The notes: generated by a model not told the origin, from the letters alone. Shown: positions 1-64,000, numbered from the stretch's first letter. The stretch: 64,000 bases of DNA from Candidatus Marinacidobacterales bacterium (GCA_965219415.1 OZ244742.1:1440001-1504000), one strand, 5' to 3'. Made by a program: numbers and translations.

Positions 1-249
1 TCCGTCGTCTTCAAGCAGGCCTCAAGCAGGACCTCATTCACGAGATGAGAGGATTATCTTACTTTTAGCCGGGGAGCGGAATCTACTAGAATAGGCCCGC
101 AGAAGTCAAACACGGCCAGTAGTTAGAGAAACTCGCCGCGGAACCATCCAACGCCGAAGCCAACATGACACGAGGTAAAGTCTGGCAACCAGACGAGGTA
201 ACGGACTTACGGCACCGACCGACCCATGGCCAGAAAGGGTTTGAAACAT

Positions 250-275
250 TGAACCTTGTCCACCCACTCTTCGTT
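250..275 (+). promoter_or_regulatory. Putative ECF-type (SigW/SigE-like) autoregulatory promoter
   Basis: TGAACC (250-255)-N16-CGTT (272-275) just upstream of the ECF sigma gene; resembles the GAAC/AAC...CGT ECF consensus. Confidence 0.55.
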
Positions 276-311
276 TTACCCGGTGAGTAGGGGCGACGGG
301 GAGTAGGGTTT

Positions 312-899
312 TTGCTATCCGACGAGGAGCTTGCGAGCCGTTGTCAGCGCGGAGACGACCAAGCCTGGGAAGTCTTGGTCAAACGCTACCGGCGCGGAGT
401 TTGGAACGTTGCTTATCACTTCACGGGACGGGTTGACGAGGCCGACGAGCTTACACAGGAAATCTTTCTGCATGTCCTGGGAGCCCTCAAGAATTTCGAT
501 CCAAGCGGCAATATGGGCGCATGGCTCCGGCGAGTGGCACGTAACTATGCTATCGACCAGTACCGGTGGCGGCGGCGGGAAAAAGCACTCACGTCCGACA
601 AGGAGCTTCCCGAAGTCAAAGCCCCCGCTCACCGGTCCGATCCCCATGCGGCTCTCGAACACAAGGACTTGGCGGAATGGATTCGATCGGCCCTCGCGCG
701 TCTACCCGAGGAGCTCGGCCAGGCCGTTGTCCTTAGGGATCTGCAAGAGATGAGCTACGAGGAAATGGCTGAACTGCTCGAAGTACCGCTCGGCACGGTG
801 AAGTCTCGACTCAACCGCGGGCGAATCGAGCTGGCCCGCCATCTGAAACGCCGCCGAGGCGAGTGGAGCCACCAATTAGAGAGTGGAGGCGAAGGGTGA
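312..899 (+). CDS. ECF RNA polymerase sigma-70 factor
   Basis: Region 2 (DELTQEIFL, WLRRVARNYAID) and region 4 (MSYEEMAELLEVPLGTVKSRLNRGR) motifs. Confidence 0.95.
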   Translation: MLSDEELASRCQRGDDQAWEVLVKRYRRGVWNVAYHFTGRVDEADELTQEIFLHVLGALKNFDPSGNMGAWLRRVARNYAIDQYRWRRREKALTSDKELPEVKAPAHRSDPHAALEHKDLAEWIRSALARLPEELGQAVVLRDLQEMSYEEMAELLEVPLGTVKSRLNRGRIELARHLKRRRGEWSHQLESGGEG

Positions 900-1540
900 A
901 GTGTCGGCGCTCGGAGGAGCTTTGGAGCGACTACCTCGAGGAAACGCTCTCCCGCCCACTCACGAAGGATCTCGAAGACCACTTGGCGGAGTGTTCCGCC
1001 TGCCCGGGGCTCCTTGAAACCTTCCGAGAAGTGCGGTCGGCTCTCGAGACGATGCCCCATCCGCACCCTTCACCACAGTTGGTGGAGCGCATCCTCTCGG
1101 CCAGCCGGCCCCCGCTGACAAGGCTGGCAGACCTCTCGAACTTCTCCCAGCGGGCCCGGTTCGTCACCCCCCTTGTCCCCAGCCTCTCTCCGGGAGGTTG
1201 GGCCGCATGGGGTGCTGCCGCCGCTCTCGTTGCGGTCTTGATCCTTGGTCCAAGCCAAGCCTTTACCCGCATCAACCAAGTCGGCCATCAGGGCTACAGC
1301 GTTGGGCTCGGTCTCTATCGAGATACGGAAGGTCTGATTGACGAGCTCAACGTCTTGCGGATGACAGTCGGAGTTGCATTCGAAGATCGCCTCGATCGCC
1401 TCAACGAGAGGTTGAAGGACTTGGAGGAGGCACGGCGAAAGAACGACGATGAGCCCGATCAAAGCAATAATCTCGGCTCGCTGCGACTGTCCTTCCAACC
1501 CAGATCTGATACCAGTTCACAATCAAGGAGCGATTCATGA
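896..1540 (+). CDS. Zinc-binding (zf-HC2/ZAS) membrane anti-sigma factor
   Basis: GTG start overlaps the sigma stop (GTGA); C...HLAECSAC (HxxxCxxC) motif, one TM helix and a C-terminal coiled coil. Confidence 0.85.
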   Translation: MKCRRSEELWSDYLEETLSRPLTKDLEDHLAECSACPGLLETFREVRSALETMPHPHPSPQLVERILSASRPPLTRLADLSNFSQRARFVTPLVPSLSPGGWAAWGAAAALVAVLILGPSQAFTRINQVGHQGYSVGLGLYRDTEGLIDELNVLRMTVGVAFEDRLDRLNERLKDLEEARRKNDDEPDQSNNLGSLRLSFQPRSDTSSQSRSDS

Positions 1541-2076
1541 AATGTTCACCCGCAGCCGCAGTTTGGCTGTCTCTCTTGCCCGGTCTGGGCCACATTTTCG
1601 TGGGTCAGACACTCCCGAACGCGACGGCCAGGAAGGCCTACGTCACCAAGGGATTCCTTTACGCGCTCATGACTGTGGGGTTGATCTATCTGACCGATCA
1701 ATCCGACGGACCGATCGGGATTCTGATTCCAATTTTCTGGGTGTACGTCATGCTAGACGCACATCGTAGCGCCGTCGAGGCGAACCGCATCATCGAAACG
1801 GGAGGACAGGATTCGCATACAACGATGGACGGAACACCCTGGCTGGGGTGGAGCGCGGTGGGTTTGGGCACCTTGCTTCTTCTCAATAATCTCTTCGATT
1901 TCGATTTCGACTGGCTATGGAAGTTTTGGCCGGTGGCGCTGATTCTCGTCGGCGTGAAGCTCATTCGGGGTGGATCGGGCTTCAACCGCGATCCTGTTTC
2001 ATCTCCACCCCCGAGCAACGTTGACGCGGACTCTGTTTTGGAGGCAGAAAGACATGAGCCAGCCGAGGACGAGTAG
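1537..2076 (+). CDS. Small multi-TM membrane protein (DUF5668/LiaF-TM-like)
   Basis: LSLLPGLGHIF N-terminus, several TM helices, WKFWPVALILVG motif; ATGA overlap with the anti-sigma gene. Confidence 0.7.
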   Translation: MKCSPAAAVWLSLLPGLGHIFVGQTLPNATARKAYVTKGFLYALMTVGLIYLTDQSDGPIGILIPIFWVYVMLDAHRSAVEANRIIETGGQDSHTTMDGTPWLGWSAVGLGTLLLLNNLFDFDFDWLWKFWPVALILVGVKLIRGGSGFNRDPVSSPPPSNVDADSVLEAERHEPAEDE

Positions 2077-3676
2077 AAGCGGTTGCGCCCTGACGCTGGG
2101 CGTACTCCTCGTCGTCACCGGATCTCTGCTCCTCGCCGGGAACCTCTTCGGATTCTCGCTTCTGGGGTTTCGGACCGAGGCCCTCATTTGGTTCTCACTG
2201 TATTGGCCCGTCCTCTTGATCATCTGGGGCGCCAGCAAGATCTACCAACGCGTGCGCGATCCCGAAACCGCCCGGGTGGATCCGGGGAAAGTCGTTCTGT
2301 TGATTCTTATCGTCTGCGCCGGAGTCACTCTGGCCGCGGCCCGTTACGTGGCTGGTAACTTCGCGACGGAATTCTCGTTCGAGGATTTGCTCGAGATCGT
2401 CGAGCCCGAAATCTCCCTGGGCCCCGCGCATCGCTTCAGCGAGGAACACGTCTTCGAGCTGCCGGACGGGGGAAGTCTCACCGTGGAGAATGGCCGCGGA
2501 GAGATCACGGCACGCGGTTGGGATGAGGTCGATCTGAAGGTCGTGGTCACCAAACGCGTCTACCGACACGCCGAAAACGAGGCTCGCCGTTTGGCGGAGA
2601 ACGTCTCGGTTCGATTCGAGATCGCCGATGAGAGCGGCGCCAGCCTCGACATGGACCGGGAGCCAGGTGGCCGAGGTGCGGTCGAGACGGATCTGGAGCT
2701 TTGGGTCCCGCGAAAAACACCGCTCACGTTGACCAATGGCCGGGGTGCAATAAGAGTGTCCGATTTGCAGGCCCCGCTCCGATTGGCGAGCTCCTACGAC
2801 GCAATCGAGGTCGCCGACGTCGAGGGTCGTGTGACGGTAGACGGTCGGCACGGAGCGATCCGCGTCGAAGGTGTCGTCGGGAACGTCGAGGCGCGCAACC
2901 GTTTCGGCGACCTGACCGTCAACGATGTCACCGGAGACGTACTCGGAGAAACCACCCGCGGGACCATTGTAGTCGAACGGATTACCGGAACGGTTCGACT
3001 GAGCAATCGGTCGTCTCGTATCCGAGCGATCGAGATCGGCGAGAGCCTCACCGTCGAGGGTTCCCATACCGAGGTTGCCGTGGAACGAGTGGGGGCCGAC
3101 GTCGCAATCCAGACGAGCTACCGACCGGTCTTCGTAAACGATGTCGAAGGCCGGGTGACCGTCGACGCACATAACTCGGAGGTCGAGATTCGGCTGGTGC
3201 GAGGCGATGTCGGAGTGGAGAGCATTCACCGACCGGTCACCGTTGTGGGCGTGGGCGGCGGTGTCCAGGTCGATGCACAACACGGCGCGGTCCGGCTCGA
3301 CGAGATCGTGGGACCGATCCAAGTCAAGAGCTCCGATAACCCCGTCGAGATCGATGCCTTCGAGTCGAGCCTGAGCGTTGAATCTAAGCACGCGCCCCTG
3401 CGAATCACGACCAACCTTCTCAATGGCGAACTTACCCTCCTTACCTCCTACGGTGATGTCGACCTCGGCCTGCCGGCGGAGAGCTCGTTTAGCCTCAAGG
3501 CGAGGGTTAAGTCGGGAGACATCGACTCAGAGCTCGCTGAATCCGATTGGACCCGCCGCGAGGACGGAGATGCAGTGGAGCTCGTCGGATCGGTGGGGGA
3601 CGGTGCGTCGCCGATCTCTATCCGAACCAGTTACGGCGACATCATTGTTCGGCAGCTTCGCCGACAAGGCCAGTGA
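2054..3676 (+). CDS. Membrane-anchored DUF4097 (toast-rack) beta-strand repeat protein
   Basis: Three N-terminal TMs with YWPVLLIIWG, then many GxI/VxVxxVxG beta repeats, ending IRTSYGDI; ATG at 2054 chosen over the ORF-track start. Confidence 0.8.
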   Translation: MSQPRTSRSGCALTLGVLLVVTGSLLLAGNLFGFSLLGFRTEALIWFSLYWPVLLIIWGASKIYQRVRDPETARVDPGKVVLLILIVCAGVTLAAARYVAGNFATEFSFEDLLEIVEPEISLGPAHRFSEEHVFELPDGGSLTVENGRGEITARGWDEVDLKVVVTKRVYRHAENEARRLAENVSVRFEIADESGASLDMDREPGGRGAVETDLELWVPRKTPLTLTNGRGAIRVSDLQAPLRLASSYDAIEVADVEGRVTVDGRHGAIRVEGVVGNVEARNRFGDLTVNDVTGDVLGETTRGTIVVERITGTVRLSNRSSRIRAIEIGESLTVEGSHTEVAVERVGADVAIQTSYRPVFVNDVEGRVTVDAHNSEVEIRLVRGDVGVESIHRPVTVVGVGGGVQVDAQHGAVRLDEIVGPIQVKSSDNPVEIDAFESSLSVESKHAPLRITTNLLNGELTLLTSYGDVDLGLPAESSFSLKARVKSGDIDSELAESDWTRREDGDAVELVGSVGDGASPISIRTSYGDIIVRQLRRQGQ

Positions 3677-4551
3677 TGAACCTCAAAACAGCCGCCATCG
3701 TCGTGGGGAGTCTGCTACCCGGTTGCGTCCATCACGGGAGCGAGGAAAGCGTGACCGAGCGCTTTCGCTTCGACGTCGTAGAACGCCCCCGGGTGGAGGT
3801 CGAGCTCGACCGTGGCTCCATCGAGGTCCTCGGCATCGAAGATTCAACCGAGGTCTCGGTAGTCGTCAATAAGCTCGCTCGCGCCGTCAACGAGGAAGTA
3901 GCCCGGTCTTCCCTCGAGCGACTGTCAGTTCGGGCCGAGCCGAACGGCGAGACCATCCGGGTCAGGGTGAACCGTGAGGGGGGATGGCGAGAGTCTCACG
4001 GGAGTCTGAGATCGGACGTCGAGATCAGCGTGCCACGAAACTCGGACCTCAGGCTTATTACTCACGATGGGCGAATTGAGCTCCGCGATGTGCGAGGTGA
4101 AATAGAAGCCGAGTCCGGGGATGGACGCATACGGCTTGACACGGTCGAGGGTGTCGTAAGGACGCGTACTGCCGACGGTTCTATCGTTGGAGAGAACCTG
4201 AGCGGCGACTTCGATAGCCGCACCGACGACGGTCGCATCCAGTTGATGGGTACCTTTAGCGGTCTGGACGCTGTGACCTCCAACGGATCGATCACCGTGG
4301 ATTGTATCGAGGCGGTTCCGCTGACCCGGAACTGGATGCTCAGGAGCTTGGACGGTTCCATCACATTCGGTGTCCCCAAAGGCCTCTCCGCGAAGCTCGA
4401 GGCTTCGACGAGTGACGGACGCATCGAGAGTGCGCTGACCCTCGTCGATGCAAGGGTGGCGTCCAACCGTATCAAGGGAACCCTGGGCGAAGGGGGGAAG
4501 TTGGTGCTCATCAAAACCAGCGACGGAAGTGTACACCTCCGTATCCGCTGA
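3676..4551 (+). CDS. DUF4097 (toast-rack) beta-repeat protein, probable lipoprotein
   Basis: ATG overlaps the previous stop (TGATG); signal peptide ending LLPG-C; repeated (T/S)xDGxI strands. Confidence 0.8.
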   Translation: MNLKTAAIVVGSLLPGCVHHGSEESVTERFRFDVVERPRVEVELDRGSIEVLGIEDSTEVSVVVNKLARAVNEEVARSSLERLSVRAEPNGETIRVRVNREGGWRESHGSLRSDVEISVPRNSDLRLITHDGRIELRDVRGEIEAESGDGRIRLDTVEGVVRTRTADGSIVGENLSGDFDSRTDDGRIQLMGTFSGLDAVTSNGSITVDCIEAVPLTRNWMLRSLDGSITFGVPKGLSAKLEASTSDGRIESALTLVDARVASNRIKGTLGEGGKLVLIKTSDGSVHLRIR

Positions 4552-4611
4552 GCCGCTCTGATCCAACCTGCAGGGGGAAGGACCCCTCCTCCGCAACGCC
4601 CCCCACTCCTC

Positions 4612-4640
4612 TTGACTCGACCATCCTGCTTTTCTAAAAT
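4612..4640 (+). promoter_or_regulatory. sigma70-like promoter for purC
   Basis: TTGACT-N17-TAAAAT. Confidence 0.6.
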
Positions 4641-4719
4641 ACGCCCACTTTCGGCTCGGCTCCAGGCCGGTCATGGCCTGACTGGAATCGAGAAACTCTC
4701 AGCCGATAGGAGTATTACT

Positions 4720-5613
4720 TTGAATGAGTCGGTCTTATTCGAAACTGCACTGAGCGACCTCCCCGTCTACCGCCGCGGAAAAGTGCGGGACGTCTACGAG
4801 GTCGGAGACCATTTTCTGATTGTAGCAACCGACCGCATCTCCGCTTTCGACGTCGTCCTCCCGACCGGCATCCCGGACAAGGGTAAGATCTTGAATCAAC
4901 TCTCTCTTCACTGGTTTGCGGGGACGACGCACATCCAACCGAACCATGTAGTAACTGCAGACGTCGAGGAATACCCTGTCTCCCTCGGAAAGTGGCGGAA
5001 GCACCTCGCGAAACGCTCGATGCTCGTCAAGCGCGCCAACCTGATCCCCTTCGAATGCGTTGTCCGAGGCTACCTCTATGGAGGCGGCTGGGGAGAGTAT
5101 CAGCGTTCCGGCGAGGTTTCGGGCATCGCGCTTCCGCCGGGGCTCAAGCGGGCCGAGAAGTTCACCGAACCGCTTTTTACGCCATCCACCAAGGAAGAAT
5201 CGGGCCACGACGTCCCGGTAAGCGAAGACGTCTTGGTCAACGAGCTCGGCGCGGAGCTGGCCACGCGCCTGAAAAACGTCTCTCTGAAGCTCTATCGATT
5301 CGGCAGTCAGGAAACCGAAGAAAAGGGAATCATCATCGCAGACACGAAGTTCGAGTTTGGATTGGTCGGCGACGAGCTCATCGTGATCGACGAGCTAATG
5401 ACCCCGGACTCATCGCGGTTTTGGCCACGCGAAGGCTTCGCGCCTGATCGCACCCAGCCAAGCTTCGACAAACAATTCGTCAGAGATTATCTGAGCACCC
5501 TCGACTGGGACAAGACACCCCCCGGGCCGGAGCTCCCCGACGAAGTCGTAGCCGGGACTCGCGAGCGTTACTGGCAGGTGTTTCGAACGCTCACCGGGCG
5601 AACTGCCCTTTGA
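4720..5613 (+). CDS. purC: Phosphoribosylaminoimidazolesuccinocarboxamide (SAICAR) synthase
   Basis: RGKVRDVY, ATDRISAFD, ECVVRGYL, IADTKFEFG, TPDSSRFW and SFDKQFVRDYL motifs; TTG start after an AGGAG RBS. Confidence 0.97.
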   Translation: MNESVLFETALSDLPVYRRGKVRDVYEVGDHFLIVATDRISAFDVVLPTGIPDKGKILNQLSLHWFAGTTHIQPNHVVTADVEEYPVSLGKWRKHLAKRSMLVKRANLIPFECVVRGYLYGGGWGEYQRSGEVSGIALPPGLKRAEKFTEPLFTPSTKEESGHDVPVSEDVLVNELGAELATRLKNVSLKLYRFGSQETEEKGIIIADTKFEFGLVGDELIVIDELMTPDSSRFWPREGFAPDRTQPSFDKQFVRDYLSTLDWDKTPPGPELPDEVVAGTRERYWQVFRTLTGRTAL

Positions 5614-5632
5614 GGCGCGCGGGCGAAACGCG

Positions 5633-5842
5633 GTGCTCAAACACAAGCTCGAATCGCTCATCGCAGAAATGATCGGCAAGGGAATTCGCTTCCGAGAGGC
5701 CCGGCGCGAGTTCGAGAAGCGATTCATCGCTCAAGTCTTGGAACACGAGAACGGCAATCTGTCTCGTTCCGCCAAGGTGCTTCGCATTCACCGAAACACC
5801 CTCAGTAAGAAAATCCTTGAGTACAAACTCAAACCCCGTTGA
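5633..5842 (+). CDS. Small Fis-family (HTH_8) DNA-binding protein
   Basis: FEKRFIAQVLEHENGNLSRSAKVLRIHRNTLSKKI Fis-type HTH. Confidence 0.85.
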   Translation: MLKHKLESLIAEMIGKGIRFREARREFEKRFIAQVLEHENGNLSRSAKVLRIHRNTLSKKILEYKLKPR

Positions 5843-5899
5843 GACCCGAAAAGGCTCAACCCTGCCGGAGACTTGATGCATAGCCGAACCTGCCGTTTG

Positions 5900-5928
5900 T
5901 TGACACGACAAAACCGAGCGACTAACAT
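5900..5928 (+). promoter_or_regulatory. sigma70-like promoter for groES
   Basis: TTGACA-N17-TAACAT; GGAGG RBS before the ATG at 5991. Confidence 0.65.
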
Positions 5929-5990
5929 GAATCTCTGCGATTTTAGGATAAAGTCAGCCGATGTGACGGCGTTACACGGAGGAGTCAAGG

Positions 5991-6281
5991 ATGAAAGTTA
6001 GACCCTTACACGACCGAATCCTCGTGAAGAGGATCGAGGAGCAGGGGGAAGTGAAGAAAGGCAGCATCATTGTTCCCGACAGCGCAAAGGAAAAACCTCA
6101 GGAAGGCGAGGTAGTTGCGGTGGGCAATGGCAAGATCCTCGAGGATGGTGGCAAGCTAGACTTGGAAGTCAAAGCCGGCGACCGAATTCTGTTTGGAAAG
6201 TACGCCGGTACCGAGATCAAGCTCGAGGAGCAAGACTACCTCATCATGCGCGAGGACGACATTCTCGCGATCATTAAGTAG
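5991..6281 (+). CDS. groES: Co-chaperonin GroES
   Basis: [29 protein letters not shown] and FGKYAGTE motifs. Confidence 0.97.
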
Positions 6282-6438
6282 GGCTTGAGATTGGTGACAA
6301 GAGGGCGGCCGTCAAAATATTGAGGTGCTGTTATTTAAGCGCGCCAGACGGCGGTTGCCACCCACGTTCGATGACGCTGCACCCGTAAGGGGCAACTTCT
6401 GAACGCCGTCCAAAGCACCGCCAGCAGCAATCAGCCAA

Positions 6439-6819
6439 ATGCCTGAAAGACGACGTACCAGGCGGTTCCAGCTAGGGACCCTCGTCGAGGTCCTGATCCA
6501 GTCCCAAGGCAGAAGGAAACGCGGCCGCCTCATCAACCTCAGCGAAGGAGGAGCGTTTCTGGCTATGCGCACCGATGTCCACGTCGGTGAAGAGCTCCGG
6601 CTCACGCTCAAATTCCCCGCCGAAGCCGGTGGCCGCCTCCGCACGCGCGTGGTGGTGGTTTGGCGCAATACCAGACTCGCGCCAACGGTTCGCTCGCTAC
6701 CGACCGGTTGCGGGGTGTTGTTCGAAGGGACCGAGATGCAGCAGCTACAGACGGCGTTCGAAGTGCTCAAAGTAAAAGGGTTACTGGTGGAAGAGGAGCC
6801 GCCCGGAGGAATCGACTAA
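6439..6819 (+). CDS. Single-domain PilZ protein (putative c-di-GMP receptor)
   Basis: ERRRTRRF (RxxxR), NLSEGG (D/NxSxxG), VVW and G.GV.F motifs. Confidence 0.85.
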   Translation: MPERRRTRRFQLGTLVEVLIQSQGRRKRGRLINLSEGGAFLAMRTDVHVGEELRLTLKFPAEAGGRLRTRVVVVWRNTRLAPTVRSLPTGCGVLFEGTEMQQLQTAFEVLKVKGLLVEEEPPGGID

Positions 6820-6833
6820 AACGTAAGCTCTTG

Positions 6834-6928
6834 TTCCTTTATTCCCTCGCCCCCGTTGGGGGGGCTGCGGGGCGTCAAGAAATGTCGTGCCGCTAAACAG
6901 TGGCGTCAGACGCCGGGTGAGGGGGTCA
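6834..6928. repeat. REP-like intergenic palindromic element, copy 1
   Basis: TCCCTCGCCC...GGGCGTCAAGA...TGGCGTCAGACGCCGGGTGAGGG, shared with 48222-48380; lies between the convergent PilZ gene and pnp. Confidence 0.65.
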
Positions 6929-7035
6929 GATTGAGCCAAGCTCACCCTGGGCGCTGCCAGGCACCGCCGTCGTGCGTGGCGAGAGATTACTTGGAACGGT
7001 ACGACGCCGGGCTTGGGTTCGGCTCTGTTTTCTGG

Positions 7036-9276
7036 CTACCTCCGGCGTCCGCCACCCCCGGCGCGGCGACCACGACCGTGCCTATCCTGCGAACCGCCTC
7101 CTCTTTCTTCCCGCGCTTCACGTCCCTCACCGGCCTCACCGGCGCCCCCGGACTCCTGCCGCGACTCGCCCTGCGGCTGTCCATCGGATGATTCGCCGCC
7201 CTGTTCTTTGAGAACGGCCTTCCGCGAGAGCTTCACCTTGCCCTGGGGATCGATGTTGATGACCTTAACCAACAGCTGGTCGCCTTCGGAAAGCTCCTTA
7301 TGGATGTCCTTGACACGATAGTCGGCAACCTCCGAGATATGGAGGAGTCCATCGGTGCCGGGCAGGATTTCCACGAAGGCTCCGAAGTCGACGATTCTCT
7401 GAACCTTCCCGAGGTACGTCTTCCCCATCTCCGCGACCGCGGTGAGCTCTTCGATGATCTGCATCGCCTTTCGCGCCGATTCCTCGTCGGACGAAGCGAT
7501 CGCAACCGAACCATCGTCTTCGACGTCGATCTTTACTTGCGTCCTCTCCACGATGCTACGGATCATCTTGCCGCCGGGACCGATGACGTCTCGTATCTTC
7601 GCGGTCGGTATGCGCATCGTAAAGATCCGTGGTGCGTAGCGAGAGATGTCCTCGCGCGGCTCGGCAATCGTCTCCGCCATCTTCTCCAAGATGAAAAGCC
7701 GTGCCTGGCGCGCTTGCTCTAGGGCTTCCGCCATGATGGCGGGCGTAATGCCAGAGATCTTGATGTCCATCTGAAGCGCCGTGAGTCCGCTGGCCGTGCC
7801 GGCGACCTTGAAATCCATATCGCCATAATGATCCTCGGCTCCTGCGATGTCGGCCAAAATAGCGTAATCGTCTCCCTCCATGACCAAGCCCATCGCGATT
7901 CCGGCTACCGCCGATCGCACCGGAACTCCGGCATCCATCAAAGCGAGGCAGCCGCCGGTCACAGTCGCCATGGAGGAGGACCCATTCGATTCCAAGATGT
8001 CGGAGACAATTCGAACCGTGTAGGGGAAATCCTCATCGGAAGGAAGGACCGGCGACAAGGCTCGCTCGGCGAGCGCGCCGTGCCCTATTTCGCGGCGTCC
8101 TGGACCCCTCAAGAACTTGACCTCTCCTACCGAAAACGGAGGGAAGTTGTAGTGGAGCATGAACCGCTTTTGCGAAACGCCTTCCACCAGGTCGAGCTTC
8201 TGAATATCGGAGGATGTACCAAGCGTCGTAGTCACCAAGGCTTGCGTCTCACCTCGGGTGAACAAGGCAGAGCCGTGAGTACGAGGCAGAACGCCGACTT
8301 CGCTGGTGATGGTCCGGATCTCATCAAAACGACGGCCGTCCAACCGCTTCTTATTCTGAAGGACTTCCGACCGTAACAACTTTTCTTGAAGACTCTTGAA
8401 GGCGCTCGACGCCTCCGCTCTCTCGTCGGATTCTTCGGGGAAGCTGTCGATAAGGCGTTCTTTCACTTCGCCGACCTTCTTCTGACTTTCAAGCTTGCCG
8501 GCAAGGCACATCGCCTCGAGTAGCGGAGCCGCAGTGGACTCCTCCACCTTGCGAAAGAGCTCCTCGTTTCGGGCCTTGGTCTCAACCACGCGTTTGGTCG
8601 GCTGAATGGCACGATAGAGCTCTTCCTGCATGTCGATCAATTTTTGAATCGCATCGTGAGCGACACCAAGCGCCTCGATCATCTTCGCTTCCGGAACCTC
8701 GTCTGCCGCGGCTTCTACCATGACGATGGCTTCCCGGGAGCCTGCGACCGTCAAATTCAACTTGGATGACGTTAGCTGCTCGATCTTCGGGTTGACGACC
8801 AATTCGTCATCCAGAAGTCCCACTCGTACCGCTGCGATGGGAGTCGTGAACGGAATCTCGGAGCAGTACAACGCTGCCGAAGCGCCGGTAATAGCCAGGG
8901 TGTCCGAGTCGTTCGCTGCATCTGCGGACAAGACCATCGCCACGACCTGGGTCTCTGAGTGCCAGGCCTCGGGAAACAAGGGGCGGATGGGCCGGTCAAT
9001 GAGCCGGCAGGTCAGTATCTCTTTCTCGTTGGGGCGCCCCTCCCGTTTGAAGAAACCACCCGGAATCTTTCCCGCTGCCGAAAAGCCCTCTCGGTAATCC
9101 ACGGTCAATGGCAGAAAATCAATCCCTTCTCTTTCCGTGTGCGCAGCGCAGGCGGTCACCAGGACCACGGTATCTCCGAGTCGTACGAATGCGGCTCCGT
9201 CTGCTTGCTTGGCCACTCTCCCCATCTCAATGGAATACGTTGCGCCGCCAAGCTCTATTTCTTGTCGATGAACCAT
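7036..9276 (-). CDS. pnp: Polyribonucleotide nucleotidyltransferase (PNPase)
   Basis: RNase PH domains (IPGGFFKREG, SNGSSSMA, GDMDFKVAG) plus KH and S1 domains; ATG at 9276 after GGAGG. Confidence 0.98.
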   Translation of the reverse strand: MVHRQEIELGGATYSIEMGRVAKQADGAAFVRLGDTVVLVTACAAHTEREGIDFLPLTVDYREGFSAAGKIPGGFFKREGRPNEKEILTCRLIDRPIRPLFPEAWHSETQVVAMVLSADAANDSDTLAITGASAALYCSEIPFTTPIAAVRVGLLDDELVVNPKIEQLTSSKLNLTVAGSREAIVMVEAAADEVPEAKMIEALGVAHDAIQKLIDMQEELYRAIQPTKRVVETKARNEELFRKVEESTAAPLLEAMCLAGKLESQKKVGEVKERLIDSFPEESDERAEASSAFKSLQEKLLRSEVLQNKKRLDGRRFDEIRTITSEVGVLPRTHGSALFTRGETQALVTTTLGTSSDIQKLDLVEGVSQKRFMLHYNFPPFSVGEVKFLRGPGRREIGHGALAERALSPVLPSDEDFPYTVRIVSDILESNGSSSMATVTGGCLALMDAGVPVRSAVAGIAMGLVMEGDDYAILADIAGAEDHYGDMDFKVAGTASGLTALQMDIKISGITPAIMAEALEQARQARLFILEKMAETIAEPREDISRYAPRIFTMRIPTAKIRDVIGPGGKMIRSIVERTQVKIDVEDDGSVAIASSDEESARKAMQIIEELTAVAEMGKTYLGKVQRIVDFGAFVEILPGTDGLLHISEVADYRVKDIHKELSEGDQLLVKVINIDPQGKVKLSRKAVLKEQGGESSDGQPQGESRQESGGAGEAGEGREAREERGGGSQDRHGRGRRAGGGGRRR

Positions 9277-9541
9277 CTCTACCTCCAATAACCAACCAAA
9301 AGGCCGGAGTATACCGAGCCTTTCACTGTCCTATCTAGAATGAGTGCTGGAGAACAAACCGCGATCCTTGTGTGGGCGGCGTTTCCCGAATCTCTTATGA
9401 TGCAAAAAATATTTGTTGTTTAAACACCGACGAGGATAAGACCTCAGTCCGACTGGTAACGAAGGAGGGAGAGCTTGAAGGGGCCTGCGGCAGTCCTTGT
9501 TCGTCTTGGGAATTCGCGGCGGGGGATCCCGCCGGGGGCAC

Positions 9542-9811
9542 TCACTTTCGAATTCCAAGCCGCTGGATGACCCCACGGTACCGTTCCATGTCTTTTCCCT
9601 TCAAGTAATCCAGGAGGCGTCGACGCCGGCTCACTAACTTTAGCAGTCCGCGGCGGGAGTGGTGATCCTTCTGGTGTACCTTGAAGTGATCCGTAAGGTA
9701 TCCGATCCGCTCACTCAGGAGGGCGATTTGAACCTCGGGTGACCCGGTGTCAGTCGAGTGCTGCCGGTAGTCTCCAATAATATTGGTTTTCCTGTCTGGG
9801 GAGAGTGTCAA
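9542..9811 (-). CDS. rpsO: 30S ribosomal protein S15
   Basis: [12 protein letters not shown] and [15 protein letters not shown] motifs; TTG start at 9811. Confidence 0.97.
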
Positions 9812-9859
9812 ATGAGGTTCCTCCCTACTTCTTCCTTGTCTTTCATCTATACGGCGCAA

Positions 9860-9888
9860 ATCATAGCACAGTGGGTATACCCTGTAAA
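9860..9888 (-). promoter_or_regulatory. sigma70-like promoter for rpsO-pnp
   Basis: Minus strand TTTACA-N17-TATGAT with TG extension. Confidence 0.6.
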
Positions 9889-9942
9889 GAATGTCACAAA
9901 GGTGAAGAAGGTCTACTTAGATCAACCGAACCTCGGGACCAC

Positions 9943-10851
9943 CTAACTCGGGGTCGCAAGGACAACGAGCGGCCGGAATTGGGGCAATTCCGCAGTCGCC
10001 ACTCCAACTGCGAGGAGCTCCCCTTCGGGACCCAAGAGCCGGCAAGCCTGCCCTGCGGGTACGTCAGGAACTAGCCCCTCGATATCGGATGGCGTTATCG
10101 TGCGACCGTGACGAACCCGTGACGCCGCCTGGGCCCCTAATCGAAGCGCCGGAAGATTAGAAAGGGCTTCGGCTGGATCCAAAACTGCGCGGGCCACCCC
10201 CCCTTCTCGCGCCAAGGACTCCAGTTTGGGAAGCGTCCAAGCTTGCTCCACTCGAAAAGGCCCCACTCGCGAGCGGCGAAGCCCCACCAGATGTGCGCCG
10301 CACCCCATCCGTTTCCCGAGATCATGGGCCAAAGAACGAATATAGGTCCCGGCCCCAACCTCGGTCTCCAACGTGACCCGGTTGCCTTCCATTTCTACGA
10401 GCCGGATAGAGTGGATCACGACTTTGACCGGGCGCGCCGGGGCCGGTCGACCGGCCCTTGCCAATTTATACATTCTTTGGCCGTTGATCTTCTTCGCCGC
10501 AAAAGGTGGCGGCACTTGATCTTGATCTCCGAGGAACTCGGCGAACTCTGACTCTATCGTGCCTCGGTCCAAGTTGACGTCCATCCCCGGACCCAGCGGG
10601 CGCCCTGTAAGATCGTACGTGTCGGTGGCGAACCCGAATCGCAGCACCGCAACGTACGTCTTCGCAGCGCCGGAAACGAAACGGGCGAGGCGCGTCGCGC
10701 GCCCCAGGCACAGCGGCAGCAAACCCGTCGCGAAGGGGTCGAGCGTCCCGGTGTGACCGACGCGCCTCTGACTGGTGAGGCGCCGAACCGACTGCACGAC
10801 GTCATGGGACGTGGGCCCTTTTGGCTTGTCGACGAGAACGATACCGGTCAT
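9943..10851 (-). CDS. truB: tRNA pseudouridine(55) synthase
   Basis: DKPKGPTSHDVV, GHTGTLDPFATG and GTYIRSLAHDLG motifs. Confidence 0.97.
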   Translation of the reverse strand: MTGIVLVDKPKGPTSHDVVQSVRRLTSQRRVGHTGTLDPFATGLLPLCLGRATRLARFVSGAAKTYVAVLRFGFATDTYDLTGRPLGPGMDVNLDRGTIESEFAEFLGDQDQVPPPFAAKKINGQRMYKLARAGRPAPARPVKVVIHSIRLVEMEGNRVTLETEVGAGTYIRSLAHDLGKRMGCGAHLVGLRRSRVGPFRVEQAWTLPKLESLAREGGVARAVLDPAEALSNLPALRLGAQAASRVRHGRTITPSDIEGLVPDVPAGQACRLLGPEGELLAVGVATAELPQFRPLVVLATPS

Positions 10852-11255
10852 GAGCGTCCTAAGGTTTCTTCTTCCGGATTCTCAGTGAAATCGTCCGGTG
10901 CGTTTGCACGCGCCTCCTCGATGAGCTTTTCGAGTCGTATTCCATACTCGACGGAGGGATCGAACGTGAAACGCACTTCCGGCGAGACCCGGAGACCAAG
11001 TCGCTGTCCGAGAAGCCGACGCACGAACCCGGAAGCGCCATCCAAAGCGGCCATCGTTCGTTCCTGCTCCTCCGCAGCCCCCAAAACGCTTACGTAAATC
11101 TTGGCCACCTTGAGATCCCCCGACACTTGAACTCGCGTGCAAGTTGCAAGACCGACGCGGGGATCTTTGACATCACGTTGCAAGATCACCGCGATCTCCA
11201 TACGGATCTGTTCGGCTACTCTCTCCGGTCGGATGCGGGCCCCATTTCTCGGCAC
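10848..11255 (-). CDS. rbfA: Ribosome-binding factor A
   Basis: RPERVAEQI, VKDPR and PEVRFTFDPS motifs; position in the infB operon. Confidence 0.95.
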   Translation of the reverse strand: MPRNGARIRPERVAEQIRMEIAVILQRDVKDPRVGLATCTRVQVSGDLKVAKIYVSVLGAAEEQERTMAALDGASGFVRRLLGQRLGLRVSPEVRFTFDPSVEYGIRLEKLIEEARANAPDDFTENPEEETLGRS

Positions 11256-11297
11256 GGCTGATCTCCCTCCGATTGCATCATAGGCTATGGTCGCGGT

Positions 11298-11630
11298 TCA
11301 GTCGATGAGCTCGATCGCGATGTCGACCAACTCCGATGGGTACCGGTCTTCGACGTCGTGGGCCATCGATTCGAGCATCGATTCGAGATGGCGTCGGTCC
11401 GCGCTGACCGATACCGCGGACACCATCGCCCTCTGCCATAGTTCCTGGTAGCCCGTCTCGGCGACGGCGGCGTTGAAACGTGCCCGCAGACGGTCCTTGA
11501 TCCCCTTGACCACCATACGCTTTTCCTTCAAGGAGTGAGAATGAGGAAAGTGAAGCTCAATGGTCAGGAGCCCGAGGAGGGGCTCGCCCTTTTCGATACC
11601 GCGATTCTTGCTCTTCCGGCGGCGGGACAC
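11298..11630 (-). CDS. DUF503 (YlxP-like) protein
   Basis: HSLKEKRMVVK...RFNAAVAE...Q.LWQR motif; lies between infB and rbfA; start uncertain. Confidence 0.85.
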   Translation of the reverse strand: MSRRRKSKNRGIEKGEPLLGLLTIELHFPHSHSLKEKRMVVKGIKDRLRARFNAAVAETGYQELWQRAMVSAVSVSADRRHLESMLESMAHDVEDRYPSELVDIAIELID

Positions 11631-11637
11631 CGGTCTA

Positions 11638-14409
11638 CTAGACCGAAGCGGCCGGGACCTGCTCGACCGCGTAGATCTCGATCACGTCACCAATCTTAAC
11701 GTCGTTGTAACCCGCGATTCCGATACCACACTCGAAGCCTTGCTTGACCTCTGCTGCGTCATCCTTGAAGCGCTTCAAGCTCTCGACCTTGCCCTCGTAG
11801 ATGATGACGTTGTCTCTAAGTAGGCGAGCACCTCCAGAGCGGGTCACTTTGCCGTCGGTAACGTAGCAGCCTGCTATGGTGCCAACCTTAGGAACCTTGA
11901 AGGTGTTGCGAATTTCCGCGCGTCCCACGGTGGTTTCCTTGAAGGTGGGCTCGAGAAGTCCCGTCAAAGCCTTCTTGATCTCATCGGTGACGTTGTAAAT
12001 CACGGTATGGAGGCGGACGTCGATACTCTCTTTCTCCGCCAACTCTTCCGCAGTCCTCTCTGGTCTTGCATTGAAGCCGACGATGATCGCGTTCGAGACC
12101 GAGGCCAAGTGTACGTCGGCCTCGGTAATGGCGCCGGCTCCGGCACGAATGATCTTCACCTTCACTTTTTCCCCGGAAAGCTTGGTCAGGGTGTCGGACA
12201 AAACTTCCACCGAGCCCTGCACGTCGGCCTTCAGCACGATCGGCAGTTCCTTGACGGTGCCCTCTTCCACCTGTTGGTGGAGCTGATCCAACGTCAATCG
12301 GGAGCTTTGAGCCTGCAGGCGCTCTTTCAGTTTCTGCTGCCGGAACTCGCCGATCTGCCTAGCCTTGGTGCTCTCGAGTACCTGGAACTGGTCCCCGGCC
12401 TGGGGCAACGACGCGAGTCCCAAGATCTCGATTGGCGTCGCGGGATCGACTCTCTTCACTTTGTGTCCCCGATCATCGATCATGGCGCGGATCTTCCCAT
12501 GCACCGCTCCGGCGATAAACGAATCGCCGATCCGAGCGGTCCCATTCTGAATGAGTACGTGTGCGACAGGGCCTTTGCCTTTGTCAATTTTGGCTTCCAA
12601 CACCGTACCCATCGCCGCCCGCTTTGGATTTGCCTTGAGCTCCTGAATGTCCGCGACCAGCAGAACCATCTCCAACAATAGGTCCAAGCCTTGTTGTTGT
12701 TTCGCCGATACTTCGACGAAGACCGAGCTGCCCCCCCAATCTTCGGGCAGGAGACCGAGATCTGCTAATTGTTTCTTGACGCGCTCGGCATTGGCCTCCG
12801 GCTTGTCGATCTTGTTGATCGCCACCATCAGCGGAACCCCCGCCGCCTTGGCGTGGTCGATGGCCTCCACGGTTTGAGGCATGACGCCGTCGTCGGCCGC
12901 GACCACCAGGACCACCAAGTCGGTCACCCGAGCACCGCGGGCACGCATCATCGTGAAAGCCTCGTGGCCGGGGGTGTCCAAGAAGACGATGCTACGCCCA
13001 TTCACGGCAACCTTATAGGCGCCTATGTGTTGGGTAATGCCCCCCGCCTCTTTCTCCACGACCTTGGTCTGCCGAATGGCGTCGAGAAGACTCGTCTTTC
13101 CGTGGTCGACGTGACCCATAACCGTGACCACCGGCGCGCGCGCAGCGAGATCCTCCGGTTTTTCCTCGACCGTCTCCTCTCGGAAAACATCTTCCTCGAA
13201 AGACAGTATTTCGGCTTCCGCCCCAAATTCGCGCGCCACCTCGACCGCGAGCTCGGTCTCTAAGGTTTGGTTGATAGTAGCGAGGAGTCCGCGGTTCATC
13301 AAAGACTTGATGAGGTCCTTGTGCTTGACCTCCATCTTCTCCGCAAGCTCTTTCACGGTGACACCTTCGGTCAAGGTGATTTTGCGAAAGACTTGGGGAG
13401 CAGCTGGCTTGGCGGTTTCTTTCGGTTCCGGGATCGCCTGTTCTTCGACCTCTGCCGCGGTAGCGCGCGCCCTTCGGTGAGATTCCTTGGTCCGCGGTTT
13501 GGCATCCGGGCGCCGCCGATGAACGGTCTTGATCGGTGCCGCCGGTCGCGGCGGGGGAGGTATCGGCTTCATCGCGCCGCCCCGTGTCTGGGCTGGCTGC
13601 CGCGGCCGAATCACCGTCGACGTCGGACCGGGAACGAACGCTGATGCTCTTGTCGCACCGGCCCCCTGCCCGCGCGCCATCGATGGCGCACCCGCCATGG
13701 CGCCGCCAGTCGGGGAAGAGGGTGCCACCGGTGGCAGTGGAGGCGTCCTGGTGGCGTGCGGAGCCGGTGAAGGCGCTGGTTTCTCCGCACGCTGGGCTCC
13801 GAGCTCGGCGGACAACGCTTCGGTCCCTTCGGCCCTTTCGGGCAGGCGCCTACCTGCTGCGTCGACTTCGGCGACTTCAGCGACATTAGCACCTGGCGCC
13901 GCCTCCGCATCTTCCACCAACCCTGAATCGACTCGGGCACGCTCATCCACTTCTACCTGAAGAGCCTCCTGCTCCTCGAGTAGCGCGGCCAGTCTGGCTG
14001 CTTCTTCTCGCGCAGCTTGTTCGGCGGCTACTCTCTCAGCCTCTTCACGCTCTTGGGCCGCTCGTTCCTCGGCCAGCTTTCGTCTCTCCTCCGCGCGCTC
14101 CTCTTCTTCGAATTCGGCGAGAAGCGCCTTGCGAGCGCGTGCGGCGCGTTCCTTGCTCGAGCTCCGCGCTCGATCTTCCTTGGATTGAGCAGGATCGGTA
14201 ACGCTCGCCCTAGCCTTCGCCTTGGCAGAACCAATGGCACCGGCCCCTTCGAGGCGAATGAGCCTTTTCAGCTTGATCGCAACGTCTTCTTCGATGGTAC
14301 TGGAGGCAGACTTGACCCTGATCTGGAGTTTGTCCTTGAGAAGTTGGATGGTCCGAGGGCTAGTGATACCGATATCGCGAGCCAGCTCGTAAACCCTGAC
14401 CTTGTCCAT
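11638..14409 (-). CDS. infB: Translation initiation factor IF-2
   Basis: KVRVYELA N-terminus; G-domain [17 protein letters not shown]; SLKRFKDD. Confidence 0.98.
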
Positions 14410-15842
14410 CAGTGCTCACCTCCCGAACCTTCCGATTCTGGCTCGCCGACGCTCGATTGTAGATCGTGCGCGATCTCGCCAACCGGAAGTGGTTCTTCGG
14501 TGGCCTCCAGCAAAGCCGGCTCTTCGACCGGCGCCACATCCTCCGTTGTTTCGCTTCCCGTGGGCCCTTCGGCGAGCGGCGGCACACTGGCTAAGTGATC
14601 CCTAGCAGCAGCGACGATTTTCTCCGCGGTTTTTGCTCCAATGCCTGGAATCTCGGTCAAGGAATCGGGTTCGAGCGATGCCACCTCCTCCACCGTGGTG
14701 AAACCCTGCTCCGCCAGCCTCTCTAACGTTTTCTCGCCGAGTCCTTTCACGGTGCTGAGCGGCGTCTGCGTGGTTGCCATGGCGTCCATCTGGCTTTGCA
14801 CTTCCAATTTCTTTTCTTCCTCACTCCTGATGTCGATTCGCCAACCGATGAGCCTGGCCGCCAAGCGGACGTTCTGCCCCTTTTTTCCGATCGCCAACGA
14901 GAGCTGCTTGTCCTCGACGATGACCTCCATGACCTTCTCTCTTTCGTCGACAATGGACACGCGGCTCACCTTGGCAGGGTTGAGCGCGTTGATCGCGAAC
15001 GTGCGAGGATCGTCGTCCCACTCTACGATATCGATTTTCTCTCCTCGCAGCTCGCGGATAATGTTCTGAACCCGCGACCCCTTGATACCGACGCAGGCTC
15101 CCACGGGATCCACGTCTTTGTCTTTCGAAAAAACCGCGACCTTGGCACGATCTCCAGGCTCCCGCACCGCATTTTTTACCACCACCGTGCCTTCATAGAT
15201 CTCGGGAACCTCCATTTCGAACAACCTGGCCAACAGCGCGGGGTCGGTTCGAGACACGACGACCTGCGGCCCACGCGAGGTACGCAACACCCGGACGATG
15301 GCCACTCGAATACGCTCTCCGGCGTTGAACACCTCGGCTCGCGACTGCTCCCTTCGAGGCAAAACGGCCTCGGTACGTCCGAGGTCCACCACCAGGTCGC
15401 CGTTTTCTGCCCGCTTGACAATTCCCGTCAGAAGTTGCGCGATACGATCGCCAAACTCGCTGAAAATGTTGTCCCGCTCCGCCTCCCTTACCTTCTGGAA
15501 GATCACCTGCTTTGCGGTCTGGGCTGCGATGCGACCGAGGGCGGCGGTGGGCTTGTGTACTTCCATTTCCTCGCCAAGTTTCGCGCTGGATTGGGCGTGC
15601 TTTGCTTCCCTCAAGGAGATCTCGATATCGGGTGTGATCACCGAATCCACGACGGTCTTGAGGGTGAAGACCTCGATGTTCCCAGTTTCTCGATTCAGCC
15701 GAGCGCGGAGATCCTCTTCAGTCCGGTAGTACTTCTTGGTAGCGGTAACGATCGCGTCCTCAACGGCACCGATGATCACGTCCGGATCGATGCCCTTCTC
15801 TCGACTGATCTGTTCGATCGTTTGATATAGAAGGCTACTCAT
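14409..15842 (-). CDS. nusA: Transcription termination/antitermination factor NusA
   Basis: GRIAAQTAKQVI, DPVGACVG and AIGKKGQNVRLA motifs plus C-terminal HhH repeats. Confidence 0.98.
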   Translation of the reverse strand: MSSLLYQTIEQISREKGIDPDVIIGAVEDAIVTATKKYYRTEEDLRARLNRETGNIEVFTLKTVVDSVITPDIEISLREAKHAQSSAKLGEEMEVHKPTAALGRIAAQTAKQVIFQKVREAERDNIFSEFGDRIAQLLTGIVKRAENGDLVVDLGRTEAVLPRREQSRAEVFNAGERIRVAIVRVLRTSRGPQVVVSRTDPALLARLFEMEVPEIYEGTVVVKNAVREPGDRAKVAVFSKDKDVDPVGACVGIKGSRVQNIIRELRGEKIDIVEWDDDPRTFAINALNPAKVSRVSIVDEREKVMEVIVEDKQLSLAIGKKGQNVRLAARLIGWRIDIRSEEEKKLEVQSQMDAMATTQTPLSTVKGLGEKTLERLAEQGFTTVEEVASLEPDSLTEIPGIGAKTAEKIVAAARDHLASVPPLAEGPTGSETTEDVAPVEEPALLEATEEPLPVGEIAHDLQSSVGEPESEGSGGEH

Positions 15843-16336
15843 TACCTTTTTCCTGTCAGCCGACGCTGCTCCGGCGAGAACTCTACCTCCAACCGGGCAC
15901 TCTCGATGATCGGGAACCGAATACTAGTCCGCTCACCGCTTTCCTCCAAAAACACTGACTCTCCCTCGACTCCCGCGAGTCTTCCCCGGAACTGATTTTT
16001 CCCATCAAGCTGCTCCCGGGTCTTAATCTTCGCCAGCCTTCCAGTGAAGCGCTCGTAGTCCTTCATGCTCCAGAGCGGTCGATCCAATCCTGGCGTACTG
16101 ACCTCGAGTGTGTAGCTCGCCTCAATGGGATCTTCCACGTCCAGCAGCACACTCAGACGTTCGTTGACTCGCTCGCACTCTTCGAGTCCGACACCTTCCT
16201 CGCGGTCGATAAACACTCTAAAGACCCCGGAACCACCGGCTTGCTTGAGCTCGACCCAAGCGATCTCGATACCCAGCGGCTTGGCGGCCCGATCGGCCAG
16301 CTCCTTTAGTCTGGGGAGCAGGCTTTCGTCTTGCAT
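15842..16336 (-). CDS. rimP: Ribosome maturation factor RimP
   Basis: YTLEVSTPGLDRPL motif; first gene of the nusA operon. Confidence 0.96.
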   Translation of the reverse strand: MQDESLLPRLKELADRAAKPLGIEIAWVELKQAGGSGVFRVFIDREEGVGLEECERVNERLSVLLDVEDPIEASYTLEVSTPGLDRPLWSMKDYERFTGRLAKIKTREQLDGKNQFRGRLAGVEGESVFLEESGERTSIRFPIIESARLEVEFSPEQRRLTGKR

Positions 16337-16433
16337 GACGGTGCTGGGCGCAGTACAAGTGCTGATTTCGCCCTCCTAATCCCTCTGGCTGTCCCATCGG
16401 GAGCCGCCCGAAAGGCATTTCGGGCGGTCAACC

Positions 16434-16462
16434 AATAAAAAAAGTGGGCAAATGCCCACTCT
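16434..16462 (-). terminator. rimP-leader hairpin with U-tract (attenuator-like)
   Basis: Minus strand AGTGGGC-ATTT-GCCCACT followed by a T-run, downstream of a TTGATC-N18-TATAGT promoter (16484-16513); second hairpin CCGCCCGAAA/TTTCGGGCGG at 16404-16427. Confidence 0.7.
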
Positions 16463-16576
16463 GTGGACTCTCGACTGCGTACAACTATAGTCTAACCGGC
16501 TAGCTCAGATCAAGCATCAGATGAACGACTTGAGCCAAATGAAGCACTTACCGGGAATCGCCTTCCGTCGTCCCCA

Positions 16577-17908
16577 TCAGCCAACGATCCGACCCACCAA
16601 ATCATAAGGATGGGCCTCCGTTACCTCCACGGTTACAAAGTCGCCAAGTTTCGCGGCGCCCTCATTGATTAATACCCCACCGTCTATCTCCGGCGCCTGA
16701 CCTTCCGTCCTTCCCCGAAGGAGCAGACCCGTCTCCCCCGACGGGCCCTCCACCAACACCCTTTGACGGCTCCCCACGAGCTTTTGATTCTTGCGCAGGG
16801 AGATGGTGCCCTGCTGTTCCATCAGCAGGTGTCTTCGTTCCTCTTTCTCCGCCGAGGACACGGTCTCAATCTGCACGAAGGCTTCGGTATCCTCCTCGTT
16901 CGAATAGGTGAAGACCCCCACATTGTCGAGCTCCACGTCGCGGCAAAACTGCAAGAGGTCGTCGAAGTCGACTCTCGCTTCGCCCGGGAAGCCGACGATG
17001 AAGGAGCTGCGCAACGATACCCGTGGTACGGCACGACGGATGCGTTCGAGCAGCTTTTCATTGCTCGCTCTCGTTCCTGGGCGTTTCATTGCCTTGAGAA
17101 TGCGGTCGCTCGCGTGTTGCAGTGGTATATCGAGGTAGAGGCAGACGCGAGGCTCGGTTGCCATGACCTCGAGCACTTCGTCAGTGACCGTGGTCGGGTA
17201 GGCGTATAGCACGCGCACCCATTCGAGTCCGTCCACTGCCGCGAGCCCTTGGAGCAAGTCGGCAAGGCTGGCGTTCTGGTCGAGCTCCGCACCGTAGCGG
17301 GTCGTGTCCTGTGCAATGAGGACCAGTTCTCTGATCCCTTGCTTCACGAGGGACTCTGCCTCAGAGAGAATGGACTCCGGCGTCCGGCTTCGATAGTGCC
17401 CCCGTATCTTTGGAATGATGCAGAAGGTGCAGGGGTAGTCGCAACCTTCCGAGATCTTCACATAGGCGTAGGGGCGCGGCGTGGTGAGCACGCGGGGGGC
17501 GAGGTGATCGTAAAGATAGACGACCGAACCGTCGGCCCGGAGATTCGGAACCTGCCGGTCTTGGCCCTCCGACGCGGACACAATCGAGTCCAGTTGGTCC
17601 AGTCCAATCACCGCATCCACCTCAGGAATCTCCCGGGCGATCTCGTCGGCGTAGCGTTGCGCCAAACATCCCGAGACGATGAGACGTCGGCAACGTCCTT
17701 CCTGCTTGTGCCGCGCCATCTCGAGGATCGTATCGATGCTCTCCTGCTTCGCTCGGTCGATGAATCCGCAGGTGTTGACGACCAATACCTCTGCCTCCGA
17801 CGGATCTGAGGTGGGCTGGTACCCCGCCTTGGTTAGATGCCCCAACATCACCTCCGTGTCCACGAGGTTCTTGGGGCAGCCTAGGCTTACGAATCCAATT
17901 TTCTTCAT
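16577..17908 (-). CDS. rimO: Ribosomal protein S12 methylthiotransferase
   Basis: SLGCPKNLVD, VNTCGFI, radical SAM CDYPCTFC and APEIDG TRAM motifs. Confidence 0.96.
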   Translation of the reverse strand: MKKIGFVSLGCPKNLVDTEVMLGHLTKAGYQPTSDPSEAEVLVVNTCGFIDRAKQESIDTILEMARHKQEGRCRRLIVSGCLAQRYADEIAREIPEVDAVIGLDQLDSIVSASEGQDRQVPNLRADGSVVYLYDHLAPRVLTTPRPYAYVKISEGCDYPCTFCIIPKIRGHYRSRTPESILSEAESLVKQGIRELVLIAQDTTRYGAELDQNASLADLLQGLAAVDGLEWVRVLYAYPTTVTDEVLEVMATEPRVCLYLDIPLQHASDRILKAMKRPGTRASNEKLLERIRRAVPRVSLRSSFIVGFPGEARVDFDDLLQFCRDVELDNVGVFTYSNEEDTEAFVQIETVSSAEKEERRHLLMEQQGTISLRKNQKLVGSRQRVLVEGPSGETGLLLRGRTEGQAPEIDGGVLINEGAAKLGDFVTVEVTEAHPYDLVGRIVG

Positions 17909-17969
17909 GGGCAGGCGTTCAGCGTAGCGAAAAACCGATCGGCTCGCAAATCCCCTGCAAATTTTGACG

Positions 17970-19268
17970 CTAGGGGGAGAGTCGGTAGAGCATACGTGGA
18001 AAGGGAATCGATTCTCGAAGATGCTCCAGCTTGCAGATCCAGGCTACCACTCGCTCGATACCCATACCGAAGCCGGAATGCGGAACGCTTCCATAACGGC
18101 GCAGATCGAGGTACCAAGAAAAGGCCTCTTCCGGCAACTTGTGGTCCCGGATCCGTTTCCGGAGGAGCTCTAGATCATGTATGCGCTGACTCCCACCTAT
18201 GATCTCGCCGTAGCCCTCCGGCGCGAGAACATCGACGCACAGTGCAGTCTCCGGCCGATCGGGATCGGGCTCCATGTAGAAAGCCTTGACCGCGCTCGGA
18301 TAACAGGTGATCGCGACCGGCCGTTGGTGAGCCCGCGACAGCATCTCCTCATCTTGCGCACCGAAGTCGGAACCCCATTCGAAAGCGTTGCCCTCCCTTT
18401 TTAGCGACTCGACCGCCTGGTCATAGGTGATTCGAGGAAACGGTTTTTTCACTTCCTCGAGGGGCGCGAGGTCCCTTTCTAAAACCTTCAGCTCTTCGCG
18501 TCTCTTCTCCAATACGGATTCGACGACGAAGCAAACGAAATCTTCGGCGAGCTCGATGATGTCATCCAAAAGGGCATAGGCGACCTCGGGCTCGATCATC
18601 CAGAACTCGATGAGATGGCGCCGTGTCTTGGACTTTTCGGCCCTGAAAGTTGGGCCGAAACAGTAGGTCTTACCCACCGACATCGCGACCGCCTCGTTGT
18701 ATAGCTGGCCGCTCTGGGTGAGGTACGCCCTCTCCCCGAAGTAGTCGGTCTCGAAGAGAGTGGTCGTCCCTTCGCTCGCGTTGGGAGTGAAGATCGGAGT
18801 GTCAGCCAGTATGAAGCCCCGGTCGTCGAAAAAATTACGGCAGGCGGAAATAATCTCGTGTCGAATCCTCAGGATGGCGTGTTGACGGCGGGAACGAAGC
18901 CACAGATGTCGGTTGTCGAGCAAGAAGGCGACGCCGTGCTCCTTGGGGCCTATCGGATACTCTTCCGCGATCTGCACAGGTTCTAGGTCGCAAAGCTCCA
19001 GCTCATAGCCGCCCGGAGCTCGGTCGTCCTTACGTACTTTTCCCCGAACGACGAGGGAGCTTTCCGTGGTGAGCCCCTTGGCGCGCTCCCAAACCTCTTG
19101 GGGCACTTCCGCCTTGGAGATAACACCCTGGATGAAGCCGGAGCCGTCTCGCAGGATCAAGAATTGGATCTTCCCGCTAGAACGACGGTTCACGAGCCAG
19201 CCCTTGAGCGTGACCTCCTTTCCGCCGTGGCTAGAAATGTCTCCGATATATACCTGGGTCGAGCTCAT
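17970..19268 (-). CDS. asnS: Asparagine--tRNA ligase
   Basis: OB fold; [21 protein letters not shown] and [15 protein letters not shown] motifs. Confidence 0.96.
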
Positions 19269-19281
19269 CGAATCAGCTCCT

Positions 19282-20316
19282 TCATGTCATTTCCGGGAGG
19301 TGGGCAGCGAGCACCCGTCTCAAACCATCCCACGCCGTCCGCTCAGAATGCCGTGCCAGATTGGACCTCACCATCTCGAGCGTATAAGGAACGTAGCGCT
19401 CATAGAACGACTTGCCCCTGACCGCAATCTGATTGCCGAACGTGCCAAGCGCTTTCAAATTTCGTTGCAATGCCGTCAAATCGAATTCTTCCTCGAGGCT
19501 CCTGCGATCGGTCGACGTGGCTAGAAGGAACTGTTCTTTGAACTCCTCGACAAACTCCGCTTCCAGTTCCACGTACGAATCCCGCAGCAGCGAGACCAAA
19601 TCATAACTTACCGGGCCCATACGCGCGTCCTGAAAATCGATCACCACCAGGTCGCTCCCCACGAGAAGGAGGTTCCGAGAATGATAATCACGGTGACAAA
19701 GAACACGCGGGCGAGCGGCAAGCTCGGTGGCGATGTTCCGGAAAGCGCTGTCCAGCGCCTCCAGCTCGGGGGCGCCGAGCAAGACCTTGCGGAACCCCTC
19801 GAGAAAATGCTTCCTAAAGAAAGATAGCTCCCAATGGAGCTTGTTTTGGTCGAAAGCCAATCCGTAGGGGAGATACTTGGTGCTTTCTAAAGCCACCCCG
19901 CGCTCTTGAACACGCGCCAGAATGCCGATCGACTGCCGATAGAGACTCTTCTTCGTCTTGGTGTCGGCATTTTCCACCACCGTCTGGAGGAGCTCGTCGC
20001 CACAATCCTCCAACAGCAAAATGCCTTCCGGGCCAGAGACATCATGTATCTTTGGAACGCGCACCGGCATCTCTTGGAAGAGCCGAGCCACGTTCAAGAA
20101 AGGCTCGCGCTCCGGGTCGAAGGGCTCTGGCAGCAGCGCGAGCACCATGGTCTGCAGCCCCGAACCACCGGATAGGTCCACTCGGTAGTAACTGCGTGTC
20201 GAGGCATCCCCGGCAAGAGCCGTTACCGAACCCACCGGAAGACCTTCTTTATTTCGACGACCCAGGTAGCGAACGATCCTGGGATCGATGGATTGGTCTG
20301 CGGGGTCTATCGACAT
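19282..20316 (-). CDS. amgK: APH-family phosphotransferase, probable anomeric MurNAc/GlcNAc kinase
   Basis: [27 protein letters not shown] and [10 protein letters not shown] motifs; coupled to a nucleotidyltransferase gene. Confidence 0.75.
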
Positions 20317-21404
20317 CAAACCTTGATTTCCGCCACCACGCAGTCTCCAACGACTTCCCGGGCTCGGATCGCGGCCCGTTCCGACTGGAGGCGCACCATA
20401 ACCTTCCCGACGGTACTCGTGGAGGCGGCCAAAGATACGTCACTCGCTATTACGCATTTGCGAACCAGTGCGTCTTCGGAAACCGTGACCCGGTCCCAGA
20501 GCACCGCGCTTTGTATCCTTGCGCCGCGCTCCACGACGCAGTCCGCACCGAGAATCGTTGTGCCGGAGAAATGGGCCCCCGGATCGACCCGAGTGCCAGG
20601 ACCGACTAGTACGGTGGTCCCCGGAGGCGAGCCGGCGGGCGGCTCGATGGATTGACTCTTGAACAAACCCTTCTCCACTAACTGCTCGCAGGCATTCAGG
20701 TACCGTTCTGGCGTCCCGATATCGAACCAAGTCGTATCGGCAACGTAACCAAAGACCGAGCCTTCGGCGATGAGCGTCGGGAGTAGGTCCACCTCGAGCC
20801 GGGCGAAGCGGCCTCGGTGCAGATGCTCGAAAACGGAGGGCTCTAGCACCCAAACCCCGGCGAACATGAGAGGCGAGGCAGAAGGGTCCGTTTTGTGACT
20901 CCTTTGGCCGATCGAAATAACGCGGCCGTCCTCTGCGATGCCCAACTCCGTGTAATCGCTACGTGAAGGCTTGGGACGCAAGAGCAAAGTAGCCGTCGCA
21001 TTCTTGCCACGATGCCAATCGATCAGTCCACCTAAGTCGACGTCGACGATCGTGTCTCCGTTGAGGACCACGAAGCTCCCTCCCGCGAGAAGCTCCTCGG
21101 CCTGCTTGAGTCCCCCCGCTGTGCCGAGAAGCTCCGCCTCTCGAGAATAATGGAGGGAGAAATCCTGGCGCTCGTCCATAGCCTCCAGCACTTCGACGAT
21201 GCTCTCGGGGTGGTGGTGGAGGTTGACGATCACTTCGCGAATGCCCGCCTCGCGAAGTAGCTCCATCGCAAACTCAATCGGGGTGGCTCCCAGGAGAGGG
21301 ATCGCCGGTTTCGCCCAATAAACGGTCAGCGGCCTCAAACGCCGCCCCTCCCCTGCCGCGAGCACCATGGCCATGGCCTTCACCGCTCTCGTCGGCGGCG
21401 TCAT
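20316..21404 (-). CDS. murU: NDP-sugar nucleotidyltransferase, MurU-like, with hexapeptide-repeat tail
   Basis: AMVLAAGEGRRLRPLT, LGTAGG, NGD and WFDIGTPE motifs; adjacent to the amgK-like gene; exact start uncertain. Confidence 0.65.
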   Translation of the reverse strand: MTPPTRAVKAMAMVLAAGEGRRLRPLTVYWAKPAIPLLGATPIEFAMELLREAGIREVIVNLHHHPESIVEVLEAMDERQDFSLHYSREAELLGTAGGLKQAEELLAGGSFVVLNGDTIVDVDLGGLIDWHRGKNATATLLLRPKPSRSDYTELGIAEDGRVISIGQRSHKTDPSASPLMFAGVWVLEPSVFEHLHRGRFARLEVDLLPTLIAEGSVFGYVADTTWFDIGTPERYLNACEQLVEKGLFKSQSIEPPAGSPPGTTVLVGPGTRVDPGAHFSGTTILGADCVVERGARIQSAVLWDRVTVSEDALVRKCVIASDVSLAASTSTVGKVMVRLQSERAAIRAREVVGDCVVAEIKV

Positions 21405-21635
21405 CGAGGTTGGCGGTCTTCCGGATACCGCGGCTCGAGCGCCTCACCCCGGGCGTTTATCAACATCGCCTCACCTTGCTGCCACGACGACATTGGGAAT
21501 TTGACTTCGCGCTCGACCTTAATACCCAAGCCGGTTCTCTCCCCGCGGTCTCGAAAACCGTTCCCTAGTGCCCGCTATCAGCGACACTAGATGATCGAGG
21601 ATAGTAGACGGTACCGAAAAAGGAAAATTGCGCTT

Positions 21636-24600
21636 CTAGGCGTGTGGCGCGGGCGCGGTGACGACCGAGGCCCTTTCTTCGAGTTTCACCGAGACCAGCT
21701 TGGAGATCCCCGGCTCCTCCATGGTGACACCGTACATTTGGTCGGCGTGCTCCATCGTTCGGAGGTTGTGGGTGATAACGATGAATTGGGTTGTCTTCCT
21801 GAGCTCGGCCAGCATGGAGAGGAATCGGCCGACGTTGGCCTCGTCGAGCGGAGCGTCGACTTCGTCCAAGAGGCAAAAGGGCGAGGGCTTGTAGCGGAAT
21901 ATGGCGAACATGATGGCGATCGCAGTCATCGCCTTTTCCCCTCCCGAGAGGAGCAACACGTTTTGAAGCTTCTTCCCCGGCGGCTGGGCAATGATATCGA
22001 TGCCGCTATCCAAGACGTCGTTCTCGTCAATGAGTCGAAGGCCGGCTCGCCCGCCCCCGAAGAGCTGTTTGAACGTCGCCGCAAAGTGATGGTTGATCCC
22101 TTCGAGGGCTTCCAGGAACTTCTGCCGAGAGGTGGAATCGATCCGCTGAATGGCCTTTTCGGTAGATGCGATGGAGTCGAGAAGATCTTTGCGCTGACCG
22201 GTGAGGAACTCGTCCCGCGTCTCGAGCTCGAGATACTCTTCGTCGGCCATCGGATTTACCGGTCCGATGGAATCCAGCTTCCGTTTGAGCTCGGAGAGCT
22301 CGGCCTTGAGCGTCTCGTCGTTCTTGCTGAGATCACCAGGGCTCAACAAGTGGGCCGCTTCCGGGAGTGTTATCTCGTGCGATTCTTGGAAGCTCTGCCG
22401 GAGATGACTCATCTCTGACTCCTCCCTGGTCAGAGCGATCTCTTGGGCGGAGCGTTTTTCGCGCGTCTCCTCCAGCTCTTTTCGCCGGAGCTTGAGAGCC
22501 CCTTCCGTTGACTCGATGCGCCCCCGAAGCCGGCCCGCCGCCTCCTCGAGCCCGGTGAAGCCCTCCCGGAGTGAGTCCCTCTGCGTGAGCGACCCGGTTA
22601 GCTCGGTCTCGGCGTGCGCGAGCTCTTCTTCAACCTCGGACAAGCGCTCCCCGAGCCCGAGCTGCTCTTTTCGGCCCGCTTCCGTGCGCGCCCCGAGCTC
22701 ACTCACGCCTTCCTGCAATCGTTCGACGTCTACCCTGACTGCCTGCACGCGCTCTCGCAGCGCGGCGACGGTGGTAGCCTCTTCCGCGGCTTTGCCTTGG
22801 AGACCCTCGACCTCAGTCCGACGCTCGGCCAGGCTCAACCGAGCTTCCTCCGATCGAGACTCGATTTGGTTCTTAGCTTCTTCCTCGGAGGCAAGCGAGG
22901 CTTCCATTTCCACCCGTTTATCACCCAAGTTGCTCTTCTCGGAATCGGCGCGTGCCAGCTCGCTCGACAAGACTTCGGTTTTACGCTCCGCCCGCGTCCA
23001 CTCCTCGTCGAGCTGGCGGCCCCGATGCTCGAGGCCAACGAGTACCTTATCGAGAGAGTGTTGTTCCTCGGAAACCGAAGCCAATCTTTCCTCTCTCGCC
23101 CCGAGCACTTTCTGGATTTCTTCCTTGCGGGTTTCCTGCCGACTGAGTTCGGTCGCGTTGTGGGATAGCTTCTCCTTGAGCTCGCGGATTTCTCGCCGGC
23201 TGCTGAGCAGCCCCTCGCTCGGTCCTCCAGGACCCGCCCGTAGCACTCCCGGTGGGGAGAGAATCTCTCCGCTCGCTAAGCTCACGTAAGGAACCCCCGG
23301 CTCGAGTCGGAAAGCTCGAAACGCAGCCTCGATGCCATCGACCACGATCGCGTCGGGAAGCGAACGTCGTAGAAGCTCGGACTTGCCGTTCGTCCAACGA
23401 ACCGCGTCACTCAGACGCCCCACCACGCCGTCGACGCCGGTACGTCGAAGATTCTCGAGGGCGTCTCGGACTGGCGAAGTCCTCATCGTGCTCGCGAGAG
23501 ACTCGATGAGGAAATCGCAGCGTCCCGCGTCCTCCTTTTCGAGCCATCGCTGAGCCGCCAGGGCGTCCTCTTCATTGTCGACCAAAATGCGCTGGAGAGA
23601 CTCCCCGTAGAATCGTTCCGCGGCTCGCTCGAACTTGGGGTCGACCTCCAACGAGTCCGCGAGCACGCCTCCGAGCCGAACTTTTTTGTCAGGTCTGTCA
23701 GGTATGTCAGGTAGGTCCGACCCGGCGGTGAGCAAATGGCGCGCTCCTGCCCCGAAGTGCGTTCTAGACGTCACCAACTCTTCGAGAGAGGCGAGCCGCC
23801 CCGAAAACGAAGACGCCTCTTCCCGCCCCCGCAGCAGCTCCTGATCGACGTGCGCCAGGTCGCGTCTGAGGTCAGCGACCTCCCGCTCCGTGAGCTCTCG
23901 CTCGCTGGCGAGCTGCGCGGCGTTCGCCCGCCGCTCCTCGAGCTCCTTGGCGAGCGCCTGCTTTTCTCCCTCCAGGCGCTGGCGCTCAATCGTTAGCTCG
24001 CGCATCTCCTCTCGAAGCTTCAATGCTTCCGACGAGACCTTGTCCACATTCGCCAGAACACCTTGCAGAAAATTGTTGAGCGTCGCGATCTTACTGATGC
24101 GATGCACGAGCTCCGCACGGCTCTCTTCGATCTCTTGCTCCGTCTCGGCGAGCGAGGCGGTTGCTCGAGAGAGCTTCTCCTGAATCCGAGCCGCGTTCGC
24201 TTCCAGCTCCGTGAGTCTAGCCGCCGCCTCCTCCTCGTCGTTGCGCCGAACCACTAGTTGTCGCTCCGCCGGACCCAGGCGCGTCTCGAGATCTTCGAGC
24301 TCCTGTCCGAGCTGGCTCTGGCGACTGTCGACGTCTTTCAATTGTTGACGGCCCCGCGCGATCTGACTATCCAGCCGCTCGATGGCGAGCTCCAATCGGT
24401 GGAGCTTCTCGCGGGCATCCTCCAAACTGGATTCTTGTTCTGCCTGTTCCAACCTCAATCGCTCGAGATAGTTCTCCGCGGTCACCAAGCTGGTGGAACG
24501 CCGCAGCTCTTCGTCGGCCACCGTCTTGAGCTCTTGTCGCAAGTGTCCAAGCTTGCGCTCGAGCTCTCGGCACTTCTTCACCGCGGCGATCTGTTCGAGA

Positions 24601-25268
24601 TGACTCATCGAGGCGCGCAGGCGTTTGTAGCGCCTGGCTTTGCCGGCCTGACGCTTGAGCGAATTCATCTGGCGCTCGACCTCGTAGACGATGTCGTTCA
24701 CGCGCAAAAGGTTTTGCTGAGCCGCCTGTAGTTTCAACTCGGCGGAACGGCGACGTACCTTGTACTTGGTGATCCCAGCCGCCTCCTCGATCACCGCACG
24801 TCGGTCGGACGCCTTGCTGGAAAGAATCAGCCCTATCTTCCCCTGCTCGATGATCGAATAGGCCTTGGTGCCCATCCCGGTGTCCATGAAGAGCTCGACG
24901 ATGTCTCGCAGGCGACACGGACTGCCGTCGAGCAGGTATTCGCTGTCCCCGGAACGATACAAACGCCGTGTGACCACCGCTTCCCGGAGGCCCGATCCGT
25001 TCCCGTTGATGTTGGATAGGCGGAGGTTGACCTCGGCGAAGCCGACGGGGGGGCGACGCTCGCTGCCATTGAAGATAAGGTCCTCCATCCTTTGGCCCCT
25101 GAGGCTCTTGGCACTCTGCTCCCCGAGGGCCCACCCAATGGCGTCCGAGATGTTGCTCTTGCCGCACCCGTTGGGCCCGACGATGGCGGTAACCCCTTCG
25201 TGGAAGGACAGTTCTGTCCGCTCACCGAAGCTTTTGAAACCTAGGATGTCTACCCGGTCTAATCTCAT
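21636..25268 (-). CDS. smc: Chromosome segregation protein SMC
   Basis: GFKSF, GPNGCGKSN Walker A, long coiled coils and hinge, LSGGE signature, LLDEVDAPLD. Confidence 0.98.
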   Translation of the reverse strand: MRLDRVDILGFKSFGERTELSFHEGVTAIVGPNGCGKSNISDAIGWALGEQSAKSLRGQRMEDLIFNGSERRPPVGFAEVNLRLSNINGNGSGLREAVVTRRLYRSGDSEYLLDGSPCRLRDIVELFMDTGMGTKAYSIIEQGKIGLILSSKASDRRAVIEEAAGITKYKVRRRSAELKLQAAQQNLLRVNDIVYEVERQMNSLKRQAGKARRYKRLRASMSHLEQIAAVKKCRELERKLGHLRQELKTVADEELRRSTSLVTAENYLERLRLEQAEQESSLEDAREKLHRLELAIERLDSQIARGRQQLKDVDSRQSQLGQELEDLETRLGPAERQLVVRRNDEEEAAARLTELEANAARIQEKLSRATASLAETEQEIEESRAELVHRISKIATLNNFLQGVLANVDKVSSEALKLREEMRELTIERQRLEGEKQALAKELEERRANAAQLASERELTEREVADLRRDLAHVDQELLRGREEASSFSGRLASLEELVTSRTHFGAGARHLLTAGSDLPDIPDRPDKKVRLGGVLADSLEVDPKFERAAERFYGESLQRILVDNEEDALAAQRWLEKEDAGRCDFLIESLASTMRTSPVRDALENLRRTGVDGVVGRLSDAVRWTNGKSELLRRSLPDAIVVDGIEAAFRAFRLEPGVPYVSLASGEILSPPGVLRAGPGGPSEGLLSSRREIRELKEKLSHNATELSRQETRKEEIQKVLGAREERLASVSEEQHSLDKVLVGLEHRGRQLDEEWTRAERKTEVLSSELARADSEKSNLGDKRVEMEASLASEEEAKNQIESRSEEARLSLAERRTEVEGLQGKAAEEATTVAALRERVQAVRVDVERLQEGVSELGARTEAGRKEQLGLGERLSEVEEELAHAETELTGSLTQRDSLREGFTGLEEAAGRLRGRIESTEGALKLRRKELEETREKRSAQEIALTREESEMSHLRQSFQESHEITLPEAAHLLSPGDLSKNDETLKAELSELKRKLDSIGPVNPMADEEYLELETRDEFLTGQRKDLLDSIASTEKAIQRIDSTSRQKFLEALEGINHHFAATFKQLFGGGRAGLRLIDENDVLDSGIDIIAQPPGKKLQNVLLLSGGEKAMTAIAIMFAIFRYKPSPFCLLDEVDAPLDEANVGRFLSMLAELRKTTQFIVITHNLRTMEHADQMYGVTMEEPGISKLVSVKLEERASVVTAPAPHA

Positions 25269-25340
25269 GGCCGCATGGCGTCGTAAATTGTCTGCAGAAA
25301 GCGGAGTTTAGCACAGCTGGTGAGTAGCATTCAACGCGGA

Positions 25341-25387
25341 ACGCTAGATGTGGTGGAAAGGCTTTCTAGCCCTACTATATCTGTGTG
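25341..25387. promoter_or_regulatory. Tandem NrdR-box-like sites upstream of smc
   Basis: ACGCTAGATGTGGTGG (25341) and CTACTATATCTGTGTG (25372), 31 bp apart, resembling acaCwAtATaTwGtg. Confidence 0.55.
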
Positions 25388-25558
25388 CGACTGCGGAGGT
25401 CTTAGATATGACCGGCACCCAAGATTCGGAGCTGCAAAGCAGAAACCTAGTAAAGCGGAGCGTGCCGTCGAGTGTTTGGCCATCTCTCGAGCGCTGTGTT
25501 AATTTGGATCGGGCCTCTTAGATATCGTCGAGTATCGCCTCGGCGCTACCGACTCCCC

Positions 25559-27904
25559 ATGCTGCGCATTCTCGACCGATACACCCTACGTGAGATAGGC
25601 CCACCGTTCCTGCTGGGGCTTGGGGTGTTTACTTTCGTCTTCCTGCTCAACGAGATCCTTCGCTACGCCCAAATCCTGATCACCCAAGGGGCTAGCCTCG
25701 ACAGCGTGATTGGCATCCTTGTCAATTTGTTACCGAGCGTGCTTTGCTTGACGATCCCGATGGGGGTCTTGCTCGGAATCCTCATTGCGCTGGGACGACT
25801 CGCCGCGGACAGCGAGATCACCGCGCTTCGCGCTAGCGGTGTCAGCCTTTACCGCTTGCTCATTCCCATTATGGTCGCCGCGACACTTGGCTGGATGGCT
25901 ACTTCCTATTTGATCATAGAGGTACTACCCGACTCGAACCAGGCCGTCCGAAGGCTCCTTTTTCAAGTCATCGCCTCTAAGGCAAAGACGGACATCCGCC
26001 CACGAGTCTTCTACGACACGCTCTTTCCTAACTTCATGTTCCTGGTGATGGACATGCCATCGGGCGACGAAGACTGGAGCAACGTATTCCTGGCCGACCT
26101 GACTTCCCCTACTGCCCCGCGGATCACCCTGGCTCACGCGGGGCAGCTGGTGGTGGATTCCGAAAAGCAGACGGTCAATTTCTACCTGCGAGACGGCGAG
26201 GTGCACCAGGTGACCTACGCACGCCCCGGCGAGTACGACCTGCAGACCTTTTCCGAGACCGTGCTTCCGCTGACCAACAAAACATTCTTCCCCCCGGAGG
26301 ATATGGACGTACCGCGCGGGGCGAGGGAAATGGGAATCCCGCAGCTTTTCGAGTCCTATCGAAAATCCGGTCTTCCCATTTATTTGGTCGAGATTCACAA
26401 GAAGTTCTCGATCCCCTTCGCCTGTTTCGTCTTCGGTGTTCTGGGGCTTGCGCTCGGGATTCGCAACCGTCGCGAGGGGCGTTCTTGGGGATTCGTAGTG
26501 AGCATCGCCGTTATATTCGTTTACTACGTTCTCATTCAATTGGGGGACGGCGTCGCCAAGCAAGGAAATCTTTCGCCTTCGCTCGCGATGTGGATGCCCA
26601 ACGTGGCGCTCGGCATTGCGGGACTGGCCCTCCTCTTGAGGAATGCTCGGGAATCGTCCGTCGGCCTCTCCACCATCGGGTACGCCATCAAGGGTGGCAT
26701 CCAAAAACTCTGGCGTTTGGCCAGACGAGCCCCCGCCGATTCGAAGGCTCTTCCCCAAGAATCCAAGCGCCGCGGTACGGGACCGGTCGTCGTGCTCCAC
26801 ATTCCCCGTATCGTCCTGCGGTTCCCGAATACGCTAGATCGCTACGTCTCTCGCGAGTTCTTCCGTTACTTCGGCCTGGTGCTGTCCGCCCTCGTCGTGG
26901 TCTATGTTTTGGGATTGCTGGTGGACGTGATCCCGTCCGCCATCGAAAATCGGATCAAGGGCAAGCTCGTGGTCGACTACGTCGGTAACGAGATGCCTCA
27001 GATTCTTTTTCACATGTTGCCCATGGCGACACTCATGGCCACGCTCATCAACTTTGCCCTTCTTTCCAAGACCAGCGAGCTCATCGCCGCCAAGGCCGGC
27101 GGGATCAGTATGTACCGCGCCTCGATTCCCATCGTCTTGATCGGCTTTTTCGTCAGCCTGTTCTGTTTCGGAATCCAAGAATATCTGCTCCCCTATACCA
27201 ACCGACGCGCCTCCGAATTGCGTGACGAGATCAAAGATCGGCCGGTCCAAACGCACAACTTGCTCAACCGCCGGTGGATATTGGGTCAAGACGAACGGAT
27301 CTACAACTACGCCTACTACGACGCCGAGGAGCGTCTCTTCAACGGACTTGCTGTCTACGAATTCGATCCCGACCGCTTTTCACTCACCCAGCGGTTTTAT
27401 GCGCAGACCGCCGCCTGGCACCAAACCTCGGCCCGCTGGATGATGCGAGACGGCTGGTTTCGTCACTTCGATGCCCAAGCCGAGATCGAGCGCTTCGACG
27501 AGCTCGGCATGCTCGCGATGGAACCGCCCGATTACTTTACCAAGGAGCGGCGCCAGTCGAGCCAGATGACCTATCTGGAGCTCGCCGACTATATAGGTGA
27601 GTTGAGTCAGTCGGGATTTGATGTGGTGCATCTGAAGGTGGCCCTATACAGCAAGATCTCCTTTCCGTTGGCGGCGCTGGTCACCCTGCTGATTGGGGTC
27701 CCATTCTCTTTTACGCCCGGCAGGAAGGGAGCCCTCTACGGAATCGGGATTGCGATCGTCGTAGGCCTGACCTACTACATCACGACGCGCGTGTTCGCCT
27801 TCATGGGAGACTCGGCTATGCTGCCTCCCCTCATGGCGGCGTGGGCTCCCAACGTACTCTTCGGCGTGGCCGCCCTGTACGCGCTCTTCATGGTGAAGAC
27901 CTAG
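25559..27904 (+). CDS. lptFG: Fused LptF-LptG LPS export ABC permease
   Basis: Two tandem LptF/G modules (LDRY...DSEITALRASG; LDRY...SELIAAKAGG...AWAPN). Confidence 0.9.
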   Translation: MLRILDRYTLREIGPPFLLGLGVFTFVFLLNEILRYAQILITQGASLDSVIGILVNLLPSVLCLTIPMGVLLGILIALGRLAADSEITALRASGVSLYRLLIPIMVAATLGWMATSYLIIEVLPDSNQAVRRLLFQVIASKAKTDIRPRVFYDTLFPNFMFLVMDMPSGDEDWSNVFLADLTSPTAPRITLAHAGQLVVDSEKQTVNFYLRDGEVHQVTYARPGEYDLQTFSETVLPLTNKTFFPPEDMDVPRGAREMGIPQLFESYRKSGLPIYLVEIHKKFSIPFACFVFGVLGLALGIRNRREGRSWGFVVSIAVIFVYYVLIQLGDGVAKQGNLSPSLAMWMPNVALGIAGLALLLRNARESSVGLSTIGYAIKGGIQKLWRLARRAPADSKALPQESKRRGTGPVVVLHIPRIVLRFPNTLDRYVSREFFRYFGLVLSALVVVYVLGLLVDVIPSAIENRIKGKLVVDYVGNEMPQILFHMLPMATLMATLINFALLSKTSELIAAKAGGISMYRASIPIVLIGFFVSLFCFGIQEYLLPYTNRRASELRDEIKDRPVQTHNLLNRRWILGQDERIYNYAYYDAEERLFNGLAVYEFDPDRFSLTQRFYAQTAAWHQTSARWMMRDGWFRHFDAQAEIERFDELGMLAMEPPDYFTKERRQSSQMTYLELADYIGELSQSGFDVVHLKVALYSKISFPLAALVTLLIGVPFSFTPGRKGALYGIGIAIVVGLTYYITTRVFAFMGDSAMLPPLMAAWAPNVLFGVAALYALFMVKT

Positions 27905-28035
27905 TGACTTAGTGCGGACGATTGGGCCTGCGCGCGGAGCCATCAGCTGTCCCGAAGCCGCCTGCCGGCGAAGGGACGGCGGTGGGGGTGGGGCCGCCGC
28001 ACTGATAAAGGGTGCGTGAATTTGTCTGCATCCTG

Positions 28036-29829
28036 CTAGTTTTCGGCCGCGCAAAACTCAAGCCCGCGCACTTCAATCAAACCCGACGTTCCGGGACGGG
28101 TGTTGCCTGCGTCAAGAACGAAGAAGAGGCCACGCGTTTGATCGAGATCGAGATGCCCGTCGGTCGTCTCGCTGATGCTGCGGAGCTTTTCGAAGGGGAG
28201 GAGGACGTCGCGCCACTCGCCCGAAGTCGTGAAGGAGCTCGCCCACCACTCGGTGTCTTCCACCGACGCACCGGCCCGTGCGTCGCGAAGCTGCACCGTG
28301 ACACGGTACATATCCTCTCCCCGGACTTGGAATCGGATGGCGTCGAAACCGGCAATGTCACGAGGAGTCCGATCGGCGACCGAGCACCAGACGTAGGGTC
28401 GGTCGTCATTAGGCTCGGAGAGGTGGAATTCCATGCGAAAGGCACCGCCAGTGGAGAGCGCGCCCTGTTCATCCATTCGCGATGCGGGATCGTGCTCGGC
28501 GTGAAACGCCATCTTCCATGGTTCCTCACCCACAGGATGGCAGGACATCATTTCCTCGGACGCCGCGGACGAATGTCGCGGAGATTCGGTCCTGGGAGCC
28601 TGCCTACGCTCCGCGACCTCCCCTGATGAGACTGACGAGACGAAGATGGGGTTCGAGACGATCCAAGGCTGTTCGCGTCGGCCGGGGACGAATCGCGAAT
28701 CGAGAATAGCTTCCACGCGATAGATGCCCGGTCCATCGATCGGATGCGACAGCGGGCGGTCAGTCGACTCCACCAGCGAAGTTCCATCCTTCAGTAGGCG
28801 CAGCCGCGTTCCGGCCGGAGCCTCGACCGAGGCGACGAGTCGGAACGAGCCGGCCTCGACCACGTCGACCGGAATGTGGCTCCCAATTGGCCATTCGCGC
28901 GAACCATCTTCGGCATGGAATCGGAAGCGAGAGCCGTCGGCCAGTCCATCGAAGCTCATGAACCCGCTACCGTTCTTGAGAGCGCGGTAGATCGACGCCC
29001 GGTCTTTCACGGCATCGCCGACGAGAGGTTCATTCAATATCAAATGGTTGCGTGCCATCTCGAAAACCGATCCATAGCTGGGCCAGGGCAGCTCGAAACC
29101 CCAGGGCAATGTGGCGTGACCGTGTGCGTCGAGACCTACCCAGGCGACCACATCGCGCTCTTGAAGCATTGCGTCCCAATCTTCCAAGAGACGCGGCTCC
29201 CAATCCAAACCGGCAGCCAGAGCGCGCCGCGGTGAGAAGGGATAGGCGGCGGCCGCGATGGCGACACTCCATCCGCTCTGACGCCTCCATCCACTGAAGA
29301 AATTGAACAGCTCGATGCCGGTGAGGCCCGAAACATCCCAATTGGCCCAAGCGAAATTGGCCCTCCGGGCGTAGGGATGGGCGGCGATGGCAAAGCCCCC
29401 CATCTCGCTGATGTTCCTGAGCGTCTCCGCAGGGCCGGTTCCGAAACGAAGGACCGGATCCGGGATGTCCAGCGCTAGAACGTGCCCCCCCTCGGTCGCC
29501 ACCTCGCTTCCCGCGAGAAGTAGCACCCCTCCCCGATACTCCTGGCCCTCGTTTCGAAGCGCGACGGGGTCGCGGTGATCGGTGAGCACTACGAAGTCGA
29601 GGCCCGTCTGCTTCGCAGCACGGAGGATGTCGGCCACGCTTCCCGAACCATCGGAATAGCTGGAGTGCACGTGAACGACACCGACCGCACGCCGCTCGAC
29701 ATACGAATCTGGGGCGGCGAGCGAGAAAGGCGGTGGCGGCGGATTGGACGGAAGGCTCGCGACAATCGCGATGACGGAGAGCCCAAGCAGTATGGAGAAC
29801 GCTATGGAGGCGGCGCGGAGAAACCGCAT
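28036..29829 (-). CDS. Exported PHP-family metallohydrolase with C-terminal CIA30/CBM11-like domain
   Basis: N-terminal signal/anchor; HVHSSYSDG, TDH, AHP and GLDAH motifs; C-terminal FDAIRFQVRG...WRDVLLPFEKL. Confidence 0.7.
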   Translation of the reverse strand: MRFLRAASIAFSILLGLSVIAIVASLPSNPPPPPFSLAAPDSYVERRAVGVVHVHSSYSDGSGSVADILRAAKQTGLDFVVLTDHRDPVALRNEGQEYRGGVLLLAGSEVATEGGHVLALDIPDPVLRFGTGPAETLRNISEMGGFAIAAHPYARRANFAWANWDVSGLTGIELFNFFSGWRRQSGWSVAIAAAAYPFSPRRALAAGLDWEPRLLEDWDAMLQERDVVAWVGLDAHGHATLPWGFELPWPSYGSVFEMARNHLILNEPLVGDAVKDRASIYRALKNGSGFMSFDGLADGSRFRFHAEDGSREWPIGSHIPVDVVEAGSFRLVASVEAPAGTRLRLLKDGTSLVESTDRPLSHPIDGPGIYRVEAILDSRFVPGRREQPWIVSNPIFVSSVSSGEVAERRQAPRTESPRHSSAASEEMMSCHPVGEEPWKMAFHAEHDPASRMDEQGALSTGGAFRMEFHLSEPNDDRPYVWCSVADRTPRDIAGFDAIRFQVRGEDMYRVTVQLRDARAGASVEDTEWWASSFTTSGEWRDVLLPFEKLRSISETTDGHLDLDQTRGLFFVLDAGNTRPGTSGLIEVRGLEFCAAEN

Positions 29830-29858
29830 TGCTCAGGGTACACCACGCCGGTAATCCG

Positions 29859-29913
29859 GGGACAGGTTATTTATTTCGCGCTGCCTCGGAAACTGAAATG
29901 GATAACCTGTCCC
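29859..29913. repeat. Inverted repeat / REP-like hairpin between metK and the PHP gene
   Basis: GGGACAGGTTATTTATTTC (29859-29877) pairs with GAAATGGATAACCTGTCCC (29895-29913). Confidence 0.65.
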
Positions 29914-29921
29914 GATTTTCT

Positions 29922-31073
29922 CTAAAGCCCGGCGTCGTTGCGAAGCGCGTCGGCCTTATCGGTTTTCTCCCACGTGAACTCCGGCTCGTTGCGACCGAAG
30001 TGCCCGTAGACGGCGGTTTTCTTGAAGATGGGTCGCCTCAGTTTGAGCGTCTCGATGATCTCTCGCGGCGTAAGCGCAAAATGCGAACGGATGAGCCCGC
30101 TGATTTTCTCTTCGCTCACTTTTCCGGTTCCAAACGTATCGACCATGATGGACACCGGCTCCGGCACTCCGATAGCGTACGCCAGTTGGACCTCGACCTT
30201 CTTGGCCAATCCCCCGGCGACGATGTTCTTCGCGATGTGCCGTGCCATGTAAGAAGCCGAGCGGTCCACCTTGGTTGGGTCCTTTCCGGAGAATGCTCCG
30301 CCTCCGTGGCTTCCCACACCCCCATAGGTATCGACAATGATCTTTCGACCGGTGACGCCGCAGTCGCCCATCGGCCCGCCGATCACGAAGCGACCGGTGG
30401 GATTGATGAAGTACTTAGTGTCCTTGTCGAGCAGTTTTTCCGGGATAACGTGCTTAATGACCTGTTCTTTGATCTCCTCACGGAGGGTCTCGTTCTTCAC
30501 GAGGTTGGAATGCTGGGAAGAAATAACGACCGCCTCGATGCGAGCCGGGCGCTCCCCCTCGTACTCGACGGTGACCTGACTCTTACCGTCGGGCCTCAGA
30601 TAGTCCAAGATCTCTTTCTTTCTGGCTTCCGCCAAGCGCTGCACCAGTTTGTGCGCCAACATGATCGGCATCGGCATCAGCTCTTCGGTCTCGTCGCATG
30701 CGTAGCCGAACATCAATCCCTGGTCGCCCGCGCCTCCCGGATCGACGCCCTGCGCGATGTCCGGGGACTGCTCCTTGACCGCCGAGATGACACCACAGGT
30801 TTCGTAATCGAAACCAAACTTGGCGCGCGTGTAACCCACGTCGCGTATCGTACTGCGCACGATTTCCGACAGGTCTACCGATGCCTTACTGGTGATCTCC
30901 CCGGCGATGATCGCCAATCCGGTCGTCACAAGAGTCTCGCAAGCGACGCGGGAGTTCGGGTCGTCCTCAATAAGGGTGTCGAGAATCGAGTCCGAGATCT
31001 GATCTGCAATTTTGTCCGGATGGCCTTCGGTGACCGACTCGGATGTAAAAAGGTGCTTTCCGTCCTTGCTCAT
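29922..31073 (-). CDS. metK: S-adenosylmethionine synthetase
   Basis: [29 protein letters not shown] and GGGAFSGKD motifs; ATG at 31073 after GGAGGAG. Confidence 0.98.
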
Positions 31074-31183
31074 CTCCTCCTCCAAGCCTAAGACTGGGTC
31101 TAACTGGACCTTACTGGTAGTTCCCAGTCCCGAGACTAAGTCTTCAGTGGACCGTGTCTAACGGATCGGCGACAAAGCCAATT

Positions 31184-31212
31184 ATTGTAACATACCCTTA
31201 AAGCCAGGTCAA
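31184..31212 (-). promoter_or_regulatory. sigma70-like promoter for metK
   Basis: Minus strand TTGACC-N17-TACAAT with TG extension. Confidence 0.65.
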
Positions 31213-31232
31213 CGGAAAACGCTCGTCATCCA

Positions 31233-33539
31233 TTGGTAGGCATGGCCTGGCCCGGCATGCCACTCCCGGCGCGCTCGGCCCGACAGAAAGAGCCACTTGA
31301 ATCCTGGACCGGTTTTCGATTGAATCGCAGTGGAGTGCACCGAAAAACTCCAACTCGGCAACCTCATGCGCCGCGCCCCCACTCGGGTCCGGTTCGTCCC
31401 ACGCCGCGGACCAGGCGGGCGCGCGGTTTTTCCGACCGACCGTTTCTTCGCGATCTCTTGCTCGCCTCCGGGATTTTCGCAATCGCGACGGTGGTTCTCA
31501 CCTACCCCCTTGCCATTCACCCAACGAGCTTGGGCCGTTTCGATAATGGAGATGCCCGGCTCAACGCTTGGGCCATGTCGTGGGTTGCGAACCAACTGAT
31601 TCATGATCCCCTACATCTTTTCCAAGCGAACACCTTTTACCCGCTGCCCAACACCCTGGCTTTCTCCGAACATCTTTTCGTTCCCGGCCTCATGACGCTG
31701 CCCCTTCTCCAGGTAACAAACGACCTCGTCCTTTCCTACAACGTCGTTTTCCTGTTTTCGATTTTCCTATCGGCGGTCGGCATGTATGTCCTCACCGTGT
31801 CTCTTACCGGCAGCCGGTTGGCCGGTATCGTGGCTGGACTGCTCTTCTCGTTCGCGCCGTACCGATTCAATCGCCTACCCCATATCCAGATGCAACTCTA
31901 CGCTTTTCTTCCCCTAGCTCTCGCCTGCCTTCACCGCTTTCTCGATACCGGCAAACGCAGTTGGGCGTGGTGCACGGCAGGCTTCTTCTTGCTGCAAGTG
32001 CTTTCGGGTACCTACCTAGCGGCGATGGCGACGGTGGCTCTCTCGATCGCACTGGTCACCATGGCGCCTACCGCCGGAAGAACGCGACAGGAGCTGTCTT
32101 CCCTTGCTCTTGCTCTCGTCGTCGCCGCGTTGTGCATTTACCCTTTTGCGCGTCCCTATTTTTGGGTCAACGACCATCTGGGCGTCGAGTGGGATCTTGC
32201 TGGCATTGGCTCCCTATCCGCGACGCCCGAGAGCTACTTGGCTTCGTCTAGCCGGCTCTATAGGCCGGTCACAGACGGGTTGGTCGATGAAGACAAACGC
32301 CGCGATTTTCTTTTCCCGGGCTTGACGCTGCCCTTGTTAGGGCTTGTCGGGTTGATGGTGCTCGTCGCGCGGCAAGGAAACTTCTCCCGCCCATGGGCGA
32401 CCGCGCTCTGCTTCTTTCTGATCATGGCCGCCGGCGTCCTGCTGTCTTTGGGACCGCTGACACCGGTCTATTCGTTTCTGCACGAGCACCTCGTTTTCTT
32501 TCGTGGACTCCGCGCGCTCACGCGATTCGCCCTGTTGCCCCTTTTGAGCCTCAGTGTCCTCGCAGGCTTCGCGCTCGCGTGGCTCTTCGAAGGAAACGGC
32601 CGGTTGCGCAATCGACGGTGGGCGGCAGCAGCCATCGCCATCTTCTTCGTCGCCGAATCCACCGCATTGCCGTACTCGCTGGAAACTTTCCACGATGAGC
32701 CTCCCGAGGTGTACCTCTGGCTGGAGGAGGAGGCGGAACCCGGCCCGATCGTGGAGCTACCGTTTCTGGTTCTAGACACCCGGTACATGTTCTGGGCGCG
32801 ACATCATGGTTTCCGACCCATGTTGAACGGAGACAGCGGCTTTGTTCCTCCCTCCCATCGTTGGATGAAGAATCTGTTCTTGCGCTTTCCTTCGCCGGAC
32901 TCGATCACGTTGCTACAAGAACTCGGCGTGCGGTACGTGATTCTTCATCTGGGAGCCTACCGGGATCGGGCCCTCATCCGTTTGCTCAACGGACTGGAGC
33001 GACACCGCGCGGAGCTCTTGAAGATCCGAGACTTCGGCCGCGACATGGTGGTGGAAGTGATTCCACCTAAAACCAACATAGGTCCGCCCCCGCCCCACAT
33101 GGTTCTTTCCGCCATCGGTCCGCCAACTCGGGTAGTCCCGGATCCCGACGAGCCGCTGGTGGAGTTCGTGTTGTCGCTTTCGTCCGCACAACGAGTGACG
33201 GGAGTTCGTTTGCACTACGGTCGGGTGCCTCTTTCGCCGGTGACTCACGTCGAGCTTCAGCTCCCCGCTTTGGAAGAAGACGTCGGAGGGGAGGTCCGTT
33301 GGGAGCAGGCATGGGCAAGCCCCGAGGACTGGCCGGCGTTGACCGAGTTGGTACAGGGACTACTCGAGCACCCCCGCCACGGCTCGCAATACGTAGAATT
33401 CCGAACCGCTGATCCCTCTGATTCGCCTCATTCTTTGGATGAGTTCGTAACCGACCGTCTGAGGCTGCGGCTGACCGGCTACGACGGTCCCCCCGATGTC
33501 ACGAGGATCGAAATGTTAGGAATCTCAGGGGCGCGCTGA
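31233..33539 (+). CDS. Polytopic membrane protein, GT-C/YfhO-like glycosyltransferase
   Basis: DARLNAW, FQANTFYP..NTLAFSEH, about 12 TM helices, GPIVELP...NGDSGF...LGVRYVILH C-terminal domain; true start probably downstream of 31233. Confidence 0.65.
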   Translation: MVGMAWPGMPLPARSARQKEPLESWTGFRLNRSGVHRKTPTRQPHAPRPHSGPVRPTPRTRRARGFSDRPFLRDLLLASGIFAIATVVLTYPLAIHPTSLGRFDNGDARLNAWAMSWVANQLIHDPLHLFQANTFYPLPNTLAFSEHLFVPGLMTLPLLQVTNDLVLSYNVVFLFSIFLSAVGMYVLTVSLTGSRLAGIVAGLLFSFAPYRFNRLPHIQMQLYAFLPLALACLHRFLDTGKRSWAWCTAGFFLLQVLSGTYLAAMATVALSIALVTMAPTAGRTRQELSSLALALVVAALCIYPFARPYFWVNDHLGVEWDLAGIGSLSATPESYLASSSRLYRPVTDGLVDEDKRRDFLFPGLTLPLLGLVGLMVLVARQGNFSRPWATALCFFLIMAAGVLLSLGPLTPVYSFLHEHLVFFRGLRALTRFALLPLLSLSVLAGFALAWLFEGNGRLRNRRWAAAAIAIFFVAESTALPYSLETFHDEPPEVYLWLEEEAEPGPIVELPFLVLDTRYMFWARHHGFRPMLNGDSGFVPPSHRWMKNLFLRFPSPDSITLLQELGVRYVILHLGAYRDRALIRLLNGLERHRAELLKIRDFGRDMVVEVIPPKTNIGPPPPHMVLSAIGPPTRVVPDPDEPLVEFVLSLSSAQRVTGVRLHYGRVPLSPVTHVELQLPALEEDVGGEVRWEQAWASPEDWPALTELVQGLLEHPRHGSQYVEFRTADPSDSPHSLDEFVTDRLRLRLTGYDGPPDVTRIEMLGISGAR

Positions 33540-33583
33540 GGCCTTACCGCCGGTTCACCTATCCTTCAGGAATCGACGCCCTC

Positions 33584-34420
33584 TCACTGGCCAAATATCT
33601 CATTGAAGAAGCTCTGCATTTCCTTCCAAGACATGGTGTCGGCGACCTCGTTGTAAGCGAGGGGAAGACCGAATTCGCTCCCGTACTGGTCGGCGTCCGG
33701 GTTGGTGAAACTGTGGACCGCGCCCTCGTATTCGTGGAAACGATAGTCGACCCCGACCTCCTCCATCTCTGCCTTGAATGCATCGACCTGTTCCGGGGGA
33801 ACGAGCGGATCATCGCCACCATGACACACCAGCACTTTGCCCTTCACCGAACCAGGTTCGGCTTTATGGTGCGAGGATAGATCGCCGTGGAAACTCACCA
33901 CGCCGTCGAGATCCGTGCCGACACGGGCCATATGGAGCACCACTCCGCCGCCAAAGCAGTAGCCGATAGCCGCAATACGATCCGGATCGGTCGACTCTTG
34001 ATTCTTGAGAAGCTCGAGCGCGGCGCGGAAGCGGCCTTCCGCCACATCGATGTTCTGAACCAACTCGCCCGCGAACTTGCCGGCGTCGTCAGGATGATCC
34101 GCCTGTTTCCCATCGCCATACATGTCGACCGCCAGGGCGGTGTAGCCGAGCTCCGCCAACATGCGCGCTCTTTCGCGCGCGTATTCATTGTGACCCCACC
34201 ATTCGTGAACGACGAGGACTCCCGGCCGTTTCCCTTTAACATTCTCGTCGTACGCCAGATAGCCCTTGAGCGTAACGCCGTCGGCCGAGTAGTCCACTTC
34301 TTCAGTGTGCGTCACGGACGACGGAATTTCGGTGGCGGGAGGCGCCGGCTCGACCTCCGCGCCGCGATCGGTGCAAGAAAGAGACACTAGTAGCAAAAAT
34401 AGGAAGCTCACTGGTTTCAA
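33584..34420 (-). CDS. Dienelactone hydrolase family lipoprotein
   Basis: HEWWG, GYCFGG, SFHG and HSFTNP motifs; TTG start after GGAGG; lipobox-like SLS-C. Confidence 0.9.
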   Translation of the reverse strand: MKPVSFLFLLLVSLSCTDRGAEVEPAPPATEIPSSVTHTEEVDYSADGVTLKGYLAYDENVKGKRPGVLVVHEWWGHNEYARERARMLAELGYTALAVDMYGDGKQADHPDDAGKFAGELVQNIDVAEGRFRAALELLKNQESTDPDRIAAIGYCFGGGVVLHMARVGTDLDGVVSFHGDLSSHHKAEPGSVKGKVLVCHGGDDPLVPPEQVDAFKAEMEEVGVDYRFHEYEGAVHSFTNPDADQYGSEFGLPLAYNEVADTMSWKEMQSFFNEIFGQ

Positions 34421-34455
34421 ATTACCCTCCGATAGCAGGTCAACCATCCTCGCGG

Positions 34456-35466
34456 CTACGATGAAACGTGCGGGGCCTGCCGATCCCAGCTAAAAACCGG
34501 GAATCGGAGCACGGTCCGAAAGCCCATTGATTCGTAGAGCGAGACGGCCCTCTCGTTGGTGTCACTCACCATGAGAGAGACGGTGAGGTAGCCGGCTCGG
34601 GTCAAGGCATCGATTGCGCGACCGAGAAGGAGTTTGCCCAAACCCAAACCCTGAGCGGACGGACTAACCGCGACCTGCGCAAAATGGGCGTGTCGAGGCG
34701 AAATTTCAGTCGCCACGATGAATCCAGAAAGCATTCTGGACTCCGGACGTTGAGCGACCGACGAGGCCATCGGAATCGGTTCTCCACATCCCTGCAGTTG
34801 AACAATGTTTTCCAGCAAGGTGCGGCACCCCTCTGGCTTTCGGTACAGCTCGTTCATCTCGGCGTCCACCCTCCCGTCATGTGCTTGCTGCATCAGCAAG
34901 GCGGCGCGCGACAGGTAAGAGGAGCTCCAAGGCTTGAACTCGAACAAATGACTACCGGAAGAGCTCGAGACGCTAGCCTGAAGTTCGCGGCGTAGGAACG
35001 CTCGGTCATGCGCTCGAAACCCTTCAGCCAAAAACGCGTCTCGCAACCAAGGAAGGCCGAAGGGTATGAACTGACTTTCGACGCGTGTGACCGCGCCCTC
35101 CGCCTGCACAGCCTTTACAGATTGCACCGACGCAATGAGACTCGCAGCGAGCGGAAGTCCTATCGTTGGAACTCTCGCGTCAGGTGCAAGCATGAAACTT
35201 CCTAGCACCGCCCGTTTGCCATCCACGATGTAGTACCCGCAGCCAACGACCTCGTCCCCGACTCGAATGGCTCTTCCAGCAAGGCTCCGTCTCTTCACGG
35301 CGTCCCGGACGACTGAAATGGCGGGCGTGGTGTCCCACAAGAGCTCACTTTGCCAGAATCTTCTCTCCTCGGCCCACAGACTCTCGAGGTGCGCGGGGCG
35401 CAATCCGACCAAATCGACGATCTCAGCCAGCGAAGTTTCGGTGGTAGTAAGGAAGGGGCCGGCCAT
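34456..35466 (-). CDS. GNAT family N-acetyltransferase (tandem domain)
   Basis: VAVSPSAQGLGLGKLLL acetyl-CoA motif and NERAVSLYESMGF. Confidence 0.85.
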   Translation of the reverse strand: MAGPFLTTTETSLAEIVDLVGLRPAHLESLWAEERRFWQSELLWDTTPAISVVRDAVKRRSLAGRAIRVGDEVVGCGYYIVDGKRAVLGSFMLAPDARVPTIGLPLAASLIASVQSVKAVQAEGAVTRVESQFIPFGLPWLRDAFLAEGFRAHDRAFLRRELQASVSSSSGSHLFEFKPWSSSYLSRAALLMQQAHDGRVDAEMNELYRKPEGCRTLLENIVQLQGCGEPIPMASSVAQRPESRMLSGFIVATEISPRHAHFAQVAVSPSAQGLGLGKLLLGRAIDALTRAGYLTVSLMVSDTNERAVSLYESMGFRTVLRFPVFSWDRQAPHVSS

Positions 35467-35584
35467 TGTGCAAGAACCTGAACGATTCTAACAGAGTCTC
35501 GAGGTAAGGCGGCAAGTCCTTGTTTCGTCGTTTTTGACAATCTGGCGGAATCGAAGGATCTTTGGTTCGGAGGTTGGATTGGAC

Positions 35585-36469
35585 ATGACCGCTTCTCGGA
35601 AGAGCGCACCTTTGACTTTCGTCTTATTGATGAGCATCGGCTATTCGGTCACACCGCCGCCGCTCCTCGCCGCCTTACCCCTCGCCTCCCCAACTGCGCA
35701 GGCGACGATCCCGGCCAGAACCTTCACCGGCCCGGACGGGAACCCCCTGCCCTTCGAGAACGACGACGAGATGATGAAATTTCTCAAAACAGCCAAGGTG
35801 ACGAAACGGTCTGACATTGGTACAGGGATCAATCGCTTCAAGAAATTGACGCTTAAGAAGGACGGCGTGCAAGCGCATGCGATCTTCCGTGATGCCGACG
35901 TGACGGAGCACAACATCCGGGTAGGAGATCGGCGCTACCGCGTTTTCCGCGACAGCTACCTCTTCGAATGCGCCTCTTACGATCTGGGCCAGTTGCTCGG
36001 AATTACCAAGATACCGCCGGTCGTGCTGCGGCGCCTCGGTCGGACCGAGGGCAGCCTCCAGCTATGGATCGAAGACGTTCGAGACGAAAAACACGAGGCC
36101 TTCGCGCCACCGTCCGCCCTCGCTTGGGCGCGGCAGGTCCAAGAAATGCGCTTGTTCGATAACCTCATCTTCAACGTGGATCGGAACCCGGGAAACATCC
36201 TCGTGACTCACGACTACACGTTGATCTTGATCGATCAAACGCGAGGATTTCAAGAGGTCGCCGCTCTTCTCGAACCAGAGGGCGTCTCTCACGTGAAACG
36301 GGCGACCTGGGACAAGCTACAGAGTGTCTCCGAATCGGAGCTCCGCGACGTGGTCAGACCGTACCTGACCGTTGGGGAGCTCAACGCGCTAGTTGCGCGG
36401 TGGAAGCTGATGGTTCAGCGTTTCGAAGAGTTGATAGAGAACCGGAGCGAGGAGCTCGTCGTCTATTAG
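35585..36469 (+). CDS. Exported PI3/4-kinase/HipA-like fold protein
   Basis: Signal peptide; GSLQLW hinge, FDNLIFNVDRNPGN catalytic-loop-like motif, LIDQ. Confidence 0.6.
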   Translation: MTASRKSAPLTFVLLMSIGYSVTPPPLLAALPLASPTAQATIPARTFTGPDGNPLPFENDDEMMKFLKTAKVTKRSDIGTGINRFKKLTLKKDGVQAHAIFRDADVTEHNIRVGDRRYRVFRDSYLFECASYDLGQLLGITKIPPVVLRRLGRTEGSLQLWIEDVRDEKHEAFAPPSALAWARQVQEMRLFDNLIFNVDRNPGNILVTHDYTLILIDQTRGFQEVAALLEPEGVSHVKRATWDKLQSVSESELRDVVRPYLTVGELNALVARWKLMVQRFEELIENRSEELVVY

Positions 36470-36516
36470 CTTGGCATTAGCCAGGCATCAGGCAGGCACT
36501 AAGCAAACGCGTCGGG

Positions 36517-37524
36517 CTACGGTGAGAAAACCAAGCGAACGAGCGGGAATCCCGCTGTACGAACGAAGCGGATCTTGCCGCGATTGCGATAGAAAAGAAC
36601 CCCCTCCACACCGAATCGCCTCCACAGGTCGAGCGCACCGTCCGGCCCTACAACAAAACCGGCGGTCGACAAAGCATCGACCGTCATCGCTTCTCCTAGG
36701 TTGCCGACAACGGTCGCCGACACGGAATCCTTCACCGGCCATCCGGTACGTGGGTCGATGATGTGTGACAACCAGACGCCATCCTCCTCGAACCCTTGCT
36801 CGTCGCCTGCCGATGTCGAAACGCAACCTTCTTCGATCTGGAGCTTGACGCGGGGGGCGTTTCGAGGGAAGAATATCGCCCCGGTCGGCGCATAGCCAAA
36901 AAGAGCAACGCTGCTCTCCCCGAGGTCGACCATCGCCCGTTGAGCCCCGGCCGCCCTGAGGTTGGCGAGCGCCTTGTCCACCGCGTATCCCTTGGTGAGT
37001 CCTCCCAAATCGATCTCAACTCCATCCGCCGCGAGCTCGACCGATGACGTAGTCGGATCGAGGCGAATCTGCCGAAACCCCACCCGAGTGTGAGCGTTTG
37101 CGAGCATGATCCGCGCCGGAACCTCACCCCCTCCACGATAAAAGCCCCACATCCTTACGACGGAACCAATGGTGGGATCGAAGGCGCCGCCCGATCGATT
37201 CGCGACACGAATCGCCTCGCTCAGGACGTCGTAGGTCGAATCAGAAAGCGGAAAGGGAGTATTGGAGGGCTCCCGGTTCAACCGATTCAACTCACTGTCC
37301 TCGCGGTAGAGGCTCATGAGTCGGTCGACCGATTCTAGCTCTCTGTAGGCGAGGGCGATGGCCGCATCCAGCGCGGGCTCCTCGAGTCCGCATGCCTCGA
37401 TGCGCGCAACCGTGCCCATGACGTAGAAAGCCTGCTCGCGGCATTGGGGCGGGTCGGGGGGTGGGTCGAGCGACGGGTTGGCCGCGATCGCCCCGACCAT
37501 CGCAAGCCAGGAAACAATCGACAC
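36517..37524 (-). CDS. apbE: FAD:protein FMN transferase (flavinyl transferase)
   Basis: VMGT, GAFDPT, DLGGLTKGYAVD, HIIDPRTG and DALSTA motifs; N-terminal signal. Confidence 0.92.
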   Translation of the reverse strand: MSIVSWLAMVGAIAANPSLDPPPDPPQCREQAFYVMGTVARIEACGLEEPALDAAIALAYRELESVDRLMSLYREDSELNRLNREPSNTPFPLSDSTYDVLSEAIRVANRSGGAFDPTIGSVVRMWGFYRGGGEVPARIMLANAHTRVGFRQIRLDPTTSSVELAADGVEIDLGGLTKGYAVDKALANLRAAGAQRAMVDLGESSVALFGYAPTGAIFFPRNAPRVKLQIEEGCVSTSAGDEQGFEEDGVWLSHIIDPRTGWPVKDSVSATVVGNLGEAMTVDALSTAGFVVGPDGALDLWRRFGVEGVLFYRNRGKIRFVRTAGFPLVRLVFSP

Positions 37525-37546
37525 GTGCGCGCCTATCGCGACCGAA

Positions 37547-38131
37547 CTAACGGGAAGGGTCTTTCGTTCCGACCGAAACGAGGCGATCCTCGGCGCCGGT
37601 TTTCTTAGGTATCAAAATCTCGCGAGTCATTGCCCGCCCGTTGTGTCCGTTGGGAGGCGAGCCACTCCAGAGATTCCATGCGACGACAACGAGGAGCGTG
37701 CCGAGCAGTGCCTCGAGAGCAAAGAACCCCACGATCTTGACCGGAGCAAGAGAGGGGCCGACGAATCGCACCAGCCAACCTCCCGACTCAGAGGCAATCG
37801 CCGCACCGAAGGTGGCCCAAACGAAAAAGAGCTTCAGACCCTTTCCAAAAGGCGAAAAGATCACCAAGTGCGTCAACACGAGCAGCACCATCGCCATCAT
37901 GGCGAGGTGAGCGTGGGTGACTTCGAGCATCGACCCCATGGTTCGCGGCGGTAGGAACTCCTCCTCCGAACCATTGTAATAACTGACGACGGATTCCGGA
38001 CTCAGTCCCATTTTCGATAAGTATAGAACGAGGTTCGTTACCCAAAACCCCACAAGCAACAGCAACGTCAGCCCGATGGTCAATCGCATCAAAGGGTGGT
38101 TTTGGAAACCGCCGGATTCCATGTATTTCAC
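37547..38131 (-). CDS. Four-TM membrane protein with His-rich helix (candidate cytochrome b-like)
   Basis: Four hydrophobic segments; LEVTHAHLAMMAMVLLVLTHL; GTGA overlap with the FMN-binding gene. Confidence 0.6.
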   Translation of the reverse strand: MKYMESGGFQNHPLMRLTIGLTLLLLVGFWVTNLVLYLSKMGLSPESVVSYYNGSEEEFLPPRTMGSMLEVTHAHLAMMAMVLLVLTHLVIFSPFGKGLKLFFVWATFGAAIASESGGWLVRFVGPSLAPVKIVGFFALEALLGTLLVVVAWNLWSGSPPNGHNGRAMTREILIPKKTGAEDRLVSVGTKDPSR

Positions 38132-38694
38132 GACCCGCCCTCTCCTCCGAGAACTGTGTAAAGGGCCAGCGCACGACGGACGCTTGCCGCCAGAGCTCTC
38201 ACCGTCAGTGTGGCACCAGTGACCCGCACGAGATGGCGTCCCACGATCATGTCATCGGTCAATTCCTGATCATTCATTCGGTCCAGCCAACTCTGCCTAA
38301 CCTTGTAGTCCTCCGGTTCGTAAAACGCGAGAATCTCCACTCGACGCACCGTACCGTCTGGCTTCACCAAGACCATGACCGTCTCCGTGGTGGTGCGCAC
38401 GACGTGGGTGTCGAAGAATGCGGCTCCCGCGGGTCGGCCGTCTTCATCGACTCCGACGTAGTAGTGGACGATCTTGGAATCGAGCCGCGCTCGTGCCAAG
38501 CCTTCGATCTCCTTCGCCTGCTCGTCGGTGAGAAAAACGGACTTCCGTTCGATCGCTCCACCTGGAAACGCCTCCGCCAAAGCCTGCTTCTGCGTCTTAT
38601 AGAGACCACCTCGGAGCTCACCGGGAAGAATGGAAACGATCGCTGCCAATCCCCAGACGAGTCGCGTCTGACGCCAATCCCCGAATCGTTGCAT
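38128..38694 (-). CDS. Exported FMN-binding (flavinylation substrate) protein
   Basis: Signal peptide; VEILAFYEPEDY; VTGATLT matches the [S/T]GA[S/T] flavinylation motif. Confidence 0.8.
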   Translation of the reverse strand: MQRFGDWRQTRLVWGLAAIVSILPGELRGGLYKTQKQALAEAFPGGAIERKSVFLTDEQAKEIEGLARARLDSKIVHYYVGVDEDGRPAGAAFFDTHVVRTTTETVMVLVKPDGTVRRVEILAFYEPEDYKVRQSWLDRMNDQELTDDMIVGRHLVRVTGATLTVRALAASVRRALALYTVLGGEGGS

Positions 38695-38705
38695 TGCGTT
38701 CGACC

Positions 38706-40106
38706 CTAGAATTGATAACCGATTCCGAAGTTCCACTGGTTGGTTCCGGTGCCGGCTCGATTGCGGAAATTCTGGAAATCGAGCTTCAGCACGATGCTGT
38801 AGATCGGTTCCACCTCGAAGCCGAACGTGGTAACGGCTCGGTCGTTTACAGGGTTCCTAAGAAACCCGCCGGGCACCTCCGCTTGTGTGTCGAAGTCCTC
38901 GTAGCGAATGAACGGCGTCAGCGCCCAGGCCGCCCCGGTGTTTCCGAGACCAACGAATTCGTAAGCCCCCTCCAGATACCATCCCCGGAGCTCGGAGCCG
39001 ATCGACGAGGCACCGGTAAGGCCGAGGCTCTGGTTGATGAGCGCCGCTTCGCCGATCGTTCCCATCACGTAGAGTCCTCGGAGCTGTAGCCCCCGGTAGT
39101 TGTACTGACCATGGACATCGAACAGGCTGACCCGCCCGCCAATTGCGCTTCCAGTCAGCAACGTCTCTCCTTGACCCGAGTCACCGACGAAAAAGCTGCC
39201 GCCCACCAGAAAGCCGGGATAGCCGGTGAGATCCAGGCGGCCAGTCCAGCCGAAGTCCTGGGCGATGGATTTCGAGCCCTTTTGCCGACCGCCGCGAAGC
39301 CCGGAGCTGGGAGAGAAACCAGTGCTCGTCAGACCGACGACCACATAGGAGCGATAGGTGAAGGGACCTATGTCACCGAAAATGCCCCCTCCGTTCTCTC
39401 GCCAGGTGGTCGGAATGATGACCCTTTCCACCTGGGGCCGGGTGACTCCGTAGAAGACGGTCGGCTCGTGGAGCTCATTGAGAAAACCCACCGGTATCAA
39501 GACCATCCCGCCGCGAAAATTGAGCTGCGGACGATAGAGGAAGTCGAGGTATGCGAACTCCACCGAGACGACGCCCGACTTGTCGGTAGAGGCATGCTCG
39601 AATTCGATCTCCGAGTTGAAGAGGAATTGATCGTTCCACTTGTAGCCCAGGTAAACGATCGCCCTCAAGAAATCGAACTCATTCAGTGCACCGGAAGCCG
39701 ATCCGTCGTCGCTGTCCGTGGCCGGATTCTGAAAGATGGCCTCACCGTACCCACCGATGGAAGCGCCTCGTTCTACTCCATATATCTTGGAGGCAGATGG
39801 CGCCAAACCATATTGACCCCTTTGGCCCCTTTGACCCTTGCCGGGCTCCTGCTCCTCTTCCGCCACGGCTCCCAACTTCAGCCTCTCGATTTCTTCGCTC
39901 AGGAGTCGGATCTGCCGCTCGAGCTCCGCGAGGCGCTCCTCTTGGGACGGTGGATCCTTCTTCTCTTCCTTCTCTTCCTCTTCTGCCTTCTCGATGGTGA
40001 TGGCCGAGGCGGCCTCTGCCCAAGTGAGCAGGGCGAGTGCGCCCGAAAGAAGAGCGATCCCGAAAACCCTGCGAGTTCTCGGCGGTGTCACACTCTGGGG
40101 TGTCAT
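38706..40106 (-). CDS. Outer-membrane beta-barrel porin with N-terminal coiled coil
   Basis: Signal peptide, ERLAELERQIRLLSEEIERLK coiled coil, IGGYGE...FNSEIEFEHA, amphipathic strands, C-terminal GIGYQF. Confidence 0.8.
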   Translation of the reverse strand: MTPQSVTPPRTRRVFGIALLSGALALLTWAEAASAITIEKAEEEEKEEKKDPPSQEERLAELERQIRLLSEEIERLKLGAVAEEEQEPGKGQRGQRGQYGLAPSASKIYGVERGASIGGYGEAIFQNPATDSDDGSASGALNEFDFLRAIVYLGYKWNDQFLFNSEIEFEHASTDKSGVVSVEFAYLDFLYRPQLNFRGGMVLIPVGFLNELHEPTVFYGVTRPQVERVIIPTTWRENGGGIFGDIGPFTYRSYVVVGLTSTGFSPSSGLRGGRQKGSKSIAQDFGWTGRLDLTGYPGFLVGGSFFVGDSGQGETLLTGSAIGGRVSLFDVHGQYNYRGLQLRGLYVMGTIGEAALINQSLGLTGASSIGSELRGWYLEGAYEFVGLGNTGAAWALTPFIRYEDFDTQAEVPGGFLRNPVNDRAVTTFGFEVEPIYSIVLKLDFQNFRNRAGTGTNQWNFGIGYQF

Positions 40107-40154
40107 GACTCTACCTCCACCGTTGTCTCTTCACGCCGCGGGCCCTTGGGGAAA

Positions 40155-40679
40155 CTAGTGCGAACGGGTGGACGCGTTTTTAACGCCGACCTTGGTCTTA
40201 CGACGGCTACTCTTTTTCTTCGAGCGCCGCTGATTGCACTTTTGGCAAACACCGAATATCTGATGCCGGTGCGAGTCGATGGTGAATCCGTAGGCCTCGG
40301 CAATTTCGTCCTGGAGCGTCTCGATCTCCTGACTCACGAACTCGATGATCGTGCCGCACTCGATGCAGATCATGTGATCGTGATGTGCATGTTTGTAGTG
40401 ATGCTCGAAACGAGTCAGCCCGTCTCGGAGCTCGATCGATTCCGCCAACTGCGCGTCACACAGAAGCTTCAGGGTTCGATAGATTGTGGTGCGACCGATC
40501 TCGCGGTGCTTGCGATGGATAACTCGATGGAGATCGTCGACCGTCATGTGGCCTCCGGTCTCCAAGAAGTACTGGAGGATCACTTCCCGCTGACGGGAGT
40601 GCTTCAGCCCATTGTTTGCGAGATACTCTTCGAGGACACGGAACTCTTCTCGACCGTGGGAGGACTTACTCGGTGTCAT
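40155..40679 (-). CDS. fur: Ferric uptake regulator family protein
   Basis: GLKHSRQRE, IGRTTIYRTL, HHDHMICIECG and GVCQKC motifs. Confidence 0.92.
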   Translation of the reverse strand: MTPSKSSHGREEFRVLEEYLANNGLKHSRQREVILQYFLETGGHMTVDDLHRVIHRKHREIGRTTIYRTLKLLCDAQLAESIELRDGLTRFEHHYKHAHHDHMICIECGTIIEFVSQEIETLQDEIAEAYGFTIDSHRHQIFGVCQKCNQRRSKKKSSRRKTKVGVKNASTRSH

Positions 40680-41391
40680 CCGAGTCGCCTCCTCGCGGGC
40701 CTTCCCGGAGTACGTAAATATCTTCGGCCAACGCCTCTTCGAGCGCCAGTTGCGTCTCGTCGCATTCCAAGACGAACGCGGGCGACCGCTGGTGCAGCTT
40801 CACTTTGACTCCCGGGGTGAAACCGAAAGAAGAAAGCTTATGCAGTCTGGAGTAGTTCTTAGTATTGACATAAGCCACTCGCGCCGTCTCGCCGGTGTGC
40901 ATCTGGTTGGCACTGACCACCACTGCCTCGATGCTACGCCTCGTATCTTGGCAGCATCGTCCTTCGGGAATGGGCCGACCATGAGGGCACTGGCGCGGGT
41001 GGCCGAGCAGCGTACAGATGCTTTCGGTAATGCCGGGGGCAACGAGATGCTCGAACTCGCAAGCGTTGACCTCAATCTCGGGCATCGGCATGCGCAAAAT
41101 GTCGTTCACCAAACGTTCCGCGAGTCGGTGACGTCGAATGATGGCGCGGGCCCTTTCTCGACCGGACTCGGTGAAAACCAGCGAGCCGTCCTTTCGTTCT
41201 TCGATCAACGTTCGCGTCTTGAGCTCTTCGATGAGCTCCTCGGTCAAGGCGACGTCGACGACTTGGGCCAAATCCTCCCGCCGGGTCGCGCCTCGCTCGT
41301 CTCCTGTCCAAAGCGCCTCCAGGACTTCCTCGAGCGCCCGGTGCGGTGGTTGCGGAGAGCGACTGGTCTCGGTCGAGGTTGTGTCGTTCAT
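40666..41391 (-). CDS. DtxR/MntR-like metal-binding protein with C-terminal FeoA domain
   Basis: IIRRHRLAERL, ACEFEH and CPHGRPIP motifs; FeoA-like KLSSFGFTPG...QLAL; ATGA overlap with feoB. Confidence 0.85.
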   Translation of the reverse strand: MNDTTSTETSRSPQPPHRALEEVLEALWTGDERGATRREDLAQVVDVALTEELIEELKTRTLIEERKDGSLVFTESGRERARAIIRRHRLAERLVNDILRMPMPEIEVNACEFEHLVAPGITESICTLLGHPRQCPHGRPIPEGRCCQDTRRSIEAVVVSANQMHTGETARVAYVNTKNYSRLHKLSSFGFTPGVKVKLHQRSPAFVLECDETQLALEEALAEDIYVLREGPRGGDSDDTE

Positions 41392-43421
41392 AGCGGCAAA
41401 CCGGTCCAGCGCAGAAGGAAGTTCACCCCAGTGCCCACCGCGATGGCATAAGGAATGATGAAGCCCACCATGAGCGCGGCCTTGCGAAAATCGAGTTCCT
41501 TGATCATAACCAGGAAGTTCGCAACACAAGGGACGAACAAGGTCATGGTGACCAGAGAGACGATGATCTGCGTGTCATCCATCAAACCTTGGCGGGCCAG
41601 ATCGAATAAGCCTGCCGCACCGTAGTCGCGGCGGAGGAATCCCATCACAAAGGCCTCCCCGGCCTTGGCCGGCAAACCCAATAGACCCACCACCACGGGC
41701 TCCGCGGCCCCCACGATAAACGGCAGGATCGCGAGACGGTCCAAGACAAACAACACCACGGTTCCCAGAACGAATAGCGGTACCGCCTCCCTAAGGAACC
41801 ATCGTACGCGGGACCATGTTTTTCGAGCCAGGTTTCCCCACACCGGAAGTCGCATCGGGGGTAGCTCCACCATGAAGTCCGATCGACTACCGGGTAGGAT
41901 CTTGTCGGCGATCCACCCCACCACCAGAAGCTGCGACAACAAAATGCCGAAAAGAAAAAGTAAGGCGCCGAAGGAGACCCACGCGAGCATACCCAAGACC
42001 ACGCCGAGCTGAGCAGCGCAGGGCACCGCCAGGGCGAGGAGCAACGTAGCGAGAACGCGCTCCTTACGAGTAGACAGAATTCTCGTCGCAAGGGTAGCCA
42101 TGGTGACGCAGCCGAGCCCGAGCACCATCGGTAGCACCGCTTTCCCATTCAATCCCATGAAGCGAAACATTCGATCGGCGAGCACCGAGAGCCGAGGTAG
42201 ATAGCCGCTGTCTTCGAGAAATCCGAACGCCATGAAAAAAGTCGTCACCACCGGCAACACGATGGCCACCGAGTACGTGACGCCCATCGATATCGCACCG
42301 TACGGCCCCACCAAGAGATCATGGATAAAGGGAATCGGAAGGAACCGGTCGACCAGCCAAGTGACTCCCGGTACCAAGTAGGCGCCGAAGATGGTCTCTT
42401 CGACAAAATCCACCGCCGCACCGGCCCCGAAGACTCCTACAAAGTAGTACATAAAGAGCAAGGCGCCGATGAGGATGGGAAAACCAGTCAGCGGCTCTCG
42501 ACACAAGCGGCCGAGCCGATCGGCGAAGGCGGAAACTTCCCCACCTGTCACCTTCCGTAGGGTGCCGACCGTGGAGTCGATCCATTGGCTCCGCTCTTGA
42601 ACGATCGCGGCGGCGGCAGGACGGTGGTGTCTCTGCTGATAGAGCTCTAGAGAATGATTAATGGCGCGAAGCCGCGCGTCGCCGGTGAGTACAGGGAGGG
42701 TACCTTTGACTCCCTCGTCTCGAGACCATAGCCACTCCGCGAAGAGCCCCATGGGTAGTTGGCGGTCGCCATCGCCGCCAGCCGGGACGTTGTCTTTGAG
42801 CTCGGCGATCATCGCTTCCAACTGCGGTGAGGGATTGCGTGGAACCGCGGGTCTCGCGAGCGCCCTCTCCAAATCCACGATCCCGTGTCCTTCCGTCGCC
42901 ACCGTCTCGACCACCGGGATGCCAAATAGTCCACCGAGCGCCGCGAGGTCTACTTCTATGCCACGCTTCCTCGACTCGTCCGCCATATTGAGATCCAGGA
43001 CGGTGGGAAGACCGAGCTCTACAATTTGGATCAATAAAAGGAGGGTCCGGCGAATGTTCTTTGCGTCGGCCACCACCAAGACGATATCGGGACGCTCTGC
43101 GAGCAGAATGTCCCGAGTCACGCGCTCGTCCTCGGACTGCGGGACTAGGGAGTTCACCCCGGGGGTGTCGACGACCTCATAGCGCCTACCGCCGACCTCT
43201 GCGGTACCACGGGCGAGTGCCACGGTGGTCCCGGGGTAATTGGAAACGTAGACGTATTGGCCGGTAAGGCGGTTGAAGATGACGCTCTTGCCGACATTGG
43301 GGTTTCCCACCAACGCGATCTTGGCTTTGGTTGATTGACTTCCTTCGTGACGGGCCGGCGGGGCCTTGGTGGCTAGTTCGGGAAGGGCCGTCGTGTTGAG
43401 GCCGCTAGGCTCGGGTGGCAT
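41388..43421 (-). CDS. feoB: Ferrous iron transporter FeoB
   Basis: GNPNVGKS, NYPGTTV, DTPG and NMAD motifs; membrane domain LEDSGYLPR, GLGC, VPCAAQ, FVPCVA. Confidence 0.96.
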   Translation of the reverse strand: MPPEPSGLNTTALPELATKAPPARHEGSQSTKAKIALVGNPNVGKSVIFNRLTGQYVYVSNYPGTTVALARGTAEVGGRRYEVVDTPGVNSLVPQSEDERVTRDILLAERPDIVLVVADAKNIRRTLLLLIQIVELGLPTVLDLNMADESRKRGIEVDLAALGGLFGIPVVETVATEGHGIVDLERALARPAVPRNPSPQLEAMIAELKDNVPAGGDGDRQLPMGLFAEWLWSRDEGVKGTLPVLTGDARLRAINHSLELYQQRHHRPAAAAIVQERSQWIDSTVGTLRKVTGGEVSAFADRLGRLCREPLTGFPILIGALLFMYYFVGVFGAGAAVDFVEETIFGAYLVPGVTWLVDRFLPIPFIHDLLVGPYGAISMGVTYSVAIVLPVVTTFFMAFGFLEDSGYLPRLSVLADRMFRFMGLNGKAVLPMVLGLGCVTMATLATRILSTRKERVLATLLLALAVPCAAQLGVVLGMLAWVSFGALLFLFGILLSQLLVVGWIADKILPGSRSDFMVELPPMRLPVWGNLARKTWSRVRWFLREAVPLFVLGTVVLFVLDRLAILPFIVGAAEPVVVGLLGLPAKAGEAFVMGFLRRDYGAAGLFDLARQGLMDDTQIIVSLVTMTLFVPCVANFLVMIKELDFRKAALMVGFIIPYAIAVGTGVNFLLRWTGLPL

Positions 43422-43445
43422 TTCGGCGTCCGTCCTGGGTGAAAA

Positions 43446-43502
43446 TGAAAACCGATTTCAACTTACCAGGCCAGTCTACCGGACGTCCCTGGCAAGTGTC
43501 AA
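43446..43502 (-). promoter_or_regulatory. feoB promoter with Fur-box-like operator
   Basis: Minus strand TTGACA-N18-TAGACT (43502-43473); 7-1-7 imperfect palindrome TGAAAAC-C-GATTTCA at 43446-43460. Confidence 0.65.
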
Positions 43503-43620
43503 GCTGTCATTTTAAGAATCTGCAGCGAACGCCGGGCGACACACCAACCGCCTCCGCTCTTCCTACCCAGCAGCCTTTTTTTGTTGGGGGTCCCCTTCTA
43601 GCTGGTAGCATTCTCTCCAG

Positions 43621-44784
43621 ATGTTACAAGCCGTTCTCCTCGCCGCCGGGAAGTCGACCCGTACCTATCCGCTGACCACGACCCGGCCCAAACCACTGAT
43701 TCCGGTCCTGGGCAAGCCGTTGCTCGAGCACTTGCTCGGACAGCTCCAGGGCCTAGTGGAAGAAGCGATCATCGTGGTCGGTTATCGCGCCGACGCGATT
43801 CACGTTCAGCTCGGCGATCGATTCGGCTCCCTCCCCCTTCGCTACTTGGAACAGCGGGATCAACGGGGGACCGCCGACGCTCTGCTCCAAGCGTCTCCAT
43901 TGATCGAGGACCGCTGCTTGGTCTTGAACGGGGACGATCTTTACCATCGCCACGACTTGCAGGCCTTGTCGAGACATCGGACTGCGATCCTGGTGACACC
44001 GGTACCCGATCCCCAAAACCGAGCCGTCGTGACTGTCGCTGGTGACCAAGTGGCTGACATCGTCGAAAAACCCGCTTCGGCTCCACCCAATTCTTTGGCC
44101 AGTGTCGGGGGGTATGTCATGGAACGGGAGTCTCTGGACAAGCTGCGCGAGATCCAGTTGAGCCCTCGCGGCGAGCTGGAGCTTCCCGATTTCATCAAAC
44201 TCCTGGCACGCTCGTCGGTCGTGCGTTACCACCGCATCGAGAAACTCTGGCTGCCTCTAACCTACGCGTGGGATGTCCTCAGGGTGAGCCTGTTCTTACT
44301 CGAGGACGAGGAACGGGCGGCGGAATTTGGCGTGAGCGTCGAGAGTCCAGGCCAACTAGCCAAAAGACGGGATATCCATCTGGGAACGGGCACAGTCATC
44401 CAGGGCCCGGTCATTATTGCTGCCGGTGTGACGCTGGGGAGTTTTTGTCGGGTGCAAGGCCCAACGGTTATCGCCGAAGGCTCGACGATCGGCGATCGGG
44501 TGGAACTGGAGCGATCGGTCCTTTTCCGCGCTGCCCAGGTCGCGGACTTTGCTCGCGTATCTCATTCGGTCATTGGAGAGCTAACGCGAGTGGGGTCTCA
44601 CACCGAGATACTTTCAAAAGCTCGAGCCGATCAGCCGATCGATGTCGAGCTTGGAGGGAAGATGATCCCCACCCGCCTCGACCGGCTCGGTCTCGTGGCG
44701 GGAGATCACGCAATCGTGCCTGAGGAGTGCGTAATTCCCGCCGGGAGTCTCCTAGCCTCCGGGGAAACCTGGAGCGAATCCTAG
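43621..44784 (+). CDS. GlmU-like sugar-1-phosphate nucleotidyltransferase with left-handed beta-helix
   Basis: LLAAGKSTRTYPLTTTRPKPL, GTADA, NGDDLY and IVEKP motifs plus hexapeptide repeats. Confidence 0.8.
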   Translation: MLQAVLLAAGKSTRTYPLTTTRPKPLIPVLGKPLLEHLLGQLQGLVEEAIIVVGYRADAIHVQLGDRFGSLPLRYLEQRDQRGTADALLQASPLIEDRCLVLNGDDLYHRHDLQALSRHRTAILVTPVPDPQNRAVVTVAGDQVADIVEKPASAPPNSLASVGGYVMERESLDKLREIQLSPRGELELPDFIKLLARSSVVRYHRIEKLWLPLTYAWDVLRVSLFLLEDEERAAEFGVSVESPGQLAKRRDIHLGTGTVIQGPVIIAAGVTLGSFCRVQGPTVIAEGSTIGDRVELERSVLFRAAQVADFARVSHSVIGELTRVGSHTEILSKARADQPIDVELGGKMIPTRLDRLGLVAGDHAIVPEECVIPAGSLLASGETWSES

Positions 44785-44933
44785 ACAGAGAAGCTAGCAG
44801 GGTGCTGAAGAATGCACTGCACCCTGCGCGAGCGGAGCGAGCCCGGCCCGGAGGGCCGACGACAGGTAGCCGAGCGACGAGCGAGGCGCAAGCGCGCGAA
44901 CGAGGAGTGAGCGCGCATTGAGGTACCCCGAGA

Positions 44934-45470
44934 CTACCGAACCCAACCCGGCGGCACGTTCGCGCGGCGCGCGTCTTCGCGAAGCTTCCGTCTGGCCTCG
45001 GTAGCAGCATCTAGCTCCGCTTTGGACTCCGCAACCATGCCTTGCAGCTGCTCGACGGATGTAATGACCGCCTGGTTGTTCTCATCCACGTAGACGGCCC
45101 CGGAGCTCAGGTGGAGCCTGCTAACGAGCTCGTAGCGTCTCCGCGCCTCCTTGATCCGTTCCCGCGCCTCACTGCTCCGCCTCCGCCAATCCATTTCTTG
45201 TTGCGCGCGATCCGTTTCGTTGGAAGTGCGATGCTCGGGCTCGAGTTCGGGTTCCTGCTCTCCTTGAGGAGCCGCGGTGCCTAGGACAGGCGTGGGCTCT
45301 TCTCCTTCTTCCGTAATCCCGATATCCCCAATCACCAGTGTAGGTCTTTCCCCTCGCTTCCGGTTGTCATCGCGACGTTCCTTCTCCTTGCGAGCCACGT
45401 CGCCTAGAGACTGGCCAACTGCCAGAACCGGAACGAGGAGCAGCATCAGAGCGAGTGTACCCCTCCACAT
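44934..45470 (-). CDS. Exported hypothetical coiled-coil protein
   Basis: Signal peptide, QSLGDVARKE start, C-terminal ARRANVPPGWVR. Confidence 0.65.
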   Translation of the reverse strand: MWRGTLALMLLLVPVLAVGQSLGDVARKEKERRDDNRKRGERPTLVIGDIGITEEGEEPTPVLGTAAPQGEQEPELEPEHRTSNETDRAQQEMDWRRRSSEARERIKEARRRYELVSRLHLSSGAVYVDENNQAVITSVEQLQGMVAESKAELDAATEARRKLREDARRANVPPGWVR

Positions 45471-45585
45471 ATTGGCTCCTCCGAACTATTCGGTTGTGTT
45501 GGGGCACGTTTAGAATAGCAGCCACGGGCGGATCTGTCGAACGATTCCTTGTTACCCCGTGTCCGGCGCGCTCTGGGCGCGCGGT

Positions 45586-46497
45586 TCAGGAAGACGCTGC
45601 CTCAGGTCCCGTCAATTTTGTCAGGCGTTCCAAGGCAAGAATCATCGCTTGCGTCCCCAGGGCACCATCCCCTGAGGCTTCGAGACCACGGTAGAGCTGC
45701 TCGGCCAGAGCTGTGCTGGCCAGGGGAACGTTCAAGCGACGGCCCAGCTCTTGGGCGAGAGACAGATCCTTCTGCATGAGACGTATCATGAAGGCGGGGC
45801 CAAGTTCCCGCCGGACGATCTTCGGGCCCAAATTCGTCAGCTGCCAAGACCCTCCGGCCCCACCACCCAGCACTTCGAGGAATTGTTCCAAATCGATTCC
45901 CGCTTGCCCCGCCAACAACAGAGCTTCGGAAAGAGCCATCATGTTCACGGCGCTAAGAATTTGATTGCACAACTTCAGAGACTGACCGGCGCCGCTGGGC
46001 CCAACGTGATGAACGCCCTTACCCATGGCTCGAAGAACCGGCAGGACTTTCTCGAAGGCCGCCTTTTCTCCACCCACCATGATCATAAGAGTGCCCTGCT
46101 GTGCACCGACGTCTCCGCCGGTTACCGGGGCGTCGAGCAGCTCGCAACCCTTTTCTCGAAGGATGGTGGCCATCTCCCGCTCTCGATCCGGCGAAATCGT
46201 GCTCATGTCGACGATCAGAAGCCCCGGCCGCACCGCTTCAAAAACACCCTTAGGCCCGAGCAGCGTGGCTTCCACATCTGGAGTGTCAGGGACCATGGTA
46301 ATGACGACATCGGACTCGGCGGCGACTTCGGCGGCGCTCGCGGCAACTTTCGCACCCGCATCGGCCAGTGGCTTTTCCTTCGAGCGCGTGCGGTTGTGCA
46401 CGGTGAGGGAGAACCCGGCCGCCAATAGGTTCTCCGCCATGGGACGCCCCATGATTCCGAGCCCAATAAATCCGATTCGCGGATTCCCGTCTTTCAT
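45586..46497 (-). CDS. Beta-hydroxyacid dehydrogenase (GarR/MmsB family)
   Basis: GFIGLGIMGRPMA, DMSTI, DAPVTGG and KLCNQ motifs. Confidence 0.9.
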   Translation of the reverse strand: MKDGNPRIGFIGLGIMGRPMAENLLAAGFSLTVHNRTRSKEKPLADAGAKVAASAAEVAAESDVVITMVPDTPDVEATLLGPKGVFEAVRPGLLIVDMSTISPDREREMATILREKGCELLDAPVTGGDVGAQQGTLMIMVGGEKAAFEKVLPVLRAMGKGVHHVGPSGAGQSLKLCNQILSAVNMMALSEALLLAGQAGIDLEQFLEVLGGGAGGSWQLTNLGPKIVRRELGPAFMIRLMQKDLSLAQELGRRLNVPLASTALAEQLYRGLEASGDGALGTQAMILALERLTKLTGPEAASS

Positions 46498-46533
46498 TCG
46501 CGTGCCGTCGGTCCTGACCTTCGATTCCGTGGT

Positions 46534-47991
46534 TTAGGATTCCTTCTTTGCTCGCGACCGCCTCCGCCGACCGCGTCGCTTCTTGGCCCCGCTGGGTTCT
46601 GTGGCGGCCTCATTGCTTTCTGTTGGAGGGGGTGTTGCCCTGACAGACTGGTGCGACTTGTCCGGCTCCAGCTCGTCTACATCCACCGGACCACCGAAAT
46701 CCCGGCGCATTAGATAAGCGATGAGCCGCCGATGGTCGGGATGAGCGGCAACGGCATCGGCGACGTCCTCCAAATCGAAGAACTCCGCCTCGCTCATCTC
46801 GTTCGCTTCGTCCGCAAGCCGTTGCAGGATGCGCTCTGTCTTTCGCTGCTTAATGTCTTCGTCGCTCGGCACATCGCGCTCGACCACCTGGAGTCGATAG
46901 CGGTTGACGAGACGATTGAAGCTCACCAGATCCGCTGCGGACACCAAAGAGATCACTTCTCCCGATTTTCCGATCCTGCCGGTGCGCCCGGCCCGATGGA
47001 TATAGACCTCGGGCGAGGACGGCGTCGAAAAGATGAAAACGTGCGACAGATCCTCGATATCGATACCGCGGGCTGCGACATCCGTAGCCACCAAGTGCCG
47101 GATGGTTCCAGCGCGAAATCTCGCCATGACCTGTTCACGCTTCTTTTGCACCAAATCACTCGAGATCATCGCCACCGGCAGGCCTTGGCGGGCTAGAAAG
47201 CCGGCGACGATTCGTACCTCGCCGCGCGTATTGCAGAAGATGATCGATGAGTTCGGCTGATCGTGCTCGATCAACTTGTAGAGGACCTGCTCTTTCTGCA
47301 TGTGAGGAGCAATGACGTAGGCGTGGGTGACTTCCTGGACGTAAGCGAAGTCCTCGGACAGGAGAACCCACTCCGGCTCCGCCAGGTAGTTGTAGATGAG
47401 CCCTCGAATTCCGAGCGGAATGGTGGCCGAGAAAAGAAGGGTCTGCCGCTCCTCGGGCATGAATTGCATGATCTCACCCATCTCTTGGGCGAAACCCATG
47501 TCCAACATCTTGTCCGCCTCGTCGAGCACGAGGATCTTCACGGAATCCAGCCGTAGAGTGCCTCGCTTCAAATGATCGAGTATCCGACCCGGTGTCCCGA
47601 CCACCACGTGAACCCCGGCGCGGATGGCGTCGATCTGACCCCCTATTGACTCTCCTCCGTAAACGGCGTGCGTTTTGAGCTCGCGTCCCTGGCCGATCTT
47701 GTCGAGTTCCTCTGTGACCTGGACCGCCAACTCGCGAGTCGGAGTGAGCACCAAGGCTTGCGCCCGCGTTAGTTCCGAATTCACCTTCTCGGCGACGCTG
47801 ATCCCGAAGGCCGCGGTCTTGCCGGTTCCGGTCCGAGACATCACGACTAGATCGTGGCCCGCAAGAGCACCGGGGATAGTGTCTCTTTGAACGTCGGTCG
47901 GCGAAACGTAACCCATCTCGGCCAAAGCACCGAGGGTCGGGCCGGAGATACCCAAAACGTCGAAATCGGACTGGTCGTTGGATGTTTTCAC
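46534..47991 (-). CDS. DEAD-box RNA helicase
   Basis: Q motif, SRTGTGKT, PTRELA, TPGR, DEAD, SAT, ARGID and HRAGRTGR motifs; basic tail. Confidence 0.96.
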   Translation of the reverse strand: MKTSNDQSDFDVLGISGPTLGALAEMGYVSPTDVQRDTIPGALAGHDLVVMSRTGTGKTAAFGISVAEKVNSELTRAQALVLTPTRELAVQVTEELDKIGQGRELKTHAVYGGESIGGQIDAIRAGVHVVVGTPGRILDHLKRGTLRLDSVKILVLDEADKMLDMGFAQEMGEIMQFMPEERQTLLFSATIPLGIRGLIYNYLAEPEWVLLSEDFAYVQEVTHAYVIAPHMQKEQVLYKLIEHDQPNSSIIFCNTRGEVRIVAGFLARQGLPVAMISSDLVQKKREQVMARFRAGTIRHLVATDVAARGIDIEDLSHVFIFSTPSSPEVYIHRAGRTGRIGKSGEVISLVSAADLVSFNRLVNRYRLQVVERDVPSDEDIKQRKTERILQRLADEANEMSEAEFFDLEDVADAVAAHPDHRRLIAYLMRRDFGGPVDVDELEPDKSHQSVRATPPPTESNEAATEPSGAKKRRGRRRRSRAKKES

Positions 47992-48008
47992 TCTGCTCTA
48001 GTCTTTCT

Positions 48009-48104
48009 TAGCCTGACCTTCGGTCAGGCGCCATAGCCTGACTTTTGCGTCAAGTGGCGTAGCCGGACTTTGCGTCAGGGACACAGCCTGGTCTTCCGCC
48101 GGCA
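48009..48104. repeat. Four degenerate ~25-bp tandem hairpin units
   Basis: Units at 48009, 48034, 48060 and 48084 with consensus TAGCCTGAC-N4/5-(C/G)GTCAGG. Confidence 0.7.
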
Positions 48105-48221
48105 CTGCGTTCACCTGCTGAGACGGAAACGTATCATACGGGCGACGCCTTCCGAATTACAACGGGGACCTGGCGTTCGGCCGGCGTGAGACTCAACCGG
48201 GTGAGGGTAATGAATGCTGGC

Positions 48222-48380
48222 TTCCTTCCCTTACTCCCTCTCCCTTCCGCCTACGCTAAGAGCTTCGGCGGACCCGCCGAAGTCCTTGGAACACCGGGGA
48301 CGAAGGCGGGCAGGGGATTGTGGGCGTCAAGACGTGTGGTGGCGTTATCAATGGCGTCAGACGGCGGGTGAGGGTGGTCA
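48222..48380. repeat. REP-like element copy 2 with a nested second palindromic element
   Basis: Shares flank and core with 6834-6928; extra CCGCCTACGCTAAGAGCTTCGGCGG...CCGCCGAAG...GAAGGCGG insert at ~48245-48309. Confidence 0.65.
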
Positions 48381-48394
48381 TCTCTGGGAGGACG

Positions 48395-51300
48395 TTAAGG
48401 TCGTTGGTTCTTGGATAGCGAACGATAATATTCCTCGACTAGCTTTCGATAGCCGGCCGGCACGTGATCTGAACCGGAAAGCAGGAGCTCTTCCTTGCTC
48501 ATACCCTCTAGCTCTCGCCTTAGCCAGTATTCGAATTGCTTGAGCTCTTCGACCAGCGTGCTGAGCTCCTGCAAACCACGCGGGTCCTCATAGACCTTAT
48601 AGACCTTCTTCGAATCGTAGGCTTCCATCCGCTCGATGATGCTCTGAAGGTCTGGAACCTGCAGGTCCTGCCGTTGTAGTTCTTGCCTCAAGCCCTGCGC
48701 TTCTTGAGCTCTCTCCCTGAACTCACGGCGGAACTGCCGAATATCTTCGGAACTGAACGTGCCCGGCTGAAAGCTGTTGGCCCCTGGCCCCACGAAGCCC
48801 GGCGCATTCAAAGAGCGCTCGGGGTCGCTGCCCTGTTGGCCCTGTTGGCCCTGCTGACCTTGCTGCTCCTGTCCTTCTTGTCCAGGTTCTCCGCCGGACT
48901 CCTCCCCACCCGGGCTTCGGGGATTCAGACCCTGGGCCCGCTCCTGAAGTCGTTCATCGAGCGACTCCAGACTACGAACCAGCTCCCGCGTCTTCTCCAA
49001 CGCCTCCTCCGCTTGAGCCCTCTCGCTCTTTCCGATGGCGCCTCTCGCTTCTTCGATTCGATCGCGCAACTCGGAAATGTCCTCGCTGATCTGATCCTCG
49101 AATTGCCGTGCGTACTCCGGCGTCCGGCCCTGTACCACGCCCTTGGAGTAGCGGATCTTCTCTTTGAGCTTGCTGTCGCGGATGGAATCGGCCGCCTCGC
49201 GAAGCTTTCTCGACGCATCCTTCTGTTCCTGGCGCGACTCCATAGACATTCGATCCATCTGTGCCTCGAGATCTGCGACTTCGCTGGCTAGCTCGCTCTT
49301 CCGTTCCAGCAAGCGTTGCATCCTATCGGCATTTTCCCGAGGGCTAGTCTGATCCAGCCGACCGACATCGGATTGAATTTTTTCCTGCTGTCGAGTGATT
49401 TTCTCCGCACGGGAGCGGATATCGTCCATATCCCTCTCGAGTCGAGAGGCCCGATCTTTCTCCAACAGCCGGCGCGCATCCTTCAGCCGATCGAGCGCCG
49501 AGATGCCCTCGGACAGAGATCCCTCGCGCCCTTCGCTTGCCGCCCGTCGCATGGAGCTTGCCGCCTGGTGGAGCCGCCGCGCCGTATCCTCCAACCCCTT
49601 CTCGGATTTCTCTCGAGCCAGACGCTCCAATCGACGCGCCAGCTCTTCCGTCTCCTCGGCGACATCGCGTTGGCCCCCGCCACCGCCGCCGCCGGGGAAG
49701 TTTTGTGATTTGGAGCGTTTCATGCGCTCGTTTTCCTGCTGCTGCCGTCGGGCAAGCTCCTGCAGACGCTGCAAAGCCTCGTCGACCTCGTTATCCACGG
49801 TCTGCCGCTCGCCCCTTTGCACGGTCTCGTACTGGTTGCGCAGCTTGTCCATCTCGAGCTCGAAGAGGTCCGCAAGATCTTCGACGTTCGACTGCTTGCC
49901 GCCACCCATTCCACCGCCACCAAAGGCTACTTGCACTTCGCGGAACACCGCTTCGGCCCGCTGCAAATGTTGAAGGGCTCGTTGCTCAGGTGGAAGCGCT
50001 TCATCGGGCTTCTTCTCCAGGAGTTTTTCCTCAGCCGGCTCCATCGCTTCGGCCGCTAGACGAAGCGAGGCGGCGATTTTCCCAAAATCCGTATCCCCCT
50101 CGACGATGCCGCGGTTGGTCATGCGCCGAAGCAGCGTCCCGACCTGCTCTCTCAAACGACCCTGCATCAAGGCAATCGTCGTCAGATTCTCCGAGTATTC
50201 CTTTTCGGAATAGCTCTTCCGATCGCGGGCGATCTTGAAGGTTGCGGCCACAATCTGGCGCTGCCTTTGAGATAGAGCGTTGTCCATTCCTTGCCCGGCG
50301 CCCCCCATGCCCTGCTGCGCCTGTCGATACTGCTTTCCAAAGGGGCGTACCTCCAAGAAATAGATGTCGGTGCTCGCCGTCTGAGCGCCTTCCACGCCAT
50401 TGCCATCCGTAGCGCGGCCGAAATAGGAAACAAAATCACCCGGCTCGAGCAGGAGGTCCTCCATAAAAAAGGTGTGGCCGGAGGAGACTTCCTTCTTCGG
50501 CGGAGAACCCTCGCGATGGAGCCAGACGGACTGCTCCTCTCCTCCGTTCACCGAATAAACGAGCTCCAACTCGCGAATCCCGTAGTCGTCCTCGGCCCGG
50601 AGCTCGGTAAAGACCTCCTCGATGGAGCTGACCTTGGTGTCCCTGCCCGGTTTCAGAAACGCCACCGATGGCGGCTGGTCGCTCAGGATCTCGATCGTGA
50701 AGTCCGGCGAGCCCTTGTGCATCTTGCCGTCGAAGGCGGACAGCTCGATGCTATAAAACCCCTCGGTGTCGATGTGAAGTGTCGCGGACAAGGTCCCGTC
50801 GTCCGCCAAGTCCATGGGCTGGGACTCTTTCCCTTCGACGCGCACCGTGCCTCCCGCAACACGAACGGTCGGCGTCGCTGCAACAACTACATTGGTCCCC
50901 TTGAGGGTCGCGATGTCGCCACCGTCTTCAATCGTGCGCGGCGATAGGCCAGTGTACTTGGGGAACCGATACTCCAGATCCACTCTATCCACGTAAGGCA
51001 AATCGGACACGCCGATGCGAAATACCGGAGAGCGAACGCCGCTAGACTCGACGAAGTAGTCGGTCGTACTGTTGAGATCCAGGAGCATAAACATGAACTG
51101 GCCCCCATCGCCATCAACCGTCATCGGCCAACGTTGAAACTTTTCGTCTTCCTCCGTTTTCACTCCGATTTCCACCCGGTCGCTATCGAATCCCTCTAGT
51201 CGAGCCTGAACCAGCTGGTCCGCCCCCCGCGCCACGCCGAGGTGACCGGGCGCCACCACGATGAAATACGGATTGGCGGCGCGAGCACTCCGCCAAGGAT

Positions 51301-51877
51301 TTAGGAATATCGATGCGCCGTGGCGCAGAAACGCCGGGCTCAACAGCACCGCAAGCATTCCCAATAGCGCAACGACCGCCATAGTGCCGGAAGCGCGATG
51401 GAGGCGCTGCCGCTCGATCAGTCGTCCAAACTGGTTGCTCTGGCAGCTATCGTAAGCCGCCTCCACCAACCGTTCGATGAGCGCCGGTGACGAGCCCGGT
51501 CGGTTCTTCTCATCGTCGTCCTTGCCCTTGGCCCCGACCTCGACGGCACTGACTACCGCCGCTTGGAGCGAGGGGTCGTTCTCCTCGATATAGAGAGCGA
51601 CTTGCTGGTCCGACACACGCCTCCCGAGAGGAAGAATAATGAAGCGCAACGTCAAACCAATGAGCCCGAGGTACGTGAAAACGCGGAAAGCCCAAACCGC
51701 CGAGTCGCTGTAGCGCAGCTGATCGATTCCAAAGGCCGACACCGCCAGGGCGAGAAGACCGGCCGCCAAGACAATGGCCGCCCCCCGGAGTGCCAGCCGT
51801 AAGCGCCATCGATTCCTTACGTGGCGGATGACGCGAAGCAGCTCGTCGTAGCTGGACAAGATGGGTGCGTTCAACAT
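48395..51877 (-). CDS. Large membrane-anchored Ig-like/coiled-coil protein (DUF4175-like)
   Basis: Three N-terminal TMs, Ig-like region (YRFPKYTG, AEDDYG), long Q/E/R coiled coils, C-terminal VPAGYRKLVEEYYRSL. Confidence 0.75.
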   Translation of the reverse strand: MLNAPILSSYDELLRVIRHVRNRWRLRLALRGAAIVLAAGLLALAVSAFGIDQLRYSDSAVWAFRVFTYLGLIGLTLRFIILPLGRRVSDQQVALYIEENDPSLQAAVVSAVEVGAKGKDDDEKNRPGSSPALIERLVEAAYDSCQSNQFGRLIERQRLHRASGTMAVVALLGMLAVLLSPAFLRHGASIFLNPWRSARAANPYFIVVAPGHLGVARGADQLVQARLEGFDSDRVEIGVKTEEDEKFQRWPMTVDGDGGQFMFMLLDLNSTTDYFVESSGVRSPVFRIGVSDLPYVDRVDLEYRFPKYTGLSPRTIEDGGDIATLKGTNVVVAATPTVRVAGGTVRVEGKESQPMDLADDGTLSATLHIDTEGFYSIELSAFDGKMHKGSPDFTIEILSDQPPSVAFLKPGRDTKVSSIEEVFTELRAEDDYGIRELELVYSVNGGEEQSVWLHREGSPPKKEVSSGHTFFMEDLLLEPGDFVSYFGRATDGNGVEGAQTASTDIYFLEVRPFGKQYRQAQQGMGGAGQGMDNALSQRQRQIVAATFKIARDRKSYSEKEYSENLTTIALMQGRLREQVGTLLRRMTNRGIVEGDTDFGKIAASLRLAAEAMEPAEEKLLEKKPDEALPPEQRALQHLQRAEAVFREVQVAFGGGGMGGGKQSNVEDLADLFELEMDKLRNQYETVQRGERQTVDNEVDEALQRLQELARRQQQENERMKRSKSQNFPGGGGGGGQRDVAEETEELARRLERLAREKSEKGLEDTARRLHQAASSMRRAASEGREGSLSEGISALDRLKDARRLLEKDRASRLERDMDDIRSRAEKITRQQEKIQSDVGRLDQTSPRENADRMQRLLERKSELASEVADLEAQMDRMSMESRQEQKDASRKLREAADSIRDSKLKEKIRYSKGVVQGRTPEYARQFEDQISEDISELRDRIEEARGAIGKSERAQAEEALEKTRELVRSLESLDERLQERAQGLNPRSPGGEESGGEPGQEGQEQQGQQGQQGQQGSDPERSLNAPGFVGPGANSFQPGTFSSEDIRQFRREFRERAQEAQGLRQELQRQDLQVPDLQSIIERMEAYDSKKVYKVYEDPRGLQELSTLVEELKQFEYWLRRELEGMSKEELLLSGSDHVPAGYRKLVEEYYRSLSKNQRP

Positions 51878-51968
51878 GCGTTGACCCCTCTAACCATTTC
51901 GCCCCCGTTGGGACTCGGTTCGGGCATTTTCAACATCTTCTTCCGTATTCGGCTGCACGCGGAAATAT

Positions 51969-54086
51969 TCATGAGCTAGCCAAGCGAGATAACCGATTGG
52001 ACCAACGTGTCTCGATAGCCAGCAGCACGAGCGCTGCCGCCAAGAAGTACCACCAAACCCGCTGGCGGCGATCCTGGTCTGCCGGCGTCCATTGTCCGCC
52101 GGTTTGAATGTTCTCCACCTCCCTCGAACTTATCGCAGCCGCCACCTCTTCGGGATCGAGCGAAGACAGATCGGACTCCGTTAGATCCAGATTTACCGCC
52201 AGACTGACCGGATCTCCCGACTGGCTCTTCATGAAGCGAAACTCGTAGAACCCTTGCTCATCCAACGTGAGCAATCGTTGATCCTCTTGCCGGGAGAGAA
52301 AGGACTTCTCACCGGAAGGGGCCACCGCGACCAGCTCCGCCGAAGCCAACGGGCCAGCCCCGGCTTCCTTGACCGCACCGCCCGCATTCGCCAGCTCAAG
52401 TTGTCGGGACAGATCCAATACGTCACCCACCTCGTGCCAGGCGTTCGCCTCCGCGTAACCGGAGGCGTACTTGACCAGCTGATGCACGAACGGCAAGAAC
52501 ACAGGCTGCAATGCCAAATCGTTCCAAAAAGTGTCAAGCGTCGAGCTCCAGAGCAAGACTCTACCGTCCCCTATTCGCTTCTCGGCGAGGGCCACCTCTC
52601 CATCATCGAACCGTGCCAAGATGCCTTGAGGTAAACCTCCCTCGATGTTGCCTCTGAGGGGTCGGTAGCGAAAGAACTTCGCGGGCGAGAAGTCTCCGCT
52701 GCGAGGAGCGCTGAAGAGCTCGAAGACCGGATGGTCATAGTCGATGTAGGCCAACGCACCCCCCCAGTCCGTCGACCTATCCACGGGAGAACCCCATGTC
52801 GCGGGCAGGAGCTCGGCTGCCGATCCGGTCCATCCCTTTGCGCCACTGCGCTCGCCGAGCACCACCACCAGGCCCCCGCCCGAGGCGACGAAATCGCGCA
52901 GCAGCCGAGCCGCCGACGCACTGGGTTCTGGGACATCGTTCAAGAAGACCACCGCGCGGCCGTCCAGGTCCTTTCGCTTCACGCTCGACCCCTTCTTGAC
53001 ATCCATTCGAAAGGCGGGGCGCTCGCCGAGTGCTAGCACTCTGCGAAGGTAGAGGCTTCGCCGTACTCCCACCCCCGGCCCTTCCAAGACCAGAATCGAA
53101 AGTGACTGTCCGGGCCAAATCACGAAGTGGAAGGCGTTGTCCCGGGGTAACGAATCCTCCGCGGTTCGGACCGTCCCCCGAGAAACGCCGTCTGGAAGGG
53201 TGAACGGCTCGAAACGAACCGTGGCTGAGCTATTGGGCGGGAGGCTGATTCTCTGGTCACGAAGCACGCGGCCACCGAGCTCAAGGGAAACCGGAAGCTC
53301 AGAAACCGCCTCTGCACCTTTATTGATGAGACGGGCCGACGCCACCACACGTTCTCTTCCGGAGACCGGCGCGCGCTCTAGCACCACCGTCGTCACCGCC
53401 ACGTTGGACGTTTCGGGTTCGGACAGATCGAAGGTGTTGAGCTTCGTCCCGGGCGGGAGCACGACGTCTTCACGCCCCCCCCAACCCACGCGCTGGAAGT
53501 CGCTAATGAGAGCCACTTCCTTTCTTGGCAACTTCGACTCGTCGAGAAGCTTCTTGGCGAGCTTCAAGGGCGGACCGTAGCGAGTGGTCCCAGACCCCAA
53601 GTTGTGGTTGTCGATGAGAGAGTGGAGCCGGGCTCGGTCCGACGTGGGTTGGTTCGCGGCGATAGCCCGATCCGAAAAGAAAACCAGCGTAGCTCGCTCC
53701 GACGGCTCGATCTCGTTGACGATGCGGTGCGCGGCGTCGACTGCCTGCGTCCAGTGATCCTTGTACCCCATGCTGTAAGACCGATCCACAAGGATGACGA
53801 CTTCCCGGGCGCCGGTCAGCGAAGTGACGGCACGGCGCGGCCGATCGAGGAACGGGCGAGAGAAGGCCATCACTAAGAGCAATAGCGCCAGACATCTCAT
53901 CAGGAAGAGAAGCCAGTGCTTGATCTTCTGACGCCGCACCGAACGATACGGAATCCTGTTCAGGAACATCAGCGATGGAAACTCGACCACTTCCCGTTTC
54001 TCGCGATTCGTGAGGTGGATGATAACGGGGATGGCTAGCGTAATGGCGCCGATCAAGAAGGCCGGAGTTAGAAAGCTCAAGCCCAT
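51969..54086 (-). CDS. BatA-N double-TM plus VWA domain membrane protein
   Basis: FLTP...IPVIIHL...FPSLMFL BatA motif; MIDAS DRSYS, ISDFQ; C-terminal NLDLTESDL plus TM. Confidence 0.85.
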   Translation of the reverse strand: MGLSFLTPAFLIGAITLAIPVIIHLTNREKREVVEFPSLMFLNRIPYRSVRRQKIKHWLLFLMRCLALLLLVMAFSRPFLDRPRRAVTSLTGAREVVILVDRSYSMGYKDHWTQAVDAAHRIVNEIEPSERATLVFFSDRAIAANQPTSDRARLHSLIDNHNLGSGTTRYGPPLKLAKKLLDESKLPRKEVALISDFQRVGWGGREDVVLPPGTKLNTFDLSEPETSNVAVTTVVLERAPVSGRERVVASARLINKGAEAVSELPVSLELGGRVLRDQRISLPPNSSATVRFEPFTLPDGVSRGTVRTAEDSLPRDNAFHFVIWPGQSLSILVLEGPGVGVRRSLYLRRVLALGERPAFRMDVKKGSSVKRKDLDGRAVVFLNDVPEPSASAARLLRDFVASGGGLVVVLGERSGAKGWTGSAAELLPATWGSPVDRSTDWGGALAYIDYDHPVFELFSAPRSGDFSPAKFFRYRPLRGNIEGGLPQGILARFDDGEVALAEKRIGDGRVLLWSSTLDTFWNDLALQPVFLPFVHQLVKYASGYAEANAWHEVGDVLDLSRQLELANAGGAVKEAGAGPLASAELVAVAPSGEKSFLSRQEDQRLLTLDEQGFYEFRFMKSQSGDPVSLAVNLDLTESDLSSLDPEEVAAAISSREVENIQTGGQWTPADQDRRQRVWWYFLAAALVLLAIETRWSNRLSRLASS

Positions 54087-55009
54087 CAGCGCACCCTGCT
54101 CAGACGTTGTCGATTCGACAGGTAATTGAAGAGTGCGAAGTCCAGAGGGGTCGAGGTATCGAAGAGCGCGTAATCGATTCGGTTGTCACCCAGCCAGCGG
54201 GACAGCCGATCGATGTGCTCCGCCACTAATTTTCGATACTGCTCGCGCAAGTACTCGGGTATGACCGGGATCGCCTCTTCGGTTTCCAAGTCGCGGTAGT
54301 TGGCGATTTCGTCGAACGGGAACTCGACCTCGGCGGGGTCCAACACGTGAAAGACAATGAGGTCGTTTCCCTTGTAGCGAAGAACCTTCACCGCATCCAA
54401 CACCGCCTCCGGCTCCTCGTAGAAATCCGAGATGAGAACCATGATGCCGCGCCGACGCACAGCTTCCGCCACCTTGGCCAGCGGTGGGCCCAAGACTCCT
54501 CGCCGGCCGGGCTTCATCCGATCGATCTTATGCAGAACGACCTCGAGGTGCTTAGCAGAGGGAGGTACGAAGTCGACGATATCTTCGTCGAACGTCACCA
54601 ATCCCACTCGGTCTCGTTGCTTGTGCGAGAAATAGGCGAGGCAGGCAGCCAGATAGCGCGCGTAATCCAACTTCGTGACACCGCTACTGCCGAAAGTCAT
54701 GGAGCGAGAGAGATCCACAATGACCGTAAAGCTAGTGTTGGTGTCGGCTTCGAACTCCTTGACGTAAAACCGATCGGCGCGCGCGAAGAGCCGCCAGTCG
54801 ATTCTACGGATATCGTCGCCTGGCATGTAGGCGCGGTGCGCGGCGAAATCGACGGAGCGGCCGACGTAAGGTGATCGATGAAGCCCGCTGATGAACCCTT
54901 CGACCACGGTTCGCGCCAATAGCTCCAGATTGTCGATCTTCCCCAGAATCTTGGGGTCCATAAAACGGGTGGATGCGGTGGGCTCGTTCGTTGCTCCCTT
55001 GCCTCGCAT
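54086..55009 (-). CDS. DUF58 family VWA-like protein
   Basis: GLHRSP...YMPGDDIRRIDW, DLSRS and ISDF motifs. Confidence 0.92.
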   Translation of the reverse strand: MRGKGATNEPTASTRFMDPKILGKIDNLELLARTVVEGFISGLHRSPYVGRSVDFAAHRAYMPGDDIRRIDWRLFARADRFYVKEFEADTNTSFTVIVDLSRSMTFGSSGVTKLDYARYLAACLAYFSHKQRDRVGLVTFDEDIVDFVPPSAKHLEVVLHKIDRMKPGRRGVLGPPLAKVAEAVRRRGIMVLISDFYEEPEAVLDAVKVLRYKGNDLIVFHVLDPAEVEFPFDEIANYRDLETEEAIPVIPEYLREQYRKLVAEHIDRLSRWLGDNRIDYALFDTSTPLDFALFNYLSNRQRLSRVR

Positions 55010-55065
55010 GACGTCTCTCTAGACTCTCCGGGACTCGCTGGTCTTCTCAGGCATTCACTTCGCCC

Positions 55066-56094
55066 CTACATCCGAGACTTCGGCGCGGTTACCGCTTCTA
55101 GCAACTGATCGATGATCTGGCTAGAAGTCACGCGTTCCGAATCGGCGTGGAAGTTGGTCAGCACGCGATGCCGGAACACAGGATGAGCCAGCCCACGAAT
55201 GTCCTCGAAGCTCACATGGTAGCGTCCGTTCATCAGCGCTCTGGCCTTGCCTCCAAGAATGAGGTACTGCGCGGCACGCACGCTGGCACCATACTCCACC
55301 CACTTCTTGATGAACTCCGGTGCGTCGGGTGCTCCGGGCCTACTGATGCGGGCCAGGTTGACTGCATAACGCATGACCGGCTCCGATACCGGGACTTTTC
55401 GCACCAGCTTCTGAAAGGCGGTCATGTCCTTGCCGGTTACCACCGGTTTGAAGTTCAGGTCCTGCGGCGATGTGGTAGCTCTGACCACCTCGAGCTCCTC
55501 ATCTTCCGGTAGATAGTCGATGATGATGTCGAACATGAACCGGTCCAACTGCGCCTCGGGAAGCGGATAGGTTCCCTCGAGCTCGATAGGGTTCTGGGTG
55601 GCAAAGACGTAGAAGGGCTCTTCGAGAGGGTAAGTTCGCCCTTGGATGGTGACCTGGTGCTCTTGCATGGCCTCGAGCAGCGCCGACTGTGTCTTCGGTG
55701 GCGTTCGATTGATCTCGTCCGCTAGCAAGATGTTATTGAAGATCGGCCCGGGCATGAAGACCATCTCCCGACGTCCAATAGCGGGATCTTCCTGAATGAT
55801 GTCCGTGCCCGTGATGTCGGACGGCATCAAATCGGGTGTGAACTGGATGCGCGCGAACTTCAAATCCAAGACCTGCGCCACAGTATGGATGATCAGGGTC
55901 TTGGCCAGTCCGGGCACGCCGGTGATGATGCTGTTGCCACCGACAAAGAGAGAGAGCAACACTTGCTCGACCACTTCATCCTGTCCGACGATCAGCTTTC
56001 GCAGCTCCACCAGGATCTGCTCGCGCGCCTCCTTCAATCGATCCGCCAGAGCAATATCATCCGCCGACTCGAGCTCGACTCTTTCTTCCCCCAT
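55066..56094 (-). CDS. moxR: MoxR family AAA+ ATPase
   Basis: GVPGLAKT, RIQFTPDLMPSD, LADEINR and ATQNPIE.EGTYPLPEAQLDRF motifs. Confidence 0.95.
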   Translation of the reverse strand: MGEERVELESADDIALADRLKEAREQILVELRKLIVGQDEVVEQVLLSLFVGGNSIITGVPGLAKTLIIHTVAQVLDLKFARIQFTPDLMPSDITGTDIIQEDPAIGRREMVFMPGPIFNNILLADEINRTPPKTQSALLEAMQEHQVTIQGRTYPLEEPFYVFATQNPIELEGTYPLPEAQLDRFMFDIIIDYLPEDEELEVVRATTSPQDLNFKPVVTGKDMTAFQKLVRKVPVSEPVMRYAVNLARISRPGAPDAPEFIKKWVEYGASVRAAQYLILGGKARALMNGRYHVSFEDIRGLAHPVFRHRVLTNFHADSERVTSSQIIDQLLEAVTAPKSRM

Positions 56095-56115
56095 CGAGAC
56101 CTTCCCTTTCGTGTT

Positions 56116-56874
56116 TTAGTGTGTCATTCCGTAGATGACGTAATTCACGCCCAACTTGTACGCCTCGTTCGAAAGCTCAATCGGGATCCATTCGGTGTCC
56201 GACCACTCCCAGTAGTCGCCGATGTCGTGGTTGTAATTGGCGATCACCATCAAACGTTTCGATGGATCGTTATCCTCGAAGATGCCGTAGTAAACAGGTT
56301 TGACTTCCGGAAAGTTCGGATGATCGAAGTCCAGCGTCTCGATGTGGAAGAAGGAGTCGAAGATGGGATGGGTAACCTCGAGCTTGACCAACTGGGCACC
56401 GGGCAGCACCTTTCGAATCCCGGCCTCGAAGGAGTCCCAGTGCCACATCATGAAATCGTCGACCACAAGGAAGCCACCTTTTTGGAGGTAACGGCGTAGA
56501 CTGGTCGCCTCCTGGTCGGTGAGCGCCCAGAAACCGACTTCGCATACGTAGGCCCAGGGATATTTGAACAGCTCTGGGTCATCCATGGCCAGAATGTTTC
56601 CACCGTGCGTGTTCGGAGTGAGGTAGGTCAGCTCGCTCAGAATCTTGGTGAAATGACTTTCTCCTCTCGGGTAATCGTGATTCCATTTGAGGTCCAAGCC
56701 CCAGGCGTAAGGCCCCGGTCCCCAGAAGGTAGGAGAAAAGCGCAGCCGGACAAAGGTGAACTGCCCGTTGTAAGGAACGTTGGAATAGGGCACATCGGGA
56801 GCGTCGGCAAGGCCGGCAGAAAGCGGGATGGCGGCCATCACCAGCAAGACAGTGAGTAGCCAGAAGCGTCTCAT
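56116..56874 (-). CDS. Exported DUF4159 domain protein
   Basis: Signal peptide; W..DYP, YLQKGGFLVVDDF, HPIF, DIGDYWE and GVNYVIYGMTH motifs. Confidence 0.85.
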   Translation of the reverse strand: MRRFWLLTVLLVMAAIPLSAGLADAPDVPYSNVPYNGQFTFVRLRFSPTFWGPGPYAWGLDLKWNHDYPRGESHFTKILSELTYLTPNTHGGNILAMDDPELFKYPWAYVCEVGFWALTDQEATSLRRYLQKGGFLVVDDFMMWHWDSFEAGIRKVLPGAQLVKLEVTHPIFDSFFHIETLDFDHPNFPEVKPVYYGIFEDNDPSKRLMVIANYNHDIGDYWEWSDTEWIPIELSNEAYKLGVNYVIYGMTH

Positions 56875-59588
56875 CGCGTGCCCCGCTCGCTTGTGGCTCG
56901 ACTTCCTCTACCGGCCCTATCGGCTCCAATGGCAGGCGGGTTCTCGACAAGGCTCAAGAGAAGCTCCTGCGCTGCGTCGAAATTGGGGGCGATCTCGAGC
57001 GCTCGCAACACCTCACGCTTCGCGGACAAGCGGTCCCCGGCGTCGAAGTGGGCGCGCGCCAGCTCATAGATCGCCTGCGCCCGGTCGACCTGCTCCAGTG
57101 CCACCACCGCCTCGCGCTCGCGGATGACCGCGTCATGCCGGCCGAGCTCTCGATGAAGATCGGCCAGCTTCTTGTGCGGCTCCATTTCGAGCGGGTAGAT
57201 AAACGCGGCTTTTTCGAACGCCTCGGCGGCTGCGGGTTGATCTCCCAAAGACTCCTGGATCTCCGCCAGCTTCAGGTGCGCTTCATAGTGGCTTTCATGA
57301 ATCTCGGTCAACGTCGTGAGCTCTTCCGCGGCTCGAGCGGCGTTTCCTTGCTTCTGATGAATCTGAGCGAGGTACCAATATGGGCTGTCGTTGCCCCCGT
57401 ACTCTGGGAACAGAAGCTTGGCATGCTCCAGATAGGTCAAGGCTTCTTCGAACTGTCCCAGCTCGAAAAGAGATTTCCCCATGGCCAGCTGCGCCGAGAA
57501 ATCCCTTGGGTCTTCCGCCACCCGATTCTGAATCGCTTGTCGGGTTAGGACCTCCATCACGTTTCCTTCGGGAGGAGGTTTCACCGCGGTTAGCGGCCCG
57601 GCAAAGCGCTCCCTCACGTAGGAGTCGAATTGCTCGTCGAAGGCTTTCGGCTCCAAGCCGAGGACCGTCTGGAAAACTTCGCCGGTCCTCAGACCCTTCT
57701 TGTAACCCTCAAGCATCTCCAGAACCGCCTCGAAGCCATAATCCCGCACGATGAGCTCGAAGACCAGAGACGCCTGGTAGTAGGAGTTACTAACTTGATG
57801 GGGGTAACTGGGGCGGATGAAGCCGTTGTTGAGCTCGGCAATCGGAAGCAGTTCGCCCTTCTGTAGCGCAACCAAGAATGGAATGCTGACATCGTCACCC
57901 CAACCGGTCCGCGCGTGGTGCTCCTCGTATACCGAAAGCCCCTCCGATACCCATCGCGGGACTTTGTGGTCGGTCGTTCCCAGCGTAACCGTGTGAGCGA
58001 GCTCGTGCCAAAGGGTGGAGCCCCAATTGAATCTACCTTTCTCGCGCGCCGATGGAGAATCGATCGCGATCACCGGACCGAAACAGACGCCGAGGGCCCC
58101 CAGGCCCGCCAAGCCGATGGTACGGACCGAGAAGTCGGCGTGGGAAGGATAGACCTCGACGCGGATAGGCGTGGGAGGTCGGTAACGATAACGTTCCGCC
58201 AAAGCGTCATACGCTTCCTCGGCAAGCGCCATCACGTAGGGAGAGAGAATGTCCGATTCCTTGGCGTCGATAACGAGCAGGAAGCGGTCGCTCTCTGTCT
58301 CCTTGTAGTTAGGGAAGGTGTCGAGAAGGTCGAGCGTATTTTTGATCCACACATTATAAGGATCACCGGCGAAGGACCGTTCCAGATTCTCTCGCCCCTC
58401 CTCGATATCACCGAGGCGGAGCTGATTGAGCCCGAGCAGTCCGTACCCACGCCAAGATTTTTCATCGAGGAGTATGGCCTGGCGGGAAAAATCCACCGCC
58501 TCTCGATAGAGCCGGTTTTGCACGCAAACATCGGCCAGGATGTTGTAGAGCTCAGCGTAAACGGGGTTCTGTGTCAAGATTATGTGGCGCGTGTTCTCGA
58601 AACCCTCACCGTCACCACTCAAGAAACTGGACGCCGCCAAAATGGAAAACGCCTCCAAGGAGACCGGATTGATCGTAAGTGCCAGCTCCGCCTCGGCGCT
58701 CGCTCTTGCGTAGTCCTCGAGATCCAGGTACTGGCGCGCAAGAAAAACCCGCGCCGGGACGAATCGGGAGTTCACCTCGAGAGCCCTTTCAACGAGCTTC
58801 AAAGCTTCTGCGGAACCGTCGGTGTCCACGACCTGCGCCAAACCAACGAGGGCTCTTGGCTGATTGGGGTTCTCGCTCAGAACCTCCCGAAACGTCGCCC
58901 TCGCATCTGTGGTGTTGTGTTTCTCGAGGAAGAGCTCGCCGATCGAGAGGCGTGGCTCGAGGTTGAACGGATCCATCGCCGCCGCCTCGTCCAATGCCCG
59001 CAGCGCATCCTTAAAGAGCTGCGGACTGTCGGCGCCGAGATAGCGACAAGCGTTCCCGACCGCGGTCAGGTCCGAAGACGAAAGTTGCACCTTTCCGCCA
59101 AGGTTGTAAACGTCGATGAACCGATCGAATCCGTGCATGGCTTCAGCACGCTTGCCTCGTCGGTAATCGAGAACCGCCAGGTTGAGCGCGGCGGTGAGCG
59201 CATCGGAGGCTTTACCCTTTGTCGCTCGTTCGAACGCTTGTTGCGCGGCCGGCAGGTTCCCGGTTTCATAGAGGAGCTCTCCGAGACTGTTCGAAAGCTC
59301 CATCGAGTCGGGGAAGGCACGTGCGAACCGTCCGATCGCTTCCTCTGCATCGTCGTAACGCCCGGTGTCACGGAGGGCTTGAACCAGCGCGCGACGGGCC
59401 AGCACGTCGCCTTCCTTGCTCTCGAGGTGCCTGGTAAGAAGCTTGATGGCTTGCGAATAGTCGCCTTTTCGCAGAGCCACGAGTCCATCCTCGAGGGTAT
59501 TGGCTTCAACCGGACCAACGCTCAGCGCGCCGGCGAGCATCACCGAAAGGGTGAGTCCGGCTGACATTCGATTCATTGGGCGATTCAT
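56871..59588 (-). CDS. Exported TPR-repeat protein with central gluzincin (peptidase MA-like) domain
   Basis: Signal peptide; many TPRs on both sides of WHELAH...PRWVSEG. Confidence 0.8.
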   Translation of the reverse strand: MNRPMNRMSAGLTLSVMLAGALSVGPVEANTLEDGLVALRKGDYSQAIKLLTRHLESKEGDVLARRALVQALRDTGRYDDAEEAIGRFARAFPDSMELSNSLGELLYETGNLPAAQQAFERATKGKASDALTAALNLAVLDYRRGKRAEAMHGFDRFIDVYNLGGKVQLSSSDLTAVGNACRYLGADSPQLFKDALRALDEAAAMDPFNLEPRLSIGELFLEKHNTTDARATFREVLSENPNQPRALVGLAQVVDTDGSAEALKLVERALEVNSRFVPARVFLARQYLDLEDYARASAEAELALTINPVSLEAFSILAASSFLSGDGEGFENTRHIILTQNPVYAELYNILADVCVQNRLYREAVDFSRQAILLDEKSWRGYGLLGLNQLRLGDIEEGRENLERSFAGDPYNVWIKNTLDLLDTFPNYKETESDRFLLVIDAKESDILSPYVMALAEEAYDALAERYRYRPPTPIRVEVYPSHADFSVRTIGLAGLGALGVCFGPVIAIDSPSAREKGRFNWGSTLWHELAHTVTLGTTDHKVPRWVSEGLSVYEEHHARTGWGDDVSIPFLVALQKGELLPIAELNNGFIRPSYPHQVSNSYYQASLVFELIVRDYGFEAVLEMLEGYKKGLRTGEVFQTVLGLEPKAFDEQFDSYVRERFAGPLTAVKPPPEGNVMEVLTRQAIQNRVAEDPRDFSAQLAMGKSLFELGQFEEALTYLEHAKLLFPEYGGNDSPYWYLAQIHQKQGNAARAAEELTTLTEIHESHYEAHLKLAEIQESLGDQPAAAEAFEKAAFIYPLEMEPHKKLADLHRELGRHDAVIREREAVVALEQVDRAQAIYELARAHFDAGDRLSAKREVLRALEIAPNFDAAQELLLSLVENPPAIGADRAGRGSRATSERGTR

Positions 59589-60619
59589 TGGGGCTGCTCC
59601 GCCACGGCGGCGATCGCGCGGTTCTTCCTGGCAAGCTCCACTAGAAGCTTTTCGAGATCCTCGAAGTAAAGCTCGGAAGGCATCGTCTCCTTCTGCAGCT
59701 TCAACACCTCGATCCGTTGCTCGAGGGCAAGTTTGTCCTTGTAGAGCGCCACCAACTCGGGATCCTCAGGGACTCCCGCTCCCGAACCAGCGGAACCGGG
59801 CATCGTACCGGAGCGCATGAAGGAGAACTTCGCTACCGCGCCATCCCCAGCCGCTTCTGTCTCGAGCGGTCGCTGAGTACCTTTCTGGTCCCCGTTGTCG
59901 TCCAGAACGGCGTGCTCGGTCTGGAGCTGGTTACCTTCCTCGTAGGCCTCGGCCACATGAAGACGCGCATACTCGAACGCTTCCAAGACCGACACCCGCT
60001 TGTCTTTGTCCACATCCGCCCCTTCGACGGCAAAGGCCTCTATGAAGTACTTACCGAACAGGGTCTCGTTTCTTTCCATCCCCGATTTGGTAGCCGTCAC
60101 AATGACCCGGTTCTCACCGGACAGCGCCTGGACAAACCCTCCGCTTGCGCTCGCGGCATTGACGAAGACGATCTGCTGCGAGTCGAACCGTTCCAGGAGG
60201 GCAGCGAACTCATCGGCAGTAAGGTCGGGCCCCGGAAGATTGAACCGAGACTCTCCGGAACGATAGCTACCGTGCCCAATGAGGACAATGAAAACCTGAT
60301 CGTCGGGCTCCACCCGCCCTGCGATTTCCGTCAACGCAGTCTCGACGGCCTCTTTGGTGGACTTCCCTCGAATGCGTTCTGGATCCCGCTCGGGTTCTTC
60401 GCCTAAATACCAAATATCCTCCGCCGGCAGGCCAAACCGAGTACTTGCCGCCTCCAGAAGCGCCATCGAGGATTCGTAGAATTGATCCCGATAGGCTGAC
60501 TCTCCTCCCAACCCACTTACGATGAGGAGGTAGCTGCGACCCACGGATTGAGCGCTCGCGAAATCGCTCACCGCCATGGCAAGGATGGCAATTCCTAGTA
60601 CGCGCTGAACCGGCTTCAT
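59585..60619 (-). CDS. Exported caspase/C13/C25-like (clan CD) fold protein without catalytic Cys
   Basis: Signal peptide; LLIVSG, VLIGHG, FVNAASASG, IVTAT, D.DKDKRVSVLEAF; C-terminal helical hairpin. Confidence 0.6.
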   Translation of the reverse strand: MKPVQRVLGIAILAMAVSDFASAQSVGRSYLLIVSGLGGESAYRDQFYESSMALLEAASTRFGLPAEDIWYLGEEPERDPERIRGKSTKEAVETALTEIAGRVEPDDQVFIVLIGHGSYRSGESRFNLPGPDLTADEFAALLERFDSQQIVFVNAASASGGFVQALSGENRVIVTATKSGMERNETLFGKYFIEAFAVEGADVDKDKRVSVLEAFEYARLHVAEAYEEGNQLQTEHAVLDDNGDQKGTQRPLETEAAGDGAVAKFSFMRSGTMPGSAGSGAGVPEDPELVALYKDKLALEQRIEVLKLQKETMPSELYFEDLEKLLVELARKNRAIAAVAEQPQ

Positions 60620-60645
60620 TTCATATCAATCCGGCCTAGGCTGGC

Positions 60646-62949
60646 TTAAGCCAGTCCTCGGGCTTTACGGTATCCCCACTCGGTCGCAACGAGTCCGACA
60701 ACTAGCAGAAAGAGAATTGGCATATCCCACAAGTCCTTCTCTTCGAGAACGGAAGTACCACCTTCGACATAGCTCATATCCTCGGGGAGCTCCGCCACGT
60801 TTTCGCTCGTGTAGAAGCGTCCGCCCGTATCCTCAGCGATTCGCTCGAGAAGCGACGTATTCATTTCCGCCCCGAAAAACTCATCGGCGAGTTCGGTAGT
60901 CAAAATGTAGGACGAAGATTCGCCAAGAAGGTTCCCGGACCGCCGAGCCGCCACCCGAATCTCGTGCAAACCCTTCTCTTCCGGAAGAAAGCTGGCGCGG
61001 TACTGGCCGTCGGTGTCCACCGTCCACTCCATCGCCAATTCCAAGAGCTCCCCGGAAGGAGTCTTGACTTCAGCCACCACCTCCGCGTTGTTCACCTTGA
61101 GGAACGTGTCGTCGTCGACCTCGGCGGTCAGGGTCACCGGCTCGCGGGGTGAGTAGCGATCCTTCTCGGTCGTCACTTCGACCGGGTCGGGAACATAGCT
61201 GACTAGCCATCTCAAGAGCTTGCGCCACAGCGTCTCGTGGGTCATGTCCTCGAGATCGATGTCGGCATGCATCTGCCACTGCCAGGAGTCGTGGGCGGTC
61301 AGCGCCAACGCCTTGCCGCGCCCGTAACGTTGAAACGCGAGCACCACCTGTCGCTCAGACGTTTCCAGCTCGGTGCCGACGAGCAACGTCGTTGCGCCCG
61401 GCTTGGTTTGCCGGACCGGGTTCAGTGTGGAAAGAGCCGGAAGCTTTTCCCACCGTGTGATACTCTCCTCCACGCCACCGCCGAATTGGGTCACGGGGTG
61501 GGTCTTGCCTACCGGCGTGGGCTCGACCGTCAACTCCGCAAAGTATGGCTCGCCTTCGTCTCCATCGAGCTCTTCGAGCGCCACCGGGAGCACTTCGGCC
61601 ACTGGAGTGCCAGCGTAGCCGCCTTCGGAAAAGGAGTGCCGCCCGCCCAGCATCAGAAACCCTCCCCCCCGCTGGCTCACGAAGTCGGCCATCATTCGGA
61701 GCTGGTCGTAGGTGAAATAGCTGGCTTCTACGCTCCCCAACACCAAGCCTCGGTAGCGGAAGAGCTCCTCCCTCGTCTTGGGAAATCCCGATGCGAGCTC
61801 CTCAGCGTCGCTCACATCGAGTCGCAAGAACTTGTTCTCAGCAGTTCGCTGTAGCACAACGACTCGAAGGTTCTTGTCTTTCGACACCGCTCGACGAATG
61901 AACTTCAACTCGAACCGAGGCTCACCCTCAAAATACAAGATCTTCTCGCGCCGGTCCTCCACCACGATGAGGACGTCCTGCTGGTTGTTCTGCGTGACCA
62001 TTTCGCCCGATTGCGGGTGAACCTTGAAACGGAACAGGCGTGGCCCCGCGTCGGATGCGGTGAAGTGCACGCGGACCGTCGAGACGTCGCCTTCGGACGC
62101 GAGCTCAACTTCGCGTGAGTTAACGATTCGACCGGAGTCCTCGACGTCGAGCCGTACTCGAGATCCGGGGAAGCCCCGCTGCGATATTCCCACGTCGACC
62201 ACCAGGGCTGAGCCCTTGAGCACCGAACGAGGAGTGTCCACGCGGGATAGCTCGATGTCTTTGGAAAACCGATCCCGACCAAGCCCCACGGTATAGACGG
62301 GAACGGATCGGGCTTTGAGCGCTAGCAACGTATCGCTGAGTATGGCGTGTGAATTATCGGCGCCGTCACTGACCAGAACCAAGCCCGCCAGTGGTACCGC
62401 AGCAAGCTCGTCGGCGACCCTTTCCAACGCCCGCCCGACATCGGTCCGCGGCCCGGCGAAAGTGAGCTCAGATGAGCTCGCGACCCGCTCGGCATCGGAT
62501 GAAAAGCGGAAGAAACGGATCTTGAATTTTTCCGACAGTGCATCGAGTAGTGGGCTTCCCTCGGGACCGAAGGTCGAGTGGATGAACTGCGAGCGCGGGG
62601 CGCCGTCCTTGTCCGCGATCTGAATGCTGCGGGTGTCATCCAGCAAGACGCCGACGAAGCTCTTGAGTGGCACCACCGTGGAGAGAACGAGAGCCGGCTG
62701 GCTCAGGCACAAGAGGATGACCGCCAAGACCGCCGCGCGCAAGAGCGCCAAGATCAGTCGGTCGCGTTGGCCAGTCTTTCCCCGCACGGCTCGGTACTTG
62801 AGGATGGTGGGCACGGCCACCGCAACGACAATGAGAGCGACCAAGTAAGACGGCCACGAAGCCGCAAGTGTCAGGCTTCCCTTTTCAAAAACGACCGGCC
62901 GGTACTTGAAAAGAAATTGAAAAACGGACTCGAAGAGGGACTCCATCAT
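60646..62949 (-). CDS. Membrane protein with VWA-like and class I glutamine amidotransferase-like domains
   Basis: N-terminal TMs; degenerate MIDAS DDTRS, VSDG; EGEPRFE, GGGFLMLGG, YGRGK; C-terminal EWGYRKARGL. Confidence 0.75.
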   Translation of the reverse strand: MMESLFESVFQFLFKYRPVVFEKGSLTLAASWPSYLVALIVVAVAVPTILKYRAVRGKTGQRDRLILALLRAAVLAVILLCLSQPALVLSTVVPLKSFVGVLLDDTRSIQIADKDGAPRSQFIHSTFGPEGSPLLDALSEKFKIRFFRFSSDAERVASSSELTFAGPRTDVGRALERVADELAAVPLAGLVLVSDGADNSHAILSDTLLALKARSVPVYTVGLGRDRFSKDIELSRVDTPRSVLKGSALVVDVGISQRGFPGSRVRLDVEDSGRIVNSREVELASEGDVSTVRVHFTASDAGPRLFRFKVHPQSGEMVTQNNQQDVLIVVEDRREKILYFEGEPRFELKFIRRAVSKDKNLRVVVLQRTAENKFLRLDVSDAEELASGFPKTREELFRYRGLVLGSVEASYFTYDQLRMMADFVSQRGGGFLMLGGRHSFSEGGYAGTPVAEVLPVALEELDGDEGEPYFAELTVEPTPVGKTHPVTQFGGGVEESITRWEKLPALSTLNPVRQTKPGATTLLVGTELETSERQVVLAFQRYGRGKALALTAHDSWQWQMHADIDLEDMTHETLWRKLLRWLVSYVPDPVEVTTEKDRYSPREPVTLTAEVDDDTFLKVNNAEVVAEVKTPSGELLELAMEWTVDTDGQYRASFLPEEKGLHEIRVAARRSGNLLGESSSYILTTELADEFFGAEMNTSLLERIAEDTGGRFYTSENVAELPEDMSYVEGGTSVLEEKDLWDMPILFLLVVGLVATEWGYRKARGLA

Positions 62950-62953
62950 GCGA

Positions 62954-63829
62954 TTAGTGGCTCATGCCGTAGATTATGAAGTTCACACCCATCTGGTACG
63001 CGTAAGTCGAAAATTTCAGTGGGTAGTATGGGTTCTCCGCCCACTCCCAGGCATCGCCGAGGTCGGTGTTCCAGTTAATCACGACCATCAGACGACCCTG
63101 GTCATCGGAAATCCCGCGAAGCACGGGCGTGTACCCGTCTTTTTCCCACGTCGGTCCCCCGGCAATCCCTTGGCCGACGTTGGGCACCTGAACAATTTCA
63201 TTAACGTTGTAAAAACAAGTGAACACCGGATGGTCCCGAGGAACATCCACGACCCTTCGTCCGGGAAGTATTCGCTCGAACTCCAACTCGAAGTTCTCCC
63301 ACTCGAAACTGCCCCAAAAGTCATCTATGACCAAGAAACCACCCGCCAGCAAATACCGTCGGAGGCCCAGGACCTCCGATTCCGACAACGCCATGTAGCC
63401 CACCTCGACGGCGTAGAGGAAGGGATAGCATCCCAGATTGGGGTCGGTCAGCCGAATGGGGTTCTCGGCTTCATACGCGTCGAGGTTGGTGAGCCTTCGA
63501 AGACCGATGAGGAACTGGCGGTCCGCCTTCGGGAAGTCCACACTCCAACTCCGGTGGTTTCGAAACCCGTAGCCGGTGTAAGCGGCGCGCGTGAAGTAGA
63601 ACTCGCGTGGTTCGCCGGGATGCCGCAGCAAGGGGAGCACGAGCTCGTCGTCGAGGGAACCGGCGCTCGGAGACGCTTCTATCGGAGATTGTTTGCTTGA
63701 GGCTTCGGTTACGGTCACTGATCTGACAGTGGGGAGCACGCTCCCCGGCTGCAAGGCAAGGATGGCGAGGGGCGCTCCAAGCACACCAAGAGTCAGAATC
63801 CCAACGGAGGCTAGCGTTTCGAGCCGCAT
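62954..63829 (-). CDS. Exported DUF4159 domain protein (second paralog)
   Basis: Signal peptide; WSVDFP, YLLAGGFLVIDDF, HPVF, DLGDAWE and GVNFIIYGMSH motifs. Confidence 0.85.
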   Translation of the reverse strand: MRLETLASVGILTLGVLGAPLAILALQPGSVLPTVRSVTVTEASSKQSPIEASPSAGSLDDELVLPLLRHPGEPREFYFTRAAYTGYGFRNHRSWSVDFPKADRQFLIGLRRLTNLDAYEAENPIRLTDPNLGCYPFLYAVEVGYMALSESEVLGLRRYLLAGGFLVIDDFWGSFEWENFELEFERILPGRRVVDVPRDHPVFTCFYNVNEIVQVPNVGQGIAGGPTWEKDGYTPVLRGISDDQGRLMVVINWNTDLGDAWEWAENPYYPLKFSTYAYQMGVNFIIYGMSH

Positions 63830-64000
63830 TCAGGAACTCCCTGTCAACAATTACCGGGATAACTGCGATAATCGCGGTCGCGACGTCGAGACAGGTCCAA
63901 GGCCCACTCGCTAGTGACTTCCATGAAGAATGACGGCAAGAAAGATGCCAGTACCACGGCCTGCCAGCCCTTCCTGGTGCGGCTTCCAGCCCCCATAAAG

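Follow-up and report, generated by a model that had tools for sequence, protein, structure and literature searches.

An operon joining FeoB and Fur to a conserved gene set that most likely reduces envelope iron for uptake

FeoB imports Fe2+, and ferric iron can be reduced by the flavin-based extracellular electron transfer system of Listeria (PplA, FmnB, EetA/EetB and Ndh2), a Gram-positive system that has no porin, possesses dedicated NADH dehydrogenase and quinone genes and is respiratory rather than assimilatory. In the MtrCAB porin–cytochrome conduit, multihaem cytochromes are held within a 26-strand barrel. Flavinylated proteins have been proposed to act in iron reduction and assimilation by Meheust et al. 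(2021, PMC8238504), whose survey includes extracellular electron transfer as one of ten flavinylation systems and reports, for iron clusters with PepSY-like proteins, Fur control and colocation with iron transporters. In the present study we analysed a 64,000-nt window of the genome of a Candidatus Marinacidobacterales bacterium, in which feoB and fur lie together with genes for a porin, an FMN-binding (FMN_bind) protein, a four-transmembrane (4-TM) protein and ApbE; the literature searched gave no published description of a porin–FMN_bind–4-TM–ApbE module.

Seven minus-strand genes are densely packed between positions 36517 and 43421 (ORF list), and an earlier sequence-only reading of this DNA had given all seven the place, the common direction and the identities that we find (Table 1). 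Five of these names are backed by Pfam and NCBIfam; neither the porin nor the 4-TM protein matched a family in the copies searched (E≤0.01). The genes meet at overlaps of 4 to 14 nt or at gaps of 11, 22 and 48 nt. For dtxR-feoA the ORF list gives a TTG start at 41529, and the ATG at 41391 shares an ATGA with the stop codon of feoB; for the FMN_bind gene the listed start is a GTG at 38736, with an alternative ATG at 38694. The 48-nt gap between fur and the porin gene contains a ribosome-binding site, GGTGGAGG, and no promoter-like match. In addition, the same seven-gene order is found in three other genomes (L003–L005). We consider that the seven genes probably form one transcription unit behind a conserved Fur-box-like operator. 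A search of RNA runs found none that contains the stretch.

Table 1. Features of the operon, in order of transcription (positions counted from the first nucleotide of the window)
Feature	Position	Strand	Evidence
Sigma-70-like promoter: TTGACA (43502–43497), 18-nt spacer, TAGACT (43478–43473)	43473..43502	–	10/12 matches
Conserved operator TTGAAATCGGTTTTCATTTTCA, probable Fur box, between the -10 box and the feoB start	43440..43461	–	Invariance in four genomes
feoB, ferrous iron transporter, 677 aa	41388..43421	–	TIGR00437 406.8 bits (cut-off 315.65); FeoB_N, Gate and FeoB_C domains
dtxR-feoA, DtxR-like metal-binding domain fused to FeoA, 241 aa from ATG	40666..41391	–	Fe_dep_repr_C 2.5e-23; FeoA (PF04023) 6e-12
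fur, Fur-family regulator, 174 aa	40155..40679	–	PF01475 (FUR) 3.8e-32
Predicted outer-membrane porin, 466 aa: signal peptide, coiled-coil neck, 16-strand barrel	38706..40106	–	AlphaFold model and Foldseek
Probably exported FMN_bind protein, 188 aa, flavinylation motif TGAT (codons 38220–38209)	38128..38694	–	PF04205 27.5 bits (cut-off 22), E 5e-6
4-TM inner-membrane protein, Aq_1264_TM (PF27139, Pfam function unknown)	37547..38131	–	PF27139 label on 99%-identical cluster
apbE, FAD:protein FMN transferase, 335 aa	36517..37524	–	PF02424 2.2e-62

The same reading had placed a sigma-70-like promoter with a 7-1-7 Fur-like palindrome ahead of the genes. Both sites are present, and the -35 box, GCTTGACA, is invariant between the window and L003, L004 and L005, but the palindrome (TGAAATC-G-GTTTTCA, 43460–43446) is imperfect, its arms being complementary at six of seven positions, and the promoter-like site alone is at chance level (two such sites occur in 8 kb, where shuffled sequence would give 1.9). 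A repeat search of the sequence at seed 6 did not list this palindrome. When the window was compared with three related genomes whose flanks diverge, a 22-nt stretch, TTGAAATCGG(T/G)TTTCATT(T/G)TCA (43461–43440), was unchanged in all four save at two T/G positions. The operator agrees with the E. coli Fur 19-mer at 13 of 19 positions, and five sites in the window score 13 or more. Searching the genome with up to five mismatches gave six non-self matches, one of them directly upstream of bfd–bacterioferritin. Across module loci, the Fur-consensus match upstream of the first module gene was in the top 5% of its own locus in 10 of 69 cases (binomial 0.002, a crude test), and strong boxes precede some modules (18/19 at L077 and 16/19 at L052). 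The operator at 43461–43440 is, on these comparisons, a probable Fur box.

The feoB gene has no second full-length copy in the 8.05-Mb genome by tblastn, and with a FeoB equivalog above cut-off and a FeoA domain in the adjoining gene it qualifies as a Feo system. In the DtxR–FeoA protein, no family of N-terminal DNA-binding domain was detected at E≤0.01. The fur gene is the sole Fur-family tblastn match in the genome. Its product scores best on NCBIfam equivalogs of the Fur types (110 and 98 bits against cut-offs of 200 and 220) and lower on the PerR (67) and Zur (40) models; as it falls below every equivalog cut-off, a PerR- or Zur-like role is also possible.

The N-terminus of the FMN_bind protein carries a hydrophobic stretch following arginine residues, as judged by eye, and the TGAT that had been read in its gene was confirmed in frame. 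Among 76 module homologues, the columns of the flavinylation motif hold G in 76, A in 72, T/S in 76 and L in 76. The apbE gene is one of three copies in the genome, and the second FMN_bind gene of the genome belongs to an Rnf/Nqr cluster approximately 414 kb away on the same contig. Neither the seven operon proteins nor 39 other large ORFs of the window included an Rnf, Nqr, NosR, P19 or FTR1 marker, in agreement with the sequence-only reading, which had set the locus apart from those flavinylation contexts.

The porin was identified from its AlphaFold model, which predicts 16 strands (pLDDT 75.7), and from Foldseek matches to OmpT, OprP, OmpU, PorB and OmpF at approximately 1e-12; its signal peptide was judged by eye. 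The modelled fold is held in common with the phosphate-selective OprP/OprO (Foldseek 3.7e-12 and 7.2e-11), from which the window porin differs by its coiled-coil neck and its own invariant Glu/His set. Their family, Porin_O_P (PF07396), was rejected for the window protein, which has no match to it at E≤0.01, and is found on one of 120 listed porin homologues and on 19% of one Atlas cluster. We also rejected the DUF3570 flavinylated outer-membrane proteins, since there was no Pfam match and the TGAS of the porin is not kept in an 18-sequence consensus, where no conserved [S/T]GA[S/T] motif is present. Mean column identity over 18 homologues is 61%, and numerous Glu, His and Arg residues are invariant; charged and His positions are unusually conserved, and the protein is far more conserved than ordinary porins.

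The 4-TM protein is assigned to Aq_1264_TM by precomputed labels, as the Pfam copy that we searched directly is without this model: PF27139 is attached to its 99%-identical cluster and to all 120 listed homologues, and Atlas clusters at 0.94–0.96 carry the family name. The structural model (pLDDT 73.6) has four long helices. The residues E70, H73, H75 and H88 are conserved, being kept in 61, 57, 64 and 63 of 67 wider-family sequences respectively, with E115 kept poorly (22/67), and H75 and H88 are 13 residues apart in helix 2. Having no Pfam or NCBIfam family at E≤0.01, the protein was not placed in the PepSY-like, MsrQ-like, NapH-like, DsbD, Nqr/Rnf-like or DUF4405 class; nor did it give an informative fold match or detectable similarity to a known redox membrane family. 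Fusion proteins were found that join 4-TM to ApbE (three), a tandem 4-TM to ApbE (one) and 4-TM to DtxR_C–FeoA (one). In tandem-duplicated forms, H75 and H88 are kept in the C-terminal half only, which fits poorly with a simple symmetric two-haem dimer.

We also examined 20 porin loci in genomes that lack the 4-TM family; 18 of these loci hold FMN_bind and an unrelated 4-TM protein in place of Aq_1264_TM. This sister variant is commoner than the Aq_1264_TM version. Its loci include ApbE in 16 and have fur beside 8 of the 20, and its membrane protein has four invariant transmembrane histidines (H51, H69, H118 and H132). Three of five such proteins tested matched PF01292 (cytochrome b561) weakly, a family carried by 4 of 120 listed homologues, and DUF4405 was approached by one of the five, at an E-value of only 0.078. 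Since Aq_1264_TM is swapped for a four-His, cytochrome-b561-like protein, the membrane slot looks, by analogy, like an electron-entry point into the module.

The 4-TM protein occurs in at least 528 genomes, and conservation of the gene set was assessed by surveying gene neighbourhoods in the best 80 of these, a sample that is the most query-like and whose related members are not independent. Near the 4-TM gene in these best 80 of at least 528 loci, FMN_bind was found in 77 (adjacent), the porin in 68 and apbE in 55, and within 9 kb there was feoB in 21, fur in 17, dtxR-feoA in 5 and any iron gene in 32. The 48 fully flanked loci gave FMN_bind in 48, porin in 45, apbE in 34, feoB in 17, fur in 12, dtxR-feoA in 4 and any iron gene in 23. 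Within the best 80 of at least 528, all 68 loci in which the porin was found have the order porin, FMN_bind, 4-TM, and iron-gene linkage spans at least six phylum-level groups with differing gene orders; feoB, fur and apbE are placed differently from locus to locus. The chance of meeting feoB in an 18.5-kb stretch of this genome is approximately 0.2%, as estimated from one copy per 8.05 Mb. Functional neighbours that recurred in the survey were confined to feoB/feoA, fur and dtxR-feoA; all other clusters of neighbouring genes were unrelated housekeeping genes, and the surveyed neighbourhoods share no conserved gene for an electron donor. The module is present in about a third of sampled genomes of the host phylum and in several other phyla. 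These data show, at the level of gene order, that porin, FMN_bind and membrane protein, with ApbE as a further member, form a cassette conserved across phyla and recurrently beside feoB or fur. The sequence-only reading would have failed had homologous modules lacked linkage to iron-uptake genes; they are tied to iron genes by the 32 of 80 surveyed loci, by fur at 8 of 20 sister loci and by the 4-TM–DtxR_C–FeoA fusion. That reading is supported in part: the porin would admit Fe3+ or chelates but may pass Fe2+ or a shuttle instead, and the outlet may be other than FeoB.

We therefore propose that the operon joins FeoB and Fur to a conserved gene set most likely reducing envelope iron for uptake. 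When iron is scarce, Fur would leave the operator just downstream of the -10 box, and the FMN_bind protein, probably exported, would receive FMN from ApbE at its conserved Thr. The 4-TM protein would move electrons from the quinol pool to this flavin, using haem b at H75/H88 (probably in a dimer) or a metal at E70/H73/H75, and the flavoprotein would reduce Fe(III) species entering by the dedicated porin; the Fe2+ would enter through FeoB in this organism and through a different importer in FeoB-less genomes. An electron-carrying 4-TM protein is suggested by analogy with the four-His, b561-like occupant of the sister slot, a flavinylated protein acting in iron reduction by the precedent in PMC8238504, and a homodimeric haem-binding membrane partner by that of Huang et al. 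(2024, PMC11334425). Reductive iron uptake by the module is plausible on the sequence evidence, and we rate at about an even chance that this is an iron-repressed operon in which a self-contained redox cassette of the envelope is merged with the sole Feo importer and the sole Fur detected.

The same genes might instead build a trans-envelope flavin conduit, in which a flavoprotein docks inside or beneath the porin, takes electrons from an inner-membrane partner and reduces extracellular or mineral Fe(III), or shuttles, with Fe2+ returning via the pore. The porin gene is directly upstream of FMN_bind in 68 of 68 porin-bearing loci and in 18 of 20 sister loci, the porin is conserved beyond ordinary porins, and two unrelated inner-membrane partners serve one porin–flavoprotein pair, all of which would suit such a device; however, the porin has neither a conserved flavinylation motif nor membership of DUF3570, and its modelled 16-strand general-porin fold would leave little room for an inserted protein domain. 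That porin, flavinylated protein and exchangeable partner make up an undescribed iron-regulated, envelope-spanning flavin conduit of diderms, with ferric reduction at or beyond the outer membrane, is in our view rather unlikely. If true, it would be a flavin-built functional counterpart of porin–cytochrome systems, serving assimilation.

A general periplasmic redox module, acting on a substrate other than iron (a different metal, an oxidant or some organic acceptor) and recruited into iron or Fur-family loci in some lineages, would account for the 48 of the best 80 (of at least 528) loci with no feoB, fur or dtxR-feoA within 9 kb. FeoB is not associated with the porin at genome level, being present in 71 of 98 genomes with it and 158 of 203 without (Fisher p 0.32), and it is found in only three of nine genomes with the 4-TM protein, so FeoB is not an obligatory partner of the module. 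In one FeoB-less genome the module comes after a GntR regulator and has neither apbE nor an iron gene near it, a 4-TM–PilZ fusion also exists, and the Fur-family protein scores under every equivalog cut-off. Against this stand the restriction of recurrent functional neighbours to iron genes, the recurrence of that linkage, in various gene orders, across no fewer than six phylum-level groups, and the strong Fur boxes before some modules, and we think such a module unlikely.

It is also conceivable that the porin is an Fe2+-selective pore, with the flavoprotein and its partner keeping periplasmic iron reduced or scavenging oxidants. FeoB imports Fe2+, the conserved acidic and His residues of the porin would suit a cation site, and the operon has no siderophore or TonB genes; sequence does not separate this reading from reductive uptake, the same weaknesses apply to it, and we judge it quite improbable. 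A chance juxtaposition, with no functional tie of the cassette to Feo or Fur, would agree with the chance-level promoter match but runs against the overlapping or closely spaced genes, the seven-gene order repeated in L003–L005, the conserved operator and the repeated independent linkage; the comparative data contradict it, and it is scarcely credible.

Our preferred reading, reductive uptake through FeoB, has partial counterparts among known systems. As in MtrCAB, an outer-membrane barrel is encoded with a putative periplasmic electron carrier for iron reduction; the operon combines a 16-strand general-porin fold with a flavoprotein. With the Listeria system it shares a predicted flavinylated FMN_bind protein, an ApbE-type transferase and small membrane proteins of unclear role. 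The DUF4405 and FezC cytochromes b, associated with flavinylation and ferrosomes (PMC11334425), are small His-bearing membrane proteins in apbE clusters, like the 4-TM protein, and FezC is proposed there to build haem sites by homodimerizing, as we propose here; the 4-TM protein has no sequence relation or Pfam match to them. The P19/FTR1 clusters of PMC8238504 likewise place a flavinylatable periplasmic protein beside an iron importer, as a proposed assimilatory reductase, but are described there without a membrane electron-transfer protein of their own and as mostly Gram-positive, whereas the window has neither P19 nor FTR1. The clusters of PepSY-like proteins (VciB/FoxB type) with DUF2271 or FMN_bind and ApbE (PMC8238504) set an ApbE-flavinylated extracytosolic protein beside a membrane electron-transfer protein, as is proposed for the operon. 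In contrast with these, the linked transporter here is FeoB, a name with no occurrence in the main text of that survey, the partner is Aq_1264_TM, unlike PepSY, MsrQ, NapH, DsbD or Nqr/Rnf, and a dedicated porin forms part of the unit.

The seven-gene operon reported by the sequence-only reading was borne out by its ORFs, family matches and junctions. Seven co-directional ORFs follow one another in the order feoB, dtxR-feoA, fur, porin, FMN_bind, 4-TM and apbE, and the TGAT motif lies precisely where that reading had placed it. Family matches in Pfam and NCBIfam were obtained for five of the seven proteins, and none was found in the local libraries for the porin or for the 4-TM protein. The feoB stop codon overlaps the dtxR-feoA ATG (41391) as ATGA, fur and dtxR-feoA overlap by 14 nt, and the FMN_bind stop overlaps the 4-TM start by 4 nt. 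The other junctions are gaps of 11, 22 and 48 nt, the longest of which contains a ribosome-binding site but nothing resembling a promoter. Across the whole 8.05-Mb genome, feoB, the Fur-family gene, dtxR-feoA and a porin of this type are each present as one copy, all inside the operon, and apbE is present as three copies.

Features of the window, with the supporting family match or a remark
Feature	Coordinates	Strand	Family match or remark
Operon, seven ORFs	36517-43421	-	
FeoB			TIGR00437, 406.8 bits, above cut-off of 315.65
DtxR-FeoA			Fe_dep_repr_C and FeoA domains
Fur			PF01475, 3.8e-32
FMN_bind			27.5 bits, cut-off 22
TGAT motif	38220-38209		
ApbE			2.2e-62
Promoter-like site	43502-43473		TTGACA-18-TAGACT
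Flanking gene	35534-36469	+	convergent
Nucleotidyl-transferase gene	43621-44784	+	flanking, divergent, transcribed away from the feoB promoter region; left-handed beta-helix tail
Paralogous nucleotidyl-transferase gene	20316-21404	-	left-handed beta-helix tail
Best Fur-consensus match in window	19677-19695		GAGAATGATAATCACGGTG, 14/19
APH-type phosphotransferase ORF	19282-20319	-	contains the preceding site
ECF sigma factor, zf-HC2 anti-sigma factor, LiaF-like membrane protein, two DUF4097 proteins	312-4551		in a row
BatA/vWA, DUF58, MoxR-type AAA ATPase, DUF4159 gene set	51969-56874		aerotolerance-operon-like
Second DUF4159 gene	62954-63829		beyond the aerotolerance-operon-like set

The promoter-like site upstream of feoB is, taken alone, at chance level (two sites against 1.9 expected). 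The 7-1-7 palindrome claimed there is present, but it is imperfect, with a 6/7 arm match, and the repeat finder, run at seed 6, did not report it. More telling than either, on the sequence evidence, is a comparison of the feoB upstream regions of the window and of three other loci with the same seven-gene order (L003, L004 and L005, whose 4-TM proteins are 85, 83 and 70% identical to that of the window). GCTTGACA is invariant across all four, while the surrounding DNA has diverged, and so is a 22-nt stretch, TTGAAATCGG(T/G)TTTCATT(T/G)TCA, again amid diverged flanks. As this stretch sits between the -10 box and the start codon, a repressor bound there would block transcription. Scored against the E. 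coli Fur 19-mer consensus, it matches at 13 of 19 positions, and the 64-kb window contains five sites of 13 or better.

The genome holds six other sites within five mismatches of the 22-mer, two of which were inspected. One, ATGAAATTGACTTTCACTTTCA (locus L083, 2238-2259, corresponding to G000:C1:1752637-1752658), has five mismatches to the feoB operator and lies directly upstream of a gene for a BFD-like [2Fe-2S] ferredoxin, followed by a ferritin-like (bacterioferritin) gene. Bfd and bacterioferritin are a typical pair under iron regulation, and this site and the feoB operator may be parts of one iron regulon. The second lies beside a SpoIIE-type phosphatase, without an iron link. In a crude scan we also searched upstream of the first module gene in 69 loci, ranking each best Fur box within its own locus by the same consensus; the best box ranked in the top 5% in 10 of the 69 against 3.5 expected (binomial 0.002), a result that is supportive only, because gene starts were roughly defined. 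Clear Fur boxes were found in Elusimicrobia (L077, 18/19; L052, 16/19; L062, 14/19), and boxes like that of the window in three Vicinamibacteria loci (L008, L012 and L014), all without feoB and fur.

When one genome per species was scanned, at least 528 loci were found to code for a protein related to the 4-TM protein; the best 80 of these were analysed. They come from Acidobacteriota, Bacteroidota, Ignavibacteria, Elusimicrobia, KSB1, Eisenbacteria and Gemmatimonadota, with single records from Nitrospira, Caldithrix and Syntrophobacteraceae. The co-occurrence of porin, FMN_bind, 4-TM protein and ApbE with feoB or fur, which the sequence-only reading had proposed as a check, was indeed seen, and many of the missed neighbours are accounted for by loci at contig ends.

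Neighbours of the 4-TM gene in the best 80 of at least 528 loci (window proteins as phmmer queries, E<=1e-4, within 9 kb)
Neighbour	All loci	Full-flank loci
FMN_bind	77/80	48/48
Porin	68/80	45/48
apbE	55/80	34/48
feoB	21/80	17/48
fur	17/80	12/48
dtxR-feoA	5/80	4/48
Any of feoB, fur, dtxR-feoA	32/80	23/48

Wherever the porin was found, the order was porin, FMN_bind, 4-TM, and these three remain together even around divergent members of the 4-TM family. By contrast with this fixed core, apbE may precede or follow the cassette and feoB or fur may lie on either side, which speaks for the link to iron genes having been retained several times independently. The flavinylation acceptor Thr/Ser is kept in all 76 of the 76 module FMN_bind proteins; the FMN_bind sequence itself had no match among solved structures at E<=10. 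When all ORFs of the 80 loci were clustered, no other neighbour occurred in more than 14 loci and no obvious electron donor emerged; the scattered neighbours, each in at most 14 of the 80, include a histidine kinase, an ABC ATPase, an SDR, HemN-like, deoxyhypusine synthase, FeS-assembly and TonB-receptor proteins, and FeoA. At locus L105 of genome G006, a pair of neighbouring genes for BrxC/BrxD-like ATPases (12176-15011) lies approximately 3 kb downstream of the module.

The 466-aa outer-membrane candidate had been called a porin, and the name is right: its model (pLDDT 75.7) has 16 strands and a helical neck and matches OmpT, OprP, OmpU, PorB and OmpF at about 1e-12. A signal peptide is present, as read by eye, and the profile of the porin, run against solved structures, matched only coiled coils. 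Mean column identity over 18 homologues (49-84% identical to the window porin) is 61%, with many invariant Glu, His and Arg residues, and this level of conservation, judged from the alignment, is unusual for porins. Of 301 genomes sampled evenly across the phylum, 98 carry the porin (E<=1e-20), among them the unpublished genomes G024, G049 and G152, and nine of the 301 carry the 4-TM protein, so that by sequence search the porin family is much the wider of the two.

The 4-TM protein, of 194 aa, probably belongs to PF27139 (Aq_1264_TM), a family without assigned function for which our literature search found no paper using the name. We counted 602 members at E<=0.001 by HMMER among 1.84 billion representatives (clusters at 50% identity). 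Its model consists of four long helices. Foldseek on the PDB returned nothing at E<=0.001 (best, MAPEG enzymes at E of approximately 0.1 and an rmsd of approximately 12 Å), and the wide VIA-align search gave generic four-helix bundles only (Z<=9.0, within the expectation for helical bundles); these matches being uninformative, no fold assignment was drawn. Over 67 sequences of the wider family, conservation is 61 at E70, 57 at H73, 64 at H75 and 63 at H88, the last two lying 13 residues apart on helix 2. Fused and tandem forms comprise three 4-TM-ApbE proteins, at least nine tandem 4-TM-4-TM proteins of about 306-339 aa, a 600-aa tandem 4-TM protein carrying ApbE, and one fusion each to DtxR_C-FeoA and to PilZ; proteins P0282, P0294, P0300, P0313, P0319, P0311, P0250 and P0244 represent the tandem duplications, the 600-aa protein and the last two fusions. 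The FeoA fusion links the 4-TM protein to Feo in the cytoplasm, the side to which its positively charged C-terminal tail assigns it. H75 and H88 might bind haem b; in the tandem forms, however, both histidines are kept only in the C-terminal half and the N-terminal half retains only the E70/H73 positions, a pattern that would suit an asymmetric or a metal-binding site at least as well. Co-folding of two copies with two haems scored 0.19 against a mark of 0.42, which gives no verdict either way.

In addition, we looked at 20 porin loci taken from genomes that lack the 4-TM family. In 18 of them the porin gene precedes FMN_bind; apbE is a neighbour in 16 and fur in eight. In 18 (among L085-L103; alignment A4) FMN_bind is followed by a gene for a four-helix protein of approximately 150 aa that carries an HPWQP motif and four invariant histidines (H51, H69, H118 and H132). 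This protein is absent from all 80 Aq_1264 loci, and its homology to the 4-TM protein was rejected (hhalign probability 0.2%), so the two membrane partners are treated as unrelated. Weak PF01292 (cytochrome b561) matches, below the cut-off, were seen in three of five sequences tested (E 0.003-0.38), four of the 120 homologues listed carry the precomputed PF01292 label, and the profile gave one chance-level row against solved structures; the family is probably a distant cytochrome b561 relative. Two His pairs on two helices are the classic pattern for two haems. By analogy with this four-histidine protein in the same position, the slot after FMN_bind is best read as the place of a component through which electrons enter from the membrane, a place that either of two different families may occupy.

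At the genome level, FeoB (TIGR00437, E<=1e-30) occurs in 229 of the 301 sampled genomes and shows no association with the porin (71/98 with it versus 158/203 without; Fisher p 0.32). It was found in only three of the nine genomes with the 4-TM protein. One whole family (4/4 genomes) has the module with FeoB undetected, and in one of those genomes the module lies behind a GntR regulator gene and has neither an iron gene nor apbE close by. These data speak against a strict link to Feo. The earlier interpretation of the operon as a reductive iron-uptake system coupled to FeoB is partly supported, namely for the gene identities and for the iron-gene linkage of homologous modules; FeoB is not an obligatory partner.

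FeoB imports Fe2+ only. The gene content, the conserved cassette, its linkage to iron genes and the conserved operator are established. We give an even chance to the reading in which the operon would be repressed by Fur, the exported FMN_bind protein would be flavinylated by ApbE, and electrons would pass from the membrane pool via the 4-TM protein to the flavin; ferric species admitted through the porin would be reduced by that flavin, and the resulting Fe2+ imported by FeoB. The 4-TM protein would probably work as a dimer, because of the tandem-duplicated forms and the FezC precedent in the text of PMC11334425. Among the rivals, the genes may instead build an envelope-spanning conduit, or the system may act on a substrate other than iron; last comes a pore for Fe2+ with a redox keeper.

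To our knowledge, it is poorly understood how diderm bacteria of oxic or micro-oxic habitats come by Fe2+ at the inner membrane, or by what route iron passes the outer membrane when no TonB receptor is involved. If true, a dedicated, iron-regulated porin with a periplasmic flavin reductase would offer a concrete, testable route for Fe2+ supply. The Aq_1264_TM family would acquire its first function, as would a second membrane family, the unannotated four-histidine one, and a large family of porins with unusual conservation; the catalogue of ApbE-dependent extracytosolic electron transfer would gain a class with its own outer-membrane component.

Nothing relevant came up in literature searches that combined FeoB with ApbE and FMN-binding, or a Fur regulon with FMN-binding, a porin and ApbE. 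In published work, as far as the main texts go, iron reduction and assimilation have been linked to flavinylated extracytosolic proteins via PepSY-like, MsrQ-like, DsbD/DUF3570, Nqr/Rnf-like and P19 clusters (PMC8238504), and a place in apbE clusters has revealed new membrane cytochromes (PMC11334425). Neither FeoB nor a porin is mentioned in these two main texts. The general kind of system is therefore already known from published flavinylation clusters; what the main texts searched do not describe is a version that has a porin of its own and a membrane partner of the Aq_1264_TM or b561-like type, and that is built into a feoB-fur operon.
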